A stretch of DNA of 64,000 nucleotides from Nitrososphaeria archaeon (GTDB lineage: Archaea; Thermoproteota; Nitrososphaeria; Nitrososphaerales; JAAOZN01): positions 192,001 through 256,000 of the forward strand of contig JARVJZ010000002.1 of NCBI GenBank assembly GCA_029775855.1. The letters run 5' to 3'. Position 1 is the stretch's first letter. Every line of letters begins with the position of its first letter. The notes under the pieces were generated by a model. The model saw nothing but the letters and a program-made list of their open reading frames with translations, searched no databases and was not told where the DNA came from. This document shows, one piece after another, positions 1-64,000 of this stretch. The translations under genes were made by a program, and so were the position numbers.

Positions 1-276
1 GTATTTATTACCTACAGATTCGGTTGAGTCTTGTGTGTAATCTATTTCACTGCCTATACCATAGTCATGGAGTGTTGGTGTAATGGGTGAGCCCACCCTT
101 ACTCTCTTCTCCTTATCTTCGATATCGAAAGCCTTCCACTCCGGGCCTGGGTCGATGATGTGTTCGTCTAAAATATATCCACAGGCTTCGCAGAAGGCTT
201 CGCCGCGCTCTGGGTCGCCTATTAACCTTCCACCACAAATTTTGCATATTAAAGATTCATCTATATCTTTATCCAC
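1..276 (-). CDS. tfb: Transcription initiation factor IIB, N-terminal part (runs off the window start)
   Basis: Manual translation from GTG at 276: MDKDIDESLICKICGG...FCEACGYILDEHIIDPGPEWKAF...RVGSP...LHDYG, i.e. TFB zinc ribbon plus B-reader (GPEWxAF). Not in the ORF track because it is truncated. Confidence 0.93.
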   Translation of the reverse strand, partial: MDKDIDESLICKICGGRLIGDPERGEAFCEACGYILDEHIIDPGPEWKAFDIEDKEKRVRVGSPITPTLHDYGIGSEIDYTQDSTESVGNKY

Positions 277-517
277 TTTTATCGCCCTCAGTAGAGGTGT
301 ATACTTCTTTCCCTTCGAGCTTCTTAACTCTATCGCTTAATGGAATACAAGATAGGTATGGTGCTTTAACTTGCCCAAAGACTTCAGCAACCTTAGCGAC
401 CTTTCTTCCGTTAGCGTCGATAATTATAGCGCCTACCTTAATGTTTGAAGTGGTGGCTTTGACTATGAGTCTGCCGCTCTTTGCTAGGTGTAAAACTAGG
501 CCTACTTTTTCAACCAA
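269..517 (-). CDS. gar1: H/ACA RNP subunit Gar1/Naf1
   Basis: Small beta-rich protein with KVAEVFGQVKAPY (Gar1 'G.V.dvfGPV..PY' motif); overlaps the tfb start, the usual archaeal gar1-tfb pairing. Confidence 0.85.
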   Translation of the reverse strand: MVEKVGLVLHLAKSGRLIVKATTSNIKVGAIIIDANGRKVAKVAEVFGQVKAPYLSCIPLSDRVKKLEGKEVYTSTEGDKSG

Positions 518-546
518 AGTTCAAGCCTTGCCCGCAACATGTGATT

Positions 547-1542
547 CTACTTGTATTCGTAGAAGCCCCTCTTGGTCTTTCTACCGAGTCTACCGGCTGC
601 AACCATCTTTCTAAGTATGTGGATGGGTTTGGGCATCGTGTTCCCACCTTGCATACTCTTGATGCTCTGATCCATATGGTAGAGCACATCTATGCCTATC
701 AAATCTGCTAATTCAAATGGCCCCATAGGCATGCCAGCGCCGCTCTTCATAGCTAGGTCGATATCCTTCATATCTGCAACACCTTCTTCATAGAGAGCAA
801 AGGCTTCATTGAGCATAGCCATAAGCACACGGTTCACTAGGAATCCTGGTATGTCTTTTACCACTATAGGTTGCATCGTTGCTCTATGGTTCTTAATGGA
901 TTTGCAGAAGTTTATGACGGTGTCCACTGTAGTTTGACTTGTTTCTAACCCTGGAATTACTTCTATTAATGGCAGTAGAGTTGGCGGGTTAAAGAAGTGG
1001 ATACCTATTACTTTGTCCGGTCTTTTTGTTGCCGCTGCTATTTCACTTATCATTATAGTTGAGGTGTTGGATGCTAATATAGTGTGGCTTGGGGCAACTT
1101 CGTCGAGCTTCTTGAAGATCTCCTTCTTAACATCGATCTCTTCAACGACCGATTCTATGATTAAGTCTACATCGTTGAAGTCTTCTAGGTTGAGGGTGGG
1201 GTGTATGCGTTGATAGATCTGATTTATTGTTGACTCGTCGAGTTGCGGCTTTAGCTTATCTTTTATAATCGCTTTTTGTTCTTCTGTGAACTGGATTCCT
1301 AGTGTCTGCTCCGCTTTCTTGATCTCTCGCTCCGCTCTGGTTTTATTGTATTCAAGTAGATCGTTCAGCGTCTTCTTTATGTCTGATAAAGCCCTTTGTT
1401 TTGATTCTTCTGTTCTATGCCGAGTCTTAACCTCATAGCCGTTAAAAGCCATAACCTCTGCTATCTGAGCACCCATTACACCAGCGCCAACAACACCAAT
1501 CTTCTTAATATTTGAGGACAATCTACTCACCTTCTTAAGCAT
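547..1542 (-). CDS. hbd: 3-hydroxyacyl-CoA dehydrogenase
   Basis: GAGVMG Rossmann motif, ASNTS, GIHFFNPP, PGFLVNR, PMGPFEL.D.IG.D, GRLGRKT..GFY. Confidence 0.93.
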   Translation of the reverse strand: MLKKVSRLSSNIKKIGVVGAGVMGAQIAEVMAFNGYEVKTRHRTEESKQRALSDIKKTLNDLLEYNKTRAEREIKKAEQTLGIQFTEEQKAIIKDKLKPQLDESTINQIYQRIHPTLNLEDFNDVDLIIESVVEEIDVKKEIFKKLDEVAPSHTILASNTSTIMISEIAAATKRPDKVIGIHFFNPPTLLPLIEVIPGLETSQTTVDTVINFCKSIKNHRATMQPIVVKDIPGFLVNRVLMAMLNEAFALYEEGVADMKDIDLAMKSGAGMPMGPFELADLIGIDVLYHMDQSIKSMQGGNTMPKPIHILRKMVAAGRLGRKTKRGFYEYK

Positions 1543-1560
1543 CTAGCTAGTAAAAGATGT

Positions 1561-2862
1561 TTACGGTCTCTCTATTACCATAGCCATTCCTTGACCGCCA
1601 CCTATACACATAGTCACCAAACCTCGTCTAACACCTAGCTGCTTCATCTCATGAAGCAGTGTAACCACTTGCCTAGTTCCAGTAGCGCCGATCGGATGAC
1701 CCAAGGCTATGCCACTTCCACGTGGATTGGTCTTCTCAAGATCGAATCCAAGTTCTCTAATGCAAGCTATAGCTTGTGCGGCGAATGCTTCATTCAACTC
1801 CACTATATCAAGATCCTTAACTTCGAGTCCAGCTTTGGCTAAAGCCTTTCTCACAGCTGGTATCGGGCCTAAGCCCATGTATGCTGGATCTACTCCTCCT
1901 GAAGCGTAGGATTTGACGACGCCTAAGATCTTTTGGCCTAGCTCTTCAGCCTTCTCTCTGCTCATCAGCACAACGGCTGCTGCGGCGTCGTTTATTCCAG
2001 ATGAGTTGCCAGCTGTGACTGTGCCATCTTTCTTGAATACTGGGGGTAGTGCAGCCATCTTCTCTAAGCTTGTTTCCATGGGGCGTTCGTCTGTGTCGAA
2101 TATTATTGGTGGACCTTTTCTTTGAGGTATTTCTACTGGGACGATTTCTTCTTTAAACAACCCTTCTTTTATCGCTGCTCTAGCTCTTTGGTGGCTTAGA
2201 AAGCCGATCTTATCCTGCTCCTCTCTCGTTATGCCATATTTTGCAACTATATTTTCTGCCGTATACCCCATGTGGTATCCGTAGAAGATTTCCCATAAAC
2301 CGTCGTAGACCATAACATCTATGATCTGACCGTAAGCATTCACATCCATCCTATACCCCCATCTAGCCTTAGGGAGGGCGTAGGGTGCGTTGCTCATGCT
2401 TTCGAATCCCCCAGCTACCACTACTTCTGCTTCACCAGCTGCGATAGCTTGGGCTGCTAACGCGATGGACTTTAAGCCTGAACCGCAGACTTTATTCACG
2501 GTGAAAGCTGGTGTTTCTTTAGGTATTCCAGCGTAGATCATGGCTTGTCTAGCTGGATTCTGACCTTGGCACGCCTGTATTACATTCCCCATGATCACTT
2601 CATCTATTTGAATTGGTGTTGCGTCTTCGCTCCAGTTGTAATACTGTTTTTCAAGCTCTATTAACCCAACACCTTTAAAGACGCTTGGAGCTAAACCTTG
2701 AGTGCTTTCGCTTACTATAGGCTTAAGGTGAGCACGCTCTAAGGCGGTGTGTATAACTATAGCGCCGAGCTTGCTTAGGGGTACATCCTTTAAAGAACCG
2801 CCGAAGTTTCCTATAGCTGTCCTTGCAGCTCCGGTGATAACTACTTCAGTCAAACTATTCAC
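1561..2862 (-). CDS. Acetyl-CoA C-acetyltransferase (thiolase)
   Basis: Catalytic motifs NKVCGSG, ELNEAFA, GHPIGATG, MCIGGGQG. Confidence 0.95.
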   Translation of the reverse strand: MNSLTEVVITGAARTAIGNFGGSLKDVPLSKLGAIVIHTALERAHLKPIVSESTQGLAPSVFKGVGLIELEKQYYNWSEDATPIQIDEVIMGNVIQACQGQNPARQAMIYAGIPKETPAFTVNKVCGSGLKSIALAAQAIAAGEAEVVVAGGFESMSNAPYALPKARWGYRMDVNAYGQIIDVMVYDGLWEIFYGYHMGYTAENIVAKYGITREEQDKIGFLSHQRARAAIKEGLFKEEIVPVEIPQRKGPPIIFDTDERPMETSLEKMAALPPVFKKDGTVTAGNSSGINDAAAAVVLMSREKAEELGQKILGVVKSYASGGVDPAYMGLGPIPAVRKALAKAGLEVKDLDIVELNEAFAAQAIACIRELGFDLEKTNPRGSGIALGHPIGATGTRQVVTLLHEMKQLGVRRGLVTMCIGGGQGMAMVIERP

Positions 2863-2958
2863 CTAAGCTGGCTTTGATAGTTGTTGTATAAAAGCCAAAC
2901 GGATGAACCTCTAAGCTTGGGGCAATCCTTAAATCTTTTGAACCATTATCAGGCATAG

Positions 2959-4554
2959 TTGTTTGATATAATTATAAAGAATGGAATTATAGTGGATGGC
3001 TCTGGTAATCCTTGGTTTAAATCCGATTTAGCGTTAAAGGGCGGGCGGATAGCATCTATAAGCAGAGCCTTCACAGAAAAGGCGGATAAGGTAATAGATG
3101 CGGATGGGCTTATAGTGGCGCCAGGCTTCATAGATATTCATTCGCATTCAGATTCTTGCTTGATATTTGACGGAAGCGCTCAGAGCAAGGTTAGGCAAGG
3201 TGTCACTACAGAAGTTGTTGGGAATTGCGGTATGTCAGCAGCGCCGCTTTCAAAAGAGCAGAAAGATGAAATTAAAAGACAACCTTCTTTCCTCTTACCT
3301 CCTGGCTTGACCATTGATTTCTCTTGGAGCAGTATATCTGAATATTTGGAGACCTTGGAGAAGAAGGGTATAAGTGTGAATGTAGCAATACTCGCAGGAC
3401 ACAGCAACCTTAGAATCTGGTGCATGGGGTATAGTGATGATAAACCAACTAGAAGCCAGATGCAAGAAATGAAAGATCTGCTGGAGCAGTCGATAAAAGA
3501 AGGAGCCTTCGGCTTCTCAACAGGGTTAGTCTACCCTCCGAGCGGATACGCCTCTACAGATGAATTAGTTGAGTTGGCTAAGAGTGCCGCTAAATGTGGA
3601 GGCATACATACTTCACATATTAGAAACGAGGGTGCAGCTGTGCTAGATGCTGTAAAAGAGATCATAGAGATCTCTAGGGCAAGCGGGGTGGCTGCAGAGA
3701 TTTCACACATAAAGTCTCAGCCGCCAGAATTCTGGGGTCATGTTGCTGGTATACTTGGGTTAATAGAAGGAGCGAGAAGGTCTGGTCTTGATATAACTTG
3801 TGATGTATACCCGTATACAGCTGGAAGCACCTACCTCAGCGCAGTCGTTGTACCCCTTTGGGCTATGGAAGGTGGGGTTAAAATGTTGGTTGAGAGACTT
3901 AAAGACAGCACGCTTAAAGATAAGATAAAGGAGGACTCTCTTAGAAGACGCTACTACCGAAAAGAAGACTGTGACAGAATATACATATCAGCATCGACCG
4001 TGTTTAAAGAATATGAAGGCAGAAGCATAGGCGAATTGGCCAGAGTCGCTGGCGAAGACCCAATGGATTTTATGCTGAACCTCTTAGAAGAAGACCCTAC
4101 AATCCATGTTGTTTTAGACTTCATGGATGAAAACGAAGTTAAATACGCTATTAAGCATCCTTTAACGATGGTGGGCTCAGACGGCTACGCTCTAAACGCA
4201 GAAGGACCTTTAAGCGTCGGTAAGCCCCATCCAAGAAACTATGGCACATTCCCAAGGGTGCTGCGGAAATATGTTAGGGAGGAGGCGTTGATAAGGCTAG
4301 AAGAGGGCATAAGGAAGATGACCTCATACCCGGCGCAAAGGCTTGGGTTGCGGGATAGAGGTAAGATAGCGGTGGGCTTCTGGGCTGACTTGACAATATT
4401 CAACTTTGCGCGAGTCGAAGATAAAGCCACATACGCAAACCCGCATCAATACCCTAAAGGTATAGAGTATGTGTTGGTTAATGGTGTGCCTGTAATAGAA
4501 GAGGGTGAGCATACTGGCGCTAGAGCTGGAAAAGCGCTTAGACATAACCCCTAA
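2959..4554 (+). CDS. N-acyl-D-amino acid deacylase (amidohydrolase family)
   Basis: PGFIDIHSHSD, GVTTEVVGNCG, STGLVYPP, PHPRNYGTFPRVL. Confidence 0.9.
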   Translation: MFDIIIKNGIIVDGSGNPWFKSDLALKGGRIASISRAFTEKADKVIDADGLIVAPGFIDIHSHSDSCLIFDGSAQSKVRQGVTTEVVGNCGMSAAPLSKEQKDEIKRQPSFLLPPGLTIDFSWSSISEYLETLEKKGISVNVAILAGHSNLRIWCMGYSDDKPTRSQMQEMKDLLEQSIKEGAFGFSTGLVYPPSGYASTDELVELAKSAAKCGGIHTSHIRNEGAAVLDAVKEIIEISRASGVAAEISHIKSQPPEFWGHVAGILGLIEGARRSGLDITCDVYPYTAGSTYLSAVVVPLWAMEGGVKMLVERLKDSTLKDKIKEDSLRRRYYRKEDCDRIYISASTVFKEYEGRSIGELARVAGEDPMDFMLNLLEEDPTIHVVLDFMDENEVKYAIKHPLTMVGSDGYALNAEGPLSVGKPHPRNYGTFPRVLRKYVREEALIRLEEGIRKMTSYPAQRLGLRDRGKIAVGFWADLTIFNFARVEDKATYANPHQYPKGIEYVLVNGVPVIEEGEHTGARAGKALRHNP

Positions 4555-4581
4555 AAAATAAAAGATGAAGGGCGAAAGCCC
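4552..4581 (-). terminator. Hairpin plus T-tract closing the capsid operon
   Basis: GGGC-GAAA-GCCC at 4570-4581 (plus strand); on the minus strand it is followed by TTCATCTTTTATTTTTT, just after the 4595 stop. Confidence 0.6.
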
Positions 4582-4594
4582 GTAAATCTATCAT

Positions 4595-4792
4595 CTATCT
4601 AAGACCTTTCTCTCTGCTCCAAAGAACCCATTGCTTTAAGGCTTCGTTCACGATTTGGCTGAACGAGGGTATCCTCTCACCTTTCTCATTAGCTTCTTTA
4701 ACCCTGCTACGCCAAATTTCTTCAAGAATCTCCGCAACATCGCTGTCAACACTAAATGGACCGATTTTACTCTTAGTGGGGGGCGTGTCCAC
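4595..4792 (-). CDS. Small ribbon-helix-helix-like DNA-binding protein
   Basis: Beta strand (IGPFSVD), helix (DVAEILEEIW), then SFSQIVNEALKQW typical of RHH helix B; GAAGGGGT Shine-Dalgarno-like sequence upstream. Confidence 0.65.
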   Translation of the reverse strand: MDTPPTKSKIGPFSVDSDVAEILEEIWRSRVKEANEKGERIPSFSQIVNEALKQWVLWSREKGLR

Positions 4793-4804
4793 ACACCCCT
4801 TCGG

Positions 4805-5761
4805 TTAGGCTGAGGTTATCTTTCCGATGGCAAGTGGGTCTATGGTAGCGTAGTTCCATCTCGCAGTCGCCGGCACATGCACAAGATCATTTATAGGGTC
4901 ATCAACTTCTTCAATGGTGTAGTCCCTACGCACAAAGAGAGCTCCAGCAAACCTTGTGGAGACCATAAGCGCTGTTCCTTGGGGAACAAGAGACGAGACT
5001 ATGATCTTTAATCCTGGTAGGTAGGCTATTGGGTTGCCTGGTTTAAATTCTTGGGCTGAGAATGCGATAAGGTTCTGTATTGCTGTATCTTTTAGAAGAT
5101 CGCTGTATTCGGAAGGGTTGACTGCTAGTACATCTGGTTCTCTGTCGTTCGCAGCCATTGTGCTCCACATAGATGCTATATCGTTGAATTTGAGTTGTCC
5201 GCTTGTCTGAGCATTGGCTTGGTTTTCGGCATCTTCAATAAGTTTTGTTATTATGTATTTGCTTTCGAATTTTGCTAGGGCTCTACCTAGTTCAGCCAGT
5301 TGTCTGTCTACTACATCCCACTCTGCGTCTTCTACCATATCTCTGCTTATAACAGCTCGACCTCCACTCTTCCTAGCGGTTATGGTGACAAAGCTGTATT
5401 GCTCTTCGGTTATAGGCAGCTCACCAGATTCTGCGACCCAATCTACTGAAGCAGCTGCTGCTTTGGGTATCTTTATGCTAGGAGCATCTTTAGTCAAAAC
5501 TACGCATAGCTGCCTTCCTATTAAGTTTGGTATAGCTGCATCCCAGACTTGCGCAAGCACGCTTGCTACTATTGCTGTGTCGCTTGAAAGGACGGTTTCG
5601 CTAAGTTTTAGCACACCTATCCTCTCTTTTAGGTCTCTTAACATTTCGGTGCATAGCCTTCCTCCTCTTACTATCGGTTTGTCTGCGCCTAAGGTTTCAT
5701 TCAATCTATGTAAGGCTGGTGATTCTATGTCTTTACCCTTCAACCAAGAAACCTTCTCCAA
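4805..5761 (-). CDS. HK97-fold major capsid protein
   Basis: IKIP...VDWVAE.GE.P (E-loop), ITARKSGG...ISRDMVED..WD (P-domain 'K.g....iS.E.i.D'), long spine helix, LAVNP, GL.IIVS, terminal R......DP.A; position after portal and protease. Confidence 0.88.
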   Translation of the reverse strand: MEKVSWLKGKDIESPALHRLNETLGADKPIVRGGRLCTEMLRDLKERIGVLKLSETVLSSDTAIVASVLAQVWDAAIPNLIGRQLCVVLTKDAPSIKIPKAAAASVDWVAESGELPITEEQYSFVTITARKSGGRAVISRDMVEDAEWDVVDRQLAELGRALAKFESKYIITKLIEDAENQANAQTSGQLKFNDIASMWSTMAANDREPDVLAVNPSEYSDLLKDTAIQNLIAFSAQEFKPGNPIAYLPGLKIIVSSLVPQGTALMVSTRFAGALFVRRDYTIEEVDDPINDLVHVPATARWNYATIDPLAIGKITSA

Positions 5762-5767
5762 CCACCT

Positions 5768-6211
5768 TCACCTCAGCAAGATGAGTATCTTGTCGCCTTC
5801 TTCTGCTGATTGTAAGGCTATGCCAGCGCGCTTAGCGTAGTAGATAGTGTATGTTGCTGTGCCTCCTTCATTTACTGCTTGATCCCCTAACGCTACTGCT
5901 TTCCCGTTGTTGTCAGAGCAGACTGCTTGCCCAGCAACTATTGTGCCTCCAGCTTCAACCTTCACGATACCAGCTATAGCCACTGGCACCATGCTTCCTT
6001 CTTCTGCATCGCTAAGAGCGACACCTATCACACCGTAGTCTACTGCTGTGGCTTGTCTTACTAGCGGTGGAGGGCCGTCTGCTGCTAGTTTAACAAAGAG
6101 GTTCTTTGATATAGGTGCTGCTGCTTTGAATATTGACGCAACGGCAGAGCCGCCGAAGTCGTGAACGATTCCGCTGCTGCCAAGCCATTTGTCTACCAAC
6201 CATAAGTTCAC
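5768..6211 (-). CDS. Capsid cement/decoration protein (DUF2190-like)
   Basis: IGVAL.DA..G..VPVAIAGIVKVEAGG.I.AGQ.V.SD..GKAV...GIALQSA..GD.I; located between protease and capsid genes. Confidence 0.78.
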   Translation of the reverse strand: MNLWLVDKWLGSSGIVHDFGGSAVASIFKAAAPISKNLFVKLAADGPPPLVRQATAVDYGVIGVALSDAEEGSMVPVAIAGIVKVEAGGTIVAGQAVCSDNNGKAVALGDQAVNEGGTATYTIYYAKRAGIALQSAEEGDKILILLR

Positions 6212-6241
6212 CTCGCAAACCTTCCCTCCTTACATACTTCA

Positions 6242-7243
6242 TCAGTCTCCGAGGAGGGTGCGGAGACTTGGTATGCCGGAGATTTGTTTGCTCTGTGCCT
6301 CCCTGGGTGAGGCTACTATGCCTTTCCCTTGATGCGCATTTGACTCATTACCTTCACTTAGTTTGCGTTCAAGTTTCTCTACACGCTTTAGAATGTCTTT
6401 AAGCTGCTGCTCCCAGCTTTCAGCCTCTTTTGCTTCTTGCAATCCAGCTACTCCGGTTTTGCTGGATTGTTTATTTTTCGTCTTAATTTCTTCTTGCTTT
6501 ATCACCTCTTTGCTGCTTAACCCCCCAAGGTCTAGTCGGCCTTGGGTCTGGGTTGGCACACTTTCGTTTAGTCTTTCGAGTATTGCTACTGAAGTGTTTG
6601 GGTCTCCTGGTTGAGCGTCTTTTGTTAGTAGTAGTATTCCTTCGAAGATTAAGCCTCTTGGTTTTAGTAGGTTGTCTTGGTTTTCGGTATATAGGTAGCT
6701 TGCTTCTATGCTTGCGTGTTGGATTTCTCCTTTTTTGACTAGATTGTAGGTTTCTTCGTTTACTGAGGCTATGCATTCTACTCTTTCATCTTCGTATTCC
6801 GCCCATTCAACTGAGCCTACATGAATCTTGGATGCAGTGTCGTGCGATGAGCCATACCAAACGGGTTTACCTATCAGAGTTCTTGCAGCCTTGATAAGCT
6901 CCTCTTCCAAGTAGAAGTTTTTGTTGAGGGTTGTGCCGGCGTTTAGGGCGACTATCTTTATGTAGCTTTGATTGTCTATGTGCTCTAAGGATTGAAGCCA
7001 GCTGAATGATTCCTTGAGGAAACCTCTTAGGCTGCGTTTATGCCGCTCTTTGACCCATGCTTCCGCTTCACTGATGAGCCAGCCTTTACTTAAATCAAAT
7101 AAGTATGATGATAATTTTAGCTTGCCTGAGCTTCCATCTATATATGCTAGTGCTTTGACACCTAGTTTACTGTCTACATCAAGAATCTTGTTGGCTGCAG
7201 TAGATCTAGCATCGACATCAACCCTAAGATAACCTTCGCTCAT
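6242..7243 (-). CDS. Prohead maturation protease with C-terminal scaffold-like region
   Basis: A...G.TLNKNFY..EEL..AA.TL.GKPV...H (His), VG.V, HASIE (Ser), LL....PGDP; charged coiled-coil C-terminus; located between portal and capsid genes. Confidence 0.75.
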   Translation of the reverse strand: MSEGYLRVDVDARSTAANKILDVDSKLGVKALAYIDGSSGKLKLSSYLFDLSKGWLISEAEAWVKERHKRSLRGFLKESFSWLQSLEHIDNQSYIKIVALNAGTTLNKNFYLEEELIKAARTLIGKPVWYGSSHDTASKIHVGSVEWAEYEDERVECIASVNEETYNLVKKGEIQHASIEASYLYTENQDNLLKPRGLIFEGILLLTKDAQPGDPNTSVAILERLNESVPTQTQGRLDLGGLSSKEVIKQEEIKTKNKQSSKTGVAGLQEAKEAESWEQQLKDILKRVEKLERKLSEGNESNAHQGKGIVASPREAQSKQISGIPSLRTLLGD

Positions 7244-8433
7244 TTAGACTGTGCCTCCTCTGTAAGTTGAAAACCAATTTTTGCAAGTATGCGCCTGACT
7301 TCATCGACTCTGATGAAACCGAGTTCTCCAGCACGCAGCAGATGCTCAAACTCCACTTTAGGCGGCTCAACTTGACCCCAATTAAGGCGCACAGAAGCCG
7401 CAACTGGGTCGTAGCCTTCTTGCATTACTATTAGTGAGAAGATCTTACGCTCTACTACCCTCTTAATGTATCTCTGGAGTGAGCGGATAAGCCTCTCGAA
7501 CTGCTCCTGCACTACACGAGCGGATGCTTCAGTGTATCCTGGGGTTGTAAAGAGCTTTATTATAGGTGTCTGAAGAGCCTTGATGTATGCGTTTTCAAAG
7601 TATTGCAATATAAAGTCTAGCTTCCCTCTTAGATCTAGAGTTTCTTCTACGATCTTGACATCTTTGTTTACTGCTATGCGCTCACCAGCATCTAGCTTAC
7701 CGATAAGGTTGGCTTGAGTCTGTATCCAACTATCGCTTGCATCTATGAAGACCCAAGCTGATTTGGGTATATAGTGGTGAAGGAGTTTACGGAGGTCATC
7801 CCTTAACATAGCCTTTATCTTATAGAGTGAAGGAACTACTCTTGTTGTAGAGGAGCCGTCGCTAAATTTGAGGGTGTAGGTTAAGGTTTCAGAAAGAGAA
7901 TGAAGCAGCCCTCTACCGAATGCTTCGCCGTTAACAGGACTCCAACGCCAGTGTATAATCTCTTCTGGTCTGAATTCTACTTTATTTGGTGGTTTATGCT
8001 GCTCTATCTTTAAAACATTGCCATCTAAGCTACGGTAGATTTGCCAAGTGCATCCGATTGGGAGGATCTTCAGATCTTTTAGGTTAGAGGGTGATATTAA
8101 CTCGGTAAAGGAGTTTCCATACGCTACAATCTCTTTTGCGACTTCCAGCAGATAGATGTCTAAGCCTACAGATTCAGCAAATTGATCAACGGCTCTTTTT
8201 GCTTCTTCATAACCTTCTGCACAAGTTGTGTGGAACCCTTGTCCTACTATGGCTTGGGCGTAGAAGTCTACTGCTGCTTTTGCGTCTTCGTCTTTTTTGT
8301 ATATTTCGACTAGAGTTGTGAAGGCTGGCTCTGGTGTTTCTGGTGTGGTTGGTGTGGGTATAGTCTTGACTACCCCTTTTTCTTTCAGTAGGTTGTTGAT
8401 CTTATTTTTTATGACCGCTATTTGACTGCTCAT
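7240..8433 (-). CDS. Phage-type portal protein
   Basis: KEIVAYGNSF.E (G.a..e motif), EEIIHWRW......AFGRGLL (I.H.r...G.s.l portal motif), ~400 aa, first gene of the head operon. Confidence 0.82.
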   Translation of the reverse strand: MSSQIAVIKNKINNLLKEKGVVKTIPTPTTPETPEPAFTTLVEIYKKDEDAKAAVDFYAQAIVGQGFHTTCAEGYEEAKRAVDQFAESVGLDIYLLEVAKEIVAYGNSFTELISPSNLKDLKILPIGCTWQIYRSLDGNVLKIEQHKPPNKVEFRPEEIIHWRWSPVNGEAFGRGLLHSLSETLTYTLKFSDGSSTTRVVPSLYKIKAMLRDDLRKLLHHYIPKSAWVFIDASDSWIQTQANLIGKLDAGERIAVNKDVKIVEETLDLRGKLDFILQYFENAYIKALQTPIIKLFTTPGYTEASARVVQEQFERLIRSLQRYIKRVVERKIFSLIVMQEGYDPVAASVRLNWGQVEPPKVEFEHLLRAGELGFIRVDEVRRILAKIGFQLTEEAQSK

Positions 8434-8462
8434 CTACGGTCGCTTGATGGTAGGTTTACCAG

Positions 8463-8571
8463 CTATTTAAGAGTTGCTCTTAAACCTCTTTCAACTGGTC
8501 AATAGACTGGTGTTAAACTAAAAAAGATAAGGTATATATTTAGTTAAACAAGCATCTACATTTGGTCAATA
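8463..8571. promoter_or_regulatory. Divergent promoter region with candidate operators
   Basis: Minus-strand TTAAATAG TATA (8463-8470) overlapped by perfect IR TTTAAGAG-ttg-CTCTTAAA (8466-8484). Plus-strand TATATATT (8533-8540) bracketed by an 11/12 IR, TGTTAAACTAAA (8511-8522) and TTTAGTTAAACA (8539-8550). Direct repeat TGGTCAATA at 8496 and 8563. Confidence 0.6.
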
Positions 8572-8777
8572 TGCCGGCAAAAGGTAGGAAGGGCATAACC
8601 ATCTACGAAGAAACATTTGAACTATTCAACAGATTCTACGAAGAGCATAGAGAAGAACTAAGGGCAAGAAACATAGCCTCAGTAAGCTCACTTATAATAG
8701 AATGTGCAATAAATGGCTTAGATAAGCTTAGGGATATGCTTGAAGGAGAGAAGAAGGCAAAAGCAGCTAAATCGTAG
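8571..8777 (+). CDS. RHH-like regulator divergent from the capsid operon
   Basis: MPAKGRKGITIYEETFELFNRFYEEHREEL...SVSSLIIECA, a strand-helix-helix pattern; ATG at 8571 lies ~30 nt after a TATA box. Confidence 0.65.
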   Translation: MPAKGRKGITIYEETFELFNRFYEEHREELRARNIASVSSLIIECAINGLDKLRDMLEGEKKAKAAKS

Positions 8778-8780
8778 CCC

Positions 8781-9044
8781 TCACTTATCTTGCACATCCT
8801 TTTTCTCTGGAATGCCGAGGCTTAGGCAGATTAGGCTCCTTACTTCGTCTTCGCTTAAACCCGTCTGTTGGCTTATCACTTTAACGATTATCTTGGCGGC
8901 AGCGTCTTCTAGCCTCTTGACTCGCGCATGTAGCATTTTAAGTTCTTCGTTCATCTCTCTTAATCTAATTTCTACTAAATCCCTGAGTGTTAGTAGTTCT
9001 CCGTTTATTCTCCTTAACTCTTCTTCTAACGCTTCTGGATACAT
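8781..9044 (-). CDS. Small coiled-coil hypothetical protein
   Basis: Heptad-like LEEELRRINGELLTLRDL...MNEELKML; ATG start; fills the gap between genes. Confidence 0.55.
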   Translation of the reverse strand: MYPEALEEELRRINGELLTLRDLVEIRLREMNEELKMLHARVKRLEDAAAKIIVKVISQQTGLSEDEVRSLICLSLGIPEKKDVQDK

Positions 9045-9077
9045 AAGAGTAGTTATGTGATGAGGTTAAAGAAAAGA

Positions 9078-10118
9078 TTAGCGGTCTGTAAAGTATGGTT
9101 TTATTCTCTTACAGAGCGCCTCAGGCGCCTCAAAGACTTCGCTAGAGTTTAACATAAAGGGCAAGCTCCAAACATCATTCAGATAGAGGGGTTTAAGACC
9201 GGGTCTGGAAGCTATCTCCAAACCGCACCAAAAGTGGTTTGAATCTTCTTGGGCTGAATATAGGCAAGCGTTGAAGGCTCCTATACCTTCGCTGCTATAG
9301 AATTTTAGCGTATTTTCCAATCCTTTCGCTATATGTTGAGTGTCTTCTTCACTTAGATCGCTTATACTTGATTTCCAAGATACAGTTGCTCTAACTTCGT
9401 TCTGCCTGAGAGGTGCATAGGGTAGATACCATTCGACCGAGCCTAGTTTGGCGAGGTATCTTTCGCCAAGATTCTTCTCAATCTCTGTAAGTGTTTGCCA
9501 GAAGCATTTACCTTGCTCCTCAAAGTATCTTCTGCTGCTTGAGATCAGCAGTTTTAGGCGGTTGAAAGGTGTGGTTGAAGCTAAGAGCTGCGCATGCGGA
9601 TGGGCTACTGAGGAGCCAGCGGTCGGAAGGTAGTTAATTACGAAGGCGGAATATTTTACATCTGGATTAACCTTAGATATCTTTTGAAGCATTATCTTTG
9701 CAGCAGATATGGCTTGGCTTAGAATGGAGCTGTTAAACTCACCTAATTTAAGGTCGTGCTTCTTACCTAAAACAATCACAGCATTATACTCAGCGTGAGC
9801 AAATAGGCTTGGGAAAGCGGCTACATCACCTAACCTAAGCAAACCTTCTTCAACAACATCCGCCGGAAAGCGAGCAGCACGAGCTTCTAAATTTTCTTCA
9901 CAGAAGGGGCAGCCTACTTTACTTTCCTCAAAGAAGCGGTTTAATGTATTATCGTCACCGAGAAAGAACTTTTTCACATACTCTGCTCTACCAGGTGTGA
10001 TTAGGGTTGATTCTTCTGTTAGCGGGTCGAATCTGTATTCTATGTGCTGCTCTTCTAGTTCGAAGTTCTTCAAGGGGTTATGTAGCCTAGCTTTTTTAGT
10101 AAATGATTTGAAGCGCAT
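9078..10118 (-). CDS. Galactose-1-phosphate uridylyltransferase-like protein (GalT/HIT)
   Basis: EYRFDPLT, CPFC, AGSSVAHPHAQ (HxHxQ). Confidence 0.82.
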   Translation of the reverse strand: MRFKSFTKKARLHNPLKNFELEEQHIEYRFDPLTEESTLITPGRAEYVKKFFLGDDNTLNRFFEESKVGCPFCEENLEARAARFPADVVEEGLLRLGDVAAFPSLFAHAEYNAVIVLGKKHDLKLGEFNSSILSQAISAAKIMLQKISKVNPDVKYSAFVINYLPTAGSSVAHPHAQLLASTTPFNRLKLLISSSRRYFEEQGKCFWQTLTEIEKNLGERYLAKLGSVEWYLPYAPLRQNEVRATVSWKSSISDLSEEDTQHIAKGLENTLKFYSSEGIGAFNACLYSAQEDSNHFWCGLEIASRPGLKPLYLNDVWSLPFMLNSSEVFEAPEALCKRIKPYFTDR

Positions 10119-10206
10119 CGTTTAAACTTCTTCTTACTTCTGCTTTAAGTATTCTGCTCAACAGTAAGTTTAATTCTCTTAGGGCATATGATGGGGTGAT
10201 AATAGG

Positions 10207-11094
10207 TTGGTTTTAGAGACCTTCCTTGGCTCCGCGCTCGCCCTTTTAACAGCCTTCGGCTGGGCGCTTACTTCTGTTCTTCTAAGGCGGGTTAGAGGTG
10301 TCGTTATGCCCTTTCAAAGCGCATTTATTTCATCAATTATAGGGGTTGTTGTCATTTTAACCTCATCTATGGTGTTAGGTGACGCGCAAAATCTGCTCAG
10401 TATTACACCTACAGCAGCCTCATACTGCGTTGCAGCGGGTCTAGCAAACTTCGCCTTAGGTAGGTTCCTCTGGTATAGCGGGATAAACATGATCGGAGCG
10501 TCGCGTTCAAACTCTATTGTCGCATTAGAGATCTTGTTCGCACCACTCTTGGCTGTTCTGCTTCTTAAAGAAGTAGCTGAAGTAGCTATCGCAGCAGCCA
10601 TATTAGTCATTTTGGTGGGTGTGCTTTTGATCTCTAAAAGCTACAGCTCTTCTGACACATTTGTGGGGCGCCGAGAATTTTACATCGGTATTTTGATTTC
10701 TTTAGGCGCTGCGGTAGTCTTCTCCTTTGGCGCTCTTTTAACTAAGTTAGCCGTAGTTTCTGTTGGTTCACCTCTTATAGCATTTGTTGTTGGCAGCTTG
10801 GCTTCGAGTGTCGTTTTAGCGCCTGCGGTAAAGGGGCTTGGTGCTGGCTATGGGCGGAGAGACTGGTTTATTCTTATCTCGGCTGGATTCTCGCACGCGG
10901 TTGCTGGTTTAGCGTATTGGAGTGCATTAAAGTTTGCGACAGTAGTTTTAGTTACGCCTTTGACTCAAGCATATCCACTTTTCACCCTACTCCTCTCATA
11001 CCTCTACATAAAAAGACTTGAGAATCTTAACCTACGGGTGGTCTTAGGCGCAACACTCGTAACAATAGGCGTAGTAGCAGCGACTTTAAGTTAA
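10207..11094 (+). CDS. DMT/EamA family transporter
   Basis: About 10 TM segments in two repeats; GI.MIGASRS, L.LKE, YPLFTLLLS..Y.KRLE. Confidence 0.88.
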   Translation: MVLETFLGSALALLTAFGWALTSVLLRRVRGVVMPFQSAFISSIIGVVVILTSSMVLGDAQNLLSITPTAASYCVAAGLANFALGRFLWYSGINMIGASRSNSIVALEILFAPLLAVLLLKEVAEVAIAAAILVILVGVLLISKSYSSSDTFVGRREFYIGILISLGAAVVFSFGALLTKLAVVSVGSPLIAFVVGSLASSVVLAPAVKGLGAGYGRRDWFILISAGFSHAVAGLAYWSALKFATVVLVTPLTQAYPLFTLLLSYLYIKRLENLNLRVVLGATLVTIGVVAATLS

Positions 11095-11125
11095 AAAGAG
11101 CAAGCAGACTAATAATATTTGTAAG

Positions 11126-12109
11126 ATGACTGGTAGAATAGAGCACACATATACTCTTAAAGCTCCAAATAAAGGAGTGTTCGAAGCGCACATAGACCCG
11201 CAGACTCTAGCCGAAGCGCTCTCACCCTACAACTTTAAGATGTTAAGAGCTTCTGAAATTGTATTTGGTGCCAAGCTGCATATCCAGACAACTTTACTTG
11301 GGCAGAAGTTTGAGTGGTTAATTGAAGTAGATGAAGCGCATGAGAATGTTCTCTCATACAAAGTTAACGCTACTGAAGGGTCTTGGCTTAAACTCCGCAT
11401 CACTGAAAGATTTCAACCTAAGATCGACGGAGTTGAAGTTAGATATTTAGTTGAATATGAGGCACCTCTAATGTTCACCCCTATCATAAAAAAGATGTTA
11501 ACACATATGCTCCAAGCAAAGGAAGACGCTGTTAAAAGGAGATTTAATCAGCTTACTGAAGTTAAGGAGAGGAAGCCTCTCACCTATCCACTCCACCTCT
11601 TTAACACGCTACAAATCATCGGTTTAATATTAGCAAGTGGGTTATTGATTACAGCCTCATCTTTAACCCCGCCACTAAGCTATATACTGGCATTGCTCTC
11701 TTGGATACTCTACTGGTTCACTCCACATGGCTTAGCCCACTACCTTGTGGGTAAAGTGTTAGGTATACGGTTTTCACATTATTTCATAGGGTTATCCAAC
11801 CTCTACAGACTAAAATTTATTCCTACACAGCTCAAGTTGATGCTCTTCACCTTAGGTATAAAGACGGAGAGCAAAAGCCTTTCAGCAGCTTCGCCTCGTG
11901 CAAAGGCTACTATGTATGCTGCTGGTGCTGTTGCGTCTATGGCTCTGCCCTTTACTACACCCATTTACTTACTCTATGTAGGCTTGTTTAACGAAGGAGT
12001 TCTTTTCCTCACCCTTTCTATTTTGAGTGCAGTCTTTTCAATCTACTTCAGCTTTAGAGCTGGAGACCTATGGAAGGCTACTCGCGCTCTAAGAAAAGGA
12101 GCGCTTTAA
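11126..12109 (+). CDS. SRPBCC-like domain fused to an M50-like membrane domain
   Basis: N-terminal ~140 aa soluble alpha/beta with a C-terminal helix (SRPBCC pattern); C-terminal TM region with HGLAHYLVG and YAAG. Confidence 0.5.
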   Translation: MTGRIEHTYTLKAPNKGVFEAHIDPQTLAEALSPYNFKMLRASEIVFGAKLHIQTTLLGQKFEWLIEVDEAHENVLSYKVNATEGSWLKLRITERFQPKIDGVEVRYLVEYEAPLMFTPIIKKMLTHMLQAKEDAVKRRFNQLTEVKERKPLTYPLHLFNTLQIIGLILASGLLITASSLTPPLSYILALLSWILYWFTPHGLAHYLVGKVLGIRFSHYFIGLSNLYRLKFIPTQLKLMLFTLGIKTESKSLSAASPRAKATMYAAGAVASMALPFTTPIYLLYVGLFNEGVLFLTLSILSAVFSIYFSFRAGDLWKATRALRKGAL

Positions 12110-12276
12110 AGTGCTTTGAAGATCTCTAAGGCGAAGTCGTGTATTGAGAGAATCGCCCCACAGTGCTTGCATCTAAACTTTCCATCTTTTGAATTTAAGA
12201 TTTCCTTAGTAGGTTTTAATTCAAACCCTGAATATAGGCTTGCGCCACATACACTACATACTATTTCAATAACCAA
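12106..12276 (-). CDS. Small zinc-ribbon protein (56 aa, below the ORF-track cutoff)
   Basis: TTG start: MVIEIVCSVCGASLYSGFELKPTKEILNSKDGKFRCKHCGAILS..., with two CxxCG knuckles. Confidence 0.75.
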   Translation of the reverse strand: MVIEIVCSVCGASLYSGFELKPTKEILNSKDGKFRCKHCGAILSIHDFALEIFKAL

Positions 12277-12314
12277 GTATAATCAGAGAAGTTGTTTCAT
12301 AAGTTAAATATAAA

Positions 12315-13094
12315 CTATTGTTTCACAGCTGATAACCCCCTAATGAATATACACCTACTATCCTCAATTACAAGATCCTCAAGATCAACGGGCTTGTCGA
12401 TTATAGTCAAGCCACTGTTTCTAACGATAACAATGGGTATGCTCTCACTGGTTTCACCCATCACCAAGCTAGCACCAGCACTTATGTCATCAGCAAGAGC
12501 CCGCTTTGTAACCCTCATAATGTTCCCAAAGAGGTCTGGTTTGCCTCTCTCATCACTAACAGCCTCAAAGCCCGCAGCCGCCAAGGCTATTCCTATAGTG
12601 CCGATTCTTGTAGGCATAAGCCTACTATCAGTAACCACAACCCCAACTCTCTTACCTAAATCTGTCAGAATCTGAAGGCGAAGCCTCTCAGCACTAGCAG
12701 CAGGGTTCCTTGGATAAAGTATGGCTAAGCCGCGCTTTACATTTGACCTATCTATGCCAGCATTAGGCACAACTACACCATATTTAATGGTTAAGACGAA
12801 CCCTGGTAGAGCTGCGTAGATTTTATCAGCTTCCCTTAAGATTAGTTCGGCTAAGCTGCTCGGTATGTGGGCTACACTAGAGAGTCTGATAGCCTCTTGA
12901 CTCACTTTAACCGAGTCGAGTTTAACTATTCTGCCTTCTGATAAGGCTATAAATTTACTTGAGATAGCCAATATATCGTTATCTAAAATATCTTCGCGTT
13001 GATCTTCTACAGCTTTCTTTATGGTTTCGTAGAGGTTGAAAACACCATCCATAGCAGGGGCTTTTATCGGTATGTATTCTACGCGCCTCAACAC
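12315..13094 (-). CDS. cofE: Coenzyme F420-0:L-glutamate ligase family protein
   Basis: AISSKF...EGR, PNAGIDRSN, VVVTDS...PTRIGT.G.A, D.RG.PDLFG, VMGE..E.IP. Confidence 0.85.
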   Translation of the reverse strand: MLRRVEYIPIKAPAMDGVFNLYETIKKAVEDQREDILDNDILAISSKFIALSEGRIVKLDSVKVSQEAIRLSSVAHIPSSLAELILREADKIYAALPGFVLTIKYGVVVPNAGIDRSNVKRGLAILYPRNPAASAERLRLQILTDLGKRVGVVVTDSRLMPTRIGTIGIALAAAGFEAVSDERGKPDLFGNIMRVTKRALADDISAGASLVMGETSESIPIVIVRNSGLTIIDKPVDLEDLVIEDSRCIFIRGLSAVKQ

Positions 13095-13126
13095 CGCTAG
13101 GAAAGCGTATAAGGTTATTTAACCAA

Positions 13127-14260
13127 ATGTCTAACGGTTTGAAGAAGACGCAACTATTTTCTTATCACATTGAACACGGTAAGATGGTTGATTTCGCCGG
13201 CTTCAACCTACCTTTATACTACAGCAGCATAGTAGATGAACACAACTCTGTAAGAGAGAAGGCAGGCATCTTTGACATCTCACATATGGGTAGGATAAAA
13301 GTAGTCGGTAAGGATGCCACATCAGTCTTGGATCACTTAGTTCCAAGCGATATAGCCAACCTAAAAGAAGGCAAAGCAAAGTATACAGTCCTATGCAACG
13401 AATCTGGGGGAATAGTTGATGACATTATCATCTTAAAGGTCACGGCTGAAGAATTTATCGTAGTCGTCAACGCCGTAAATAGGGAAAAAGACCTCACATG
13501 GATGCAAAAGCAAAGCCTAGGATTCGACGCCAAGATAGAGGACATCTCAGATAACACGGCACTCATATCTGTCCAAGGACCTATGTCTGCGGAGGTTGTG
13601 AGGAAGATAAGTGATTTAAATCTGGATGGGTTACAACGCTTCAACCATACTAAAGCTAAACTCTTATCTTACGAAGCCTTAATTTCGCGGACTGGCTACA
13701 CTGGTGAAGACGGCTTTGAGATCTTTTTACCCGATTGTAGCGTCGACGCTCCTGAAAGAGCTCTTCAAGTTTGGGGTAGGCTTATAGAGGAGGGTGCTAA
13801 ACCCTGCGGCTTGGGTGCAAGGGATACTCTAAGGCTTGAGGCTGGAATGTGCCTCTATGCTCAAGACATTGATGAGAGCACTACACCTTTGGAGGCGGCT
13901 CTATCTTGGTTGATTAAAGTTGATAAAAGAGGCTACATAGGATACGAATCTTTAGCCACGCAGATGCAAAAAGGTATACGCAGACTCAGGGTCTGCTTCA
14001 TCTTACAGGAAGGCATCGCCAGAAGGGGCTACAACATCTTCTCTGAGAGTAAAGAAAAGGTTGGCGTGGTTACAAGTGGAACCTATTCGCCTACACTAAG
14101 GAAAGGGGTTGGTATGGGTTATGTGGAGGTAGAATATGCTAAACCTGAGACCAAGTTGCTTATAGATGTCAGAGGTAAGCTGTGTTGCGCTGTGGTTAAG
14201 AAACCGCCGCTTTACGATACTACAAAATATGGATGGAGTAGACAACACCAACCCGTTTAA
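13127..14260 (+). CDS. gcvT: Glycine cleavage system aminomethyltransferase T
   Basis: EH..VRE.AG.FDISHMG, GGIVDD, SRTGYTGEDGFE, GLGARDTLRLEAG. Confidence 0.95.
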   Translation: MSNGLKKTQLFSYHIEHGKMVDFAGFNLPLYYSSIVDEHNSVREKAGIFDISHMGRIKVVGKDATSVLDHLVPSDIANLKEGKAKYTVLCNESGGIVDDIIILKVTAEEFIVVVNAVNREKDLTWMQKQSLGFDAKIEDISDNTALISVQGPMSAEVVRKISDLNLDGLQRFNHTKAKLLSYEALISRTGYTGEDGFEIFLPDCSVDAPERALQVWGRLIEEGAKPCGLGARDTLRLEAGMCLYAQDIDESTTPLEAALSWLIKVDKRGYIGYESLATQMQKGIRRLRVCFILQEGIARRGYNIFSESKEKVGVVTSGTYSPTLRKGVGMGYVEVEYAKPETKLLIDVRGKLCCAVVKKPPLYDTTKYGWSRQHQPV

Positions 14261-14276
14261 ATAGTATGTTGGTTTA

Positions 14277-15131
14277 TTGTGGTCAGATTTGGCGAGGGTT
14301 ATACTCTTCTCTTATACACCTGATTTAGAGAGGGTCTGCGCCGCTGCTATGCGCTCCTGCTACTCACCTCATCCAGCATACGCGATTTATACTAACACGC
14401 CAGACGCTGGCTCTATTTTAGAAGGTGAGAAAACTTTCTTTGACGATGAGAGGGTAAGATACTTCATAAGAAAAGCTAAGGAGATGGGGCATATGGATGT
14501 ATTAGAGCACGGCTCACTGACCTACGACCTTCAAGGTGTAAGCAGAACCTTAACACACCAATTAGTAAGACATAGGCTTGCATCTTTCTCTCAGCAGAGC
14601 CAAAGATATGTCAAGATCACAAGAAGTTTTGGCTATATCAAGCCTCCTAAGATAGGGGATGCAAAAGTAGAGGTGAATATACATAACATTAAGCTTAATC
14701 TAAGTTTTGAGGATATTGTTGATATAACGAGACAGGCTGAAGAAGGCTACCTTGCTCTGAAGCATAGCGCAGAAGATGCGAGATTCATAAGAATAGGCGG
14801 AGCATCAACTAACATAGTTATAACAGCCAACCCAAGAGAATATCTTCACATCTTCAGCCTAAGGTGCTCTAAGGATGCACAGTGGGAGATTCAAGATGCG
14901 TGCTACGCCATGTTAGCTTTGGCAAAGCTGCTAGCACCCACAATCTTCGAAACCTTACCTGAAAGCGGTCAAGACACATATATTAGAGAGAGGTTGGAGA
15001 AGATTGATAAGATCTTAGAGCCCATAAGAACTAAATTTAACGAAGCTAAGCGTGGCGAATTAATCGAAGTACCCTTAAACGAACTACCCTTACACCATCA
15101 AGTTGAAGCATATATTAGGAAGATCTGGTGA
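14277..15131 (+). CDS. thyX: FAD-dependent thymidylate synthase
   Basis: GH..VLEH and the ThyX signature HQLVRHRLASFSQQSQRY, plus LRC...AQWEI. Confidence 0.92.
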   Translation: MWSDLARVILFSYTPDLERVCAAAMRSCYSPHPAYAIYTNTPDAGSILEGEKTFFDDERVRYFIRKAKEMGHMDVLEHGSLTYDLQGVSRTLTHQLVRHRLASFSQQSQRYVKITRSFGYIKPPKIGDAKVEVNIHNIKLNLSFEDIVDITRQAEEGYLALKHSAEDARFIRIGGASTNIVITANPREYLHIFSLRCSKDAQWEIQDACYAMLALAKLLAPTIFETLPESGQDTYIRERLEKIDKILEPIRTKFNEAKRGELIEVPLNELPLHHQVEAYIRKIW

Positions 15132-17287
15132 ATGACATGAGCGTAAAACAGCCTCAGATTAGAAAGATAAACACGCTCTGTGGCATCTGTCCATCAGGCT
15201 GCAATGTAACTGTAATAGTCAAAGAGGGGAGAATCGAGCGAATACTGCCCGCTTCCGACAACACAACACCTTCTTCTATATGCGTTAGAGGTGCTGCGTC
15301 TAAAGAGATTGTATATTCACCTCAGAGGCTGCTGAAGCCGCTTAGAAGAGTTGGAAGGAAAGGCGAAAAAGCATTCGAACCAGTAGGATGGGATGAAGCG
15401 TTAAGCTCGATAGCTAAAAGACTGCTTGAAATACGTGAGAGATATGGTGCAGCCGCTGTAGCAATCTATGCTGGGCGTGGGGGATACTTTGAAGACGGTG
15501 TAAAGGATGTTTTCGCTGTTGAATGTAGTGGCGAGGTTTCAAGCAACCTACTCTACCCCTTCGGCTCACCTAACACAGCGAGCTGCAGCTCAGTATGCTA
15601 CATTTCACACGGCTACATAGCGCCCATGACAACCCTAGGGCTACATTTAGAGCAGCTCAAACCAGACCTAAGCAACACAAGCCTCCTAGTTATCTGGGGC
15701 GCAAACCCCCTAGCTTCAACACCGCCATCTACCTACCAGAAGATCTTAGCAGCCAAAAAGAAGGGCGTCAAAATAGTAGCTATAGACCCTAGGAGAAGCG
15801 GCGCAGCATCAATAGCAGACTACTGGATTCCTCTGAGACCTGGAACAGATGGAGCCTTGGCGTTAAGCATACTCAACACCCTTATATCAGAAGATTTGAT
15901 TGACGCTGAGTTTGCAGAGAACTGGTGCCGAGGCTACAGCGAGTTAAAAGAATATGCTAAAGGTTTCGAGCCCGAAGTTGTTGAAAAGATCACTTGGGTT
16001 CCAGCGTCAAAAATCGAGGAACTTGCTAAGCTTATAGGGAGGGAGAAGCCTTCAACACTCATACTCTCTACAGGCATTGAATACTCTAACTGTGGGGTTC
16101 AAACCGCAAGAGCCATCTACACAATAACCGCATTAACAGGAAACTTCGACGTAAAAGGTGGGTTAGTAGCTAAGATGCCTCCTCGACTAAAAAGAAACAG
16201 AATAATCTTGAAGCCACCTAGCCAAGTTAAACCTGTTGGTGCTGAAAGGTACCCTGTCTTCTACAAGTATAGTAGGTGTATGCAGGCTATGGAGCTACCT
16301 AAGGCGGTGCTGAAGGGTGAGCCCTACCCTGTCAAAGCGCTGATAGTGCACGGCGCATCCATGCTCACAAGTCTACCTGGCACCGAGCTTTGGAGAAGAG
16401 TGTTTGAAGAGCTTGAGTTTATGGTTGTGATAGATAGGTTTCTAACATCTGACTGCCTCTACGCAGACTACATACTCCCAGCTTCAACCTACTATGAGAT
16501 AGAGTCTTACAAAAGGGGCGAAAACAGAATTCAACTCAGAAGAAGGGTGATAGAGCCTTTAGGTGAAAGTAGAAGCGACTACAGCATATGCTATTCCTTA
16601 GCTGAAAGGCTTGGATACAACCACCTCTATCCACGTGAAGAAGAGTTGATCGACTTCGCCCTAAAAGATACTGGCGTAGATAAGGCCTCGCTTGAATCTG
16701 AACCTTTTGGTGTAGTGGTAGAGGGCATACCTATGAAGTATAAGAAGTATGAACTTGGGCTCTTAAGAAGAGATGGTAAGCAGGGGTTCGAAACTCCAAG
16801 CGGAAGATTTGAAATCGCTTCAACTGTCCTTGAAGAGAACGGCTACGACCCTCTACCAGTCTACATAGAGCCTAAAGAGGGGCCAATCTCAACACCGCAT
16901 ATATACAGAGATTACCCGCTTGTCTTCACCTGCGGCGCGAGGCTCCCTCATCTGTTCAGAAGCCAGCACCTCAACATACCATCACTACTTAGGCTTCAGC
17001 CTAAACCGCAGGTCATAATGCACGTTGAAGACGCTTCATCTAGAGGTATTGAGGATGGTGATGAGGTCTATGTAGCGACACCGAGAGGCAGAATAAAACT
17101 TTGGGCTAAGGTTACTGACGGCATACTTAAAGGGGTTGTAGAGGTGAATTCAGGTGGAGGAGGCTTAGACCAACCTGAGGCTTGGCGTAAAGCGAACGTA
17201 AATCTACTTACAGACCCAGACAACAGAGACCCCATCTCAGGCTTCCCCGTCTATAAAGCGCTGCTCTGCCAAGTGGAGAAGGCTTAG
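15128..17287 (+). CDS. Molybdopterin (bis-MGD) oxidoreductase catalytic subunit, DMSO-reductase superfamily
   Basis: CGICPSGC...C.RG Fe-S motif, WGANP, IDPR, RPGTDGAL, ADYILPA, TPSG.FE, C-terminal MGD-binding domain; no Tat signal. Confidence 0.9.
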   Translation: MNDMSVKQPQIRKINTLCGICPSGCNVTVIVKEGRIERILPASDNTTPSSICVRGAASKEIVYSPQRLLKPLRRVGRKGEKAFEPVGWDEALSSIAKRLLEIRERYGAAAVAIYAGRGGYFEDGVKDVFAVECSGEVSSNLLYPFGSPNTASCSSVCYISHGYIAPMTTLGLHLEQLKPDLSNTSLLVIWGANPLASTPPSTYQKILAAKKKGVKIVAIDPRRSGAASIADYWIPLRPGTDGALALSILNTLISEDLIDAEFAENWCRGYSELKEYAKGFEPEVVEKITWVPASKIEELAKLIGREKPSTLILSTGIEYSNCGVQTARAIYTITALTGNFDVKGGLVAKMPPRLKRNRIILKPPSQVKPVGAERYPVFYKYSRCMQAMELPKAVLKGEPYPVKALIVHGASMLTSLPGTELWRRVFEELEFMVVIDRFLTSDCLYADYILPASTYYEIESYKRGENRIQLRRRVIEPLGESRSDYSICYSLAERLGYNHLYPREEELIDFALKDTGVDKASLESEPFGVVVEGIPMKYKKYELGLLRRDGKQGFETPSGRFEIASTVLEENGYDPLPVYIEPKEGPISTPHIYRDYPLVFTCGARLPHLFRSQHLNIPSLLRLQPKPQVIMHVEDASSRGIEDGDEVYVATPRGRIKLWAKVTDGILKGVVEVNSGGGGLDQPEAWRKANVNLLTDPDNRDPISGFPVYKALLCQVEKA

Positions 17288-17408
17288 AGCGCCATAAAAG
17301 AGGCTGAACTAAAGTATCACCGTAATGCAAACAGCATACAATAAGAGAAATTTTTAGTAAACACTAATTTATATAGTGGTAGTTACATCAAAAATTTACC
17401 GACAAACT

Positions 17409-17762
17409 ATGGGGCATATAATAGTTAAGATAAAGATAGGCGACCCTGATAGGTCTAAGGTTTTAGAGGTTGAGGGCTTAGTTGATACCGGTGCAACCCT
17501 AACCGTAGTGCCTTACATAGTGGCGGAAGAGCTTGGGCTTAAGCCTACGGGGAGTAGTATCGTTGATAGTGGTGCTGGGAGACTTGAGTTAAAGCGCACG
17601 AGGATCTGGGTGGAAATAGAGGGTAAGAGTGAGGTAGTCCCTGCGCTAATCTCAGATGTGATAGGTAGAGTGCTGATAGGGGTCACTACACTAGAGGTTC
17701 TGGGACTTCAAGCAGACCCGCTGGCAGGAAGACTTAGAGAGTGGACTTTACTTCTCTACTAA
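17409..17762 (+). CDS. Clan AA aspartic protease (AF_0612-like)
   Basis: LVDTGATLTV...A.ELG, LIGVTTLE.LG...DP; ATG at 17409 preferred over GTG at 17376. Confidence 0.85.
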   Translation: MGHIIVKIKIGDPDRSKVLEVEGLVDTGATLTVVPYIVAEELGLKPTGSSIVDSGAGRLELKRTRIWVEIEGKSEVVPALISDVIGRVLIGVTTLEVLGLQADPLAGRLREWTLLLY

Positions 17763-17840
17763 CGTATATCACTCTTCAAATAGGCTGCCTTTAGATTCGT
17801 TTAAATCGTTGCTTGTTTGCCGCATTTGAGTTGCTAATTT

Positions 17841-19709
17841 TTAACCCCAGATTTCCTTTGCTACATCTGTGAGACCTAGCTTTATCAGAGTCTCCTTTGT
17901 GGGTTTGCTCGTGTTTTTATCCCAACCTCTTGCTTCATAGTATTCATCAAGTGTCTTAGATAAGTCTACTACTTTTCCAGTCCTGCCCTTCTCCTCCAGA
18001 AGCCTCTTAGGCAGCTTATCATCCGCTCTCGTGGCGCCGTGCTTAACGTTGAAAGCCTTTCTAATGTTGATTATCCTTTCGCCAGCGAGCAGGGCGTCCT
18101 TTAGGGTTAGGTTTAAGCCTGTGACCGCGTTAAAGGTTTTAACGAAGTTTTCTTCAACCATGTATGCTGCGTTAATGTCCGCGAACCAGCACCAACCAGC
18201 AGATGAGATAAATGCTGTCCAATCTTCTATAACCTTCGCAGCAACCCCCTTACCCTCTGGTGAGTCAGTAGGCTTGGGTAAGCCTAAGCTATCTCTAGGC
18301 CTACCTAAGATCTCCCAGTCTATAGTAATCCCTTCAGTATGCCTACCACCTGTTATTGCGCAGGCATAGTGCGGCCCTCCTCCTTGGAATACTCTTGGGT
18401 CGTGGGCTGCCAGTTCTACGCCCTTCACTTGTATTGCGTATTCTTCGGCGCCTTTGCCTATGATCTTGGCTGCTCTTCTAGAGCCTTCTGCAAGTATATC
18501 TCCAAATCCATCTCTGAAGGCGATCTTCTCTATCATCTTGATCATCGCTTCTGCGTTGCCGAATCTTAGGTCAACCCCGTCTGTGTCTTCTTTTGTCAGC
18601 AACCCTTTTTCGAAGCACTCCATAGCGAACGCTATGGTTCCACCTGTAGATATTGTGTCTAAGCCGAAGAGGTTGCATAGGTCGTTCGCTTTGGCTACGG
18701 CTTTAGCATCTGTTACACCGCAATTTGAGCCGAGCATGCTTACTGTCTCATATTCAGGTCCTTCAACGTTAGGTTCGAATGAATATGCTCCTTCTTTCAC
18801 GGTTGATATTCTTCTGCAGCCTATTGGGCATAGGTAGCAGCTTCTGGTTCCAGATAGTATTGCGTCGTATCCTCCTGGCCAAGATAGTCCTTCTGGGTTG
18901 AGTTGTTTTGCTGTGTAGTTGAAGCCTGGTGTGTCTCCTAGCTGCCAGAGTGGCCCGAAGTATAGTGGTGTGCCTCCTTTGGAGAACATTTGAACATTTT
19001 TGTCTTCTTTTACAAATTTTATGACTTCTCCGCTAATTTTCCTCAGTTCTTCTGGGTGTGCTATTGGAACTTTACCCTCTCCTCTTACCGCCACAGCTTT
19101 AAGCTTCATAAACCCCATAACTGCACCTAAGCCACACCTACCAGCTATCCTATTCGCCTCATCTGTCAATATACCAGCGAACCTAACAAGATTTTCACCA
19201 GCCTGCCCTATATTCGAAACCTGAATCTTAGCATCACCAAGATCCCTTTTTAGGCTTCGATCTGACGCTCTAGCATCCATACCCCAGTAGGGTGAAGCAT
19301 CACCAAACCTAACCTCTCCATCCCTAATGAATACATATGTGGGTTTAGGCGCTCTACCAGTTATGACCACAAGATCATAACCAGCAGCCTTAAGCTCAGC
19401 ACCCCAGAACCCACCAGCATTCGCATCCCCAAAAAAACCTGTTAGAGGAGACTTCGAGACAACGCTATGTCTACCCGCTACAGGGGTTGGTGTGCCGTTT
19501 ACTGGCCCTGTAGCAAAGATGAGGAGGTTTTGCGGGTCGAAGGCTCCAACCCATGGTGGAACTTCGTCGTAGAGTATTCTACCCCCAACACCGTAACCTC
19601 CTATGTAGTTGTATGCTAGTTCTGGTGGTAAGGGTTGAGTTAAATGCTTCTTTCTGGTTAGGTCTATCCGTAGAATTTTACCTAAGTATCCTCCTCTAAA
19701 TCCGCTCAT
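17841..19709 (-). CDS. aor: Tungsten-containing aldehyde:ferredoxin oxidoreductase family protein
   Basis: KSPLTG, GR.G.GAVMG..KLKAV, C..CPI.C, EGPEYET, D..GLDTIS, DPR, EYYE.RGWD. Confidence 0.93.
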   Translation of the reverse strand: MSGFRGGYLGKILRIDLTRKKHLTQPLPPELAYNYIGGYGVGGRILYDEVPPWVGAFDPQNLLIFATGPVNGTPTPVAGRHSVVSKSPLTGFFGDANAGGFWGAELKAAGYDLVVITGRAPKPTYVFIRDGEVRFGDASPYWGMDARASDRSLKRDLGDAKIQVSNIGQAGENLVRFAGILTDEANRIAGRCGLGAVMGFMKLKAVAVRGEGKVPIAHPEELRKISGEVIKFVKEDKNVQMFSKGGTPLYFGPLWQLGDTPGFNYTAKQLNPEGLSWPGGYDAILSGTRSCYLCPIGCRRISTVKEGAYSFEPNVEGPEYETVSMLGSNCGVTDAKAVAKANDLCNLFGLDTISTGGTIAFAMECFEKGLLTKEDTDGVDLRFGNAEAMIKMIEKIAFRDGFGDILAEGSRRAAKIIGKGAEEYAIQVKGVELAAHDPRVFQGGGPHYACAITGGRHTEGITIDWEILGRPRDSLGLPKPTDSPEGKGVAAKVIEDWTAFISSAGWCWFADINAAYMVEENFVKTFNAVTGLNLTLKDALLAGERIINIRKAFNVKHGATRADDKLPKRLLEEKGRTGKVVDLSKTLDEYYEARGWDKNTSKPTKETLIKLGLTDVAKEIWG

Positions 19710-19942
19710 AGAGCAAGTTATGTTTAAGCGAATATTTTAATATTGTCTATTAAGTTGGAGTCAATTTCTACGCTGAAGTTAAAAGATGCTAAAACATCTA
19801 AGTTTCAGATAATATTTGTCAGAGGTTTATGACATTAATTTTCGAGTTAGGTTGATTCTTAATCTAATTTTGACATTTGGTTTAGTGATTGAATCATATA
19901 TTAAAATGTGATAGTGCTGCAGTTATGTTTATTTAAGCCTGC

Positions 19943-19958
19943 GTTCACCACGGTGAAC
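19943..19958. promoter_or_regulatory. 16-bp palindrome (parS-like or operator) upstream of the ParB-like gene
   Basis: GTTCACC-AC-GGTGAAC, between a TATA-like TTTATTTAAG (19928-19937) and the start codon at 19966. Confidence 0.55.
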
Positions 19959-19965
19959 AGTAATC

Positions 19966-21066
19966 TTGAGTGTGTGGAATGAATTTAAGCTGATTCCGCT
20001 CGATAAGATTGAATCAAATCCTTACGCTGCTAGGTTAGATCAAAATGTCGGGGTTGATAAGCTTGCTGAGTCTATGAGTAGGCATGGGCAACTCGCTGAT
20101 GTGCTTGTTAGGGTTCATCCCGCATCTAAAGATAGGTTTCAGCTGATTTATGGGCATAGGAGAGTTGCTGCGGCTAGGCTTCTCGGTTGGCAGAATGTTA
20201 AGGCTAAGGTTGTTGAAGCTTCAGAAGAAGAGATGCTTATAATGGCGCTCATAGAGAACATCGAGAGAAAAGATTTTACAGCATATGAGAAAGCAAGAAT
20301 CTTCCTAAGGCTAAATAAAGAATTCAAACGGAGTTATGAGGAGATTGCTAGGCTCATAGGGCGGAGTAAAGCGTATGTAGCGCAGCACATCGCTATGCTT
20401 GAACTATTCACAGAGGAGCAGATGAAGGATCCTGAAGTTATAAATCTGCTTCAATCGTTAACCGAAAGGCAAGCAAGAATACTTCTTAGGATAAAAGATC
20501 CGAATGAAAGGCTGGCTACCGCTAAAATAGTAGTGAATGAGAATCTCTGTGTAAAAGAAGTTGAGAAGCTCGTCGGTAGGCCCAGAGAGAACGCAAACAT
20601 CACAAAAGACAGACATAAAAAGAAAACTATGGAGACTATTTCAGATGTAGAAAAGATCAAAAGGAAGGTTCTTGAACTTTTCGAGTGGGTAGAGCACAAG
20701 AACCTTCAACCGTTGATAACCTTAAGGCTTGAAAGAGAGTTTACAGCGTTTGATGACTTTCCACCTTATACTAGACTTGGATATAGAGATGCTCTTGTCC
20801 AAAACTTCCATCTTATTGAGTCTTGGAAGGGTGAGTTCAAGCTTCGCTGTGAGGGGTTGAAGGTTAGGGTCTTCGGGGAAACAGGTTTGGCTACATTTTA
20901 CATACACTATGATGTGCTCTACAACGGGAGACCGTTCAGATCTACTTCAAGAGTAACCTTCGTCTTTCTAAAGCGTGGAGATAACTGGTATATCATACAC
21001 GAGCATTGGTCTCCACTAAAAGTGTCAGAGTTAGTAGAGATTGGCGGTAAAGATGATAAGGGTTAA
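19966..21066 (+). CDS. ParB/Spo0J-family protein with C-terminal NTF2/SnoaL-like domain
   Basis: NP...R, L.ES...HGQ, YGHRR (CTP box), ALIENIERKD, HTH SYEEIARLIGRSKAYV; C-terminus RVTFVF.KRGDNW.IIHEHWS typical of NTF2/SnoaL_3. Confidence 0.85.
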   Translation: MSVWNEFKLIPLDKIESNPYAARLDQNVGVDKLAESMSRHGQLADVLVRVHPASKDRFQLIYGHRRVAAARLLGWQNVKAKVVEASEEEMLIMALIENIERKDFTAYEKARIFLRLNKEFKRSYEEIARLIGRSKAYVAQHIAMLELFTEEQMKDPEVINLLQSLTERQARILLRIKDPNERLATAKIVVNENLCVKEVEKLVGRPRENANITKDRHKKKTMETISDVEKIKRKVLELFEWVEHKNLQPLITLRLEREFTAFDDFPPYTRLGYRDALVQNFHLIESWKGEFKLRCEGLKVRVFGETGLATFYIHYDVLYNGRPFRSTSRVTFVFLKRGDNWYIIHEHWSPLKVSELVEIGGKDDKG

Positions 21067-22475
21067 CTGCCGCATTCGGCGTCGAGTGCTGTAAGAGCAT
21101 AGTCGATAGCATCTATTGCTCTATCGATCTCTTCTTCTGTAACTGTTAAAGCTGGTCCTATTCTTAGGCAGTTTGGTGTGAAGCCTCCTACTAGAACGCC
21201 TTTTTCAAGCGCTTTAGCTTGAACTATGTTTACAGCCCACTTGCTTACATCCCCAGTGCCTTTTGTGAATCTATCCTCTGGGAAGAATGGTTCTTTCTTC
21301 TTTTTGTTTCTAACCAGCTCTATTCCCCAGAATAGTCCTAATCCTGAGACTTGCCCTACGCATTCATGTTTTGACTCTAATTCGTTAAGTCTTCTTCCAA
21401 GATATTCTCCCATCTTAGCAGCTCTAGCTGGCAGATTCTCCTCCATCATCAGCTTAATGTTTTCGCATACCGCAGCCATAACTACTGGATGAGATGAGAA
21501 GGTAGCGGCATGCCACCACCTATAATCGTCGAGAAACTTAGCTATCTCCTTACTCACAACGACACCAGCTGCTGGTAGCTGTGAGCTTACAATACCCTTA
21601 GCCATAGTCATAATGTCCGGCGTCACATCATAATGCTGATAGCAGAACCAGCTCCCAGTTCTACCGAAACCCGTCATAACCTCATCATCTATCCAAAGGA
21701 TACCATATTTTCTAGTCAAATCTCGGAGACCCTTAATCCACTCAGGAGGCGAAATCACAAGCCCGCCACCACTTATAATCTCAGTTATGACTGCAGCAAC
21801 ATTTTGAGGACCAAGGTTCTGAATCATATACTCCATATCCTTTAAGCACGCAACATAGCCTCCTGACTGGCATTCACGAGGTGAATCATACCCATAGGGG
21901 CACCTGTAGCAGAAAGGTGCTCTTGCTACATAGAAGCCTTGGGCTGGGAAGCCTTGAACCTCTTTGTATTCGCCTCGAGCATTTGCTATGGTGTTGCGCC
22001 ACCATCTGAATGTTGAGCACGAGCCTGCTCCAAGTGTCCAGCCGTGGTAAGAGAATTCCCTACTTATGATGAATGGTCTTCCTGTGTAGAGTTTGGCTAA
22101 TATGAGGGCTTCTTCGTTCGCTTCGCTTCCGGAGCTGACAAACCTTACTTTGCCAGCCCAGCCGTCTTTACCAAGTATGTCTTCTACGATTAGTTTTGCT
22201 GCTAGCGATTTGTAGGGTGTCTGCATAATCTCCCATACATATCCATATCTGTCAAGAGACTGCTTTATCGCTTCTATAACCTTAGGCTGCCTCTGCCCAG
22301 CATTTACCGAAATTAACCCAGAGAGGAAGTCAAGGATCTTTGAGCCATCAGGTGTGATTATGTAGCTTCCCTCGACTCGCTCTACAGGGATAGGCATCCA
22401 TTCTTCTGCAGACTGCTTTATCCTCAGATAATACTTTTTATCCCATTCTATTACTTTATCCCAATCCACATTCAA
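21063..22475 (-). CDS. Class-III PLP aminotransferase (omega-amino acid/taurine type)
   Basis: SGSEANE, SYHG.T, DDEVMTGFGRTG, PDIMTMAKG. Confidence 0.92.
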   Translation of the reverse strand: MNVDWDKVIEWDKKYYLRIKQSAEEWMPIPVERVEGSYIITPDGSKILDFLSGLISVNAGQRQPKVIEAIKQSLDRYGYVWEIMQTPYKSLAAKLIVEDILGKDGWAGKVRFVSSGSEANEEALILAKLYTGRPFIISREFSYHGWTLGAGSCSTFRWWRNTIANARGEYKEVQGFPAQGFYVARAPFCYRCPYGYDSPRECQSGGYVACLKDMEYMIQNLGPQNVAAVITEIISGGGLVISPPEWIKGLRDLTRKYGILWIDDEVMTGFGRTGSWFCYQHYDVTPDIMTMAKGIVSSQLPAAGVVVSKEIAKFLDDYRWWHAATFSSHPVVMAAVCENIKLMMEENLPARAAKMGEYLGRRLNELESKHECVGQVSGLGLFWGIELVRNKKKKEPFFPEDRFTKGTGDVSKWAVNIVQAKALEKGVLVGGFTPNCLRIGPALTVTEEEIDRAIDAIDYALTALDAECGS

Positions 22476-22540
22476 AACCTACACCGCAAGATTCTTCTAT
22501 AACTGCGGTGCGATTTAAAGATTAAAAGTCAAAAGAATGG

Positions 22541-23845
22541 TCATCTATTTATAACATTAAGGTCCCAAGGATATTTAGTTAGAACTTCGCATCCATCTTC
22601 AGTAACTAACACCACATTTTCAAGACGAGCTGCACCTAGACCCACTTGCATTATAAGCGGCTCAACCGCCATAACCATGCCAGCTTCAAGAGGCTTTTTA
22701 TTACCTTGCTGTATGAAAGCTGCTTCAGTAGTTTCGTGGCATACTAAACCTATAGAGTGCCCTACATAGCAGGTATTCTCCTGAACCTGTGGTTCCATAA
22801 AGAGCTTTTGGGATGAGTCTATTCTACTCCAGCCAGACTTTAGGAAGACACGCTCAGATATTTTATAGAGTTCATCGCCAGTAACCCCAGGTTTTATCGC
22901 TTCGATTACCTTCTTATTCATCTCGTATGTAATTTTAAAGATCTTAGTTAACCAGCGAGGCGGCTCTCCTATTACAGCGGTTCTTGTTATATCTGATATA
23001 TATCCTCGGTAGTTTGCTCCTAGATCTAGGCATATCGGTTCACCTCTTCTGATTCTGTAGTCAGTGACCTTCTCTTCAGCGTATGTTATCTGCTGCCCAG
23101 CCTTTATTAGTAGTGGATGACCCCAGTGGTCCCAAGCGCCAGCCTTCAGCATAGCCCTATATATTTCTCCAGCGACTTCAGCCTCTGTTACACCTGGAGC
23201 AAGCGCCTTCATACCGGCGTCCATACCTATGTCTGCTATCTCGCAAGATCTTCTGAGTAGTCGAATTTCTAGTGGTGTTTTGATGGCTCTGATGCGCCAA
23301 AGGAGCCTTGAAGCATAAACGAATTTGGCTTTTGGTAGCAGCTTCTTGAATTTGTTGTAGGCTGCGAGGTTAAGGTCGTCCTCTTCAACGCCTATAGTCT
23401 TATCTCCTAAGCCTAACTCATCTACAGCTTCTTTAATTATGACCTCAGCTGGTTTACCATTATGTGGTCTTATACTTTCTAAGCGGAAGTAGGGGAGCAT
23501 AGAGATAGCACCAAGATAGTTATATGAAACCATCGTTATCACTGGGTCTCTTTCTTCTCTTGTTATGAGTGCATATTGTTCGCTTCCCGGTCTATCATAC
23601 CACCCTGGATAGTAACCCGTGAGGTAAAATATGCTATGGTAATTCGAGAGTATTGCCGCATCTATTCCAGCAGCCTCTAACGCCTTCCTATATTTTCTAA
23701 GACGCTCCCTTACTTCCACTTCCTGCTCCTTAACATTAAAGCCTATAGTAAGATTTGGGTAGCCTTCGCTGCTTGCCATAACCTTTCTTACATCTTGCAT
23801 TATAAGATCTGGGTTTTTAATCCCCCATTTCTGCCACTCTTTCAA
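22541..23845 (-). CDS. Xaa-Pro peptidase/creatinase family protein (M24)
   Basis: R.IKT..EI, DLG...GY.SDITRT, GHSIGL..HE, AVEP, RLEN.V.VT..G.E.L. Confidence 0.88.
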   Translation of the reverse strand: MKEWQKWGIKNPDLIMQDVRKVMASSEGYPNLTIGFNVKEQEVEVRERLRKYRKALEAAGIDAAILSNYHSIFYLTGYYPGWYDRPGSEQYALITREERDPVITMVSYNYLGAISMLPYFRLESIRPHNGKPAEVIIKEAVDELGLGDKTIGVEEDDLNLAAYNKFKKLLPKAKFVYASRLLWRIRAIKTPLEIRLLRRSCEIADIGMDAGMKALAPGVTEAEVAGEIYRAMLKAGAWDHWGHPLLIKAGQQITYAEEKVTDYRIRRGEPICLDLGANYRGYISDITRTAVIGEPPRWLTKIFKITYEMNKKVIEAIKPGVTGDELYKISERVFLKSGWSRIDSSQKLFMEPQVQENTCYVGHSIGLVCHETTEAAFIQQGNKKPLEAGMVMAVEPLIMQVGLGAARLENVVLVTEDGCEVLTKYPWDLNVINR

Positions 23846-23926
23846 GCCGATTCGAGTTGGCAGAAGATAGATTAAAAAGTTACCCCTAATCTTAATATAT
23901 TCTGTGCATCGGGCGCAGGGGATAAG

Positions 23927-24880
23927 ATGGGTGAGTTAAGGATCTTCTTTACAACTGATCTGCACGGCTCGGATAAGTGCTTTAAAAAGTTCATCTCTGC
24001 ATCACAGTTCTACAAGGCTTCTGTCATAATAGTCGGTGGAGACATAACGGGTAAGATGATAGTTCCAATAATAGAAAAGAATGGAGCGTATATATCCAAA
24101 TATCAAGGTGTTGAAAGAGTCATGAAAAGCGAAAAAGAGGTTGTGGAGTTTGAGAGCATTGTAGGAGACAGCGGCGGCTACCCCTACCGAACCAATGAAG
24201 AAGAGATGCAGAAAATCGCAGCTGATGATGCGTATAAAGATCAACTCTTTAAGAAGCTAATTTTACAAAGAGTTGAAGAGTGGCTTACATTAGCTGAAGA
24301 GCGCCTCAAGGGTAAAGGCGTAGAGTGCTTTATTATGCCTGGAAATGATGACATCTTTGATATAGATCAAGCTTTTGCTAAGGCTGGCGTTGTAGAGAAC
24401 CCTGAAGGTAAGGTTATAGAACTGCCGATGGGTTATCAGCTACTTTCATCTGGTTTCAGCAACCTGACGCCTTGGCGCTGCCCACGCGATTTACCAGAAG
24501 AAGAACTTCAGGCTAGACTGAATGATATAACATCTGGGGTGAGGGACTTTAAGAAGTGCATATTCAACCTACACTGCCCGCCTTATGATACTGTTTTAGA
24601 CGAAGCTCCTAAGCTTGACAAAGATCTAAAGCCAGTTTTAGGTCTAGGTGGAACTCCTATAATGGTTCACGTTGGTAGTGTATCGGTTCGTTCACTTATA
24701 GAGAAGAAAGCACCACTACTCAGCCTACACGGGCATATACATGAGTCGAGAGGAGCAATAAGATTAGGTAAAACATTATCCATAAACCCCGGAAGCGAAT
24801 ATAGTGAAGGAGTGCTCAGAGGAGCTATCATAAACCTAAAGGATGACTCTGTAAAGGGTTATCTGCTTACTTCAGGCTAG
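23927..24880 (+). CDS. Calcineurin-like metallophosphoesterase (Icc-related)
   Basis: TDLHGS, GGDITGK, PGNDD, H.PP, LHGHIHE, NPGS. Confidence 0.9.
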   Translation: MGELRIFFTTDLHGSDKCFKKFISASQFYKASVIIVGGDITGKMIVPIIEKNGAYISKYQGVERVMKSEKEVVEFESIVGDSGGYPYRTNEEEMQKIAADDAYKDQLFKKLILQRVEEWLTLAEERLKGKGVECFIMPGNDDIFDIDQAFAKAGVVENPEGKVIELPMGYQLLSSGFSNLTPWRCPRDLPEEELQARLNDITSGVRDFKKCIFNLHCPPYDTVLDEAPKLDKDLKPVLGLGGTPIMVHVGSVSVRSLIEKKAPLLSLHGHIHESRGAIRLGKTLSINPGSEYSEGVLRGAIINLKDDSVKGYLLTSG

Positions 24881-25635
24881 CGGATAAGGTCCTCTACCTC
24901 ATTATACCATTTCACACTAGGTCCGATTTTAGCTCTAAGCTTCCATTTAGCTGATTTGGGCTTTGACTCTATGGCTGCTAAAATGGTGTCTATGCGTTCT
25001 TTAACGAGCTTAATCTCATCCTCTTTTAATCTATCTGAATATTTTTGCAGAAAATCCTTCACTTTGTTTAGGTTGATGGTTGTGGTGTAGTAGAAACCCC
25101 AGTCCCAAGACATTCTATCAGCAATATACTTTACATTTATACCACGCTCATCTCCGGTTAAATCAACACATCTTAAAAGGACGATAATATCTTTGATATC
25201 TTTTTCAGAGATCTTTACTATCTGAATCTTTTCGAGAAACAAGTCGGTCGGTGTTATAGTCTTAGGATGCAGCTCAAGCCTACCACTAAAGTCTATTTCG
25301 TGACACATCTTCAACTTGTCAAAGAAGACATCAAGTTTGATACCTAAATCTTTGTGCGTGTAGAAGTTTCTTTGAACTTCGTGGAAGGCTACTATTCTCC
25401 GGTCTTGAAAATAGCCTAAACCATTCAACAGAGATTCAAGCTGCCCACTAACCTTCCAATACGCCATCAAGTCTATATCTGAAAGAGGGCGCTCAAGCCT
25501 AGCATACATCTCTGCAGCGCTGCTACACATTAGCCTAATTGCAACAGCGCCCATAACTCTAGCTGGAAGACTGGCTTGATTCACAGCCTCGATTATCCTC
25601 GTGGACTCTCCTAGTATCTGCTCATCTGCAAGCAT
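24877..25635 (-). CDS. Uncharacterised nucleotidyltransferase-fold protein
   Basis: VMGAVAI (hG[GS]-like), SDIDL (DxD), later LDVF third carboxylate, KDIKD; pol-beta NTase superfamily pattern. Confidence 0.65.
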   Translation of the reverse strand: MLADEQILGESTRIIEAVNQASLPARVMGAVAIRLMCSSAAEMYARLERPLSDIDLMAYWKVSGQLESLLNGLGYFQDRRIVAFHEVQRNFYTHKDLGIKLDVFFDKLKMCHEIDFSGRLELHPKTITPTDLFLEKIQIVKISEKDIKDIIVLLRCVDLTGDERGINVKYIADRMSWDWGFYYTTTINLNKVKDFLQKYSDRLKEDEIKLVKERIDTILAAIESKPKSAKWKLRAKIGPSVKWYNEVEDLIR

Positions 25636-25765
25636 AGCTTAAACCTCCTGAGACAGTAATTTTTATTCTTTTTCTAAGCTCTAAATATTAGCTTCGACTT
25701 ATAGATATTAAAAAGATAAGATAGACTTAAATTTAAGCGGTCTACTAACATTTTTTCGAAATACC

Positions 25766-27364
25766 TTGAGTAAAGAACCATCCACTATCTTTATCCGAAC
25801 ATCCTCAGGCATGGTTCGTGAAATCTCTCCGCTTGTCGCTTTAGCCATATGCATAAGCGGTGTAGCAATAGGTATACCAGCCAACTTTGCAGTGACGTGG
25901 ACAGCGGGCATATATCCTGGCGCAGACTTTATAGGTTCTATAACAATAGCCCTAATTCCTTCAATCTTCTTTGGTTTGCTCTATGTACTCTTCACAATAT
26001 CTATGCCGAGGTCTGGAGGAGACTACGTCTACGCAAGCAGAACACTACATCCAGTAGCAGGCTTTACTATGAACTTCATGTTTACTGTGTGGACGATGTT
26101 CTTTATGGCGTTGAACGCCTCGGTCTTCGTAGATCAGATGCTTGCCCCTGTATTAGCGAGCTATGGCTTAGCAGCTGGAAACACTGCTCTTATAGATTTA
26201 GCAACCGTCTTAGCAACTGATTTGAACATAAGATTCTTGGTTGCGCTGATAAGCATAATCATAGTGTTCGTCGTTATACTCTTCGGCGCAAAGTATACGG
26301 GCAGATGGCTTCTGGTGCTCTTCTTCATAGGGTTAGCTGGCATAATAGCTAATATAATCATATACTTAGCTCCAAGCAGACCTTTCCCTGATGCTTACCT
26401 TGCTGCATTCGGCGAAAGTATGGAGGATACGCTAGCTCGAGCTGAAGCTGCAGGCTGGTCATATGTTCCAAGTACAATTGAGCTTACATTAACAGCTTTA
26501 CCGTTCGCATTCGTCTGGTACATGGGCTTCCAATATTCAGCATATGTGGCTGGAGAAGTAAAGGAGGTAAAGAAGAGCATGTGGATCTCCATCTTAGGTG
26601 CACTATTCTTCGGATGGATAATGTACTCAATAATAGGTGCACTCTTTCTCAGAGCATCGCCTGAAAAATTCACTCAAGCGATCTCATTCCTCTTCTTCGC
26701 CGCACCAGAGCAATATACCTTACCAACTATACCCGGCGCATACTTGTTCGCTGGTGTGATATCACCACATCCGATTCTTAACTTTATAATTCTGATAGCG
26801 CAGATCTGCTGGAGCTTTGCTTTCATGACAGTGTTGTTAATGGTCATTGTTAGAAATATATTCGCTTGGGCCTTTGATAGAATCGTCCCAACCAAGTTAG
26901 CTGACATTAATAGGAGGTTCAGCAGCCCTATCAAAGCATCGATAGTAGCATTTATAGTTGTAGTAATCTTCCTCTACCTCTACATCTATACTGAAGTTTT
27001 CATGCTGACTGTAAACTATGTTATGGCTATGGCGCTGGCACTAATAGTGCCTAGTGTAGCTGGTATACTCTTCCCGTATAGGAGAAAAGAAGTCTACCAA
27101 AAGTCTCCAGCCTCAGCATATAAAGTCGGCGGCGTGCCCTTAATTTCTATAGCCGGCGTGGTCTCACTAATCTTCTTCATATACCTAGTATACGCGGCTT
27201 ACACTACACCAGGAGTATTTGGGCCAGTAGGTCTACCAGCGCTTTCACTCATACTATTCACGATAATCTTCCCCATAGTGGTTTACTATGTGTCTAAAGC
27301 ATACCACCAAAAGAAAGAGGGCATAGATATTAGCCTCGCCTTTACCGAGATACCTCCAGGCTAA
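25766..27364 (+). CDS. APC family amino acid permease
   Basis: F.R.SSG.VR, MPRSGGDYVY.SR, Y.AGEVK, R.IFAWAFDR..P, C-terminal F.EIPP; 12-14 TMs. Confidence 0.92.
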   Translation: MSKEPSTIFIRTSSGMVREISPLVALAICISGVAIGIPANFAVTWTAGIYPGADFIGSITIALIPSIFFGLLYVLFTISMPRSGGDYVYASRTLHPVAGFTMNFMFTVWTMFFMALNASVFVDQMLAPVLASYGLAAGNTALIDLATVLATDLNIRFLVALISIIIVFVVILFGAKYTGRWLLVLFFIGLAGIIANIIIYLAPSRPFPDAYLAAFGESMEDTLARAEAAGWSYVPSTIELTLTALPFAFVWYMGFQYSAYVAGEVKEVKKSMWISILGALFFGWIMYSIIGALFLRASPEKFTQAISFLFFAAPEQYTLPTIPGAYLFAGVISPHPILNFIILIAQICWSFAFMTVLLMVIVRNIFAWAFDRIVPTKLADINRRFSSPIKASIVAFIVVVIFLYLYIYTEVFMLTVNYVMAMALALIVPSVAGILFPYRRKEVYQKSPASAYKVGGVPLISIAGVVSLIFFIYLVYAAYTTPGVFGPVGLPALSLILFTIIFPIVVYYVSKAYHQKKEGIDISLAFTEIPPG

Positions 27365-27397
27365 AAGGGGCGTGTCCAAAAACATTCACGCCTCCTT
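27365..27397 (+). terminator. Possible terminator hairpin after the APC permease
   Basis: AAGGGGCGTG...CACGCCTCCTT stem, followed shortly by TATTTTT. Confidence 0.4.
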
Positions 27398-27585
27398 CCT
27401 AATATTTTTAACTTAAAAGGCGTAGTGTTGAAAAATGGTTTCTATAATTTAGTTAACTACTATCTTTACTGCCTAGAGAAGAAGGTTCTACTCTGTTTTT
27501 ATTATTTAAACACCATTAAGTCAATCCCCTCAGCCACCCTACTTGGGTGAAAAGAAGGGTAGCGCTAGACGAAATCTTAATAGCT

Positions 27586-27849
27586 CTATTCGCTGGTTGA
27601 AAGGAGCTCTGCTTCTTTAAGCTGTAAAACGATCTGTTCGATCGGTTCTCTTACTTCACTTGGATCACGCCCGATTACCGCAGCGACTTCTTGCACAACC
27701 TCTTCTGTTGTGTTGCCTACAAAGGAACTCCATATAGCAATTACCGGGTCGCTTACTAAGTAAGCAGTACCTTTATCATTGATCAGCAGTTTTTCACCTT
27801 GAGGGGTTTCACCCACTTGCCCCCTTTTAAATAGCTTTTCTGCAGCCAT
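27586..27849 (-). CDS. Stand-alone PqqD/RRE-like protein
   Basis: Three short strands, then AYLV.....AIW...G.TTEEVV.E.A......EV...I..IV.QL.EA.LL, the PqqD-type 3-beta/3-alpha pattern. Confidence 0.6.
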   Translation of the reverse strand: MAAEKLFKRGQVGETPQGEKLLINDKGTAYLVSDPVIAIWSSFVGNTTEEVVQEVAAVIGRDPSEVREPIEQIVLQLKEAELLSTSE

Positions 27850-27929
27850 GGTTTAAGTGGCTTTTTCGTGTTATATATTACTTACGCTTTGTTTAGAATG
27901 CATGATCTAGAATGTATAGACTATAAGAA

Positions 27930-27947
27930 TATTAGACAATGCTAATA
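27930..27947. promoter_or_regulatory. Candidate ArsR/SqrR-type operator
   Basis: Perfect IR TATTAG-ACAATG-CTAATA just upstream of dsrE. Confidence 0.5.
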
Positions 27948-27964
27948 ATCTAATAATGATGGAT

Positions 27965-28381
27965 ATGAGCGAAAAAATGAGTATAATAGTATTCTCAGGC
28001 ACAGTGGATAAACTGTATCCAGTCGGCATACTAGCTTCAGGCGCAGTAGCCATGGGTATGGATGTAGATATTTTCATAACATTCTGGGGACTCAATGCGT
28101 TTCGAAAAGATCAGATCACACAAAACACAAAGATCAGCAGAGATTTCGAAGAGATGGGCGCAGCAATGATGCAAATGATGCAATCTAAGAAAGTCCCATC
28201 GTGGTATGAGATATTAAAACGTGCGAAAGAAGTAGGTAATGTTAAGATACACGCTTGCTCTATGACTATGGATCTTATGGGAATGACGAAAGATCATCTT
28301 GCCGACATTGTAGATGATGTAGTTGGTGTAGGCAGCTTCATAGACCTCGCAAAAGACTCCAAGATAACCCTCTTCATCTAA
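27965..28381 (+). CDS. DsrE/DsrF/DrsH-like sulfur carrier
   Basis: SIIVFSG..DK, ASGA.AMG, F.TFWGL, HACSMTMDLMG, VVGV..F. Confidence 0.88.
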   Translation: MSEKMSIIVFSGTVDKLYPVGILASGAVAMGMDVDIFITFWGLNAFRKDQITQNTKISRDFEEMGAAMMQMMQSKKVPSWYEILKRAKEVGNVKIHACSMTMDLMGMTKDHLADIVDDVVGVGSFIDLAKDSKITLFI

Positions 28382-28394
28382 GAAGGTGCATTAA

Positions 28395-28634
28395 ATGTCA
28401 GAGATAAAAATAAGCAGAACCATAGATGCAAGAGGAAGCTTCTGTCCAGGCCCGTTGATGGAGCTAATTAGAGCAGTAAAAGAAGCGCAAGTTGGTGAGG
28501 TAATTGAAGTCCTATCATCTGATCAGGGATCCAAGCATGACATTCCTCTTTGGGTATCTAAAGCTGGGCATACATTGTTAAGCATCAACGACAAAGAAGG
28601 ATACACCTCATTTATAGTGAAGAAAGCTAGGTAG
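28395..28634 (+). CDS. tusA: TusA/SirA family sulfurtransferase
   Basis: IDARGSFCPGP, SSD.GS..DIP.W..K.GH. Confidence 0.92.
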   Translation: MSEIKISRTIDARGSFCPGPLMELIRAVKEAQVGEVIEVLSSDQGSKHDIPLWVSKAGHTLLSINDKEGYTSFIVKKAR

Positions 28635-28658
28635 CTCCAACACTAAAGTGGCTAAACA

Positions 28659-29792
28659 TTGAAGAATGTTGTAATCTTAGGCGGCGGCGTCGGCGGCACC
28701 ATAGTAGCCAACATAACCTCACGCAAATTAAAGAAGGATGCTAATGTTACGCTCATAGATAAATCTGGAAAGCACATCTACCAACCAGGATTTGTATATG
28801 TTGCTTTCGGCGACGAACAAATACGCAATATCGTGAGAGATGAACACAGCCTTTTAAACAATAATGTTAATTTGATTACCAAAGAGGCGACTAAGATAGA
28901 CCCTAAAAATCGTAAAGTGCTTCTAGATGACGGGGAAAGTTTGGACTACGACTACTTGGTTATTGCTACTGGTTCACGGATAGTTCCCGAGGAGGTTAAG
29001 GGTTTAAAAGAGGGCGCATATCACTTTTACGAAGCAGAAGCTGCAGAGAAGCTGCGTCAAGCGCTCAAATCCTTCACAGGGGGCAAGATCGTTGTTGGCG
29101 TAGGAGGGTTACCCTACAAATGCCCACCAGCGCCTGCTGAAGCAGCGTGTCAACTGGACTACTATTTTGAGAAGCGTGGGATAAGAGATAAGGTGCAGAT
29201 AGAGTTTCTTTCCCCCTTACCTAGGGTCTTCCCTTTGGAAGCGGTTAACCCATTCGTAACTAAGATATTTGAAGAGAAGAAGATAGCTTACCACACATTC
29301 TTCAATGTCGATTATGTAGATCCAGAGGTTAAGAAGGTCTACTCTTTGGAAGGTGAGGCTATGGATTATGACCTATTGATTTTGGTGCCTCCACATAGAG
29401 GTGCAAAGGTAATTGAAGAATCTGGTTTAGGAGATAGAGGAGGGTGGGTTCCAACTGATAAGTATACTCTGAAAGCCAAAGGTTTTGACGATATTTACGT
29501 TGTTGGAGACGCAACTGATATTCCTATCTCAAAGGCTGGTGCAACAGCGCACTATGAGGCTAAGATAGTGGCTGACAATATTATAAACCAGATAACTGGT
29601 ATTGGAGACTTAAAACATTATGACGGTAAAGTTAGATGCTTCTGTGATGCCGGGTTTAATAGAGGAATATCCTTATCTTTCGACTATACACACCCTCCTA
29701 AGCCTCCCTCGAAGTTAACCTTCAGCGCATATTTAGGGAAGGTAATCCTTAACAAAATGTATTGGTGGACCATACCTTCGGGTAGATTCTAA
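28659..29792 (+). CDS. sqr: Sulfide:quinone oxidoreductase-like flavoprotein
   Basis: GGGVGG, H.YQPG, YDYLVIATG, YKCPPAP (first Cys), GDA....SKAG, YDGKVRC (second Cys). Confidence 0.82.
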   Translation: MKNVVILGGGVGGTIVANITSRKLKKDANVTLIDKSGKHIYQPGFVYVAFGDEQIRNIVRDEHSLLNNNVNLITKEATKIDPKNRKVLLDDGESLDYDYLVIATGSRIVPEEVKGLKEGAYHFYEAEAAEKLRQALKSFTGGKIVVGVGGLPYKCPPAPAEAACQLDYYFEKRGIRDKVQIEFLSPLPRVFPLEAVNPFVTKIFEEKKIAYHTFFNVDYVDPEVKKVYSLEGEAMDYDLLILVPPHRGAKVIEESGLGDRGGWVPTDKYTLKAKGFDDIYVVGDATDIPISKAGATAHYEAKIVADNIINQITGIGDLKHYDGKVRCFCDAGFNRGISLSFDYTHPPKPPSKLTFSAYLGKVILNKMYWWTIPSGRF

Positions 29793-29793
29793 G

Positions 29794-30120
29794 ATGAGCA
29801 GCATAGACAAACGCATCTACCAAATGCAAGCAGAGATATGCAAGTCCCTAGCAAACCCTCTCCGAATCGAAATCATCAACACACTCAAGGAAGGGGCGAA
29901 GACTGTCACAGAGTTAATGGAAATCATTGGGGTCAATCAAGCTAATTTATCTCAGCACTTAGCTATCCTTAGAAGCAAAAAGATTGTTGAAGCGAGACGA
30001 AAAGGCAACAGCGTCTACTACTCTCTAGCCAACCCAAAAATAATCGAGGCATGCAACCTACTTCGGCAAATCCTACGCGAACAACTCGAAGCAGAACAAA
30101 AACTAGTCGCAACAAAATAG
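29794..30120 (+). CDS. ArsR/SmtB family regulator
   Basis: AEICKSLANPLR..I...L, Q.NLSQHL..LR, R.GN.VYY; two Cys. Confidence 0.9.
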   Translation: MSSIDKRIYQMQAEICKSLANPLRIEIINTLKEGAKTVTELMEIIGVNQANLSQHLAILRSKKIVEARRKGNSVYYSLANPKIIEACNLLRQILREQLEAEQKLVATK

Positions 30121-30161
30121 CAGCATAAAAGAAAACAAATCCACTAATATTCAATTAAAAG

Positions 30162-30267
30162 TGCCGAGGGCAGGATTTGAACCTGCGACAGCCCGGTCTT
30201 CAGCCGGGTGCTAGAGGACCTTTAGCCACTCTCCTTAGCCCGCCTTGTCAGGCTGAGCTACCTCGGC
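30162..30267 (-). tRNA. tRNA-Phe(GAA) with two D-arm introns (30235-30248 and 30211-30228)
   Basis: Acceptor GCCGAGG/CCTCGGC-A, anticodon arm CCCGG-CTGAAGA-CCGGG, T-loop TTCAAAT; removing 14-nt and 18-nt inserts gives a canonical 74-nt tRNA. Confidence 0.9.
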
Positions 30268-30368
30268 TCAACCTAAGGTTCTTATCTTAATATCTATAAG
30301 ACTTTCTGAAAGCTCTAAGTAATAAGGTTTATAGACTTAGTTTAAGGGTTTAAGAGTGGTGGAGAGTA

Positions 30369-30692
30369 GTGGGTGGAGCGAAGAAGAAGCCACTTGCAAG
30401 TATGGAGAAGGAGCAGCAAAAAGAGAGCTTAGAGCAGCAGCCAAAACGTAAAGAAGTTAAAAGAGAGCAGCAAAGCAAACAAGCAACTACGATATATTTG
30501 AAGATGAGCGACGAACAGATCTTGAACACCTTGGCGCCCTTAAAGGCTATAACCGTTTACGCAGCTGCTAGAGTGCTTGGTGTTAAGGCGTCTGTAGCTT
30601 TAGCTACGCTGAGAAGTTTGCATCAGAAAGGTTTCTTAAAGAAGGAAGGAGGCTTCAGCGGACACCCTATTTACACAATCAACACAAAGTAA
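30369..30692 (+). CDS. rps25e: 30S ribosomal protein S25e
   Basis: MGGAKKKP basic N-terminus; winged helix IT.Y..A..LGVK.SVA...LR.L...G. Confidence 0.82.
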   Translation: MGGAKKKPLASMEKEQQKESLEQQPKRKEVKREQQSKQATTIYLKMSDEQILNTLAPLKAITVYAAARVLGVKASVALATLRSLHQKGFLKKEGGFSGHPIYTINTK

Positions 30693-31064
30693 TTAAATTA
30701 GCTGTGAGGAGTCAGTAAGTTTACTGCCAAGCAGAAGTCGAGATAAAGTATCTAACTGAACATAACATTTTAGATACTCTATTGCCATCTGATTTATGAC
30801 ATTTTCACCTTTTTTAGTAAGTGTGTAAAGCTTCTTTCTTGAGTCTGCAAAGCTAGAAACTAGACCTTGCTCTTCTAAGGTGTTTAGTGTTGGGTAGACT
30901 GTGCCGGGGCTTAGTAGTATCTGGAATCTGTCGTAGATGTAAGTTATTACATCATAGCCTGAGATAGGTTTTTTCCTTATGAGCCCTAGTATTATGAAGT
31001 CTAAGAAGCTCCTTACACATTTGTATCTTATTTCTCTACTTACATTGATTATTAGGTTTTGCAT
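30693..31064 (-). CDS. PadR family transcriptional regulator
   Basis: IL.L....P.SGYD, SPGTVYP.L..LE..GL, RKK.Y.LT.KG. Confidence 0.9.
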   Translation of the reverse strand: MQNLIINVSREIRYKCVRSFLDFIILGLIRKKPISGYDVITYIYDRFQILLSPGTVYPTLNTLEEQGLVSSFADSRKKLYTLTKKGENVINQMAIEYLKCYVQLDTLSRLLLGSKLTDSSQLI

Positions 31065-31128
31065 AAGCTTTTTTCACCACCCTCTACTATCTGTTTTTTA
31101 CTGTTTTTTACCATCTCTTTCGGCTTAG

Positions 31129-31147
31129 TATACTGTTTAACAGTATA
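31129..31147. promoter_or_regulatory. Perfect palindrome in the padR / RecA-like divergent promoter
   Basis: TATACTGTT-T-AACAGTATA; tandem CTGTTTTTTA x2 at 31091-31110 nearby. Confidence 0.55.
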
Positions 31148-31220
31148 TTAACTTTGCTAAAATATCTGAATATCGGTATTTCGGTAGCGTTATAAGCGGC
31201 TTAAAGGTAAGTATAGTGGT

Positions 31221-31862
31221 GTGCTGAGGACTGGGTTCAACATATTAGATGTTCATTCTGCTGGACCTTTATATGGTAGATTAAACCTTTTGTTAGCTGA
31301 TACGCCGTTTAATAAAACATATTTTATTGCTAATGTTGTGAAGGTTATGCTTGAGAGCGGGTGGCTTATTCAATATTTAGATCTGGATACCTTTTTTACA
31401 GCTTATACACGTGTAAACTTGCTCAGTCTACCTTGCTCTGAAAACCTGCGTGTTTACAACCCTGATTTTGACACCTTGAATCAACATATATCTTTAGTTT
31501 GTTCAACTTTTTCTAAGGAGTCTCAACTTATAGTCTTGGATTCCATATCTACTGTCTATCATATCTTTGCGGGTAGAAGTAAGCCTTCTGAAGTAAACTG
31601 GCGAGTTGGTTTGTATGTAGCAGTCTTGTTGCAGCATATAAGAGAAAATGGAGGAGCTATTTTAGCATCTAGCCTACTTAGATCAAGGAAGATTAAGGAA
31701 GGGATGTGGGTATCCTCTTACCCCGGAGGTATGCTTATGAATCTTAGGAGCGCAACGATATATGAATTGAAGAATGTTGGTGAAAAAATTGAGGTCAAGG
31801 TCGTTAAACATGAAAGGAAGAGTATTGAAGGGAGAGCGTGGTCTTTACCTATTGTTTTTTGA
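31221..31862 (+). CDS. Degenerate RecA/RadB/KaiC-fold protein
   Basis: TG...LD......G, eroded P-loop (ADTPFNKT), YLDLD, Walker B LIVLDS, terminal V.KH. Confidence 0.55.
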   Translation: MLRTGFNILDVHSAGPLYGRLNLLLADTPFNKTYFIANVVKVMLESGWLIQYLDLDTFFTAYTRVNLLSLPCSENLRVYNPDFDTLNQHISLVCSTFSKESQLIVLDSISTVYHIFAGRSKPSEVNWRVGLYVAVLLQHIRENGGAILASSLLRSRKIKEGMWVSSYPGGMLMNLRSATIYELKNVGEKIEVKVVKHERKSIEGRAWSLPIVF

Positions 31863-33075
31863 GCTGTTTTGCTAATTTAGCAGCTGCTTCGGCTACTCTA
31901 TCAGCAGCTTCTACTGTGCTCTCAGTTAACCCAAGAGTGAATCTGAAGTAGCCTTCAGCGTGGTAGGAGTTTCCTGGAGCTACTGCAACTTTCCCTTCTT
32001 TGAGTATGTATTTAGCGAAATCCATTGAGGAGATTTTGAGCCTTTCTATGCTGGTTAGAACTAAGTTTGTGCCTTCTGGTTTTATGCAGAATAATCCAGG
32101 AACTTCGTTGAATCTTTTGATCACATAGTCTCTGTTCTTCTGCAGTTTTGAGGTTGTTTGCTTTAGATGTCTTTTCTCCCATTCTTCTTCTAGGGCTGCT
32201 GCTGCGCCGTATTGTATGAAGTTTGGCACGCCCATTGAACTATAGGTTAGTGGTAAGACCATTCTTTCGATTATCTCTTTGTTGGCTATGGCGTAGCCAA
32301 GTCTGAAGTTCAGCATAAAGTATAGTTTTGAGAAGCTGTGTATTGATATGACTTTATCTCTTATTTCTTTGAAGGTTAATAATGAGGTGTGTTTTCTACC
32401 GTCAAATGTAAACCCATCATAGACTTCATCGTGTAGAATTAGAAGGTCGTGTTCTTTGGCTAACTTAGCTATGCCTTTTAACTCATCTTCGGTTAAGACT
32501 CTGCCGGTTGGGTTATGAGGAGAGCAGATGACTATCATCTTAGTCTTTGAAGTTATCTTCTCCTCAAATTTCTCAGAAGCGTGCTTAAAGTTATCTTCAT
32601 AAGATAATGGTATAAAGACATTCTTGCCTGAAGCGAGCTCGACAGGTATGTCAAAGAAGAAGTTAGGTGTAACCATAATTACCTCGTCGCCTGGGTTTAT
32701 GAGTGCTTGCATAGCGAAGTAGATCGCTTGCATACTCCCAGCTGTAACCAGCACTTCTGATTCAGGGTCAACTTCGACTCCTGTGAACCATTTAGCTCTT
32801 TTAGATATGGCTTCTCTTAGTTTGCTTTCGCCAAGGAAGTGTGCAACCGCTCCGCTGGCTCTACTCTTTAGAGCCTTCAGCTGTTCATCCATAAGGTGCT
32901 TTGGTGGTTTTGTTGATGATACGCTTTCAGCGTGTAGAAGTATTTTTTCGCCTTTTGCTAGCATGTTTGCAGCCATTTCCATAATGACTTCTGTGCCGAA
33001 GGGTTCTCCAGTCTCCTTAACGCTTTGAGTCCGCTTCCATAGATCGTGAATTCTTGTTGCAAAATAGTGATGCAT
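31849..33075 (-). CDS. Class I/II PLP aminotransferase (aspartate/aromatic type)
   Basis: VTAGS.QA, NPGDEV, SPHNPTG, HDEVY, SFSK....FRLGY. Confidence 0.92.
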   Translation of the reverse strand: MHHYFATRIHDLWKRTQSVKETGEPFGTEVIMEMAANMLAKGEKILLHAESVSSTKPPKHLMDEQLKALKSRASGAVAHFLGESKLREAISKRAKWFTGVEVDPESEVLVTAGSMQAIYFAMQALINPGDEVIMVTPNFFFDIPVELASGKNVFIPLSYEDNFKHASEKFEEKITSKTKMIVICSPHNPTGRVLTEDELKGIAKLAKEHDLLILHDEVYDGFTFDGRKHTSLLTFKEIRDKVISIHSFSKLYFMLNFRLGYAIANKEIIERMVLPLTYSSMGVPNFIQYGAAAALEEEWEKRHLKQTTSKLQKNRDYVIKRFNEVPGLFCIKPEGTNLVLTSIERLKISSMDFAKYILKEGKVAVAPGNSYHAEGYFRFTLGLTESTVEAADRVAEAAAKLAKQLKKQ

Positions 33076-33187
33076 ATTTTAAGCCTCCAGCTTTGTGTTA
33101 TTTATAATTTTAAGATTTGAAAGGTAAAGTTGGGTTAGAAAGGTTTATACAAAAAGATGGGACGATGGTGCTTAGGTTAAAGGAGGG

Positions 33188-33754
33188 ATGAAAGAAATGA
33201 ACGGAGGCGAAGCGACTCAGCAGAAGGTTGAGAAAGAATCTCAAGAGCAGAGTGAAGAGGAGGTTCTTAGAGCCAAGGTCTCTCTTCTTGAAGAAAAGAT
33301 TAAAGAATGTGAAAAGAAGTCAGAAATTTATCTTACTCAACTTAAATACCTTCAAGCCGATTTTGAAAACTATCGTAAAAGATTTGAGGTTGAATTAGAG
33401 CGTAAAGTAGCACTTTTCAAAGAGGCTCTAATGCTTAACCTTATCCCTATAAAAGAGGATTTAGAACGAGCTATAGCGGCTCTGAGTGACAAGAATTCCT
33501 CACTGTTGGAGGGGGTGAAGGTGGTTGCTGAGAATCTTAAAGCTGTGCTCTCTAAGGAGGGGTTAGAGGAGATAGAGGCGTTAGGTGCCAAGTTTGACCC
33601 TAACCTACACGAAGCCTACTCTTATGTAAGCAAAGAAGACTGTGAAGATGGTGTTATAACTTCTGTGATAAGAAAAGGTTATAAACTGAACGGTAAAGTT
33701 ATAAGAGCGAGCTTAGTAGAAGTTAATAAAAGAGAAGAAGCAGCGCAGAATTAA
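33188..33754 (+). CDS. grpE: Nucleotide exchange factor GrpE
   Basis: QADFENYRKR, DLERA, FDPNLHEA, KGY.L.GKVIR. Confidence 0.95.
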   Translation: MKEMNGGEATQQKVEKESQEQSEEEVLRAKVSLLEEKIKECEKKSEIYLTQLKYLQADFENYRKRFEVELERKVALFKEALMLNLIPIKEDLERAIAALSDKNSSLLEGVKVVAENLKAVLSKEGLEEIEALGAKFDPNLHEAYSYVSKEDCEDGVITSVIRKGYKLNGKVIRASLVEVNKREEAAQN

Positions 33755-33805
33755 TAATTTAATAGAATAAAATATAGATAGTAAGAAGTAGAGAGGGTGG
33801 TGGTT

Positions 33806-35644
33806 ATGGCAAAGATAATCGGAATAGACTTAGGCACCAGCAACTCAGCAGCAGCAGTACTGCTAGGAGGCAGACCAACAATTATACCCAGCGCAGAAGG
33901 GACTACTCTTGGAGGCAAAGCCTTCCCCTCAGTAGTAGCCTTCACTAAAGATGGGCAACTCTTAGTAGGTGAACCGGCTCGTAGACAAGCTATAACTAAC
34001 CCTGAAGGCACGGTCTTTGCAATCAAGAGAAAGATGGGCACGGACTATAAGGTGAGGATTTTTGGCAAAGAGTATACTCCTCAGCAGATTTCTGCGTTCA
34101 TACTTCAGAAGATAAAGCGTGATGCAGAAGCCTTCTTAGGTGAGAAAGTGGAGAAGGCGGTGATAACGGTTCCAGCCTACTTTAACGATAATCAGAGGCA
34201 AGCTACCAAGGATGCTGGTGAAATCGCTGGTCTTGAGGTTGTTAGGATCATAAACGAACCTACTGCAGCCTCCTTAGCGTATGGGTTAGATAAAGCGGGC
34301 AAAGAGCTGAAGATTATGGTCTTTGACCTCGGTGGTGGTACGCTCGATGTGACTATTATGGAGTTCGGCGGTGGCGTCTTTGAGGTTAAGTCAACAAGCG
34401 GGGATACACAGCTAGGCGGCACAGATATGGATAATGTGCTTACACAATACCTCATAGAGCAGTTTAGAAGGGAGACTGGTATAGACATCTCAAATGACCG
34501 CGTTGCCGTTCAGAGGGTTAGGGAGGCAGCTGAAAAGGCTAAGATTGAGCTCTCGACACTGCTTACAACCGAGATAAATATACCGTTTCTGGCCAGCGAT
34601 GCAAGCGGCCCTAAGCATTTAACGACTACTCTCACGAGGGCTAAGCTCGAAGAGCTCGTTAGACCTATTGTGGAGAAGTGTAGAGGACCAATGATGCAGG
34701 CTTTGGCTGATGCTAAACTTAGACCTGAGGATATAGATAAGATAATTCTTGTAGGTGGTCCTACCAGAATGCCTATTGTGAGAGAGTTCGTGAAGCAGGT
34801 TATGGGGAAGGAGCCAGAGCGGGGCATAGACCCTATGGAATGTGTGGCTATGGGTGCAGCTATTCAAGGAGGGATAATAGCTGGTGAGATAACTGACATA
34901 GTCCTCTTAGATGTTACTCCGCTTTCTCTTGGTGTTGAAACGCTCGGCGGCATATTTACGAAGATCATTGAGCGAAACACAACTATACCGACGAGGCGTA
35001 GCCAGATCTTTACTACAGCAGCAGACTTCCAGACTACAGTGACTATCCATGTGCTTCAAGGCGAGAGACCTATGGCTGCGGATAACATTTCACTAGGAAT
35101 GTTCCACCTTACTGGCATACCACCAGCCCCAAGGGGTGTGCCTCAGATAGAGGTCACCTTTGATATAGATGCAAACGGTATCTTGAATGTTTCAGCAAAG
35201 GATTTAGCGACTGGTAAAGAGCAGAAGGTCACTATTACTGCGGCGACAAAACTTTCGAAGGAAGAGAAGGAGAGGCTTATAAAAGAAGCTGAAAGGTTTG
35301 CTGAGGAGGACAAGAAGAAGAGGGAACTAGCTGAGGCTCAAAACGCTGCTGACTCCGTTTTATATACCGCTGAGAAGACTAAAGCAGATTTGGCATCAAA
35401 GCTTACGCAAGAGCAAGTATCTAAAATAGACCAAGCGGTCAAAAGCCTCAAAGACGCTCTACAGAGCAAAGATATACAGAAGATCAAGAGTAAGACAGAT
35501 GAACTCGCAAAAGTTCTGCAGGAGATAGGCAGCTATGTCTATCAGCAGACTGCTCAGCAGCAAACTGCTCAAGCTACAAAGCCCGAAGGAGATAAGAAGG
35601 TGGTCGACGCAGATTATAAGGTAGTCGATGAAGAGAAGCGTTGA
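33806..35644 (+). CDS. dnaK: Chaperone DnaK (short archaeal/Gram-positive type)
   Basis: [63 protein letters not shown]. Confidence 0.98.
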
Positions 35645-35650
35645 GCATAG

Positions 35651-36745
35651 TTGAGCGGCAAAAAAGACTACTATGAGATACTTGGAGTTCCTAGGAATGC
35701 GACTAAGGAGGAGATAAAGGCAGCTTATAGAAAGCTCGCGTTACAATATCATCCAGACAGAAATAAGTCGCCTGAAGCCGAAGAGAAGTTTAAAGAGATC
35801 TCTGAGGCTTATGCGGTGCTTTCCGACGATGAGAAGAGGGCTCAGTATGATCAATTTGGGCATATGGGTATAGGTAGCAGATACACTGCTGAAGACATCT
35901 TTAGAAACGCAGACTTTGAGAGCATATTCAGAGATTTAGGTTTTGACTTCGGCTTTGACGATCTCTTTTCTAGATTCTTCGGTGGTAGGCGTGTATATGA
36001 AGAAGAGAAGGGGAGAGATATTGCTATACCTCTGACGATAACACTTGAAGAAGCTGCATTTGGGGCTACAAAAGAGGTTCAAGTCCCTAGAACAGAGAGG
36101 TGTAATTCTTGCGGTGGAAGCGGAGCGAGACGGGGAACTTCGCCGACTCTATGCCCACAGTGTCATGGTAGGGGACAAGTGCAGTATACGCGTATGATGG
36201 GATTTGCGCAAATAATTACAACCACTACTTGCAGTGCTTGTGGTGGGCGCGGCTCTATAATTCAAAACCCCTGCCCAGAGTGTAAGGGTAGCGGTCTTGT
36301 TGATGTCTTCAGAAAGGTGAAGGTTGATGTGCCGGCTGGCGTTGATGAAGGCTTCAGCTTAAGGCTTAGAGGTGAAGGAGATGTGCATCCTCAAACTAAG
36401 AAGGCTGGAGACCTATACCTAACCATTCACATAGCTCCTCATAAATACTTCAAGAGGGAAGGAGATGATTTAATCTTTGAGACGCAAATAAGCTTTCCTC
36501 AAGCAGCTCTAGGCAGTGAAATAGCCATACCAACCCTAAACGGGCACACTTGGCTTAAAATACCTCCGGGCACACAAAGCGGCACCATCATCAGACTAAG
36601 AGGTAAGGGTATGCCCAAGCTTAGAAACAAATTTAGTCGTGGAGACCTTTTGGTTAAAGTTAATGTGAAGGTTCCAACCAAGCTCACCGAGAAGCAGAAG
36701 GTTCTCCTAAAGGAACTCGAAAAAGAGCTTGAGAAGAGTGATTAG
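35651..36745 (+). CDS. dnaJ: Chaperone DnaJ
   Basis: J-domain HPD and four CxxCxGxG repeats. Confidence 0.97.
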
Positions 36746-36799
36746 TAGTTAAGTTTATTTGTGCCCTAAGCATAATATCTACATGTCTCGTGATGAACA

Positions 36800-36940
36800 A
36801 TGGCTAACCAATACTTTACATCTAGAAGGATAAGTCTGATACTTAGAATCAGTAGGCAAAGTTGTGCAAGATGCTTCTTCTGCTACTCACACTGCCCTAG
36901 GAATAGATTCAAGCACAAGAGTATAAATTTGAACCGCTAA
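36800..36940 (+). CDS. Candidate 46-aa microprotein with a 4Fe-4S motif (or gene fragment)
   Basis: MANQYFTSRRISLILRISRQSCARCFFCYSHCPRNRFKHKSINLNR contains CxxCxxCxxxCP. Confidence 0.35.
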   Translation: MANQYFTSRRISLILRISRQSCARCFFCYSHCPRNRFKHKSINLNR

Positions 36941-36946
36941 CTCAGC

Positions 36947-37588
36947 TTATTTGATGGTTTGTTGTAGTTTATTCTTTAATATAGCTACTGCTGCCTCCAA
37001 AGCTTCGATGCCCTCTTTTGTCAGAGGTAGTTTTAAGTAAATTTCTCCCGCGGAGAGCTCTATGTAGCCGCTCTCTTTTTTAACTTCGTGTTTGGGTTGC
37101 GTTTCCTCCTTTAAGCTCGGTTTAGATTTTAGGTGTAGTATGTCATTTTGATAGGCGCTTCTTATCCACGCCTCTTTCGCTTTTGCTTCTTCTATACTTG
37201 CACCCGTTATCTTTGCCAGCTCTTCAGCAAAGCCTTGCTGTGGAAGTTCTAGCCCAAACCTTAGATAGAGTTCATGCCATAATGGTATGTTTGTTATTGC
37301 TTTTTCGAAAGCTCTTTCTTCTTCGCTTCTATCTTTCGGATAGGCTAAAGTAGAACCTAACTCTGTAATATAGATCTTACCTCGCCCATCTACTAACCCG
37401 TAAGCCCTTAAAGCTGTAAGCTTTAATAAGAATGCTCCGCTTCTAGCTGATGTATGGTTTAATGCAATAGCTACCGCGTTAAGGTCGTCGATCTCATTTT
37501 CTTGAAACCTATTATATAATCTTCTAACAGCATCTATGAGTGTGGGGTAAATTCGAATAGTAGGCACAGTATATCTGCCGATGCGCAA
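36947..37588 (-). CDS. Hypothetical winged-helix-like protein
   Basis: Probable TTG start at 37588; VA..L.H.S..SGAF..KL.ALR.YGL..GRG...ITELG is a wHTH-like pattern. Confidence 0.6.
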   Translation of the reverse strand: MRIGRYTVPTIRIYPTLIDAVRRLYNRFQENEIDDLNAVAIALNHTSARSGAFLLKLTALRAYGLVDGRGKIYITELGSTLAYPKDRSEEERAFEKAITNIPLWHELYLRFGLELPQQGFAEELAKITGASIEEAKAKEAWIRSAYQNDILHLKSKPSLKEETQPKHEVKKESGYIELSAGEIYLKLPLTKEGIEALEAAVAILKNKLQQTIK

Positions 37589-37688
37589 GCCTTCTAAATC
37601 CTCTTTACAGAAAAGAAAAACTCGAACAAATATTAACATTACTTCTACTCGGTAACCCTTATTTAAGCCTTTGACAAATAGTAGAAGG

Positions 37689-38414
37689 ATGTCTACACAA
37701 ACACTACTCACAGTAAAGAATGTTACTAAGAGATTCGGTGGGCTAGTAGCTTTAAACGATGTAAGCTTCGAAATCAAAGAGAAAGAGATCGTTGGAATAA
37801 TCGGACCAAACGGAGCCGGCAAGACCACACTCTTTAACGTCATAACAGGCTTCTACCATCCAGACGCTGGACGCATAATATTCAATGGCGTAGACATAAC
37901 AAAGTTTAGACCAGACCAGATCTGTAGTTTAGGTTTGACACGCACCTTTCAACTCGTTAAACCCTTTAAAGATCTAACCGTATTTGAAAACATCTTGATT
38001 GGCGCTCTGCTTAAAAGAAGTAAAGCGGCAGCGGTAGAAAAGGCTGAGAAGGTGTTAAAAGATTTAGACTTAGAGAAGATGCGTAATATTCCGGTTAAAA
38101 ATATACCTATTGCTGAAAGGAAGATCGTAGAGGCAGCAAGGGCGTTGGCAACCGAGCCTAAGATGCTTCTTTTGGATGAGGTTGCTGCTGGTCTAAACCC
38201 TACAGAGACCGTAAAGATTTTAGAAACTTTGAAGAAGGTAAGAGAGCAAGGTGTTACACTTTGCTTAGTTGAACATGTTATGCGGTTCATTATGGGCATT
38301 TCCGAGCGGATATTAGTTTTGGATAGAGGTGTAAAGATAGCTGAAGGCCCACCCTCAGAAATAGCGGCTAATGAGTCGGTGATACAAGCTTATCTAGGTG
38401 TTAAATATGCTTGA
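37689..38414 (+). CDS. livG: Branched-chain amino acid ABC ATPase, LivG-like
   Basis: FGGL.A, GPNGAGKTT, RTFQ, LLLDE..AGLN, VEH.M, V..AYLG. Confidence 0.9.
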   Translation: MSTQTLLTVKNVTKRFGGLVALNDVSFEIKEKEIVGIIGPNGAGKTTLFNVITGFYHPDAGRIIFNGVDITKFRPDQICSLGLTRTFQLVKPFKDLTVFENILIGALLKRSKAAAVEKAEKVLKDLDLEKMRNIPVKNIPIAERKIVEAARALATEPKMLLLDEVAAGLNPTETVKILETLKKVREQGVTLCLVEHVMRFIMGISERILVLDRGVKIAEGPPSEIAANESVIQAYLGVKYA

Positions 38415-39105
38415 AGTAAATGCGCTAAACGTCTCATACGGAGAGATTCAAGTGCTTTGGGATGTCTCCCTAAAAGTGGAGCAAGGAGAGATCATTGCAC
38501 TCATAGGCTCTAACGGCGCTGGTAAAACAACCCTACTCAAGACCATAGCTGGGCTTCTTAAACCAACATCCGGTTCTATAAATTATTTCAACGAGCGGTT
38601 AGATAAACTGCCGCCACACAAAATAGTGGAAAAAGGCGTAGCATTAGTGCCTGAGGGTAGAGGGCTTTTCCCGCATATGACAGTATACGAAAATCTGCTC
38701 ATGGGCGCTTACACACAGCGTCAAAACAGCAAAGAAATACTAAGCTGGGTCTATGAGATATTCCCTATATTAAAAGAGAGGGCAAACCAGCAAGCATCCA
38801 CACTAAGCGGTGGAGAGCAACAGATGCTAGCAATAGGACGGAGCTTAATGAGCAACCCAAAGTTCCTTATGTTAGATGAACCTTCACAAGGCTTAGGTCC
38901 TAAAATAGTTCTTAAGATACTTGATACGGTTAAGCAGATCAACAGTAGGGGTGTCACGATAATGTTGGTTGAGCAGAGCGTGCCTTTCGCTCTTGAGTTA
39001 GCTAATAGAGTCTACGTGCTTGAGAACGGTAAAATTGTTCACAGCGGCAGAAGTGAGGAAATAAGAAATCTTGAAGATGTTAAGAAGGCATATTTAGGCA
39101 TATGA
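38407..39105 (+). CDS. livF: Branched-chain amino acid ABC ATPase, LivF-like
   Basis: GSNGAGKTT, VPEGR..F..MTV.ENL, LSGGEQQMLAIGR, LDEPS.GL.P. Confidence 0.92.
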   Translation: MLEVNALNVSYGEIQVLWDVSLKVEQGEIIALIGSNGAGKTTLLKTIAGLLKPTSGSINYFNERLDKLPPHKIVEKGVALVPEGRGLFPHMTVYENLLMGAYTQRQNSKEILSWVYEIFPILKERANQQASTLSGGEQQMLAIGRSLMSNPKFLMLDEPSQGLGPKIVLKILDTVKQINSRGVTIMLVEQSVPFALELANRVYVLENGKIVHSGRSEEIRNLEDVKKAYLGI

Positions 39106-39156
39106 GATGTTGTTGGATAGTGAAGCATAAATAACACATAAGGGTTACAAATATTA

Positions 39157-39804
39157 TTGGTTAGTTTGTGGACTCCGGTGGAAAGATTTGATGTAGTAAT
39201 AGCTGGCGTTGGTGGTCAAGGCACAATTTTAGCCTCACGAATAATAGGCAGAGCAGCAGTTATAGCTGGGCTTAAAGTGAGGGGCTCTGAGCTTTTAGGT
39301 ATGTCCCAAAGAGGAGGAGCAGTTTATAGCCACGTAAGATTTGGCACTAAAGTCGAGGCGCCGATAATACCTGAAGGTGCTGCTCATATACTTCTAAGTT
39401 TTGAACCTGCAGAAGGGCTTAGATACCTGCACTACCTCTCAAAGAACAGCCTAATACTGGTAAACACAAAACCCATAATACCTCAAACGGTTTCATCTGG
39501 ATTAAGTAAATACCCTGAGTTAGAACATATACTACAGCACTATCGAAGCTACGCTACAACGATAACGCTAGACGCAACAGCACTAGCGATTCAAGCAGGA
39601 AACCCCATAGCTACTAACAGTGCTATGATAGGTGCAATGGTCGGCTCTGGGAGATTCCCTTTACCCGCTGAAGTAATGCTTCAAGCAATAGAAGAGTCGG
39701 TAAGAAAGAGCCTCTTTGATGTAAATAAGAAAGCTTTCTACTTAGGTTTCGAGAAAGCTAAGCAGCTCTTGGAATCTGAGAGTAAAGAGGCAGTCGCAGT
39801 ATAA
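39157..39804 (+). CDS. iorB: Indolepyruvate:ferredoxin oxidoreductase beta subunit
   Basis: GVGGQG.ILAS, GMSQRGG.V.SHVR.G, EP.E.LR, N.KAF..G. Confidence 0.92.
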   Translation: MVSLWTPVERFDVVIAGVGGQGTILASRIIGRAAVIAGLKVRGSELLGMSQRGGAVYSHVRFGTKVEAPIIPEGAAHILLSFEPAEGLRYLHYLSKNSLILVNTKPIIPQTVSSGLSKYPELEHILQHYRSYATTITLDATALAIQAGNPIATNSAMIGAMVGSGRFPLPAEVMLQAIEESVRKSLFDVNKKAFYLGFEKAKQLLESESKEAVAV

Positions 39805-39824
39805 ATAATGGTTGGTGAAAAAAG

Positions 39825-41768
39825 ATGAGTTTAAGATCTTTAAGTGGGAGAAAAGAAGGTGAAAAGGTTCTCTTAATGGGGAACGAAGCTATAGCTTGGG
39901 GCGCTGTAGAAGGCGGGGTAGCGGTAGCAGCTGGTTATCCAGGCACACCATCCTCAGAAATAATAGACAGTTTGGCTGAGGTCGCAGGAGAGCACAACAT
40001 CTACGTTGAATGGTCTACGAATGAGAAGGTCGCTCTTGAGGTAGCGTTGGCCGCTTCATACTGCAAGCTTAGAAGCATGACATCTATGAAGCACGTTGGG
40101 TTAAATGTGGCACATGACTCATTTATGACCGCAGCGCACATAGGCGCAAGGGGAGGGTTTGTAGTAGTTTCTTGTGACGACCCTGGTGCTTGGAGCTCGC
40201 AGAATGAACAGGATAATAGGTATATAGCGATGCAAGCGTATGTTCCAGTCTTTGAGCCTTATACTCCAGATGAAGCGAAGAAGATGATGGTTTACGCATT
40301 CCAATATTCTGAGGATTATGGGCAGCCAGTCATGTTAAGAAGCACAACCAGAGTTAGCCACGCCACCTCTGAAGTCGAGTTAGGTGTTGTGCAGAAGCTT
40401 GAACGTAAACCTGTATGGGAGAAGAGACCAGATCTGCTAGTATATGACTCTGCTGGCGCTAGGAGAAACAGAGTTGAGATGGTAAAGCGGTTCGAGAGAA
40501 TTGTAAGGGAAGTCGATAAGGTGCCTTTCAATAAACTGATGCTGGTTGATGGGTCTAAGAAGGGCATTGTAGCTTCTGGGTTAGCGTATGGTTATGTTAA
40601 AGAAGCTTTAAACTTACTTAACTTAGACGATAAAGTTTCTCTGCTTAAGTTGGGTATGACATACCCAATACCTAAAGGGTTGATTAAGAATCTTTTAGAT
40701 AGCGTTGAGGAGCTGCTTGTAGTTGAGGAGTTAGAGCCGATAGCTGAAAACTTAATCAAAGCTTACGCAGCGGATCAAGGTTACAAGATACGCTTCCACG
40801 GCAAAGATCTCATACCTCTAATAGGTGAACTAACGACAAAACCAGTAGTGCAGGCGCTTACAAAATTCTTAGGTGTTGAATCTCCGATAGACTATGATGA
40901 GGTAAGTAGGCTATCAGAAGCTGCTGCTCGACTCCCACCAACACGCCCACCTGTGCTCTGCCCCGGCTGCCCACATAGGGCATCATACTTCTCACTTAAG
41001 AAGGTCTCTACTAGAGTGGCAAATAACCCTAAGCGCTTCGGTTTAGAGCAAGTCTTCGGCGAATCTACTTCACCTATTTACCCAGGGGATATAGGTTGCT
41101 ATGGTTTAGCATACTTGCCACCATTCAAGGCGATAGACCTCGCTATAAGTATGGGTGGAGGGCTAGGCTTCGCTAACGGATTAGCTCACATAGTAAAAGC
41201 GCCTATAGTCGTAAGCATAGGTGACTCAACATTCTTCCACGCGGGCATACCAGCACTAATAAACGCTGTACACCACAAAGCAAGAATGGTTATAGTCATA
41301 CTGGATAACGACGTGACTGCGATGACAGGCGAACAACCTACACCAGGCTCTGCTGTTAATGCTTTAGGTCAACCCGCACCTCGAGTTATGCTTGAAGACC
41401 TTGCTAGAGGCTGCGGCGTAAGCTATGTGCAGGTGGTAGACCCAAGTGACTTTAAAAGAAGCCAAGAGGTGCTGGAAGAAGCGATGAAAGTGGATGGTCC
41501 AGCGGTGGTAATCTTTAGGAGACCTTGTGAGCTTGTGAGGACAAGGGAGCAGAGGAGGCAAGGGATCCTACCAGAACCTTATATGGTGAATCAAGCTAAG
41601 TGTACTAAATGCATGGTTTGCATAACGAGTTTTGGATGCCCAGCTATCTATAAGCAAGGCAATTTAATACAGATAGACCCTACGCTATGTACAGGTTGCG
41701 GGGACTGCGCTCAGATCTGTCCTCACGATGCTTTCGTGCAAGCTAAAGCTTTAGTTAAGACGACTTAG
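39825..41768 (+). CDS. iorA: Indolepyruvate:ferredoxin oxidoreductase alpha subunit
   Basis: GNEAIA, YPGTPSSEI, NEKVALE, MKHVGLNVA, SSQNEQD, CPGCPHR, GDIGC, GDSTFFH, C-terminal ferredoxin. Confidence 0.95.
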   Translation: MSLRSLSGRKEGEKVLLMGNEAIAWGAVEGGVAVAAGYPGTPSSEIIDSLAEVAGEHNIYVEWSTNEKVALEVALAASYCKLRSMTSMKHVGLNVAHDSFMTAAHIGARGGFVVVSCDDPGAWSSQNEQDNRYIAMQAYVPVFEPYTPDEAKKMMVYAFQYSEDYGQPVMLRSTTRVSHATSEVELGVVQKLERKPVWEKRPDLLVYDSAGARRNRVEMVKRFERIVREVDKVPFNKLMLVDGSKKGIVASGLAYGYVKEALNLLNLDDKVSLLKLGMTYPIPKGLIKNLLDSVEELLVVEELEPIAENLIKAYAADQGYKIRFHGKDLIPLIGELTTKPVVQALTKFLGVESPIDYDEVSRLSEAAARLPPTRPPVLCPGCPHRASYFSLKKVSTRVANNPKRFGLEQVFGESTSPIYPGDIGCYGLAYLPPFKAIDLAISMGGGLGFANGLAHIVKAPIVVSIGDSTFFHAGIPALINAVHHKARMVIVILDNDVTAMTGEQPTPGSAVNALGQPAPRVMLEDLARGCGVSYVQVVDPSDFKRSQEVLEEAMKVDGPAVVIFRRPCELVRTREQRRQGILPEPYMVNQAKCTKCMVCITSFGCPAIYKQGNLIQIDPTLCTGCGDCAQICPHDAFVQAKALVKTT

Positions 41769-41769
41769 G

Positions 41770-42648
41770 TTAAACTAGCTTCTGAATCAAGCGGTCGGCT
41801 TTTATTCTGTGGAAGGCTAGACCCATTTCTTCCACAGTGAAGCCCATGGCTAACCCGAGTAGCTGAGTGTAGTAGAAGACTGGTATATTGTGGTTCTTCT
41901 TAGCTTTAAGGTTCACTTCAACTTGTCCTGCATCATATTGTAGGAAGCATGTTGGGCATATTGTGACCAAACCATCTACACCAAGTTCGCCTAATTCAGT
42001 AAGTTTTTCGTCTAACGCTGCCAGCATCTTGCTTTCATCTATGAATCTTGAGAATGATGCGCAACACAACCTCTCTGTCCTATATCTGATGGGCTCAGCG
42101 CCCAAAGCTCTGATGATTTCGTTAAATGAGATAGGGTCGGATGGATCATCATATTCCTCGAGATCGTGGATAATGTGGCAGCCTAAATGTGGTGCAACTC
42201 TTAAGCCATTTAAAGGCTTAATAATTTGCTTCCGCAACTCTTCGACGCCTATCTTCTTGTAGAGCAGCCAGAGTATGCTCCTAACTTCAGTAGTACCTCT
42301 GTATCTTCGCCCGACGCTATTTAATACGCTATTGACCATATCTCTGAGCTTCTGATTACGCTTCAAGTCTTTATCTACAGCGCTTAAGGTTAGGTTGCAG
42401 CCTGAGCAGATAGTGAGTAGTTCCTTATTCTGCTCTTCAGCTAAAGTTATATTTCTTGCGGCAAGAGCGTACCAAGCGGACTTATCAGCGAAGACCGTTG
42501 AGGTTGGGTCAGGGCAGCAGCTCGCATCGATAAGTGGAGTAACCTTAACACCGAGTCGGTCAAACACCTTTAGAGTGGCAGCCTCGACATGTGGTAGGCG
42601 TGCGGGTATGAAGCAGCCTGTAAATAAAGCGTATTGGAGATCAGCCAA
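41770..42648 (-). CDS. hdrB: Heterodisulfide reductase subunit B-like protein (two CCG domains)
   Basis: F.GC..P, SCCP.P, ARN...AE, T.CSGC, H.GCH, CC, CP.C..QYD.GQ, IPV.YY.QLLGLA.G. Confidence 0.85.
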   Translation of the reverse strand: MADLQYALFTGCFIPARLPHVEAATLKVFDRLGVKVTPLIDASCCPDPTSTVFADKSAWYALAARNITLAEEQNKELLTICSGCNLTLSAVDKDLKRNQKLRDMVNSVLNSVGRRYRGTTEVRSILWLLYKKIGVEELRKQIIKPLNGLRVAPHLGCHIIHDLEEYDDPSDPISFNEIIRALGAEPIRYRTERLCCASFSRFIDESKMLAALDEKLTELGELGVDGLVTICPTCFLQYDAGQVEVNLKAKKNHNIPVFYYTQLLGLAMGFTVEEMGLAFHRIKADRLIQKLV

Positions 42649-43402
42649 AGCTCAACTCCCCTTTTTTGGAGGATAGTGTCTTAAGTATGGTCTGCACTTC
42701 CTCTTTTGGTCTCCTTACTTCGCTTAGACCTAGTGAGCGTCTCCTCTTTAAAACAGTTTCAGAGAGAGTCGCTAAAGTAGCTTCTTTAGATATGGCTGAG
42801 AGATTCCCAGCACAGTAGTCTAGAAACTTGCGTAGACCCTCAGACTTGGCTGATACTAATTGGCTAAAGAATAATGGGTCGCCAACAACACCCTTAGATA
42901 AAGTTAATCCTCTGTTTGTCGTTAACACACCTGCTCTAGTCGAGGATGATATTAGTAAAGCTACTCTATTCTTTTTGAGTGTAGATAGATCTTCTGCAAA
43001 ACCGTATCTTAAGGCGCCTCTCTCACAAACCTTCACACACAGCGGGTCTCCATTACAAAGATCGCACTTAACCGCCTTACCTGCACCGTCAAATACGACA
43101 CCTTCAACGGGGCAGATCAGAAAGCAGCTTCTACACCCAACACAAGTTTCACTTCGAATAAAAGTGACATCTCTAATCTCGTCTAATAGTATAGACCCTG
43201 TAGGGCAAATAACTCTACAAAAAGGCTCATCGCATTGAAGACAAAAGGAGAGGGAAAACTTGTGACCGTCTCCACTTTTAATTAGTTTTATTGCTGGTGT
43301 GCTTTGAGAGGTGCCGAACCTTTTTACGCATGCTTCTATACACTTCTCACAGCCATCGCAGAGCCTTGGGTCGAAGATTAAGACTTGTTTTTGTATAGGC
43401 AT
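42641..43402 (-). CDS. 4x[4Fe-4S] DmsB-type ferredoxin with an HdrC-like C-terminal tail
   Basis: CDGCEKC...C, CLQC..P.C...CP, CVGC..C...CP, KCDLC.G.P.CV..C; tail RR.LGL.......EEVQ.ILK. Confidence 0.7.
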   Translation of the reverse strand: MPIQKQVLIFDPRLCDGCEKCIEACVKRFGTSQSTPAIKLIKSGDGHKFSLSFCLQCDEPFCRVICPTGSILLDEIRDVTFIRSETCVGCRSCFLICPVEGVVFDGAGKAVKCDLCNGDPLCVKVCERGALRYGFAEDLSTLKKNRVALLISSSTRAGVLTTNRGLTLSKGVVGDPLFFSQLVSAKSEGLRKFLDYCAGNLSAISKEATLATLSETVLKRRRSLGLSEVRRPKEEVQTILKTLSSKKGELSFG

Positions 43403-43493
43403 CTTCTACTAAATTATGCTCATAAGTAACCTATAAACTTCATTGGAAAAATAGTAGGTTAAACTTAAAACTGCAGTAGGGTTATATTATAGC

Positions 43494-43913
43494 GTGCGCA
43501 GCTACGAAGGCACAACCATTAGAGTAAGATTTCACGACACAGATCATAGTGGAAGAGTTTACTTCTCTAACTATGTAAATTGGATGGATGACGATATCAC
43601 AGAATTCTTTCGCTCAAAAGGAATAGTGTTTGCAGACATACAAAAAACGATAGTTGATTCAGAAAGTGTAGAGGGTACATTTGTAATAGGGGAATTTAGC
43701 TGTAGGATTCACGCCCCTTCAAAGTTCGACGACATACTAAAGATTAAATCAAAAGTTGCTGAGCTGCGTGCTAAAGTTATAAGGTTTGAGTCAGAGGTGT
43801 TAGATGCTAACACAGATGCTAGGCTTGCTACAGGAAGCATAACATACATCTGGGTCATAGGCAAATCATCAGCACCTATACCTGAGCAGATAGTGAAGCG
43901 CTTACAAAGTTAA
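43494..43913 (+). CDS. Hotdog-fold acyl-CoA thioesterase (4HBT/YbgC-like)
   Basis: IRVRF.DTD..G.VY..NY..W.D, P..FDD.L.I. Confidence 0.85.
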   Translation: MRSYEGTTIRVRFHDTDHSGRVYFSNYVNWMDDDITEFFRSKGIVFADIQKTIVDSESVEGTFVIGEFSCRIHAPSKFDDILKIKSKVAELRAKVIRFESEVLDANTDARLATGSITYIWVIGKSSAPIPEQIVKRLQS

Positions 43914-43919
43914 AGGGGG

Positions 43920-44924
43920 TTAAAGTACCCCTAGTTCAGTACACAACTTAGCTAGGTTCGGTTTTACATACATTCCAGACTCTTCGATGATCTCTCCATC
44001 AACTTCAATAGTAGGATTCAACACCACACCATCTGTGTGATTCTTAGCCGGACGACCTCGATAATGTCCTACCCCAATAACTACACAACCAAAGTACCGT
44101 TCATCTACAGCTATTCTCCCAGTAAGCTTTCTAACACCTGGGTTGAATCCTGGGCTTACATGTGCAAAGTTGAACATGTTAGGGTCGTTATAGCTTTTAA
44201 GCCACTTCTCGAAGATCTTCGCTTCCCAGCCTCCTTTCACCGCAGTTATCCTACCGCTCTCAACCTCCAACCTAACTGGAGACTTTAGAAGACCGAGCTC
44301 ATTAGGCGGCCAAAGCGTCCCATCAAACACTATAGAACCATTCACATCCTCTAGATCTGTTGAAAAGGTAACCTGCCCAGCTAGCATCGCAACATCACCC
44401 GGCTTAGTAGCCTTCGAGCCTGATTGGTGAATCTCGCTAGTGGGTTTAAGTCTGCAAGTTAGATCCATCCCAAGTTCTGAAGTTATCCTAACAGTCTTTC
44501 CACGCTTGAACACATCTACCAGTGCCTCACCTAGTTCAAGAAGTTTAGGCAGATCAACCTTACCAACACACTTGACAAGCAGATCGCTGTCTACAAAGGA
44601 TAGGCATATGAATCTAGCACCAGCTTCAACAGCCTCTTTCTGAGCCTTGGTGTAGAGGGTAACTGCGTAGTCTATAAGAACATCAGAGCTTTTCATGGCT
44701 GCGGCAACTTGCTCTGGAGGCTCAACCATAATATTTGGTAGAATCGTCTCATACCACATCACGCTAACCTTCGCATCTCTATTTCTAGCTGCAGCAGCCG
44801 TAGCCAAAACCGCTTGCATATCACTGGCAGTATCAGCTAGAATAAGCACCTTCTCTCCAGCTTTTATACCTAGAACATCGTCACAAAGTTTAGCAGCCGC
44901 TTTAAAAACCTCAAGCTCTAACAA
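43920..44924 (-). CDS. M29/aminopeptidase-T-like metalloprotein (NicX-related family)
   Basis: GE.VLI..D, EPP..VAAAM...DV, G.IVFDG, HVS.GFNP, DER..G, H.D.V...PT...DG. Confidence 0.7.
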   Translation of the reverse strand: MLELEVFKAAAKLCDDVLGIKAGEKVLILADTASDMQAVLATAAAARNRDAKVSVMWYETILPNIMVEPPEQVAAAMKSSDVLIDYAVTLYTKAQKEAVEAGARFICLSFVDSDLLVKCVGKVDLPKLLELGEALVDVFKRGKTVRITSELGMDLTCRLKPTSEIHQSGSKATKPGDVAMLAGQVTFSTDLEDVNGSIVFDGTLWPPNELGLLKSPVRLEVESGRITAVKGGWEAKIFEKWLKSYNDPNMFNFAHVSPGFNPGVRKLTGRIAVDERYFGCVVIGVGHYRGRPAKNHTDGVVLNPTIEVDGEIIEESGMYVKPNLAKLCTELGVL

Positions 44925-45110
44925 CCCATATCACAATCCGATCTCACCTACTTGCTGTATGTAAGCTTTTTGTGAAAAAGATGTTTAATATTCATCTAAT
45001 TACAAATTAAAAACTCGTCTTTCTCAATAAAATATTACAATAATACATAAACGCTTGCTAAGTCCCCACTACTATTAGAATAAATAATAGCCAAAAGAAA
45101 GGTCTGTAAG

Positions 45111-46037
45111 ATGCTAAGATACATCATACGCAGACTCCTACTTGTAATCCCCGTATTCATAGGAGTCTCCCTCATAGCCTTCCTTATAATGAAGCTCACA
45201 CCAGGAGACCCCATCTTAAATGTGCTCGGCATGCAGCCTACAGGAGATCCAAGTTTTATAGCAGCTATGAGGGCTGAATTAGGTCTTGATGATCCCATCT
45301 ACATACAATATGGTAAGTTTCTTTGGCGGATCCTCCAAGGAGACCTTGGAAGAAGCATAGGCTCTAATAAACCCGTCATTATACTTGTCTCAGAAGCGCT
45401 ACCTAGAACACTTTTGCTAGTAGTCAGCTCCATGATTGTGGCTATAGCGATAGGCATACCAGTTGGTGTGGTATCATCGGTAAGACAACATTCAGCACTA
45501 GATCACGCCACGAGGGTAGGCTCGATCTTCGCGGCATCGCTCCCAGACTTCTGGTTGGGGCTTATGCTGATGATGGTCTTCTCCTACTACCTCGGCTTAA
45601 CACCAATATCCGGCTACGGCAAACCAGAGCACATTATACTCCCAGCTACAACATTAGGCATAGGTTTAGCAGGACTAATAACAAGGCTAACACGCTCAAG
45701 CATGCTTGAAGTCATCAGACAAGACTACATCAGAGCAGCAAAAGCAAAAGGAATGAGTGAGAGAGGCGTGATCTTTAAACACGCATTAAGAAACGCGCTT
45801 ATACCCATAGTCACGGTGCTGGGGCTGCAGTTTGGTTTCCTACTAGCTGGAGCGTTCTTCGTTGAATGGGTCTTCGCTTGGCCGGGAATAGGTAGGCTTG
45901 CTGTCCAAGCAATACAGCAGAGAGATTACCCCGTTGTTTTAGGCGCTCTACTAGTGACCTCGATAGCATATGTTGTGATAAATATTATTGTAGATATCAT
46001 ATACGCTTACATTGACCCTAGGGTGCAATATGAGTAG
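45111..46037 (+). CDS. dppB: Peptide/nickel ABC permease DppB
   Basis: PGDP, LGLD.P...QY, GDLG.S, EAA-type loop DYI.AA.AKG, HALRNA.IP, RDYP. Confidence 0.92.
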   Translation: MLRYIIRRLLLVIPVFIGVSLIAFLIMKLTPGDPILNVLGMQPTGDPSFIAAMRAELGLDDPIYIQYGKFLWRILQGDLGRSIGSNKPVIILVSEALPRTLLLVVSSMIVAIAIGIPVGVVSSVRQHSALDHATRVGSIFAASLPDFWLGLMLMMVFSYYLGLTPISGYGKPEHIILPATTLGIGLAGLITRLTRSSMLEVIRQDYIRAAKAKGMSERGVIFKHALRNALIPIVTVLGLQFGFLLAGAFFVEWVFAWPGIGRLAVQAIQQRDYPVVLGALLVTSIAYVVINIIVDIIYAYIDPRVQYE

Positions 46038-46051
46038 AAGGTGAAAGAAGG

Positions 46052-46933
46052 ATGCGCCCTCTTAAAGATTTGAAAAAACTACTTTTCGGCGAGTCAAGCG
46101 AACTCTCCATCATAATAGAGCATCTTAAAAGCGATAAACCAGCCCTATTTGGGCTGGCAGTGATTATTTTGCTTGTGTTAATGGCTGTCTTTGCAGACTT
46201 TATCTCACCTTACGACCCTAATCTTCAAGATCTGAGTAGAAGGCTTGAACCTCCTAGCTGGGAGCACCCATTTGGGAGAGACGAGTTCGGAAGGGACATA
46301 CTGTCAAGAATCATATATGGGTCAAGAATATCACTAACAGTAGGAGTTGTAGTCATAACAATCTCACTGCTCATAGGAACAGCATTAGGAGCTCTCTCAG
46401 GCTACATAGGTGGATGGATAGACTTGGTTATAATGAGAGTTGCAGACATATTCTTAGCATTTCCAGGCTTGCTGCTTGCAATAGGCTTGACAGCAGTCTT
46501 AGGGCAAAGCATATTCAATGTAATGGCAGCGTTAGCTATAGTTAACTGGCCCGGGTATGCAAGAGTCATAAGAAGTCAAATTCTATACATAAAGGGGTTA
46601 GATTATGTTGAAGCAGCTCGAATAATGGGGGCGTCAAACGCAAGAATACTTGCATCTCATGTGCTACCTAACTCATTTGCTCCGATAATTGTATTGGCTA
46701 CGATAGGAATGGGGTGGGCGATACTTGCGGAGGCTGGCTTGAGTTTCTTAGGATTGGGTGTGCAGCCTCCCACACCGAGCTGGGGATCGATAATTGCTAC
46801 TGGAAGAGACTTTATATTTAGAGCACCCCATATAACTACTATACCGGGTATAGTTTTGGCGCTTTCGATTCTCGCATTTAACCTCTTTGGGGATGGACTT
46901 AGAGACGCGCTTGACCCTAGACTTAGAATATAG
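46052..46933 (+). CDS. dppC: Peptide/nickel ABC permease DppC
   Basis: HPFG.D..GRD..SR..YG.R.SL, YVEAA..MGAS, LSFLGLG..PP.PSWG, GDGLRDALDP. Confidence 0.93.
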   Translation: MRPLKDLKKLLFGESSELSIIIEHLKSDKPALFGLAVIILLVLMAVFADFISPYDPNLQDLSRRLEPPSWEHPFGRDEFGRDILSRIIYGSRISLTVGVVVITISLLIGTALGALSGYIGGWIDLVIMRVADIFLAFPGLLLAIGLTAVLGQSIFNVMAALAIVNWPGYARVIRSQILYIKGLDYVEAARIMGASNARILASHVLPNSFAPIIVLATIGMGWAILAEAGLSFLGLGVQPPTPSWGSIIATGRDFIFRAPHITTIPGIVLALSILAFNLFGDGLRDALDPRLRI

Positions 46934-46943
46934 TGAAAAAGGT

Positions 46944-47936
46944 ATGCAACACAATCATCTACTTGAGATAGTAGATCTAAAGACATATTTCTTCACTAAA
47001 CGTGGTGCAGTAAAAGCAGTAGATGGTATCTCATTCACCATAGATGCAGGAGACGTATTTGGGTTAGTAGGGGAGTCTGGATGTGGAAAATCTGTTACCG
47101 CTCTTTCTATATTAAGACTTGTCCCAGACCCTCCGGGTAAAATCGTTAGTGGGCAAGTAATCTTCGAAGGAGAAGATCTGTTACAGAAGAGCGAGGAGGA
47201 AATGAGAAGCATAAGAGGCGCTAAGATCTCTATGATCTTTCAAGACCCGCTTACTTCACTAGATCCTATAGTCAGAGTCGGAGAGCAAATAGTCGAAGCA
47301 ATTAGGACGCATACCAACATGAACCCACAAAAAGCTTGGGAGAAGGCTGTTAAGATCCTTACTGAAGTTGGAATACCTGATGCTGAGATTAGGGCAAAGC
47401 AGTATCCATTTCAGCTCAGCGGCGGAATGAGGCAGAGGGTTATGATAGCAATAGCCTTAGTAACAGAACCACGTCTGCTTATAGCAGATGAGCCTACTAC
47501 TAATCTTGATGTGACTATACAAGCTCAGATTCTAACATTATTAAAGGAGATTAAAGCTAAGACTCAAACATCAATATTATTCATAACGCATAACTTAGGT
47601 ATCGTTGCTTGGCTATGCAACAAATTAGCTGTCATGTACGCTGGCAAAATTGTGGAGTATGGCGCTACTAAAAGCGTATTCAGCAACCCTTTGCACCCAT
47701 ATACGACACTTCTATTGAAGGCTGTGCCAAGGCTTGATATTAAAAAAGAGATGCTTGAGTCAATAGAAGGTGATGTTCCAGATCTTGTAAATCCACCTTC
47801 AGGCTGCAGATTCCACCCAAGATGCCCATACGCTAAGAAGATATGCAGTATTATACAGCCTCCTATGATTGAAGTAGAAGAGGGGCATTATGCTTCTTGC
47901 CTAATTTATGATAAGGAGAAGTGGAGAAGCGTTTGA
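46944..47936 (+). CDS. dppD: Peptide ABC ATPase DppD
   Basis: GESGCGKS, LSGGMRQR, ADEPT, HPYT, PPSGCRFHPRC; ATG at 46944 is the likely start. Confidence 0.93.
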   Translation: MQHNHLLEIVDLKTYFFTKRGAVKAVDGISFTIDAGDVFGLVGESGCGKSVTALSILRLVPDPPGKIVSGQVIFEGEDLLQKSEEEMRSIRGAKISMIFQDPLTSLDPIVRVGEQIVEAIRTHTNMNPQKAWEKAVKILTEVGIPDAEIRAKQYPFQLSGGMRQRVMIAIALVTEPRLLIADEPTTNLDVTIQAQILTLLKEIKAKTQTSILFITHNLGIVAWLCNKLAVMYAGKIVEYGATKSVFSNPLHPYTTLLLKAVPRLDIKKEMLESIEGDVPDLVNPPSGCRFHPRCPYAKKICSIIQPPMIEVEEGHYASCLIYDKEKWRSV

Positions 47937-48822
47937 GCATTATTCTGCAGATAAAAGACCTTAAAAAATACTTTCCTATTACAAAAGGTGTGATCTTAAA
48001 GAAGACTTTAGGTTATGTTAAGGCTGTCGATGGTGTCAGCTTCTCTATCGAGCGAGGGGAAACATTTGGTTTAGTAGGAGAAAGCGGTTCAGGAAAAAGC
48101 ACGATTGGTAGACTAATAGTCGGATTATTGCAGCCAACATCAGGAAGCATATTCTTTGACAAAGTAGACTTGACCAAGATAAATAAAAAAGAGTTTCAAA
48201 ATATCAGAAGAAGGATGAGTATGATCTTTCAAGATCCCTTTACATCTCTAGATCCACGCAAAAATGTTATGCAGATTATAGCTGAACCTTTAATCATACA
48301 TACTGATATGGAAAGGAAAAAAAGGGAGGAGATTGTTTATCAACTTTTAGAGCGAGTGGGGCTACGCCAAGAAGACGCATTCAAGTACCCTCATCAATTT
48401 AGCGGAGGGCAGAGGCAAAGAATAGCAATCGCAAGAGCTTTAACCCTATCACCAGATTTAATTATAGCAGATGAGGCTGTCTCAGCGCTTGACGTTTCTG
48501 TTCAAGCCAAGATCATTAACATTCTTATGAGTCTGCAAAAAGATCTAAACCTAACCTACTTATTCATAGCACACGATCTAAGCGTTGTATGTCATATCTC
48601 ACATAAAGTAGGTGTAATGTATCTAGGTAAACTTGTCGAAGTAGGCAGCAAATCAGCCATCTTCCAAGACCCGTTACACCCATATACACAAGCTCTACTT
48701 GAAGCAGTTCCAGTGCCAGACCCAAACATCATGGTGGCAAAGGGCTTGATGGTGTTGAAAGGGGAAATCCCCTCGCCTATAAATCCACCTTCAGGCTGCA
48801 GATTCCACCCAAGATGCCCATA
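47788..48822 (+). repeat. 43-bp perfect direct repeat shared by dppD (47788-47830) and dppF (48780-48822)
   Basis: TAAATCCACCTTCAGGCTGCAGATTCCACCCAAGATGCCCATA occurs twice. Confidence 0.9.
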
Positions 48823-48958
48823 TGCAACAAAGAGATGCACCGAAGAGGAGCCAACCTTAATTGATAACGGTGAAAATCATTTAGCGGCTTGCCATTATAC
48901 AGACGAAATTAAATCAAAGCGAAAGATCATAAAGCAACCTCTAAAAGATTCAGCTTAG
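47933..48958 (+). CDS. dppF: Peptide ABC ATPase DppF
   Basis: GESGSGKST, FSGGQRQR, ALDVSVQA, HDL, PPSGCRFHPRC. Confidence 0.93.
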   Translation: MSIILQIKDLKKYFPITKGVILKKTLGYVKAVDGVSFSIERGETFGLVGESGSGKSTIGRLIVGLLQPTSGSIFFDKVDLTKINKKEFQNIRRRMSMIFQDPFTSLDPRKNVMQIIAEPLIIHTDMERKKREEIVYQLLERVGLRQEDAFKYPHQFSGGQRQRIAIARALTLSPDLIIADEAVSALDVSVQAKIINILMSLQKDLNLTYLFIAHDLSVVCHISHKVGVMYLGKLVEVGSKSAIFQDPLHPYTQALLEAVPVPDPNIMVAKGLMVLKGEIPSPINPPSGCRFHPRCPYATKRCTEEEPTLIDNGENHLAACHYTDEIKSKRKIIKQPLKDSA

Positions 48959-49520
48959 AGTCATTTAAGAGGAACTCGAGTGTACTTCTCTCTTTACAAC
49001 TTAAACCAGAACCCTTATCATCTAAAATTACTTTACCCTTGTAGGCTGTAGCTATAAACGTGCTAACCCTAAGGATTAGCTGAGTAATTAGACCTATCTT
49101 GCCAGCTTGCAGGTAGATTGTGAGATCATCGACAAAGAGAATTTCAGGCGATAAGGAAAAAAGGTTTACAAGATAAGGTTCTATAATTGAAGCGTTACGA
49201 GAAGCAAGGTCTAAGACTTCTTGCTTACTTTTACCTTGGAGCCTAGGTGCAAAGATAGGATGCGGCTTAAGATACTTTACTTTAGAAAGACTCTTAGAAT
49301 AAGCTCTAATAGAAACACCTACGATATTAGAGCCGATACGAAACTCTGGCGCAAGATCTAAAACGACGATATTCAAATTAGGCTCTAAAGCAGCCTCATC
49401 AAGAAGACTAGCTAATAGCTTGGTTTTGCCAGCACCAACTTCACCAGTTATAATAGCTTTCTTACCAAAGAGATCTTTAAAATGTAAGCTTTGCAAGCAA
49501 GCCTCGCTTCTCCAGAGCAA
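48927..49520 (-). CDS. Small P-loop NTPase-like hypothetical protein
   Basis: Walker A GEVGAGKT and Walker B-like ILFVDD; start uncertain. Confidence 0.65.
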   Translation of the reverse strand: MLWRSEACLQSLHFKDLFGKKAIITGEVGAGKTKLLASLLDEAALEPNLNIVVLDLAPEFRIGSNIVGVSIRAYSKSLSKVKYLKPHPIFAPRLQGKSKQEVLDLASRNASIIEPYLVNLFSLSPEILFVDDLTIYLQAGKIGLITQLILRVSTFIATAYKGKVILDDKGSGLSCKERSTLEFLLNDSKLNLLEVAL

Positions 49521-50055
49521 GAACTACAATAAACCCTAAAATTGCTCCAGGCACACTACTAGCCCAAAAAGCAGCCAAAAATAGCTGCCACTGAGCGGTC
49601 AAACCCAACCAAGCCCAAGCAGCTGCTGGAATAGGCGGCGCGTGAATGATAGGTGCAACAATAAATGCGCTGACCAAAGCGCCAATACCAGTACCTAAGG
49701 GTTCAGTTAGGGGTACCCATCTACTTTTAGACATATATCTGTATAATATTCCTACTACAATTGCGCCTGGTATGCCGCCTGGAAGCGCAAAGATCGTCCC
49801 TGTGCCTATTGATATTCTGAGGACACCTATTACTAGAGCCGCAACTGCAGCATACCAAGGCCCTAAGATTACACCTAATATGCCGTTTATCATGTGTTGG
49901 AATGGGAAGACTTTGGTTGGGCCTACTGGTATGCTTCCTGGGTAGATTGAGAGTGCTACACCTAAGGCTATAAAGACTGCGAGTAAGGCTACCTTCTTTG
50001 CTCTTACTGCTTTTTTAACGTTTTGCTGGGAAGAGGCTGCAACTTTATTCTGCAT
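49477..50055 (-). CDS. thiW: ECF transporter S component ThiW
   Basis: P.QH.IN...GV.LGPWY, R...GTGT..A.PG...GA, EP.GTG, SS..GA. Confidence 0.88.
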   Translation of the reverse strand: MQNKVAASSQQNVKKAVRAKKVALLAVFIALGVALSIYPGSIPVGPTKVFPFQHMINGILGVILGPWYAAVAALVIGVLRISIGTGTIFALPGGIPGAIVVGILYRYMSKSRWVPLTEPLGTGIGALVSAFIVAPIIHAPPIPAAAWAWLGLTAQWQLFLAAFWASSVPGAILGFIVVLALEKRGLLAKLTF

Positions 50056-50104
50056 TACGATATATTTTACCTGATTTTATTTTATAAGCTTATATATAAG
50101 TCGC

Positions 50105-50770
50105 TTATAGTGAAGGGGTGCCGCCGCAGAACCTTATAACATAATTTACAGCAGTCTCAGCGGCTTGAAGAAGCCTATCCCTGCTTATGTTTGGAGCGCC
50201 GCAGGCTACTAGAGCAACGTTTTTCGTTGACTCTGTAACCTTAGATCTTTCAGCGTCTCGGTATGGGTAGATGGCTATTAGGTTATTGGCATCATCTAAC
50301 ACGACTTCACCGCCCTCTAATTTTATGGGCTCTTTCATACCTATTCCGTGGAAAGTTTCGCCTTTCTTAGCTAGCCGCATAACAATTTCTTTGCTCTGCA
50401 GTTTATCGGTGTCGAAGGCTGCTAAAGCTACCTCACTAACTACTGAGGCTAGGTTATAGGCGTCAACTAAGGTGTTAATCGTTGGAAGACCTTTGCCGGC
50501 CAGAATTCTCCGTATAAGCGCTTCCGAGGCTGGCCTATTCTTGGTTGGGTCTATGTTTAGACGCCAAAAGAAGTCTCTATATGCTCTAAAGATAGCTACA
50601 TTCTTAACGCTTTCAAGCGTGTATTTGCCCCTAACTTCAGAACATACTTCACTTTTAAATTTCTCGAGCTCTTCATCAAGAGGCTTAACAACAACACCCC
50701 TAACACACCTAACCAACACATCCAACTCAGGAAACTTATCAGAAACTTCCCTATCGATAACTATCTTCAA
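50105..50770 (-). CDS. B3/B4 domain protein (PheRS-beta editing-like)
   Basis: AYRDF.W...IDPTK.RP.SEAL.RR, P.IN.LVD.YN..S, YPYRDA..SK.T. Confidence 0.88.
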   Translation of the reverse strand: MKIVIDREVSDKFPELDVLVRCVRGVVVKPLDEELEKFKSEVCSEVRGKYTLESVKNVAIFRAYRDFFWRLNIDPTKNRPASEALIRRILAGKGLPTINTLVDAYNLASVVSEVALAAFDTDKLQSKEIVMRLAKKGETFHGIGMKEPIKLEGGEVVLDDANNLIAIYPYRDAERSKVTESTKNVALVACGAPNISRDRLLQAAETAVNYVIRFCGGTPSL

Positions 50771-50838
50771 ACCGCATTTATCCAGAAAAGACAGACATAT
50801 AATCCTTAAAACCTTAACCTACAGAACCCAATACCAGC

Positions 50839-50913
50839 GCCCCAGTAGCTCAGCCTGGTTAGAGCGTCGCTCTGGTAAGGCGGAGGTCCCGGGTTCAAAG
50901 CCCGGCTGGGGCT
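50839..50913 (+). tRNA. tRNA-Thr(GGT)
   Basis: Acceptor GCCCCAG/CTGGGGC-T, D arm GCTC..GAGC, anticodon loop CTGGTAA, T arm CCGGG-TTCAAAG-CCCGG; no intron and no encoded CCA. Confidence 0.95.
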
Positions 50914-51102
50914 CATTCGTTTGCTTAGATAATTGGTGTGCCTGGTTATTACCTTCAATACAAAGGATGATGCTTGCATACCGATGTCGAAAAAGGTGTA
51001 TGTTCTTTCGAAGGTTTTACCACGTTGAGTTGCTAGAGGCATCTTTCACAACATTGGAGAAGAGGGGCAGATAATAAATTTGTTATTGTGCTGGTTTTGA
51101 CA

Positions 51103-51124
51103 TGTTATTTTAGCGTAAATAACA
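51103..51124. promoter_or_regulatory. Inverted repeat upstream of the glutamate synthase operon
   Basis: TGTTATTT-TAGCGT-AAATAACA, with an extra half-site TGTTATT at 51081; TATA-like TTTATAT near 51162. Confidence 0.5.
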
Positions 51125-51230
51125 ATTAATGCCAAAACTATCAAATTTTTTGTACACCATTTTTATATCCTCGAATAAAGGAGGAGTTCTGCTATGCACG
51201 GCAAACATCTGAGACACAGAAGGTGATTTA

Positions 51231-53516
51231 TTGTTCCAGGCAGCTCAGCAAAGTTTAATCGATCACTACATTAACCTTCCGAAGCAGACATTAAGAGAGT
51301 TTTGGACTACAGCTAAGATTAGGCATATTAGAAGACTTGCAGAAAGCGGTAGGGCTAATAGAGTCTGGACTCCAGAGGATGAACTCTCTAAAAGACCGCT
51401 TGACAGGCTGAGATTTAAGCCCATCAATGAGTCTAACATTAGGTTAGAAGTTGATACCACAACAGATATTGGTGGAGGTATAACTCTTTCAACACCTCTA
51501 TACCTAGGTGACATGTCTTTTGGAAGCTTATCAGGTACAGCCAACATCGCCATAGCTATGGCTGCAGAGTTAACCGAAACTTTGGCTGGTACAGGAGAAG
51601 GAGGGTTACATCCTGAGGTTGCTAAGGTGAGGAGAATAGCGGTTCAATGGGCTTCAGCCAGATTTGGTGTAGATGCTAAGGTGCTTAATAGAGGATTAGC
51701 TGTAGTTATCAAGATAGGTCAAGGCGCTAAGCCTGGCATAGGGGGGCATCTGCCAGCTGCCAAAGTGACTGAACCTATATCTATGACTAGAAGGATTCCA
51801 CTCTATAAAGATGCTATTTCACCAGCACCACACCACGACATATATTCAATAGAAGATTTGGGTCAAAGGATTGAGGCCATAAAAGAGTTAACAGGTAAGC
51901 CAGTCTTCGTCAAAGTAGGTGCAACGAATTATGTACAGTATATAGCTACGGGCATCGCTAGAATGGGTGGAGACGGTATAATCTTAGATGGGGCTGGTGC
52001 TGGAACAGGAGCCGCACCTACTGTAGTACGTGACAACATAGGTATACCAATAGAGATTGCTGTTGCCTCTGTTGATAGAATACTACGCAGAGAAGGGCTT
52101 AGAGAAAACTTTACAGTCATTGCGGGCGGACGCGTAAGTAACCCTGAAGACGCAGCCAAGCTGATGGCGCTTGGAGCTGATTGTGTGAGCGTAGGTACAG
52201 CGGCTCTTATAGCTTTAGGATGCGTTATGTGTCATAAATGCCATTTAGGATACTGCCCAGCTCTTCTCACAAATAAAGCTTTACCAAACCCACCTAGAAT
52301 GTTATCGCTTGATTGGGCTGTACAGAGACTTGTTAACTTTGTAAAGGGGTGGAATGAAGAACTTAAACTTATAGTTGGGACGCTTGGCTTAAGAAGAGTT
52401 AGAGAACTTGTTGGTAGAAGAGATCTCTTAGAAGCTTACAGTATGTGGGAAGAGACAGCTTCCATTCTAGGAGTCAATCTTGTAAGCGGCTGTTCAACAC
52501 CACTTGTTGCTGGAGAAGGAGGCTACTGGTCTGAAAGAAGGAGAACACATCTTACGGCTTTGGCTGAAAATGGTGTACCTGAAATAGGTAGCATGGGTTC
52601 TTGTGGTCCACCTTTTGTTGAGCCTCCAAAGGCTGTATGTGACTACCTTGTTTCGGATGGCGCGCAGGTAACTAGACCAAGCATAGATCCTTACAGAGAG
52701 GAAATAGAGATAGCATCATATCTTAGTGGCATCAGACTCTCTGCGCCTATATTCTTTTCTCATTTTAAGAGCTTACCTAAAGGGCTTGTAGAGCTTTTCG
52801 CAAAAGTAGCTAAGGCGCATGGTTTAATGATGTATACTACGCTTGACGAGTATGATGATCACTTAGCAAAATATGCCGGAAATCTTATGCTTGCTGTAGA
52901 CGATCCTATGAGCATACCAGAAAATGTTGGAGTAGTTGTGATAGATGCATGGCGTGAAAGTAAACCGTTTAGAGAGAATGTTCCAGATAAGCCATTATAT
53001 GTTAGGATTCATTCGTCTGAGCAGAGCCTAACCTCTATACAAGAGCTGGCACGAAGAGGGTTCGATGGGATAATAATTGACACAGATCTAACCTATTCAC
53101 CAGCAACGCTTGATGTAGCTGTTATGACTGCTGAAGCGGATTGGAGTCTTAGGGAAGTATTTTATGGCGGAAGTCCTGTTAGGAACCAACTTAACTTGTT
53201 ATGTGGCGGTAGCGCTATAAGAGGGGCTGATGACATATTCAAGCTACTATGCCTTGGTGCTGATGCGGTTGGATTAAACAGAGCTGCGCTAGTTGCTATT
53301 GGATACGAAGAAGGTAAAGATATGAATTTACATGAAGCGCGTGTAAAGCTCGAAAACTTCATACTTGGACTTAAAGGGGAGATAAGACTTCTGGCTGGAG
53401 CGGCGGGTGTTAGCAGCATATACACTTCGCTTGTAGGGAACCGTGAACTGTTAAGAAGTGTGGATCTAGACCCAGCGATAAGGAGCAGACTTAAGGTGAA
53501 GGCTGCTGGCACTTAA
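51231..53516 (+). CDS. Glutamate synthase FMN-binding subunit (archaeal split type) with a second degenerate barrel
   Basis: DMSFGSLS, GTGEGG, IKIGQGAKPG.GGHLP..KV, ISPAPHHDIYSIEDL, C..C.KC....CP; second half repeats QVTRP.IDP.RE, IRG..D..K...LGAD.V. Confidence 0.88.
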   Translation: MFQAAQQSLIDHYINLPKQTLREFWTTAKIRHIRRLAESGRANRVWTPEDELSKRPLDRLRFKPINESNIRLEVDTTTDIGGGITLSTPLYLGDMSFGSLSGTANIAIAMAAELTETLAGTGEGGLHPEVAKVRRIAVQWASARFGVDAKVLNRGLAVVIKIGQGAKPGIGGHLPAAKVTEPISMTRRIPLYKDAISPAPHHDIYSIEDLGQRIEAIKELTGKPVFVKVGATNYVQYIATGIARMGGDGIILDGAGAGTGAAPTVVRDNIGIPIEIAVASVDRILRREGLRENFTVIAGGRVSNPEDAAKLMALGADCVSVGTAALIALGCVMCHKCHLGYCPALLTNKALPNPPRMLSLDWAVQRLVNFVKGWNEELKLIVGTLGLRRVRELVGRRDLLEAYSMWEETASILGVNLVSGCSTPLVAGEGGYWSERRRTHLTALAENGVPEIGSMGSCGPPFVEPPKAVCDYLVSDGAQVTRPSIDPYREEIEIASYLSGIRLSAPIFFSHFKSLPKGLVELFAKVAKAHGLMMYTTLDEYDDHLAKYAGNLMLAVDDPMSIPENVGVVVIDAWRESKPFRENVPDKPLYVRIHSSEQSLTSIQELARRGFDGIIIDTDLTYSPATLDVAVMTAEADWSLREVFYGGSPVRNQLNLLCGGSAIRGADDIFKLLCLGADAVGLNRAALVAIGYEEGKDMNLHEARVKLENFILGLKGEIRLLAGAAGVSSIYTSLVGNRELLRSVDLDPAIRSRLKVKAAGT

Positions 53517-53532
53517 TTGCTATACACCGATA

Positions 53533-54612
53533 GTGAAGGATGGATGCGGCGTTTTCGGCATATTGAGGAAGAAGTCTGCTACTAAGATCAGCAACCTTGC
53601 TCCACTTAAGGCTATTGACTGTGTGAAGTTTAGGGGGAGCAAACTTGGCGCAGGCTTTGCTTCCTTTGATATACCAGGAGGTGGAAGACCGCCTATAAGA
53701 GTTAAGATATTTGTTGATAATGCTGAGACACTATCGTTTGTAAGGCGCATATTTGCTGGACATGTTAAAAGTCTTAGGTTAAATATGTTAGGTGAGAAGG
53801 TACCTGAATTTGATGGTGAGGGATTTAAAGTTTATGAGGTGTTTATTGAAGCATCTCCTTCTACACTACAATCCATAGTAGACCAACTCAATGTAAGGTT
53901 GATGGATGAAAACGGTATAAAAGGAAGATGTTATTCTTATGGTAGATATGTAAATGTTTTCAAAGATGTGGGTTATCCTTTAGATGTAGCAGCAAAATAC
54001 GGCTTAGATTGCGATATGATGAGAAGTGATGCTTGGCTTGCGCATACAAGGCAGCCTACAAACTCGCCTGGCACAACTCCAGTTTGGTCACATCCCTTCT
54101 CAGCGCATGAGGTAGCGGTTGTGCATAACGGGGACATAAGCTCTTATGGTTCTAATCAACAGATGCTCAGATTAGCTGGTTATAGGAGCTTTGTGGGCAC
54201 AGATAGCGAGGTTATAGCGTTTATGCTAGACTATCTAGTTAGAGTAAGGGGTTATACGCTAGAACAGGCTTTGATAATACTGCAGAATCCGTATGAGCGT
54301 GTGTTAAATGCTTCACCGTTAAGAAGTGAAGTCATGAGGTTGATGGCTGAGGCGAGAGGATGTCAGCTTGATGGCCCATTTACTGTGATAGCAGGTTATT
54401 GTGATGGAGAAGACATTTACCTTATGGCGCTTGTTGACAGATCTAAATTTAGACCTATTGTATTTGGCGAAGATCAGAATGCTATATATGTTGCAAGTGA
54501 GGAGTGCCAGATTAGGTGCCTCTCACCCTCGGCAGAGGTTTGGACTCCTGAGCCTGGAGAGATCTTCCTAGCATCGCTTAGCAAAGGTGTGATTTATCGT
54601 GGTAGACCCTAA
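53533..54612 (+). CDS. Glutamate synthase glutamine amidotransferase (Ntn) subunit
   Basis: CGVFG near the N-terminus, AHTRQPTN, HPF, VHNGD, TDSE, LDGPF, DR...RP, ASEE. Confidence 0.88.
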   Translation: MKDGCGVFGILRKKSATKISNLAPLKAIDCVKFRGSKLGAGFASFDIPGGGRPPIRVKIFVDNAETLSFVRRIFAGHVKSLRLNMLGEKVPEFDGEGFKVYEVFIEASPSTLQSIVDQLNVRLMDENGIKGRCYSYGRYVNVFKDVGYPLDVAAKYGLDCDMMRSDAWLAHTRQPTNSPGTTPVWSHPFSAHEVAVVHNGDISSYGSNQQMLRLAGYRSFVGTDSEVIAFMLDYLVRVRGYTLEQALIILQNPYERVLNASPLRSEVMRLMAEARGCQLDGPFTVIAGYCDGEDIYLMALVDRSKFRPIVFGEDQNAIYVASEECQIRCLSPSAEVWTPEPGEIFLASLSKGVIYRGRP

Positions 54613-55561
54613 CATCATTCATAAAATTCAAGTAAGCTCATCTGATTCAACATCTGATGCACATATTGTAGATGCATCAAACCTTTCAACTCAAGAGTTA
54701 AATCAAACTATTTTCGAAATGGTTAAGAATGGTATTAAAAGATTGAAAGTTTTAAATGTGAATGGTCAGCGTTATATAGGGTCAAACCTTGCTTGTTTAG
54801 AGTGCAAAGATGTGGAGGTAACTCTTGTAGGGTATGTTGGTAACTGTCTTGCTAATCTTAACAGTGGTGTAAGTTTTATAATTTATGGGAATTGCGGTGA
54901 TGATTTAGCCGATACTATGCAGTCTGGTAAGGTTGTAGTCCATGGTGAGGCAAGAGATGTGGTAGCTCAAGCATTACAAGGTGGGGTGGTGTATGTGAAG
55001 GGTAATGTTGGTAATAGAGCTGGGATACAGATGAGAGAATATCTGCAGAAGAGACCTTACTTGGTGATAGGCGGTTCTGCGGACGACTATTTAGGTGAAT
55101 ATATGGCTGGCGGTGTCATCATTGTACTTGGCTTGGGAAAAGTAGGCAGAGGTAAAGTCGTTGGGAATTATGTTGGCAGCGGCATGGTCGGAGGAAGAAT
55201 TTACATAAGAGGGTTTATAGAAGCATCTAAGATAGGTGTCCAGCCACCTAAAACCGACATAGAAACATACTTAGCATCACTAGTAGAGGAAGGATTGTTA
55301 GATGATGCATTGTATGTCAGCATGAAAGATTTATCATATTATACGCTTAAAGCAAAATTGCCTGATGAGATATTTGAACGTATTAGAAGGTACTATCTTT
55401 CAACACACGTAGAACCGCCTGTCTGTGAATATAGAGAGCTAAACACTTACGAAGCAAAAGAAATTGAACCTGTCCTAGGAGACTATATATTATCCCTTAA
55501 TTTACCTCAAAAACTAGTGCAAGAGGTTCTTAGCTCAAAATTTACGATACTTTCGCATTAA
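54599..55561 (+). CDS. Glutamate synthase GXGXG (beta-helix) subunit
   Basis: GQRYIG, repeated G..GN/D..G turns, GEYMAGG, G.GM.GG.IY.RG. Confidence 0.88.
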   Translation: MVDPNIIHKIQVSSSDSTSDAHIVDASNLSTQELNQTIFEMVKNGIKRLKVLNVNGQRYIGSNLACLECKDVEVTLVGYVGNCLANLNSGVSFIIYGNCGDDLADTMQSGKVVVHGEARDVVAQALQGGVVYVKGNVGNRAGIQMREYLQKRPYLVIGGSADDYLGEYMAGGVIIVLGLGKVGRGKVVGNYVGSGMVGGRIYIRGFIEASKIGVQPPKTDIETYLASLVEEGLLDDALYVSMKDLSYYTLKAKLPDEIFERIRRYYLSTHVEPPVCEYRELNTYEAKEIEPVLGDYILSLNLPQKLVQEVLSSKFTILSH

Positions 55562-55742
55562 TGAATGACTTTAGAGAACATCATTCTTTGAAGAAGCTAT
55601 AGTAGCTCGATCCAAAGAAATTTAAGAGAAATTGAGACTATCCTTATTGTTAACTAACAAGCTTATTCTTCACCTAAGGGGAGCACTTTTGGTTATGATA
55701 AAGGTTATGTATGACTTTTAAGTAGAATTTGGGTTGTGATAG

Positions 55743-56945
55743 TTGATGAAGGGTAGAGTTGCTGTAGTAGGGTATGGTGAGACTCCTTACGATAGGGCTA
55801 GAGTTGAAAGGGGTCAGCCTAGGTTGACCGCTGAAGAGTATGCTAGTTGGGCTATGGATCTAGCATTAAAAAGCGCGGGGCTTTCGAAATCTGATTTTGA
55901 TGGACAGGGTTTAGGTGTAGCTGGCACAATATATCCTCACGCTGAGATCTGGTCTGCTGAAGTAGCGCAGAACCTCGGCATAACACCTAAGATGATTATA
56001 AGAGCAGACCAAGGGGGCGCCGCGGCTGCAGCCCTGCTTACCCAAGGCGCCTTAGCTATAAACGCTGGCATTGTGGATATGTTTCTATGTATTGTAGCAG
56101 ACGCACCTCTTTCAATACCTACCGCTAGCGCTTCTGGTGCTAGAACCTGGAGATATGAGAATGACTATATGCTTCCCTTTGGTATGATGGGACCTAACAG
56201 CATATTTGCCTTCATAATGAGGAGGCATATGCATCAGTATGGGACAAAGAGGGAGCATACGGGTAAGATAGCTATAACGCAAAGGTATCATGCTTCGATG
56301 AATCCTGTTGCGTATCTTAAGGCGCCTATGACTATGGATGAGTATTTGAGTTCGAGGGTTATCGCTGACCCTATACATCTGCTTGACTGCTGCATTTCCG
56401 TGAACGGTGGCTTAGCATTTATTTTAGCATCAAAAGAGAAGGCGAAGGAGATCACAGATAAACCTGTTTATCTGCTTGGCTTCGGCGAATGCAACAACTA
56501 TACCCACGGCTCAAAGAATAGACCAGACGTGACCTACTTGGGGATAGTAAAGGCAGCGCCAGATGCATACAAAATGGCTGGGATCAAGCCTCAAGACGCC
56601 TCTTTCGTAGAGATCTACGACGATTATACAATAGCGGTGCTTATGCAGCTAGAAGATCTAGGCTTCTGCAAAAAAGGTGAAGGAGGAAAGTTTGTTGAGC
56701 AGACTGACATCTCTATAAACGGGCAGCTACCAGTCAACACACACGGCGGACAACTATCAGCAGGTCAAGCGGGAATAGGTGGTGGATGCTCACATATTGT
56801 AGAGGCGGTTAGACAGTTGAGGGAGGAAGCTGGGCAACGCCAAGTTAAAGACCCAAAAATCGGCATAGTCACCGCTATAGGTGGATTAGCTTACGGGGTT
56901 AACTTGGTGCATAATGTAGTTATGGTCTTCGGTAGGGAGGTGTAA
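55743..56945 (+). CDS. Thiolase-like protein (SCP-x/Ltp2 type), no catalytic Cys
   Basis: A..NP.A, P..LLDCC....GG.A, EIYDDYT...L.QLEDLGFC.KGEGG, P.NTHGG.LS, EAVRQLR..AG.RQV. Confidence 0.85.
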   Translation: MMKGRVAVVGYGETPYDRARVERGQPRLTAEEYASWAMDLALKSAGLSKSDFDGQGLGVAGTIYPHAEIWSAEVAQNLGITPKMIIRADQGGAAAAALLTQGALAINAGIVDMFLCIVADAPLSIPTASASGARTWRYENDYMLPFGMMGPNSIFAFIMRRHMHQYGTKREHTGKIAITQRYHASMNPVAYLKAPMTMDEYLSSRVIADPIHLLDCCISVNGGLAFILASKEKAKEITDKPVYLLGFGECNNYTHGSKNRPDVTYLGIVKAAPDAYKMAGIKPQDASFVEIYDDYTIAVLMQLEDLGFCKKGEGGKFVEQTDISINGQLPVNTHGGQLSAGQAGIGGGCSHIVEAVRQLREEAGQRQVKDPKIGIVTAIGGLAYGVNLVHNVVMVFGREV

Positions 56946-56951
56946 AGAAGT

Positions 56952-57401
56952 ATGTCAGCATCTTCAGAAACAGCTGAACAGTATTGGTCTTGGACTAAGC
57001 CTGAGATTACTTCACTAAATAAGCCGTTCTGGGATGGGTTAAGAAGGCGTGAACTACTAATACAGAGATGCAAAAAGTGTGGTGAGTATCAATGGTATGC
57101 TAGAGCCAACTGCATCCACTGCGGCTCAAGAGAACTAGAGTGGGTCAAGTCAAGCGGTAAAGGCAAGATCTACTCCTACACCATCATAAACATGGTTGTA
57201 GGAAATTCACCCATCTTCAACAAAGAGCTACCTTATGCAGTGGCTTTAGTCGAGCTGGATGAAGGGCCAAGAATGTATGCGATGATGACTGACTGCTATC
57301 TAAGCGACGTTAAGATAGATGCTCCTGTGGAAGTGGTCTTCAAGGATGTAGCCCCAGATCTAACCATACCTATGTTCAGACCAGTAAAGAGTCAAGAATA
57401 A
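56952..57401 (+). CDS. DUF35 Zn-ribbon/OB-fold protein
   Basis: PFW.G....L.IQRC..CG....R..C..CGS..LEW..SSG.G..YSYT, PY..A.VELDEG.R. Confidence 0.92.
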   Translation: MSASSETAEQYWSWTKPEITSLNKPFWDGLRRRELLIQRCKKCGEYQWYARANCIHCGSRELEWVKSSGKGKIYSYTIINMVVGNSPIFNKELPYAVALVELDEGPRMYAMMTDCYLSDVKIDAPVEVVFKDVAPDLTIPMFRPVKSQE

Positions 57402-57411
57402 GGGGCGCTCC

Positions 57412-57693
57412 TTACCCTCCTGCTATAAGGGGTGCTATAGAGACTTCATCCCCATCGTTTAGAAGATAAGCTAAGTCGTCGGCAGCTTTGCCGTTAATTA
57501 GGAGCATAACGAGTGGTTTAAACTCACCATCTCTATCATAGAATAGATTACGTAGTGAAGCGTTATACTTTAACAGTAAGAAGTCAATTAGATTTTTTAA
57601 TGTAGCGGTGTCTTCTAAAGATATAACCTCAGATTTTTTGCGTGTAGCAGAGGAGGATGAGCCGAAATATCTTACAGTAACGCTCTTCATCAC
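57412..57693 (-). CDS. MoaD/ThiS/SAMP ubiquitin-like sulfur carrier
   Basis: V.YFG, L..L, NG, L.DGDEV...P.IAGG with C-terminal diglycine. Confidence 0.9.
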   Translation of the reverse strand: MMKSVTVRYFGSSSSATRKKSEVISLEDTATLKNLIDFLLLKYNASLRNLFYDRDGEFKPLVMLLINGKAADDLAYLLNDGDEVSIAPLIAGG

Positions 57694-57835
57694 ATCATCC
57701 TATGACAATACATGTTAAAGGATGTTTTATCCATTACTGTTCTAATAAGATTTAGTAAACTGCTTCTGTTTGCTTCAGCAAAAGGTAATAATAGGGGTTA
57801 GGTATATATCGTAACAGAGACGGGTGCAAAATTAA

Positions 57836-58324
57836 ATGAAGATTTTAGATGTTTTCCCTGAGAGATGTACAGGATGCCAAGCTTGTATGCTAGCTTGCAG
57901 CTTCGCTACTGTAGGTGCCTTCTCCTTAACAAAAGCGAGGATCAGGGTTGCAAAATTTGAGGAGGATGGTGTAGATGTCCCTATGCCTTGTTTTCACTGT
58001 GAGAAGGCTCCTTGCTTAGCGGTATGTCCGACGAGAGCGCTCTACCGTGATAGGGATACTGATGCGGTGATGCTAGATCAAAACAAGTGTATAGGTTGTA
58101 GGCTTTGTATGATCGCTTGCCCCTTTGGCGCTATACATTATGATGGCGTCAATAAGATTGTGTATAAATGTGACTTGTGTTATGGGGACCCTGCTTGCGT
58201 GAAGTTCTGCGAAACAAAAGCAATAGTTTACGATACGCCAGAAAGGCTTGCCCAGCTAAGGTGGGAGGGCAAAGCGCATGAAGTTGCTGCAGCGGTCAAG
58301 GAGAAGGCTTTAGTAAGGAGGTGA
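57836..58324 (+). CDS. 4x[4Fe-4S] electron-transfer subunit of AOR
   Basis: Four Cys clusters (CTGC..C..AC, C.HC..APC...CP, CIGC..C..ACP, KCDLC.GDP.C...C); overlaps the aor start. Confidence 0.9.
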   Translation: MKILDVFPERCTGCQACMLACSFATVGAFSLTKARIRVAKFEEDGVDVPMPCFHCEKAPCLAVCPTRALYRDRDTDAVMLDQNKCIGCRLCMIACPFGAIHYDGVNKIVYKCDLCYGDPACVKFCETKAIVYDTPERLAQLRWEGKAHEVAAAVKEKALVRR

Positions 58325-60330
58325 AGAATGTGAATAAATTCAAATATGGCGGTTATGCAGGACAGCAGCTTAGAATAGACTTAACCAAGGGTCAGATAAA
58401 GAAGGTACCTCAATCGGAAGATGAATGTGCTCTTTACCTAGGTGGTAGAGGGTTAGATGCCAAAATCCTTTACAACGAGCTGCCAGTAGATGCAGATCCA
58501 CTCGGTCCGGATAACATACTTTGTTTCTCAGCTGGACCTATCGTTGGGTTGCTTGGTCCTACTACAGGTAGGATGAATGTTGCAGCCAAGTCTCCTCTTA
58601 CTGGGATTTATGGTAACTCGAATGTTGGAGCGTACTTAGGTGCTGAGTTGAAGATGTCTGGTTACGATGATGTTATCTTAAAGGGTAGGGCTGAGAAACC
58701 GTCTTATATTTATGTGCATGATGATGTGGTTGAGATCAGAGATGCTTCACATCTATGGGGGAAGAATGTTATTGAGACAACTAGAATCCTACAAGAGGAT
58801 TTGGGTGAAGAATTTAGAGTGGCAGCTGTAGGGCAAGCAGCTGAGAATGGTGTACTCTTCGCCAACATAATGTTTGATTATTGGGAGGCTGCTGGAAGAA
58901 CTGGTTTAGGCGCTGTTATGGCCTCTAAAAACATCAAAGCTATTGCTGCTAAAGGTACTGGAGAACTTTCTGTGCATGACCCTAAACGGTATCTGGAAGT
59001 AGCTACTGAAGCTTGGAAGGCGGTAGAAGAAGATCCAGGTTTTCAAACAGGTGAACATTCAGCGCTAGGCACTTCGGTTGTGCTTATGTTGGGCAATGTT
59101 CAGGGTTGGCTTCCAGTCAGAAACTTTTTGGAGAACTACTTCGAATACGCTGAGAATATAAGCGCTGAAGAGTTTAGAGATAGGTTCTCTACTAAGAAAA
59201 CCCCAATTCCGGGTGGTAGGGCTTGCATGTCTTGTCCTAATAGGTGTAAGAGGTATGGTGTTATAGAATCTGGTAAGTATATTGGCACTAAAGGTGGTTT
59301 AGAGTTTGAGGCTACTGGCGGATTTGGCTCTAAGTGTGGTGTAGGAGAGCTGGAAGCAGTATTTCACGCAGCTATGCTTGCTAATGACTATGGGATGGAT
59401 GCTATCTCTCTAAGTAGCACGATAGCTTTTCTCATGGAGATGAGAGAAAAGGGGCTGGTATCAAAAGAGGACCTTGATGGTGTGGATCTGCGGTTCGGTA
59501 ACGCTGATGCGATGATAGATGCAATACATAAGATCGGTAAAGTGGAGGGAAATCTTGGTAAGCTTGGCTCTATGGGTGTAGATAGGGCTGCTAAGGCTAT
59601 AGGAAACGGTGCTGAACGATGGGTTACAACCGTTAAAGGGCTTGAGACCATATCAACTGATCCAAGAGTCTCGACAGGCTTCGGTTTTGGATATGCTGTT
59701 GCAAGTAGAGGGTCAGACCACCTTAGAGCACATCCAGTAATAGAGATGGTTACACCTTACAGGAAGGTTGCTGAAGAGCTCTTTGGTTCCCCAGAAGTCT
59801 GCACATTAGCTAAATATGGTGGTCGAGCTAAGATGGTATATTGGCATGAAAATATGGCTGCGATAACTGACTCCATAGGCTCCTGTAGGTTTATGCACGC
59901 ATCTTACTATGCCCTCTACCCTATACCAGAAATGATGGCTAAATACGGTTTAAGACGCGGAAAAGAAGTGCATTCCATAAAATACCACGAGTGGATCTCA
60001 GCAGCAACTGGTATACCACTAACATATGAGGATCTTGTGGCAACAGGAGAACGCATAGTCACATTAGAGAGAGCGTTAAACACAAAATTTGGCATAAGAA
60101 GGCAGCACGACACACTACCAAGACGATTCCTCGAAGAACCCGTAGCTAATGGTCCATACAAGGGCGCTGTATTCAAAAAAGAGGCACTCGAAGCCCTACT
60201 TGACGAATACTATGATCTAAGAGGATGGGACAAAACTACTGGCTTAATAAAAGAAGGAACACTTAAGAGATTACGCATGCTCGATATTTATGAAGATCTT
60301 AAGAAGCTTGGGCTATTAGCAGGAGGCTGA
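58321..60330 (+). CDS. aor: Tungsten aldehyde:ferredoxin oxidoreductase family protein (second paralog)
   Basis: KSPLTG, GR.G.GAVM.SKN.KA, C.SC...C, EFE, D.G.D.IS, DPR, RG.DH, EYY..RGWD. Confidence 0.93.
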   Translation: MKNVNKFKYGGYAGQQLRIDLTKGQIKKVPQSEDECALYLGGRGLDAKILYNELPVDADPLGPDNILCFSAGPIVGLLGPTTGRMNVAAKSPLTGIYGNSNVGAYLGAELKMSGYDDVILKGRAEKPSYIYVHDDVVEIRDASHLWGKNVIETTRILQEDLGEEFRVAAVGQAAENGVLFANIMFDYWEAAGRTGLGAVMASKNIKAIAAKGTGELSVHDPKRYLEVATEAWKAVEEDPGFQTGEHSALGTSVVLMLGNVQGWLPVRNFLENYFEYAENISAEEFRDRFSTKKTPIPGGRACMSCPNRCKRYGVIESGKYIGTKGGLEFEATGGFGSKCGVGELEAVFHAAMLANDYGMDAISLSSTIAFLMEMREKGLVSKEDLDGVDLRFGNADAMIDAIHKIGKVEGNLGKLGSMGVDRAAKAIGNGAERWVTTVKGLETISTDPRVSTGFGFGYAVASRGSDHLRAHPVIEMVTPYRKVAEELFGSPEVCTLAKYGGRAKMVYWHENMAAITDSIGSCRFMHASYYALYPIPEMMAKYGLRRGKEVHSIKYHEWISAATGIPLTYEDLVATGERIVTLERALNTKFGIRRQHDTLPRRFLEEPVANGPYKGAVFKKEALEALLDEYYDLRGWDKTTGLIKEGTLKRLRMLDIYEDLKKLGLLAGG

Positions 60331-60335
60331 GTAGA

Positions 60336-60500
60336 ATGCCTATATGCAGAATCTGCAACACGCGCATAGATCTTACACAGAAGGGGGTAAGAGCATACAA
60401 GTGTAGAGTATGCGGTAAGACAGTTTGTCCTCGTCATATTGACGTTGCTAGGATGATGTGCACAGAATGCGTGGCGATGTTAGCGAAGCCAAAAATTTGA
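60336..60500 (+). CDS. 54-aa double zinc-finger microprotein (below the ORF-track cutoff)
   Basis: MPICRICNTRIDLTQKGVRAYKCRVCGKTVCPRHIDVARMMCTECVAMLAKPKI has CxxC/CxxC/CxxH/CxxC; GGAGG upstream, 5 nt after the aor stop. Confidence 0.75.
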   Translation: MPICRICNTRIDLTQKGVRAYKCRVCGKTVCPRHIDVARMMCTECVAMLAKPKI

Positions 60501-60613
60501 GTTCAGCTCATAAGATATACAGAATTTTTGGTTAGCTTCGCTAATTTTTTTAGACTATATTTTTTAAACGCTATGTTAATATTTATTAAGGGGTTTTCAG
60601 TGATTAAAGTTCG

Positions 60614-62107
60614 ATGAATATGAATAGGAAGAGTTCATCAGCAGTAACGAAACTAGAAACTGGATTAGTGGTTGTCGTCATAATCTTGGCTATAGTGGCT
60701 GGCGTAGGATATTGGCAAGCATCTACAATAGCACCAGTCACGACAACAATAACTTCAACAACAACAAGAACACAGACAGTAACGCAGACATCAACTGCCA
60801 CACAAACTGTGACTACAACGTTGGCTCCTGGTGCTGCAGCCACAGTCACACAGACCATCACGCAGCCACCAACGACAGTAACGGCTACAGTAACAGAACG
60901 CGCAACTGCTACAGTTACACTCACACAGCCTGTAACTACAACACTAACAACGACAGTGACTGCTGCAGCAAAGCCGCCTGAACCCATCAAAATAGGAGTC
61001 CTCTTCCCACTCACAGGAGCAGCTGCGCCGATGGGCGAAGGGCACGTCAAAGGAATACAACTCGCTGCAGACATCGTAAACAATGTTTGGGGTGGAATAC
61101 CTACCTTAGGGGGAGCTAAGATAGAGCTCGTGATAGCAGACACTACTACAGATCCTAAGGTAGCCGCATCTGAAGCTGAGCGGTTAATAACCAAGGAGAA
61201 GGTTGTAGGAATATTAGGTGCTTACAGAAGCGCTGATACACTACCAGCGACTGAAGTTGCAGAGAGGTATGGTATACCCTTTGTTGTCAGCGCAGGGCAT
61301 CCTTTGATAACTGCGCGGGGCTTCAAATATGTCTTCAGAGCCCACCCGCCGGTAGTTCCTACAACCAACTGGGCTGTAGATCTGGTGAAGAATGTGATGG
61401 GGTATCAAACCGCAGCTATTCTTTGTGAAAACTCAGCTATGGGTCAATCTATGTATAACATGTCGTTAAGTAGAGCGAAGGCGATTGGGCTACAAGTTGT
61501 GCATAGCGAGCTATATAGCTCTGCTGCTCCAGACCTTTCACCAATGCTTCTAAAAGTTAAAGCCGCCAACCCTGATGCTATAATAGCTGGTTCCTATCTT
61601 ACAGATGCTGTGCTGATGGTGAAGCAGCTGCATGAATATGACGTGAACGTCAAGGCGGTTGTATTTATAGGTGGTGGCGTGCCACCTGAGAAGTTTCTGG
61701 AGTTGGCTGGAAAAGATGCCGAATATGTATTACTTACTGGTTTATGGAACCATGATTCTAAGCGTCCATCGAGCGTAGAGTTCATTAAAGCGTGGCAAGC
61801 AAAGTATGGTGCAGGCAGCTTACCAGATCAAATGGCATCCGAAGGATATGAGTCTGCTGTAGTGCTATTCGATGCAATAATGCGTGCACGCTCAACCAAC
61901 CCTGAAGCTATACGCGATGCGCTTACGAAGACCCAGCTCATAAGCATCTCAGGACCTATTGAGTTCGATGTAAGAGGAGAGAACAAGTATGGCTATGCTA
62001 ACACACATATTTTACAAGTTCAAGGTGGTAAATGGGTTACTGTCTTGCCAGCTGAAGCAGCCACAGCGACACTCGTAACACCTATGCCGCCGTGGAGCGC
62101 TAGATAA
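60614..62107 (+). CDS. Branched-chain amino acid ABC substrate-binding protein with N-terminal anchor and Thr-rich linker
   Basis: Short basic leader plus TM (class III-like signal), Thr/Val-rich linker, IKIG...PLTG..A..G, IN..GG, Y.FR, G.I.FD..G. Confidence 0.9.
   Translation: MNMNRKSSSAVTKLETGLVVVVIILAIVAGVGYWQASTIAPVTTTITSTTTRTQTVTQTSTATQTVTTTLAPGAAATVTQTITQPPTTVTATVTERATATVTLTQPVTTTLTTTVTAAAKPPEPIKIGVLFPLTGAAAPMGEGHVKGIQLAADIVNNVWGGIPTLGGAKIELVIADTTTDPKVAASEAERLITKEKVVGILGAYRSADTLPATEVAERYGIPFVVSAGHPLITARGFKYVFRAHPPVVPTTNWAVDLVKNVMGYQTAAILCENSAMGQSMYNMSLSRAKAIGLQVVHSELYSSAAPDLSPMLLKVKAANPDAIIAGSYLTDAVLMVKQLHEYDVNVKAVVFIGGGVPPEKFLELAGKDAEYVLLTGLWNHDSKRPSSVEFIKAWQAKYGAGSLPDQMASEGYESAVVLFDAIMRARSTNPEAIRDALTKTQLISISGPIEFDVRGENKYGYANTHILQVQGGKWVTVLPAEAATATLVTPMPPWSAR
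60735..60962 (+). repeat. Low-complexity Thr-rich coding linker
   Basis: ACN-rich imperfect repeats encoding TQTVT/TVTAT units. Confidence 0.7.
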
Positions 62108-62132
62108 ACTAAATGCATACTCCTTAGGTGAT

Positions 62133-63002
62133 TTGATGTCGTCGGAGCTGACTGCGCAGATCCTTGTTCAAGGGCTGATGATAGGCGGCATCTACGCCTT
62201 GGCTGCTACTGGGCTAACGTTGATAGCTGGTGTGATGAACATAATCAACATAGCGCATGGTGAGCTTATGATGCTCGCCATGTACACAACCTATTTTTTG
62301 TATACAATCTTTGGTGTTGACCCTCTTTTAAGCGTCTTTGTGACTTTACCTTTATTCTTTGTGATAGGCTGCTTTCTGCAGAGGTTTTGTATAGAGCGTC
62401 TGCTTACTGGGCCTCCTATGAGCGTTATCATTTTTGCAGCTGGTCTTCTCTTCTTCGCCCAAAATTTTGCGGCATTTTGGTGGACTCAGGATTTTAAGGT
62501 TTTAAGAGGATACGCTACTCTAACTTTTGATTTTATGGGGCTTAAGTTTACTACAACTAGACTTGCTATCTTGTTTGCAGCTATTCTAGTGACTGTTTTA
62601 CTTTACATATTTTTATCTAAGACTAGGATGGGGCGAGCTATTAGAGCTACATCTCAAAATATTGAGTCTGCTGCTTTAATGGGTGTTAATGTAAAGAGGG
62701 TTAGGGTTATTGCGTTTGGATTGGGGGTAGCACTAGCTGGGCTAGCAGGTTCCCTTCTCATACCCGTCTACTATCTTTACCCCGCAGTAGGTACACCTTT
62801 TAGCGTAATGGCTTTAATAGTTGTGTTTTTAGGGGGCATGGGTAGCGTATTCGGCGCACTTATAGGTGGGCTTGCCCTTGGGATAATAGAAGCGTTTACA
62901 GGTTTCTATCTTGCACTTGAGTTGAAGGATATAGCTGCGTTCATAGCCTTCATCATAATACTGCTTGTTAGACCATGGGGGTTATTTGGGAGGAAGGAGT
63001 AA
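62133..63002 (+). CDS. livH: Branched-chain amino acid ABC permease LivH
   Basis: GG.YAL.A.GLTLI.GV..IIN.AHG, T..GRAIRA..QN...A.LMG.N, LGG.GS..G, RP.GLFG. Confidence 0.92.
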   Translation: MMSSELTAQILVQGLMIGGIYALAATGLTLIAGVMNIINIAHGELMMLAMYTTYFLYTIFGVDPLLSVFVTLPLFFVIGCFLQRFCIERLLTGPPMSVIIFAAGLLFFAQNFAAFWWTQDFKVLRGYATLTFDFMGLKFTTTRLAILFAAILVTVLLYIFLSKTRMGRAIRATSQNIESAALMGVNVKRVRVIAFGLGVALAGLAGSLLIPVYYLYPAVGTPFSVMALIVVFLGGMGSVFGALIGGLALGIIEAFTGFYLALELKDIAAFIAFIIILLVRPWGLFGRKE

Positions 63003-63965
63003 ATGACTTCGAAAAGAATTAAGATTCTGCTTCTACTAGTAGGCTTAGCGGTGTTGTGCGCTGTACCGTTGTTCATAAATGACCCAACAATACTGCACAT
63101 CTTTATCTACACATTTTTCTTCGCATACTTTGCTGCTGCCTGGAATGTTGTCGGAAGCTATGCTGGTCAACCATCACTTGGGCACGCGATATTTTTTGGT
63201 ATAGGTGGATATACTTCAACAATCTTGTTCATCAACTACGGTATCACACCTTGGCTCGGTATGTTTGTGGGTGCAATATTAGCGGCTTTAGCTGCTTTGG
63301 CATTAGGGTTTCCCACATTCAGAGTTAGGGGACCCTTCTTTGCATTCATAACTTTAGCATTCACGCTACTCATTAGCTTACTCTTCATCTACTTTCATGA
63401 ATACACTGGCGGAGCTACAGGCTTACCTGTTCCTCTAAAGGGAGATGAGCCTCTTCTCTTTCAGTTTAACAGCAAAGCGCCTTACTATTATACAATTTTA
63501 GCGTTTTTTATAGTGATAATGTTTGTTACATATAAGGTTGAGAAGTCTAAGTTTGGCTACTATCTGCTTGCTATACGTGAGGATGAGGATGCTGCTAAAG
63601 CAGTTGGTATACATGTCTTTAAGTATAAGATGATTGCTGCTGCCTTGAGCGCGTTTTTAACAGCGTTTTTAGGTACATTTTATGCTCAATATACGCGTTT
63701 TATTGATCCTCATGAGGCGTTTGGTTTGTGGCGAACCTTTCAACCTATGTTGATATCTGTCTTGGGGGGTTATGGGTTATGGGGTCCTCTTGTTGGTGCA
63801 GCGATATTAACTCCAATAAATGAGAGCATAATCATCATCTTTGGTGGAAGATATGCTACTTTTGGTATGATGTTGTATGGGCTTGCGGTTATGCTGATAA
63901 TGCTCTTTATGCCTAAAGGTATAGTGGGGATATTAAAGCGGGTCTACACACATTTTAGAAGCTAA
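63003..63965 (+). CDS. livM: Branched-chain amino acid ABC permease LivM
   Basis: G..GQ.SLGH..FFG.G.Y, G..FA..TLAF, TGG..G, AIREDE.AA..G, P.G..G. Confidence 0.92.
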   Translation: MTSKRIKILLLLVGLAVLCAVPLFINDPTILHIFIYTFFFAYFAAAWNVVGSYAGQPSLGHAIFFGIGGYTSTILFINYGITPWLGMFVGAILAALAALALGFPTFRVRGPFFAFITLAFTLLISLLFIYFHEYTGGATGLPVPLKGDEPLLFQFNSKAPYYYTILAFFIVIMFVTYKVEKSKFGYYLLAIREDEDAAKAVGIHVFKYKMIAAALSAFLTAFLGTFYAQYTRFIDPHEAFGLWRTFQPMLISVLGGYGLWGPLVGAAILTPINESIIIIFGGRYATFGMMLYGLAVMLIMLFMPKGIVGILKRVYTHFRS

Positions 63966-64000
63966 TGGTGTTTACTGAGCATACGGTAAGCGTATAAAGC

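What the first reader, a model, noticed from the sequence alone, without database searches (positions are those of the whole stretch)
4595..9044. Stand-alone head-only capsid module (portal, protease/scaffold, cement, HK97 capsid) with no terminase, tail, integrase or replicon
Seen: four uninterrupted, tightly packed structural ORFs (portal and protease overlap by ATGA) in canonical head-gene order. They are followed by an RHH gene and a hairpin/T-tract terminator, and preceded directly by a TATA promoter where the terminase genes normally sit. Both flanks are ordinary host enzymes (D-aminoacylase, GalT-like). I found no tRNA target, att repeat or pseudogene debris at either edge. Known: tailed-virus proviruses and capsid-forming satellites carry a terminase, and encapsulins have no portal. 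Inference: clean loss of everything except head assembly, with apparently dedicated regulation, suggests selection on a domesticated particle. Candidates are an archaeal gene-transfer-agent head whose terminase/tail genes lie elsewhere, a capsid-size-redirecting or decoy anti-virus element, or a portal-gated nanocompartment. This is the best candidate for an undescribed system here.
Basis: partly seen in the sequence, partly recalled or inferred. Interest (0 to 1): 0.92.

Follow-up and report, generated by a model that had tools for sequence, protein, structure and literature searches.

The report
Capsid genes of a tamed virus
These capsid genes are one half of an old tailed-virus gene set that a hot-spring archaeon keeps intact in two separate places of its chromosome, most likely to build virus-like particles for its own use.

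Summary
Window 4595-8433 (- strand) encodes portal, prohead protease/scaffold, cement protein, HK97 capsid protein and a small trailing gene. They sit between host enzymes, with no tRNA, att repeat or integrase. The module is not stand-alone, though. The same genome has one terminase large subunit and a full non-contractile tail cluster on another contig (C3:198.9-213.7 kb). This is about 20 genes, with no head genes among them.

Both loci sit at the same two host sites in two other species of the genus. All genes are open there, except a terminase broken by two deletions in one species. dN/dS is 0-0.20 and dS equals that of host genes. The closest relatives whose flanks are available have head and tail contiguous. 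So one element was split before these species diverged, and both halves stayed under selection.

An RNA library holds contigs over the head genes.

Best reading, at about 0.5: a domesticated, two-locus particle-making system like a gene transfer agent. Krupovic et al. 2019 already proposed such elements for thaumarchaea. The split, the selection evidence and a conserved terminase-ABC/GNAT pair are new.

Against it: a fourth species lacks the element, and one metagenome shows strain variation at the head locus.

The parts
4553..4581 (-). Terminator-like hairpin (GGGCTTTCGCCC, 4570-4581) followed by a T-run (4553-4566), just after the last gene of the module
   Evidence: Read from the sequence. 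The hairpin letters are not conserved in G002/G003. An RNA-library contig ends at 4533.
4595..4792 (-). 65-aa gene after the capsid gene; possibly ribbon-helix-helix
   Evidence: RHH_1 only at E 0.09. 94% identical in G002/G003 with dN/dS 0 in that pair. Homologues directly follow the capsid gene in L024, L032 and L010, so it belongs to the viral module.
4805..5761 (-). HK97-fold major capsid protein, 318 aa
   Evidence: PF25209 7e-13, PF05065 2.1e-8, phrog_1650 5e-16. 88-90% identical in G002/G003, dN/dS 0.035-0.047. 26 database homologues.
5768..6211 (-). Cement/decoration protein (scaffold is possible), 147 aa
   Evidence: PF09956 Phage_cement_2 1.2e-10; phrog_673 'head scaffolding' 1.3e-19; phrog_122 'head decoration' 5e-4. 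dN/dS 0.039-0.079.
6242..7243 (-). Prohead protease with a C-terminal scaffold-like helix, 333 aa
   Evidence: No Pfam hit. The model core (about residues 90-225) matches herpesvirus assemblins (E 7e-4 to 8e-3, prob 0.99-1.0, TM by target 0.33-0.40) and T4 gp21 5jbl_B (E 0.023). Helix 265-301. S178 is invariant in 24 of 24 aligned sequences. Atlas leads point to S78/S77 protease clusters at 0.87-0.89. Fastest-evolving head gene: 62-63% identity, dN/dS 0.14-0.24.
7240..8433 (-). Portal protein, 397 aa; its stop overlaps the protease start (ATGA)
   Evidence: phrog_9232 1.8e-15; Portal_Mu 24.7 bits, cut-off 23.9. Overlap read. dN/dS 0.077-0.106.
8434..8570 (.). Divergent promoter region between the portal gene and the 68-aa gene. 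TTAAATA at 8464-8470, about 30 nt before the portal ATG. Two ATTGACCA words.
   Evidence: Alignment of three species. TTAAATA is the only exact 7-mer shared by the head and tail promoters of all three species. TTGACCAA is shared with at most 1 mismatch. Genome-wide the words are common, so this is a weak lead.
8571..8774 (+). Previously unnoted 68-aa gene, divergent from the portal gene; candidate regulator (strand-helix-helix pattern by eye only)
   Evidence: Conserved with third-position changes in G002/G003: 88.5% aa identity over 61 residues, dN/dS 0.008-0.035. No Pfam, PHROG or PADLOC family. Not found in more distant loci.
8781..9044 (-).
   Evidence: Converges on the 68-aa gene and lies 33 nt behind the GalT-like gene 9078-10118. 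No homologue in related viral modules. 86-88% identical in G002/G003.

Best explanation
The window holds the head-assembly locus of a two-locus element derived from a tailed virus.

Shown. The archaeon is a hot-spring member of the GTDB order that also holds the ammonia oxidisers. The congener G002 is labelled 'uncultured Nitrosopumilales archaeon'. It carries portal, prohead protease/scaffold, cement, HK97 capsid protein and a small trailing gene on contig C2. On contig C3 (198.9-213.7 kb) it carries about 20 genes in one direction: connector, tail terminator, tail tube, gp10-like neck protein, tape measure, baseplate/fibre proteins, several small genes, the genome's only terminase large subunit, and an ABC-ATPase/GNAT fusion. 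No gene type occurs twice. No integrase, replication gene, tRNA target or att repeat was found at either place. Related elements have head and tail contiguous, so one element was split. The split is shared by three species. Since then every gene has stayed open under purifying selection, with the same synonymous divergence as host genes.

Inferred. A split element cannot spread as a virus, so the selection acts for the host. The most likely product is a tailed particle whose head is filled by the terminase. That would make it a gene-transfer-agent-like 'viriform' that packages cellular DNA. The head operon would be switched from its own divergent promoter by the adjacent 68-aa protein. Particle formation, the nature of the cargo and any benefit are not shown.
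For: - A genome-wide terminase family search finds one match, on C3. It is a full TerL: Terminase_6N 2.3e-18, Terminase_6C, phrog_2 1.3e-42. It keeps all 42 invariant columns of a 22-sequence alignment, including Walker A GRQxGKS and D207-E208.
- Tail cluster upstream on the same strand: tail tube PF18906 3.5e-25, gp10-like phrog_5 1.2e-18, tape measure phrog_305 3.8e-10. Weaker hits to tail terminator, baseplate hub and fibre.
- Head locus syntenic and intact in G002 and G003. Tail/TerL locus syntenic in G003 on one contig and in G002 over three contigs.
- G002-G003 pair: 21 element genes have median dN/dS 0.087 (range 0-0.198) and median dS 0.551. 6 host genes have median dN/dS 0.059 and median dS 0.548.
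- G000 against G002/G003: dS is 0.9-3.1 or saturated, ratios 0.03-0.41.
- Random substitutions at the observed density left all genes open in 0 of 2000 trials.
- Contiguous head plus tail in relatives L024 and L031 and G021.
- No Phage_integrase match in the 98%-complete genome. No tRNA or repeats of 12 nt or more at the edges.
- Composition like the host: 70th and 82nd percentile of genome windows.
- RNA library X6 holds a 1693-nt contig over the cement, capsid and 65-aa genes, plus contigs over portal and protease, and none over 9001-11400.
- The closest deposited virus is the same for the capsid protein and TerL: Halogranum tailed virus 1.
Against: - TerL of G003 carries an 11-bp and a 5-bp deletion relative to G002, giving two frameshifts. 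Packaging is probably lost in that species while heads and tails stay intact.
- G001 is the nearest relative of G000 by identity of four shared host genes and is 72% complete. It has no capsid, TerL or ABC/GNAT match. Other sequence lies at both junctions.
- In DNA run X2 the head locus has 3-9.5x depth against 35-40x in the flanks, and contigs break at both edges. The dominant strain there differs at this locus.
- Outside the genus the element family is patchy. The capsid protein is in 7 of 61 genomes and TerL in 19 of 61. The TerL tree follows host families only in part.
- No small terminase subunit was recognised, and no release or lysis gene.
- The RNA evidence is contigs from one run that was found with this very sequence. 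A second RNA run has only two short contigs on the module.
- Nothing shows particles or cargo.
Confidence: 0.5

Rival explanations
1. A fossil. A provirus that lost its mobility genes and was split by a rearrangement. It now decays slowly, with no function for the host.
For: - TerL is broken in G003.
- Both loci are missing from the assembled part of G001.
- Strain-level variation at the head locus in run X2.
- Truncated capsid gene in G007.
- Patchy distribution in the order.
- No demonstrated benefit.
Against: - After a shared split, 21 genes show dN/dS of 0-0.20 at unsaturated dS, equal to host genes.
- Neutral substitution at the observed density never leaves the frames open, 0 of 2000 trials.
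- Only 1 of about 25 genes is broken in one species.
- Head genes appear in an RNA library while neighbouring genes do not.
Confidence: 0.17
2. Domesticated, but not for gene transfer. The particle or its parts serve another host purpose: a killing or defence particle, interference with related infecting viruses (assembly decoy), or a protein shell.
For: - The selection evidence says only that the proteins matter, not what they do.
- G003 keeps heads and tails intact while its terminase is broken, which fits a function that does not need DNA packaging.
- Related free or integrated viruses exist in the same habitats.
Against: - TerL is under the same constraint as the structural genes in G000 and G002, dN/dS 0.067, and keeps its catalytic motifs.
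- No toxin or defence family was found among 9 proteins scanned against PADLOC, only generic ABC-ATPase similarity.
- A portal and a full tail are not needed for a mere shell.
Confidence: 0.2
3. One reading: a self-sufficient, head-only system such as a portal-gated nanocompartment, unrelated to any terminase or tail.
For: The head locus has its own promoter, candidate regulator and terminator. It lies at least about 146 kb from the other locus.
Against: - The complementary TerL and tail genes exist once in the genome, with no duplicated function.
- They co-occur with the head locus in 3 of 4 species and are jointly missing in the fourth.
- Relatives have head and tail genes contiguous.
Confidence: 0.05
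4. An active temperate virus.
For: Intact structural genes and terminase. Relatives occur on IMG/VR contigs.
Against: - The genes lie on two contigs, each flanked by host genes on both sides.
- No integrase, att or replication genes.
- Same sites and host-like dS in three species.
Confidence: 0.03

Closest known systems
Thaumarchaeal head-tail 'proviruses' Nvie-Pro1, NCAV2-Pro1/NitIsl-Pro1 and CalSub-Pro (Krupovic et al. 2019, PMC6563490; passages read)
   Same: Hosts of the same class. A morphogenesis module with TerL, portal, protease, capsid protein and tail genes, but no identifiable replication genes or att sites. The authors state that these may be domesticated, GTA-like elements. TerL relatives of the present element (44-57% identity) sit on chromosome-size contigs of Nitrososphaerales, Nitrosocaldaceae, Caldarchaeales and Geothermarchaeales MAGs.
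   Different: According to the passages read, those elements are contiguous, and in two of them the protease is fused to the capsid protein. Here protease, cement and capsid protein are separate genes, and the element is split over two distant loci. Here there is comparative evidence for purifying selection and vertical descent. I did not compare sequences with those three elements directly.
RcGTA-type gene transfer agents of Alphaproteobacteria (recalled from general knowledge; background mentions in PMC7947584 and PMC7360931 seen only in search listings)
   Same: HK97-type head and non-contractile tail genes without replication or integration genes. Genes at more than one locus. Vertical inheritance under purifying selection. 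Occasional loss in lineages.
   Different: The host is an archaeon. There is no detectable sequence relationship beyond shared folds. Here terminase and head genes are at different loci. No host regulator is known. Production, random packaging and transfer are untested.
VTA of Methanococcus voltae, the archaeal gene transfer agent (recalled; no call)
   Same: An archaeal tailed particle that transfers host DNA.
   Different: To my recollection VTA is defined by activity and its genes are not well defined. This element is defined by genes only. The phylum is different.
Archaeal tailed viruses such as Halogranum tailed virus 1
   Same: Closest deposited virus for both the capsid protein (25% identity over 57% of the query, E 1e-7) and TerL (30%, E 1e-55).
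   Different: HGTV-1 is a 144-kb free virus. The present element is about 19 kb of structural genes fixed in a chromosome.
Encapsulins and capsid-forming satellites (cf-PICI) (recalled)
   Same: HK97-fold shells kept by cells or by satellites.
   Different: Encapsulins have no portal, protease, terminase or tail. Satellites are mobile and integrate with their own integrase. Neither fits.

Membership tests
HK97-type (Caudoviricetes) head module | HK97-fold major capsid protein | tested here: met
   PF25209 7e-13 and PF05065 2.1e-8, both over their cut-offs; 8 PHROG families, 7 of them 'major head protein'.
HK97-type (Caudoviricetes) head module | Portal protein | tested here: met
   phrog_9232 1.8e-15 over residues 4-346; Portal_Mu just over its cut-off.
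HK97-type (Caudoviricetes) head module | Prohead maturation protease of the assemblin/HK97 gp4/T4 gp21 fold | tested here: inconclusive
   Fold matches to herpesvirus proteases (E 7e-4, TM by target 0.38-0.40) and T4 gp21 (E 0.023). An invariant Ser178. No HMM hit, and the catalytic His was not pinned.
Integrated provirus of a tailed virus | One contiguous genome with integrase, att sites and replication/lysogeny genes | tested here: not met
   Two loci on different contigs, each inside host genes. No Phage_integrase match in the genome. That kind of search missed the window's own capsid gene with PF05065, so its sensitivity is limited. No repeats or tRNA.
Gene transfer agent (viriform) | Virus-derived structural and packaging genes without replication/integration functions, resident in the chromosome | tested here: met
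Gene transfer agent (viriform) | Vertical inheritance with the host under purifying selection | tested here: met
   Same two sites in 3 of 4 species of the genus. dS equals host dS. dN/dS 0-0.20. Met only at genus depth. At order level the distribution is patchy.
Gene transfer agent (viriform) | Particles are produced | not testable with these tools
   Only RNA-library contigs over the head genes.
Gene transfer agent (viriform) | Particles package more or less random host DNA, in pieces too small to carry the element's own genes | not testable with these tools
   No size-fraction or particle DNA data could be examined. The capsid size is unknown.
Gene transfer agent (viriform) | Expression under host control | tested here: inconclusive
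   Own divergent promoter and a conserved 68-aa candidate regulator at the head locus. Between the head and tail promoters only a TATA word and a weak TTGACCAA word are shared.
Encapsulin nanocompartment | HK97-fold shell protein without portal, with a cargo protein carrying a targeting peptide | tested here: not met
   Portal, protease and cement genes are present, and no cargo-type gene is adjacent.

The most novel reading that the evidence does not exclude
This is a working archaeal gene transfer agent in thermophilic relatives of the ammonia-oxidising archaea. It would be encoded at two (or more) chromosomal loci. Its conserved packaging module would be a small beta-barrel protein, the terminase and an ABC-ATPase/GNAT fusion, a module found in several families of the order. 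It would be the first archaeal gene transfer agent defined gene by gene, and would show that such agents arose independently in Thermoproteota.
Probability: 0.35. Interest if true: 0.8.

Novelty: new variant of a known kind. Interest (0 to 1): 0.62.

Why it matters
Gene transfer agents are known in genetic detail only from a few bacterial groups. For archaea, activity was reported long ago, but to my recollection no well-defined gene set exists.

Krupovic et al. (2019) suggested that thaumarchaeal head-tail 'proviruses' might be such agents. They had no comparative test.

Here a natural experiment supplies one. The element was cut in two before three species diverged, so it could no longer spread as a virus. 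Yet about 25 genes stayed intact, with host-like synonymous divergence and strong constraint. That makes the genus a concrete place to look for archaeal particles that move host DNA in hot springs.

The work also points to a conserved terminase partner, an ABC-ATPase/GNAT fusion of unknown role. If the particles prove inert or serve another purpose, the case still documents long-term host retention of a whole virion gene set in an archaeon.

Tried and rejected
- Small terminase subunit. The 120-aa gene directly upstream of TerL is 83-85% conserved, and homologues sit upstream of TerL in G008, G018, G023 and G024. It has no Pfam, PHROG or PADLOC family. Its model (7 sequences, pLDDT 71) is a small beta-barrel plus a basic helix, with only weak matches to ribosomal protein chains (E 0.01-0.2). 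It could not be called TerS.
- ABC/GNAT fusion. Only generic ABC-ATPase similarity in PDB sequences and PADLOC.
- Profile of the protease alignment against PDB sequences. Only two chance-level coiled-coil hits.
- Shared operator. TTGACC words are about twice as dense in the two loci as genome-wide (17 in 18.9 kb against 0.47 per kb). In the six promoters only TATA-type words and TTGACCAA (at most 1 mismatch) are shared. The shuffles do not keep relatedness. Not convincing.
- Composition gives no sign of foreign origin.
- TerL scan of IMG/VR with a single sequence found nothing.
- TerL and ABC/GNAT trees: same-family rows cluster for f1, f4, f6 and f9 but not f12 or f18. No case for order-wide vertical descent.
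- Parts of the window without RNA contigs in X6 (9001-11400, 12001-13800), and the thin cover in X8, are absences in contig data and prove nothing by themselves.
- PF05065 in the 'own' genome search missed the window's own capsid gene. The AmoA search rang in no control. Both negatives are weak.
- Not used: complex prediction, the search of protein representatives, the listing of cluster members and the metagenome-contig scan.
- Paper supplements were not opened. Supplementary element tables of PMC6563490 might list related loci.
- Rows dropped. In one search the ABC280 rows for G002 were a paralogue hit at 34% identity. They were left out of the medians and redone with the right contig. t137, t68 and u185 have no or only partial orthologues and were not in the dN/dS set. 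The G003 TerL was measured over its first 307-309 codons only. The 87-aa ORF was counted among the 'element' genes although its membership is doubtful.

Full report
WHAT IS IN THE WINDOW. On the - strand of window 4595-9044 lie, in transcription order:
- an 87-aa ORF (8781-9044);
- a 397-aa portal protein (7240-8433);
- a 333-aa protein (6242-7243);
- a 147-aa cement/decoration protein (5768-6211);
- a 318-aa HK97-type major capsid protein (4805-5761);
- a 65-aa protein (4595-4792).

Family searches support portal (phrog_9232 1.8e-15; Portal_Mu 24.7 bits, cut-off 23.9), cement (PF09956 1.2e-10) and capsid protein (PF25209 7e-13; PF05065 2.1e-8).

The 333-aa protein has no family hit. I aligned it with 23 homologues from related loci and modelled it (pLDDT 73.6). 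The core matches herpesvirus assemblin proteases (best E 7e-4, probability 1.0, TM by target 0.38-0.40) and T4 gp21 (E 0.023). It is followed by a long helix, residues 265-301. Ser178 is invariant in 24 of 24 sequences. I read it as a prohead protease with a scaffold-like tail. This rests on fold-level evidence, and the catalytic His is not pinned.

- Portal and protease overlap by ATGA.
- A hairpin and T-run follow the 65-aa gene.
- TTAAATA sits about 30 nt before the portal ATG.
- The flanks are an amidohydrolase and a GalT/HIT-like protein (atlas score 0.97).
- The only tRNA of the window is at 50839.
- No att-like repeat flanks the module.

Three corrections:
- The 65-aa protein is 'RHH' only at E 0.09.
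- A conserved 68-aa gene on the + strand (8571-8774), divergent from the portal gene, was missed.
- The 87-aa ORF converges on that gene and follows the GalT-like gene by 33 nt. It is more likely host-side.

THE MISSING HALF EXISTS. The window is G000:C2:192001-256000 of a 1.507-Mb, 6-contig, 98%-complete genome.

A genome-wide search with Terminase_6N finds one match, on C3. It is a 483-aa terminase large subunit (phrog_2 1.3e-42; Terminase_6N, Terminase_3, TerL_ATPase; Terminase_6C 22.4 bits, just under its 22.6-bit cut-off). It keeps all 42 invariant columns of an alignment with 21 homologues, including the Walker A and B motifs and conserved acidic residues in the C-terminal (nuclease) half.

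I then blasted every ORF of 27 related loci against the genome. This revealed homologues of a connector and a tail tube protein about 10 kb upstream of the terminase.

The stretch C3:198.9-213.7 kb is one run of about 20 genes on the - strand. Family hits are:
- an 80-aa gene;
- a 112-aa connector;
- a 147-aa tail-terminator-like protein (weak hit);
- a 317-aa tail tube protein (PF18906 3.5e-25);
- a 152-aa gp10-like neck protein (phrog_5 1.2e-18);
- a 553-aa tape measure protein (12 PHROG families, 11 annotated tape measure);
- a 477-aa baseplate-hub-like protein (weak hit);
- fibre-like proteins, including a 735-aa Laminin_G_3 protein;
- four small genes;
- the terminase;
- a 480-aa ABC-ATPase/GNAT fusion that starts one base after the terminase stop.

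No sheath-like hit appeared, so the tail looks non-contractile. No head gene is in this locus and no tail or terminase gene is in the window. The two loci are complementary.

Both loci lie deep inside their contigs, between host genes. They are at least about 146 kb apart, whichever way the contigs join. No Phage_integrase match was found in the genome. This kind of search missed the window's own capsid gene with PF05065, so the negative is not strong. No tRNA or repeat of 12 nt or more marks the C3 locus.

THE SPLIT IS OLD, AND BOTH HALVES ARE KEPT. Among 61 genomes of the order (G000 included), the capsid protein is found in 7. These include 2 of the 3 other species of the genus, at 88-89% identity.

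In G002 and G003 the head module sits at the same place, between the thiolase and the GalT-like gene. All genes are full length. The amidohydrolase is absent there.

The tail/terminase locus is also syntenic. In G003 it is on one contig with the same order and flanks. In G002 it runs over three short contigs.

For the G002-G003 pair, synonymous divergence is unsaturated:
- 21 element genes: median dS 0.551 (range 0.425-1.736), median dN/dS 0.087 (range 0-0.198).
- 6 host genes next to the tail locus: median dS 0.548 (range 0.439-0.743), median dN/dS 0.059.
- Thiolase: dS 0.526, dN/dS 0.066. GalT-like gene: dS 0.479, dN/dS 0.049.
- The 68-aa gene has dN/dS 0.008.

Between G000 and the other two species, dS is 0.9-3.1 or too saturated to compute, and ratios are 0.03-0.41. 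Random substitutions at the observed density left all genes open in 0 of 2000 trials. The larger genes stayed open in 0 or almost 0 trials each.

The closest relatives whose flanks are available have head and tail genes contiguous. These are L024 (Geothermarchaeota MAG) and L031 (groundwater thaumarchaeon), and G021 on a 461-kb contig.

The simplest history is this. One element was cut between the 65-aa gene and the connector genes before the three species diverged. Both halves have been under purifying selection since, and have diverged in step with the host. After such a cut the element cannot travel as a virus, so the selection must act through the host.

EXPRESSION AND JUNCTIONS. A sequence search found 9 runs from 4 studies that hold at least part of the stretch, most labelled hot-springs metagenomes. 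Two of them are metatranscriptomic.

Four runs were laid on window 1-18000. RNA library X6 has:
- a 1693-nt contig covering 4533-6225 (65-aa gene, capsid protein, cement; 4 differences);
- contigs over the portal gene (7222-7498, 7662-7930, 7960-8351);
- depth over the protease gene;
- pieces of the thiolase gene;
- nothing on 9001-11400.

Uneven cover of this kind is not what contaminating DNA would give. But these are contigs. The run was found with this very sequence, and the second RNA run has only two short contigs on the module. I take it as a sign of transcription, not a measure.

The junctions are real:
- An X3 contig bridges amidohydrolase to capsid gene (4449-5221).
- An X2 contig bridges portal gene to GalT-like gene (8047-9297).
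- Two other assemblies show the same neighbours.

RESULTS THAT CUT THE OTHER WAY.
(i) The terminase of G003 has an 11-bp and a 5-bp deletion relative to G002, giving two frameshifts. All other genes of that species are intact.

(ii) G001 is the nearest relative of G000 by host-gene identity. Thiolase is 92% against 87-90%, orf331 92% against 87%, orf259 85% against 76%, p175 69% against 53-54%. G001 is 72% complete. It has no capsid, terminase or ABC/GNAT match. Its contigs show other sequence after the amidohydrolase and after p175, where the two loci should start.

(iii) In DNA run X2 the flanks have 35-40x depth, but window 4405-9297 has 3-9.5x in four short contigs. Flank contigs stop at 4434 and start at 9268, and no joint across the gap was reported. 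The dominant strain in that sample carries something else at the head locus. It could be a divergent allele or other content. I could not resolve this.

(iv) Outside the genus the family is patchy. The terminase tree follows host families only in part.

These points show that the element is dispensable and is being lost in some lineages. They do not undo the selection evidence.

A WIDER FAMILY. The terminase has 413 database homologues. Many are 44-57% identical and sit on contigs of 100-730 kb from Nitrososphaerales, Nitrosocaldaceae, Caldarchaeales and Geothermarchaeales MAGs. It is found in 19 of 61 genomes of the order.

The ABC/GNAT fusion is also found in 19 of 61. 16 genomes are in both lists. 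In 10 of those 16 the fusion gene directly follows the terminase gene (coordinates; also 79, 87). So the fusion belongs to the element, not to the host flank.

Homologues of the 120-aa gene lie upstream of the terminase in four further genomes. Its model is a small beta-barrel with a basic helix and no convincing match. No small terminase subunit was recognised.

In G047 the terminase-ABC/GNAT pair is separated from portal-protease-cement-capsid by 11.6 kb. That gap holds ORFs with ABC-ATPase similarity and other unannotated ORFs, which look like host transporter genes. The connectors lie 4 kb beyond the capsid gene. This is a second, different dispersal.

The closest deposited virus for both capsid protein and terminase is Halogranum tailed virus 1, at 25% and 30% identity. 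This fits a common origin of the two loci in archaeal tailed viruses.

COMPARISON WITH WHAT IS KNOWN. I ran two full-text searches. The first used the terms gene transfer agent, Thaumarchaeota, provirus. The second used gene transfer agent, archaea, purifying selection, major capsid protein, Nitrososphaer-. Neither listed a title or abstract on a split or multi-locus element of this kind in archaea.

The nearest statement in print is Krupovic et al. 2019 (PMC6563490, passages read). It covers three thaumarchaeal head-tail elements that lack replication genes and att sites. It says they may be domesticated, GTA-like elements, or else inactivated proviruses.

Passages of two 2026 papers on proviruses treat domestication in general or do not address this case (PMC13626063; PMC13573593).

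The present case is therefore a new variant of a kind already proposed. The new points are the two-locus architecture, the test by comparative genomics, the candidate regulator and the terminase-ABC/GNAT pair. My statements on RcGTA, VTA, encapsulins and capsid-forming satellites are recalled, not looked up.

VERDICT. The 'stand-alone, head-only' reading is not supported. A domesticated particle with another role stands at about 0.2, and a slowly decaying fossil at about 0.17. Whether particles form and what they carry cannot be told from sequence.

Noticed in passing
It is 88.5% identical in two congeners, with dN/dS 0.008-0.035. It has no known family and shows a strand-helix-helix pattern by eye only.
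   Followed up: partly
window 4405-9297, run X2: In one hot-spring DNA run the head locus has 3-9.5x k-mer depth against 35-40x in both flanks. Contigs break at 4434 and 9268, with a cluster of mismatches at 9306-9340. The dominant strain carries something else at this locus.
   Followed up: no
G000:C3:198876-201771 (L002:12876-15771, - strand): The terminase large subunit is directly followed by a 480-aa ABC-ATPase/GNAT fusion. The pair is adjacent in 10 of the 16 genomes of the order that have both genes, across several families. Its role beside a terminase is unknown.
   Followed up: partly
L074:16322-17766 (G003:C33): The terminase gene of one congener has an 11-bp and a 5-bp deletion, while all other element genes of that genome are intact.
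   Followed up: yes
window 2959-4554: The amidohydrolase gene next to the module is present in G000 and G001 but absent between the thiolase and the 65-aa gene in G002 and G003. Likewise the EamA and M50-like genes (10207-12109) are absent in G003.
   Followed up: partly
L013:12891-13367 (G007:C140): A genome of another family has only the C-terminal half of a related capsid gene (52% identity). It lies 7.5 kb from a DHH-ECF transporter cluster like the one beside the G000 tail locus.
   Followed up: no
L023 and L032: One Geothermarchaeales MAG carries two different head modules of this family (60% and 41% capsid identity). Each has a small divergent gene upstream of the portal gene and no terminase-size ORF upstream within the contig.
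   Followed up: partly
L033-L041 (IMG/VR): In the Bathyarchaeia-type relatives the portal gene is downstream of the capsid gene (L033-L035) or upstream on the other strand (L036, L038, L040, L041). Gene order in this virus group is fluid.
   Followed up: no
L030: The same protease-cement-capsid module sits on a contig binned as a Krumholzibacteriaceae bacterium. Mis-binning or transfer was not examined.
   Followed up: no
window 6546-6922, run X6: One RNA-library contig shows a 'goes back 377' joint inside the protease/scaffold gene (depth 13.5).
   Followed up: no
G000 whole genome: There is no match to the archaeal AmoA family in this 98%-complete genome. The control genomes also gave no match, so this says little.
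   Followed up: no
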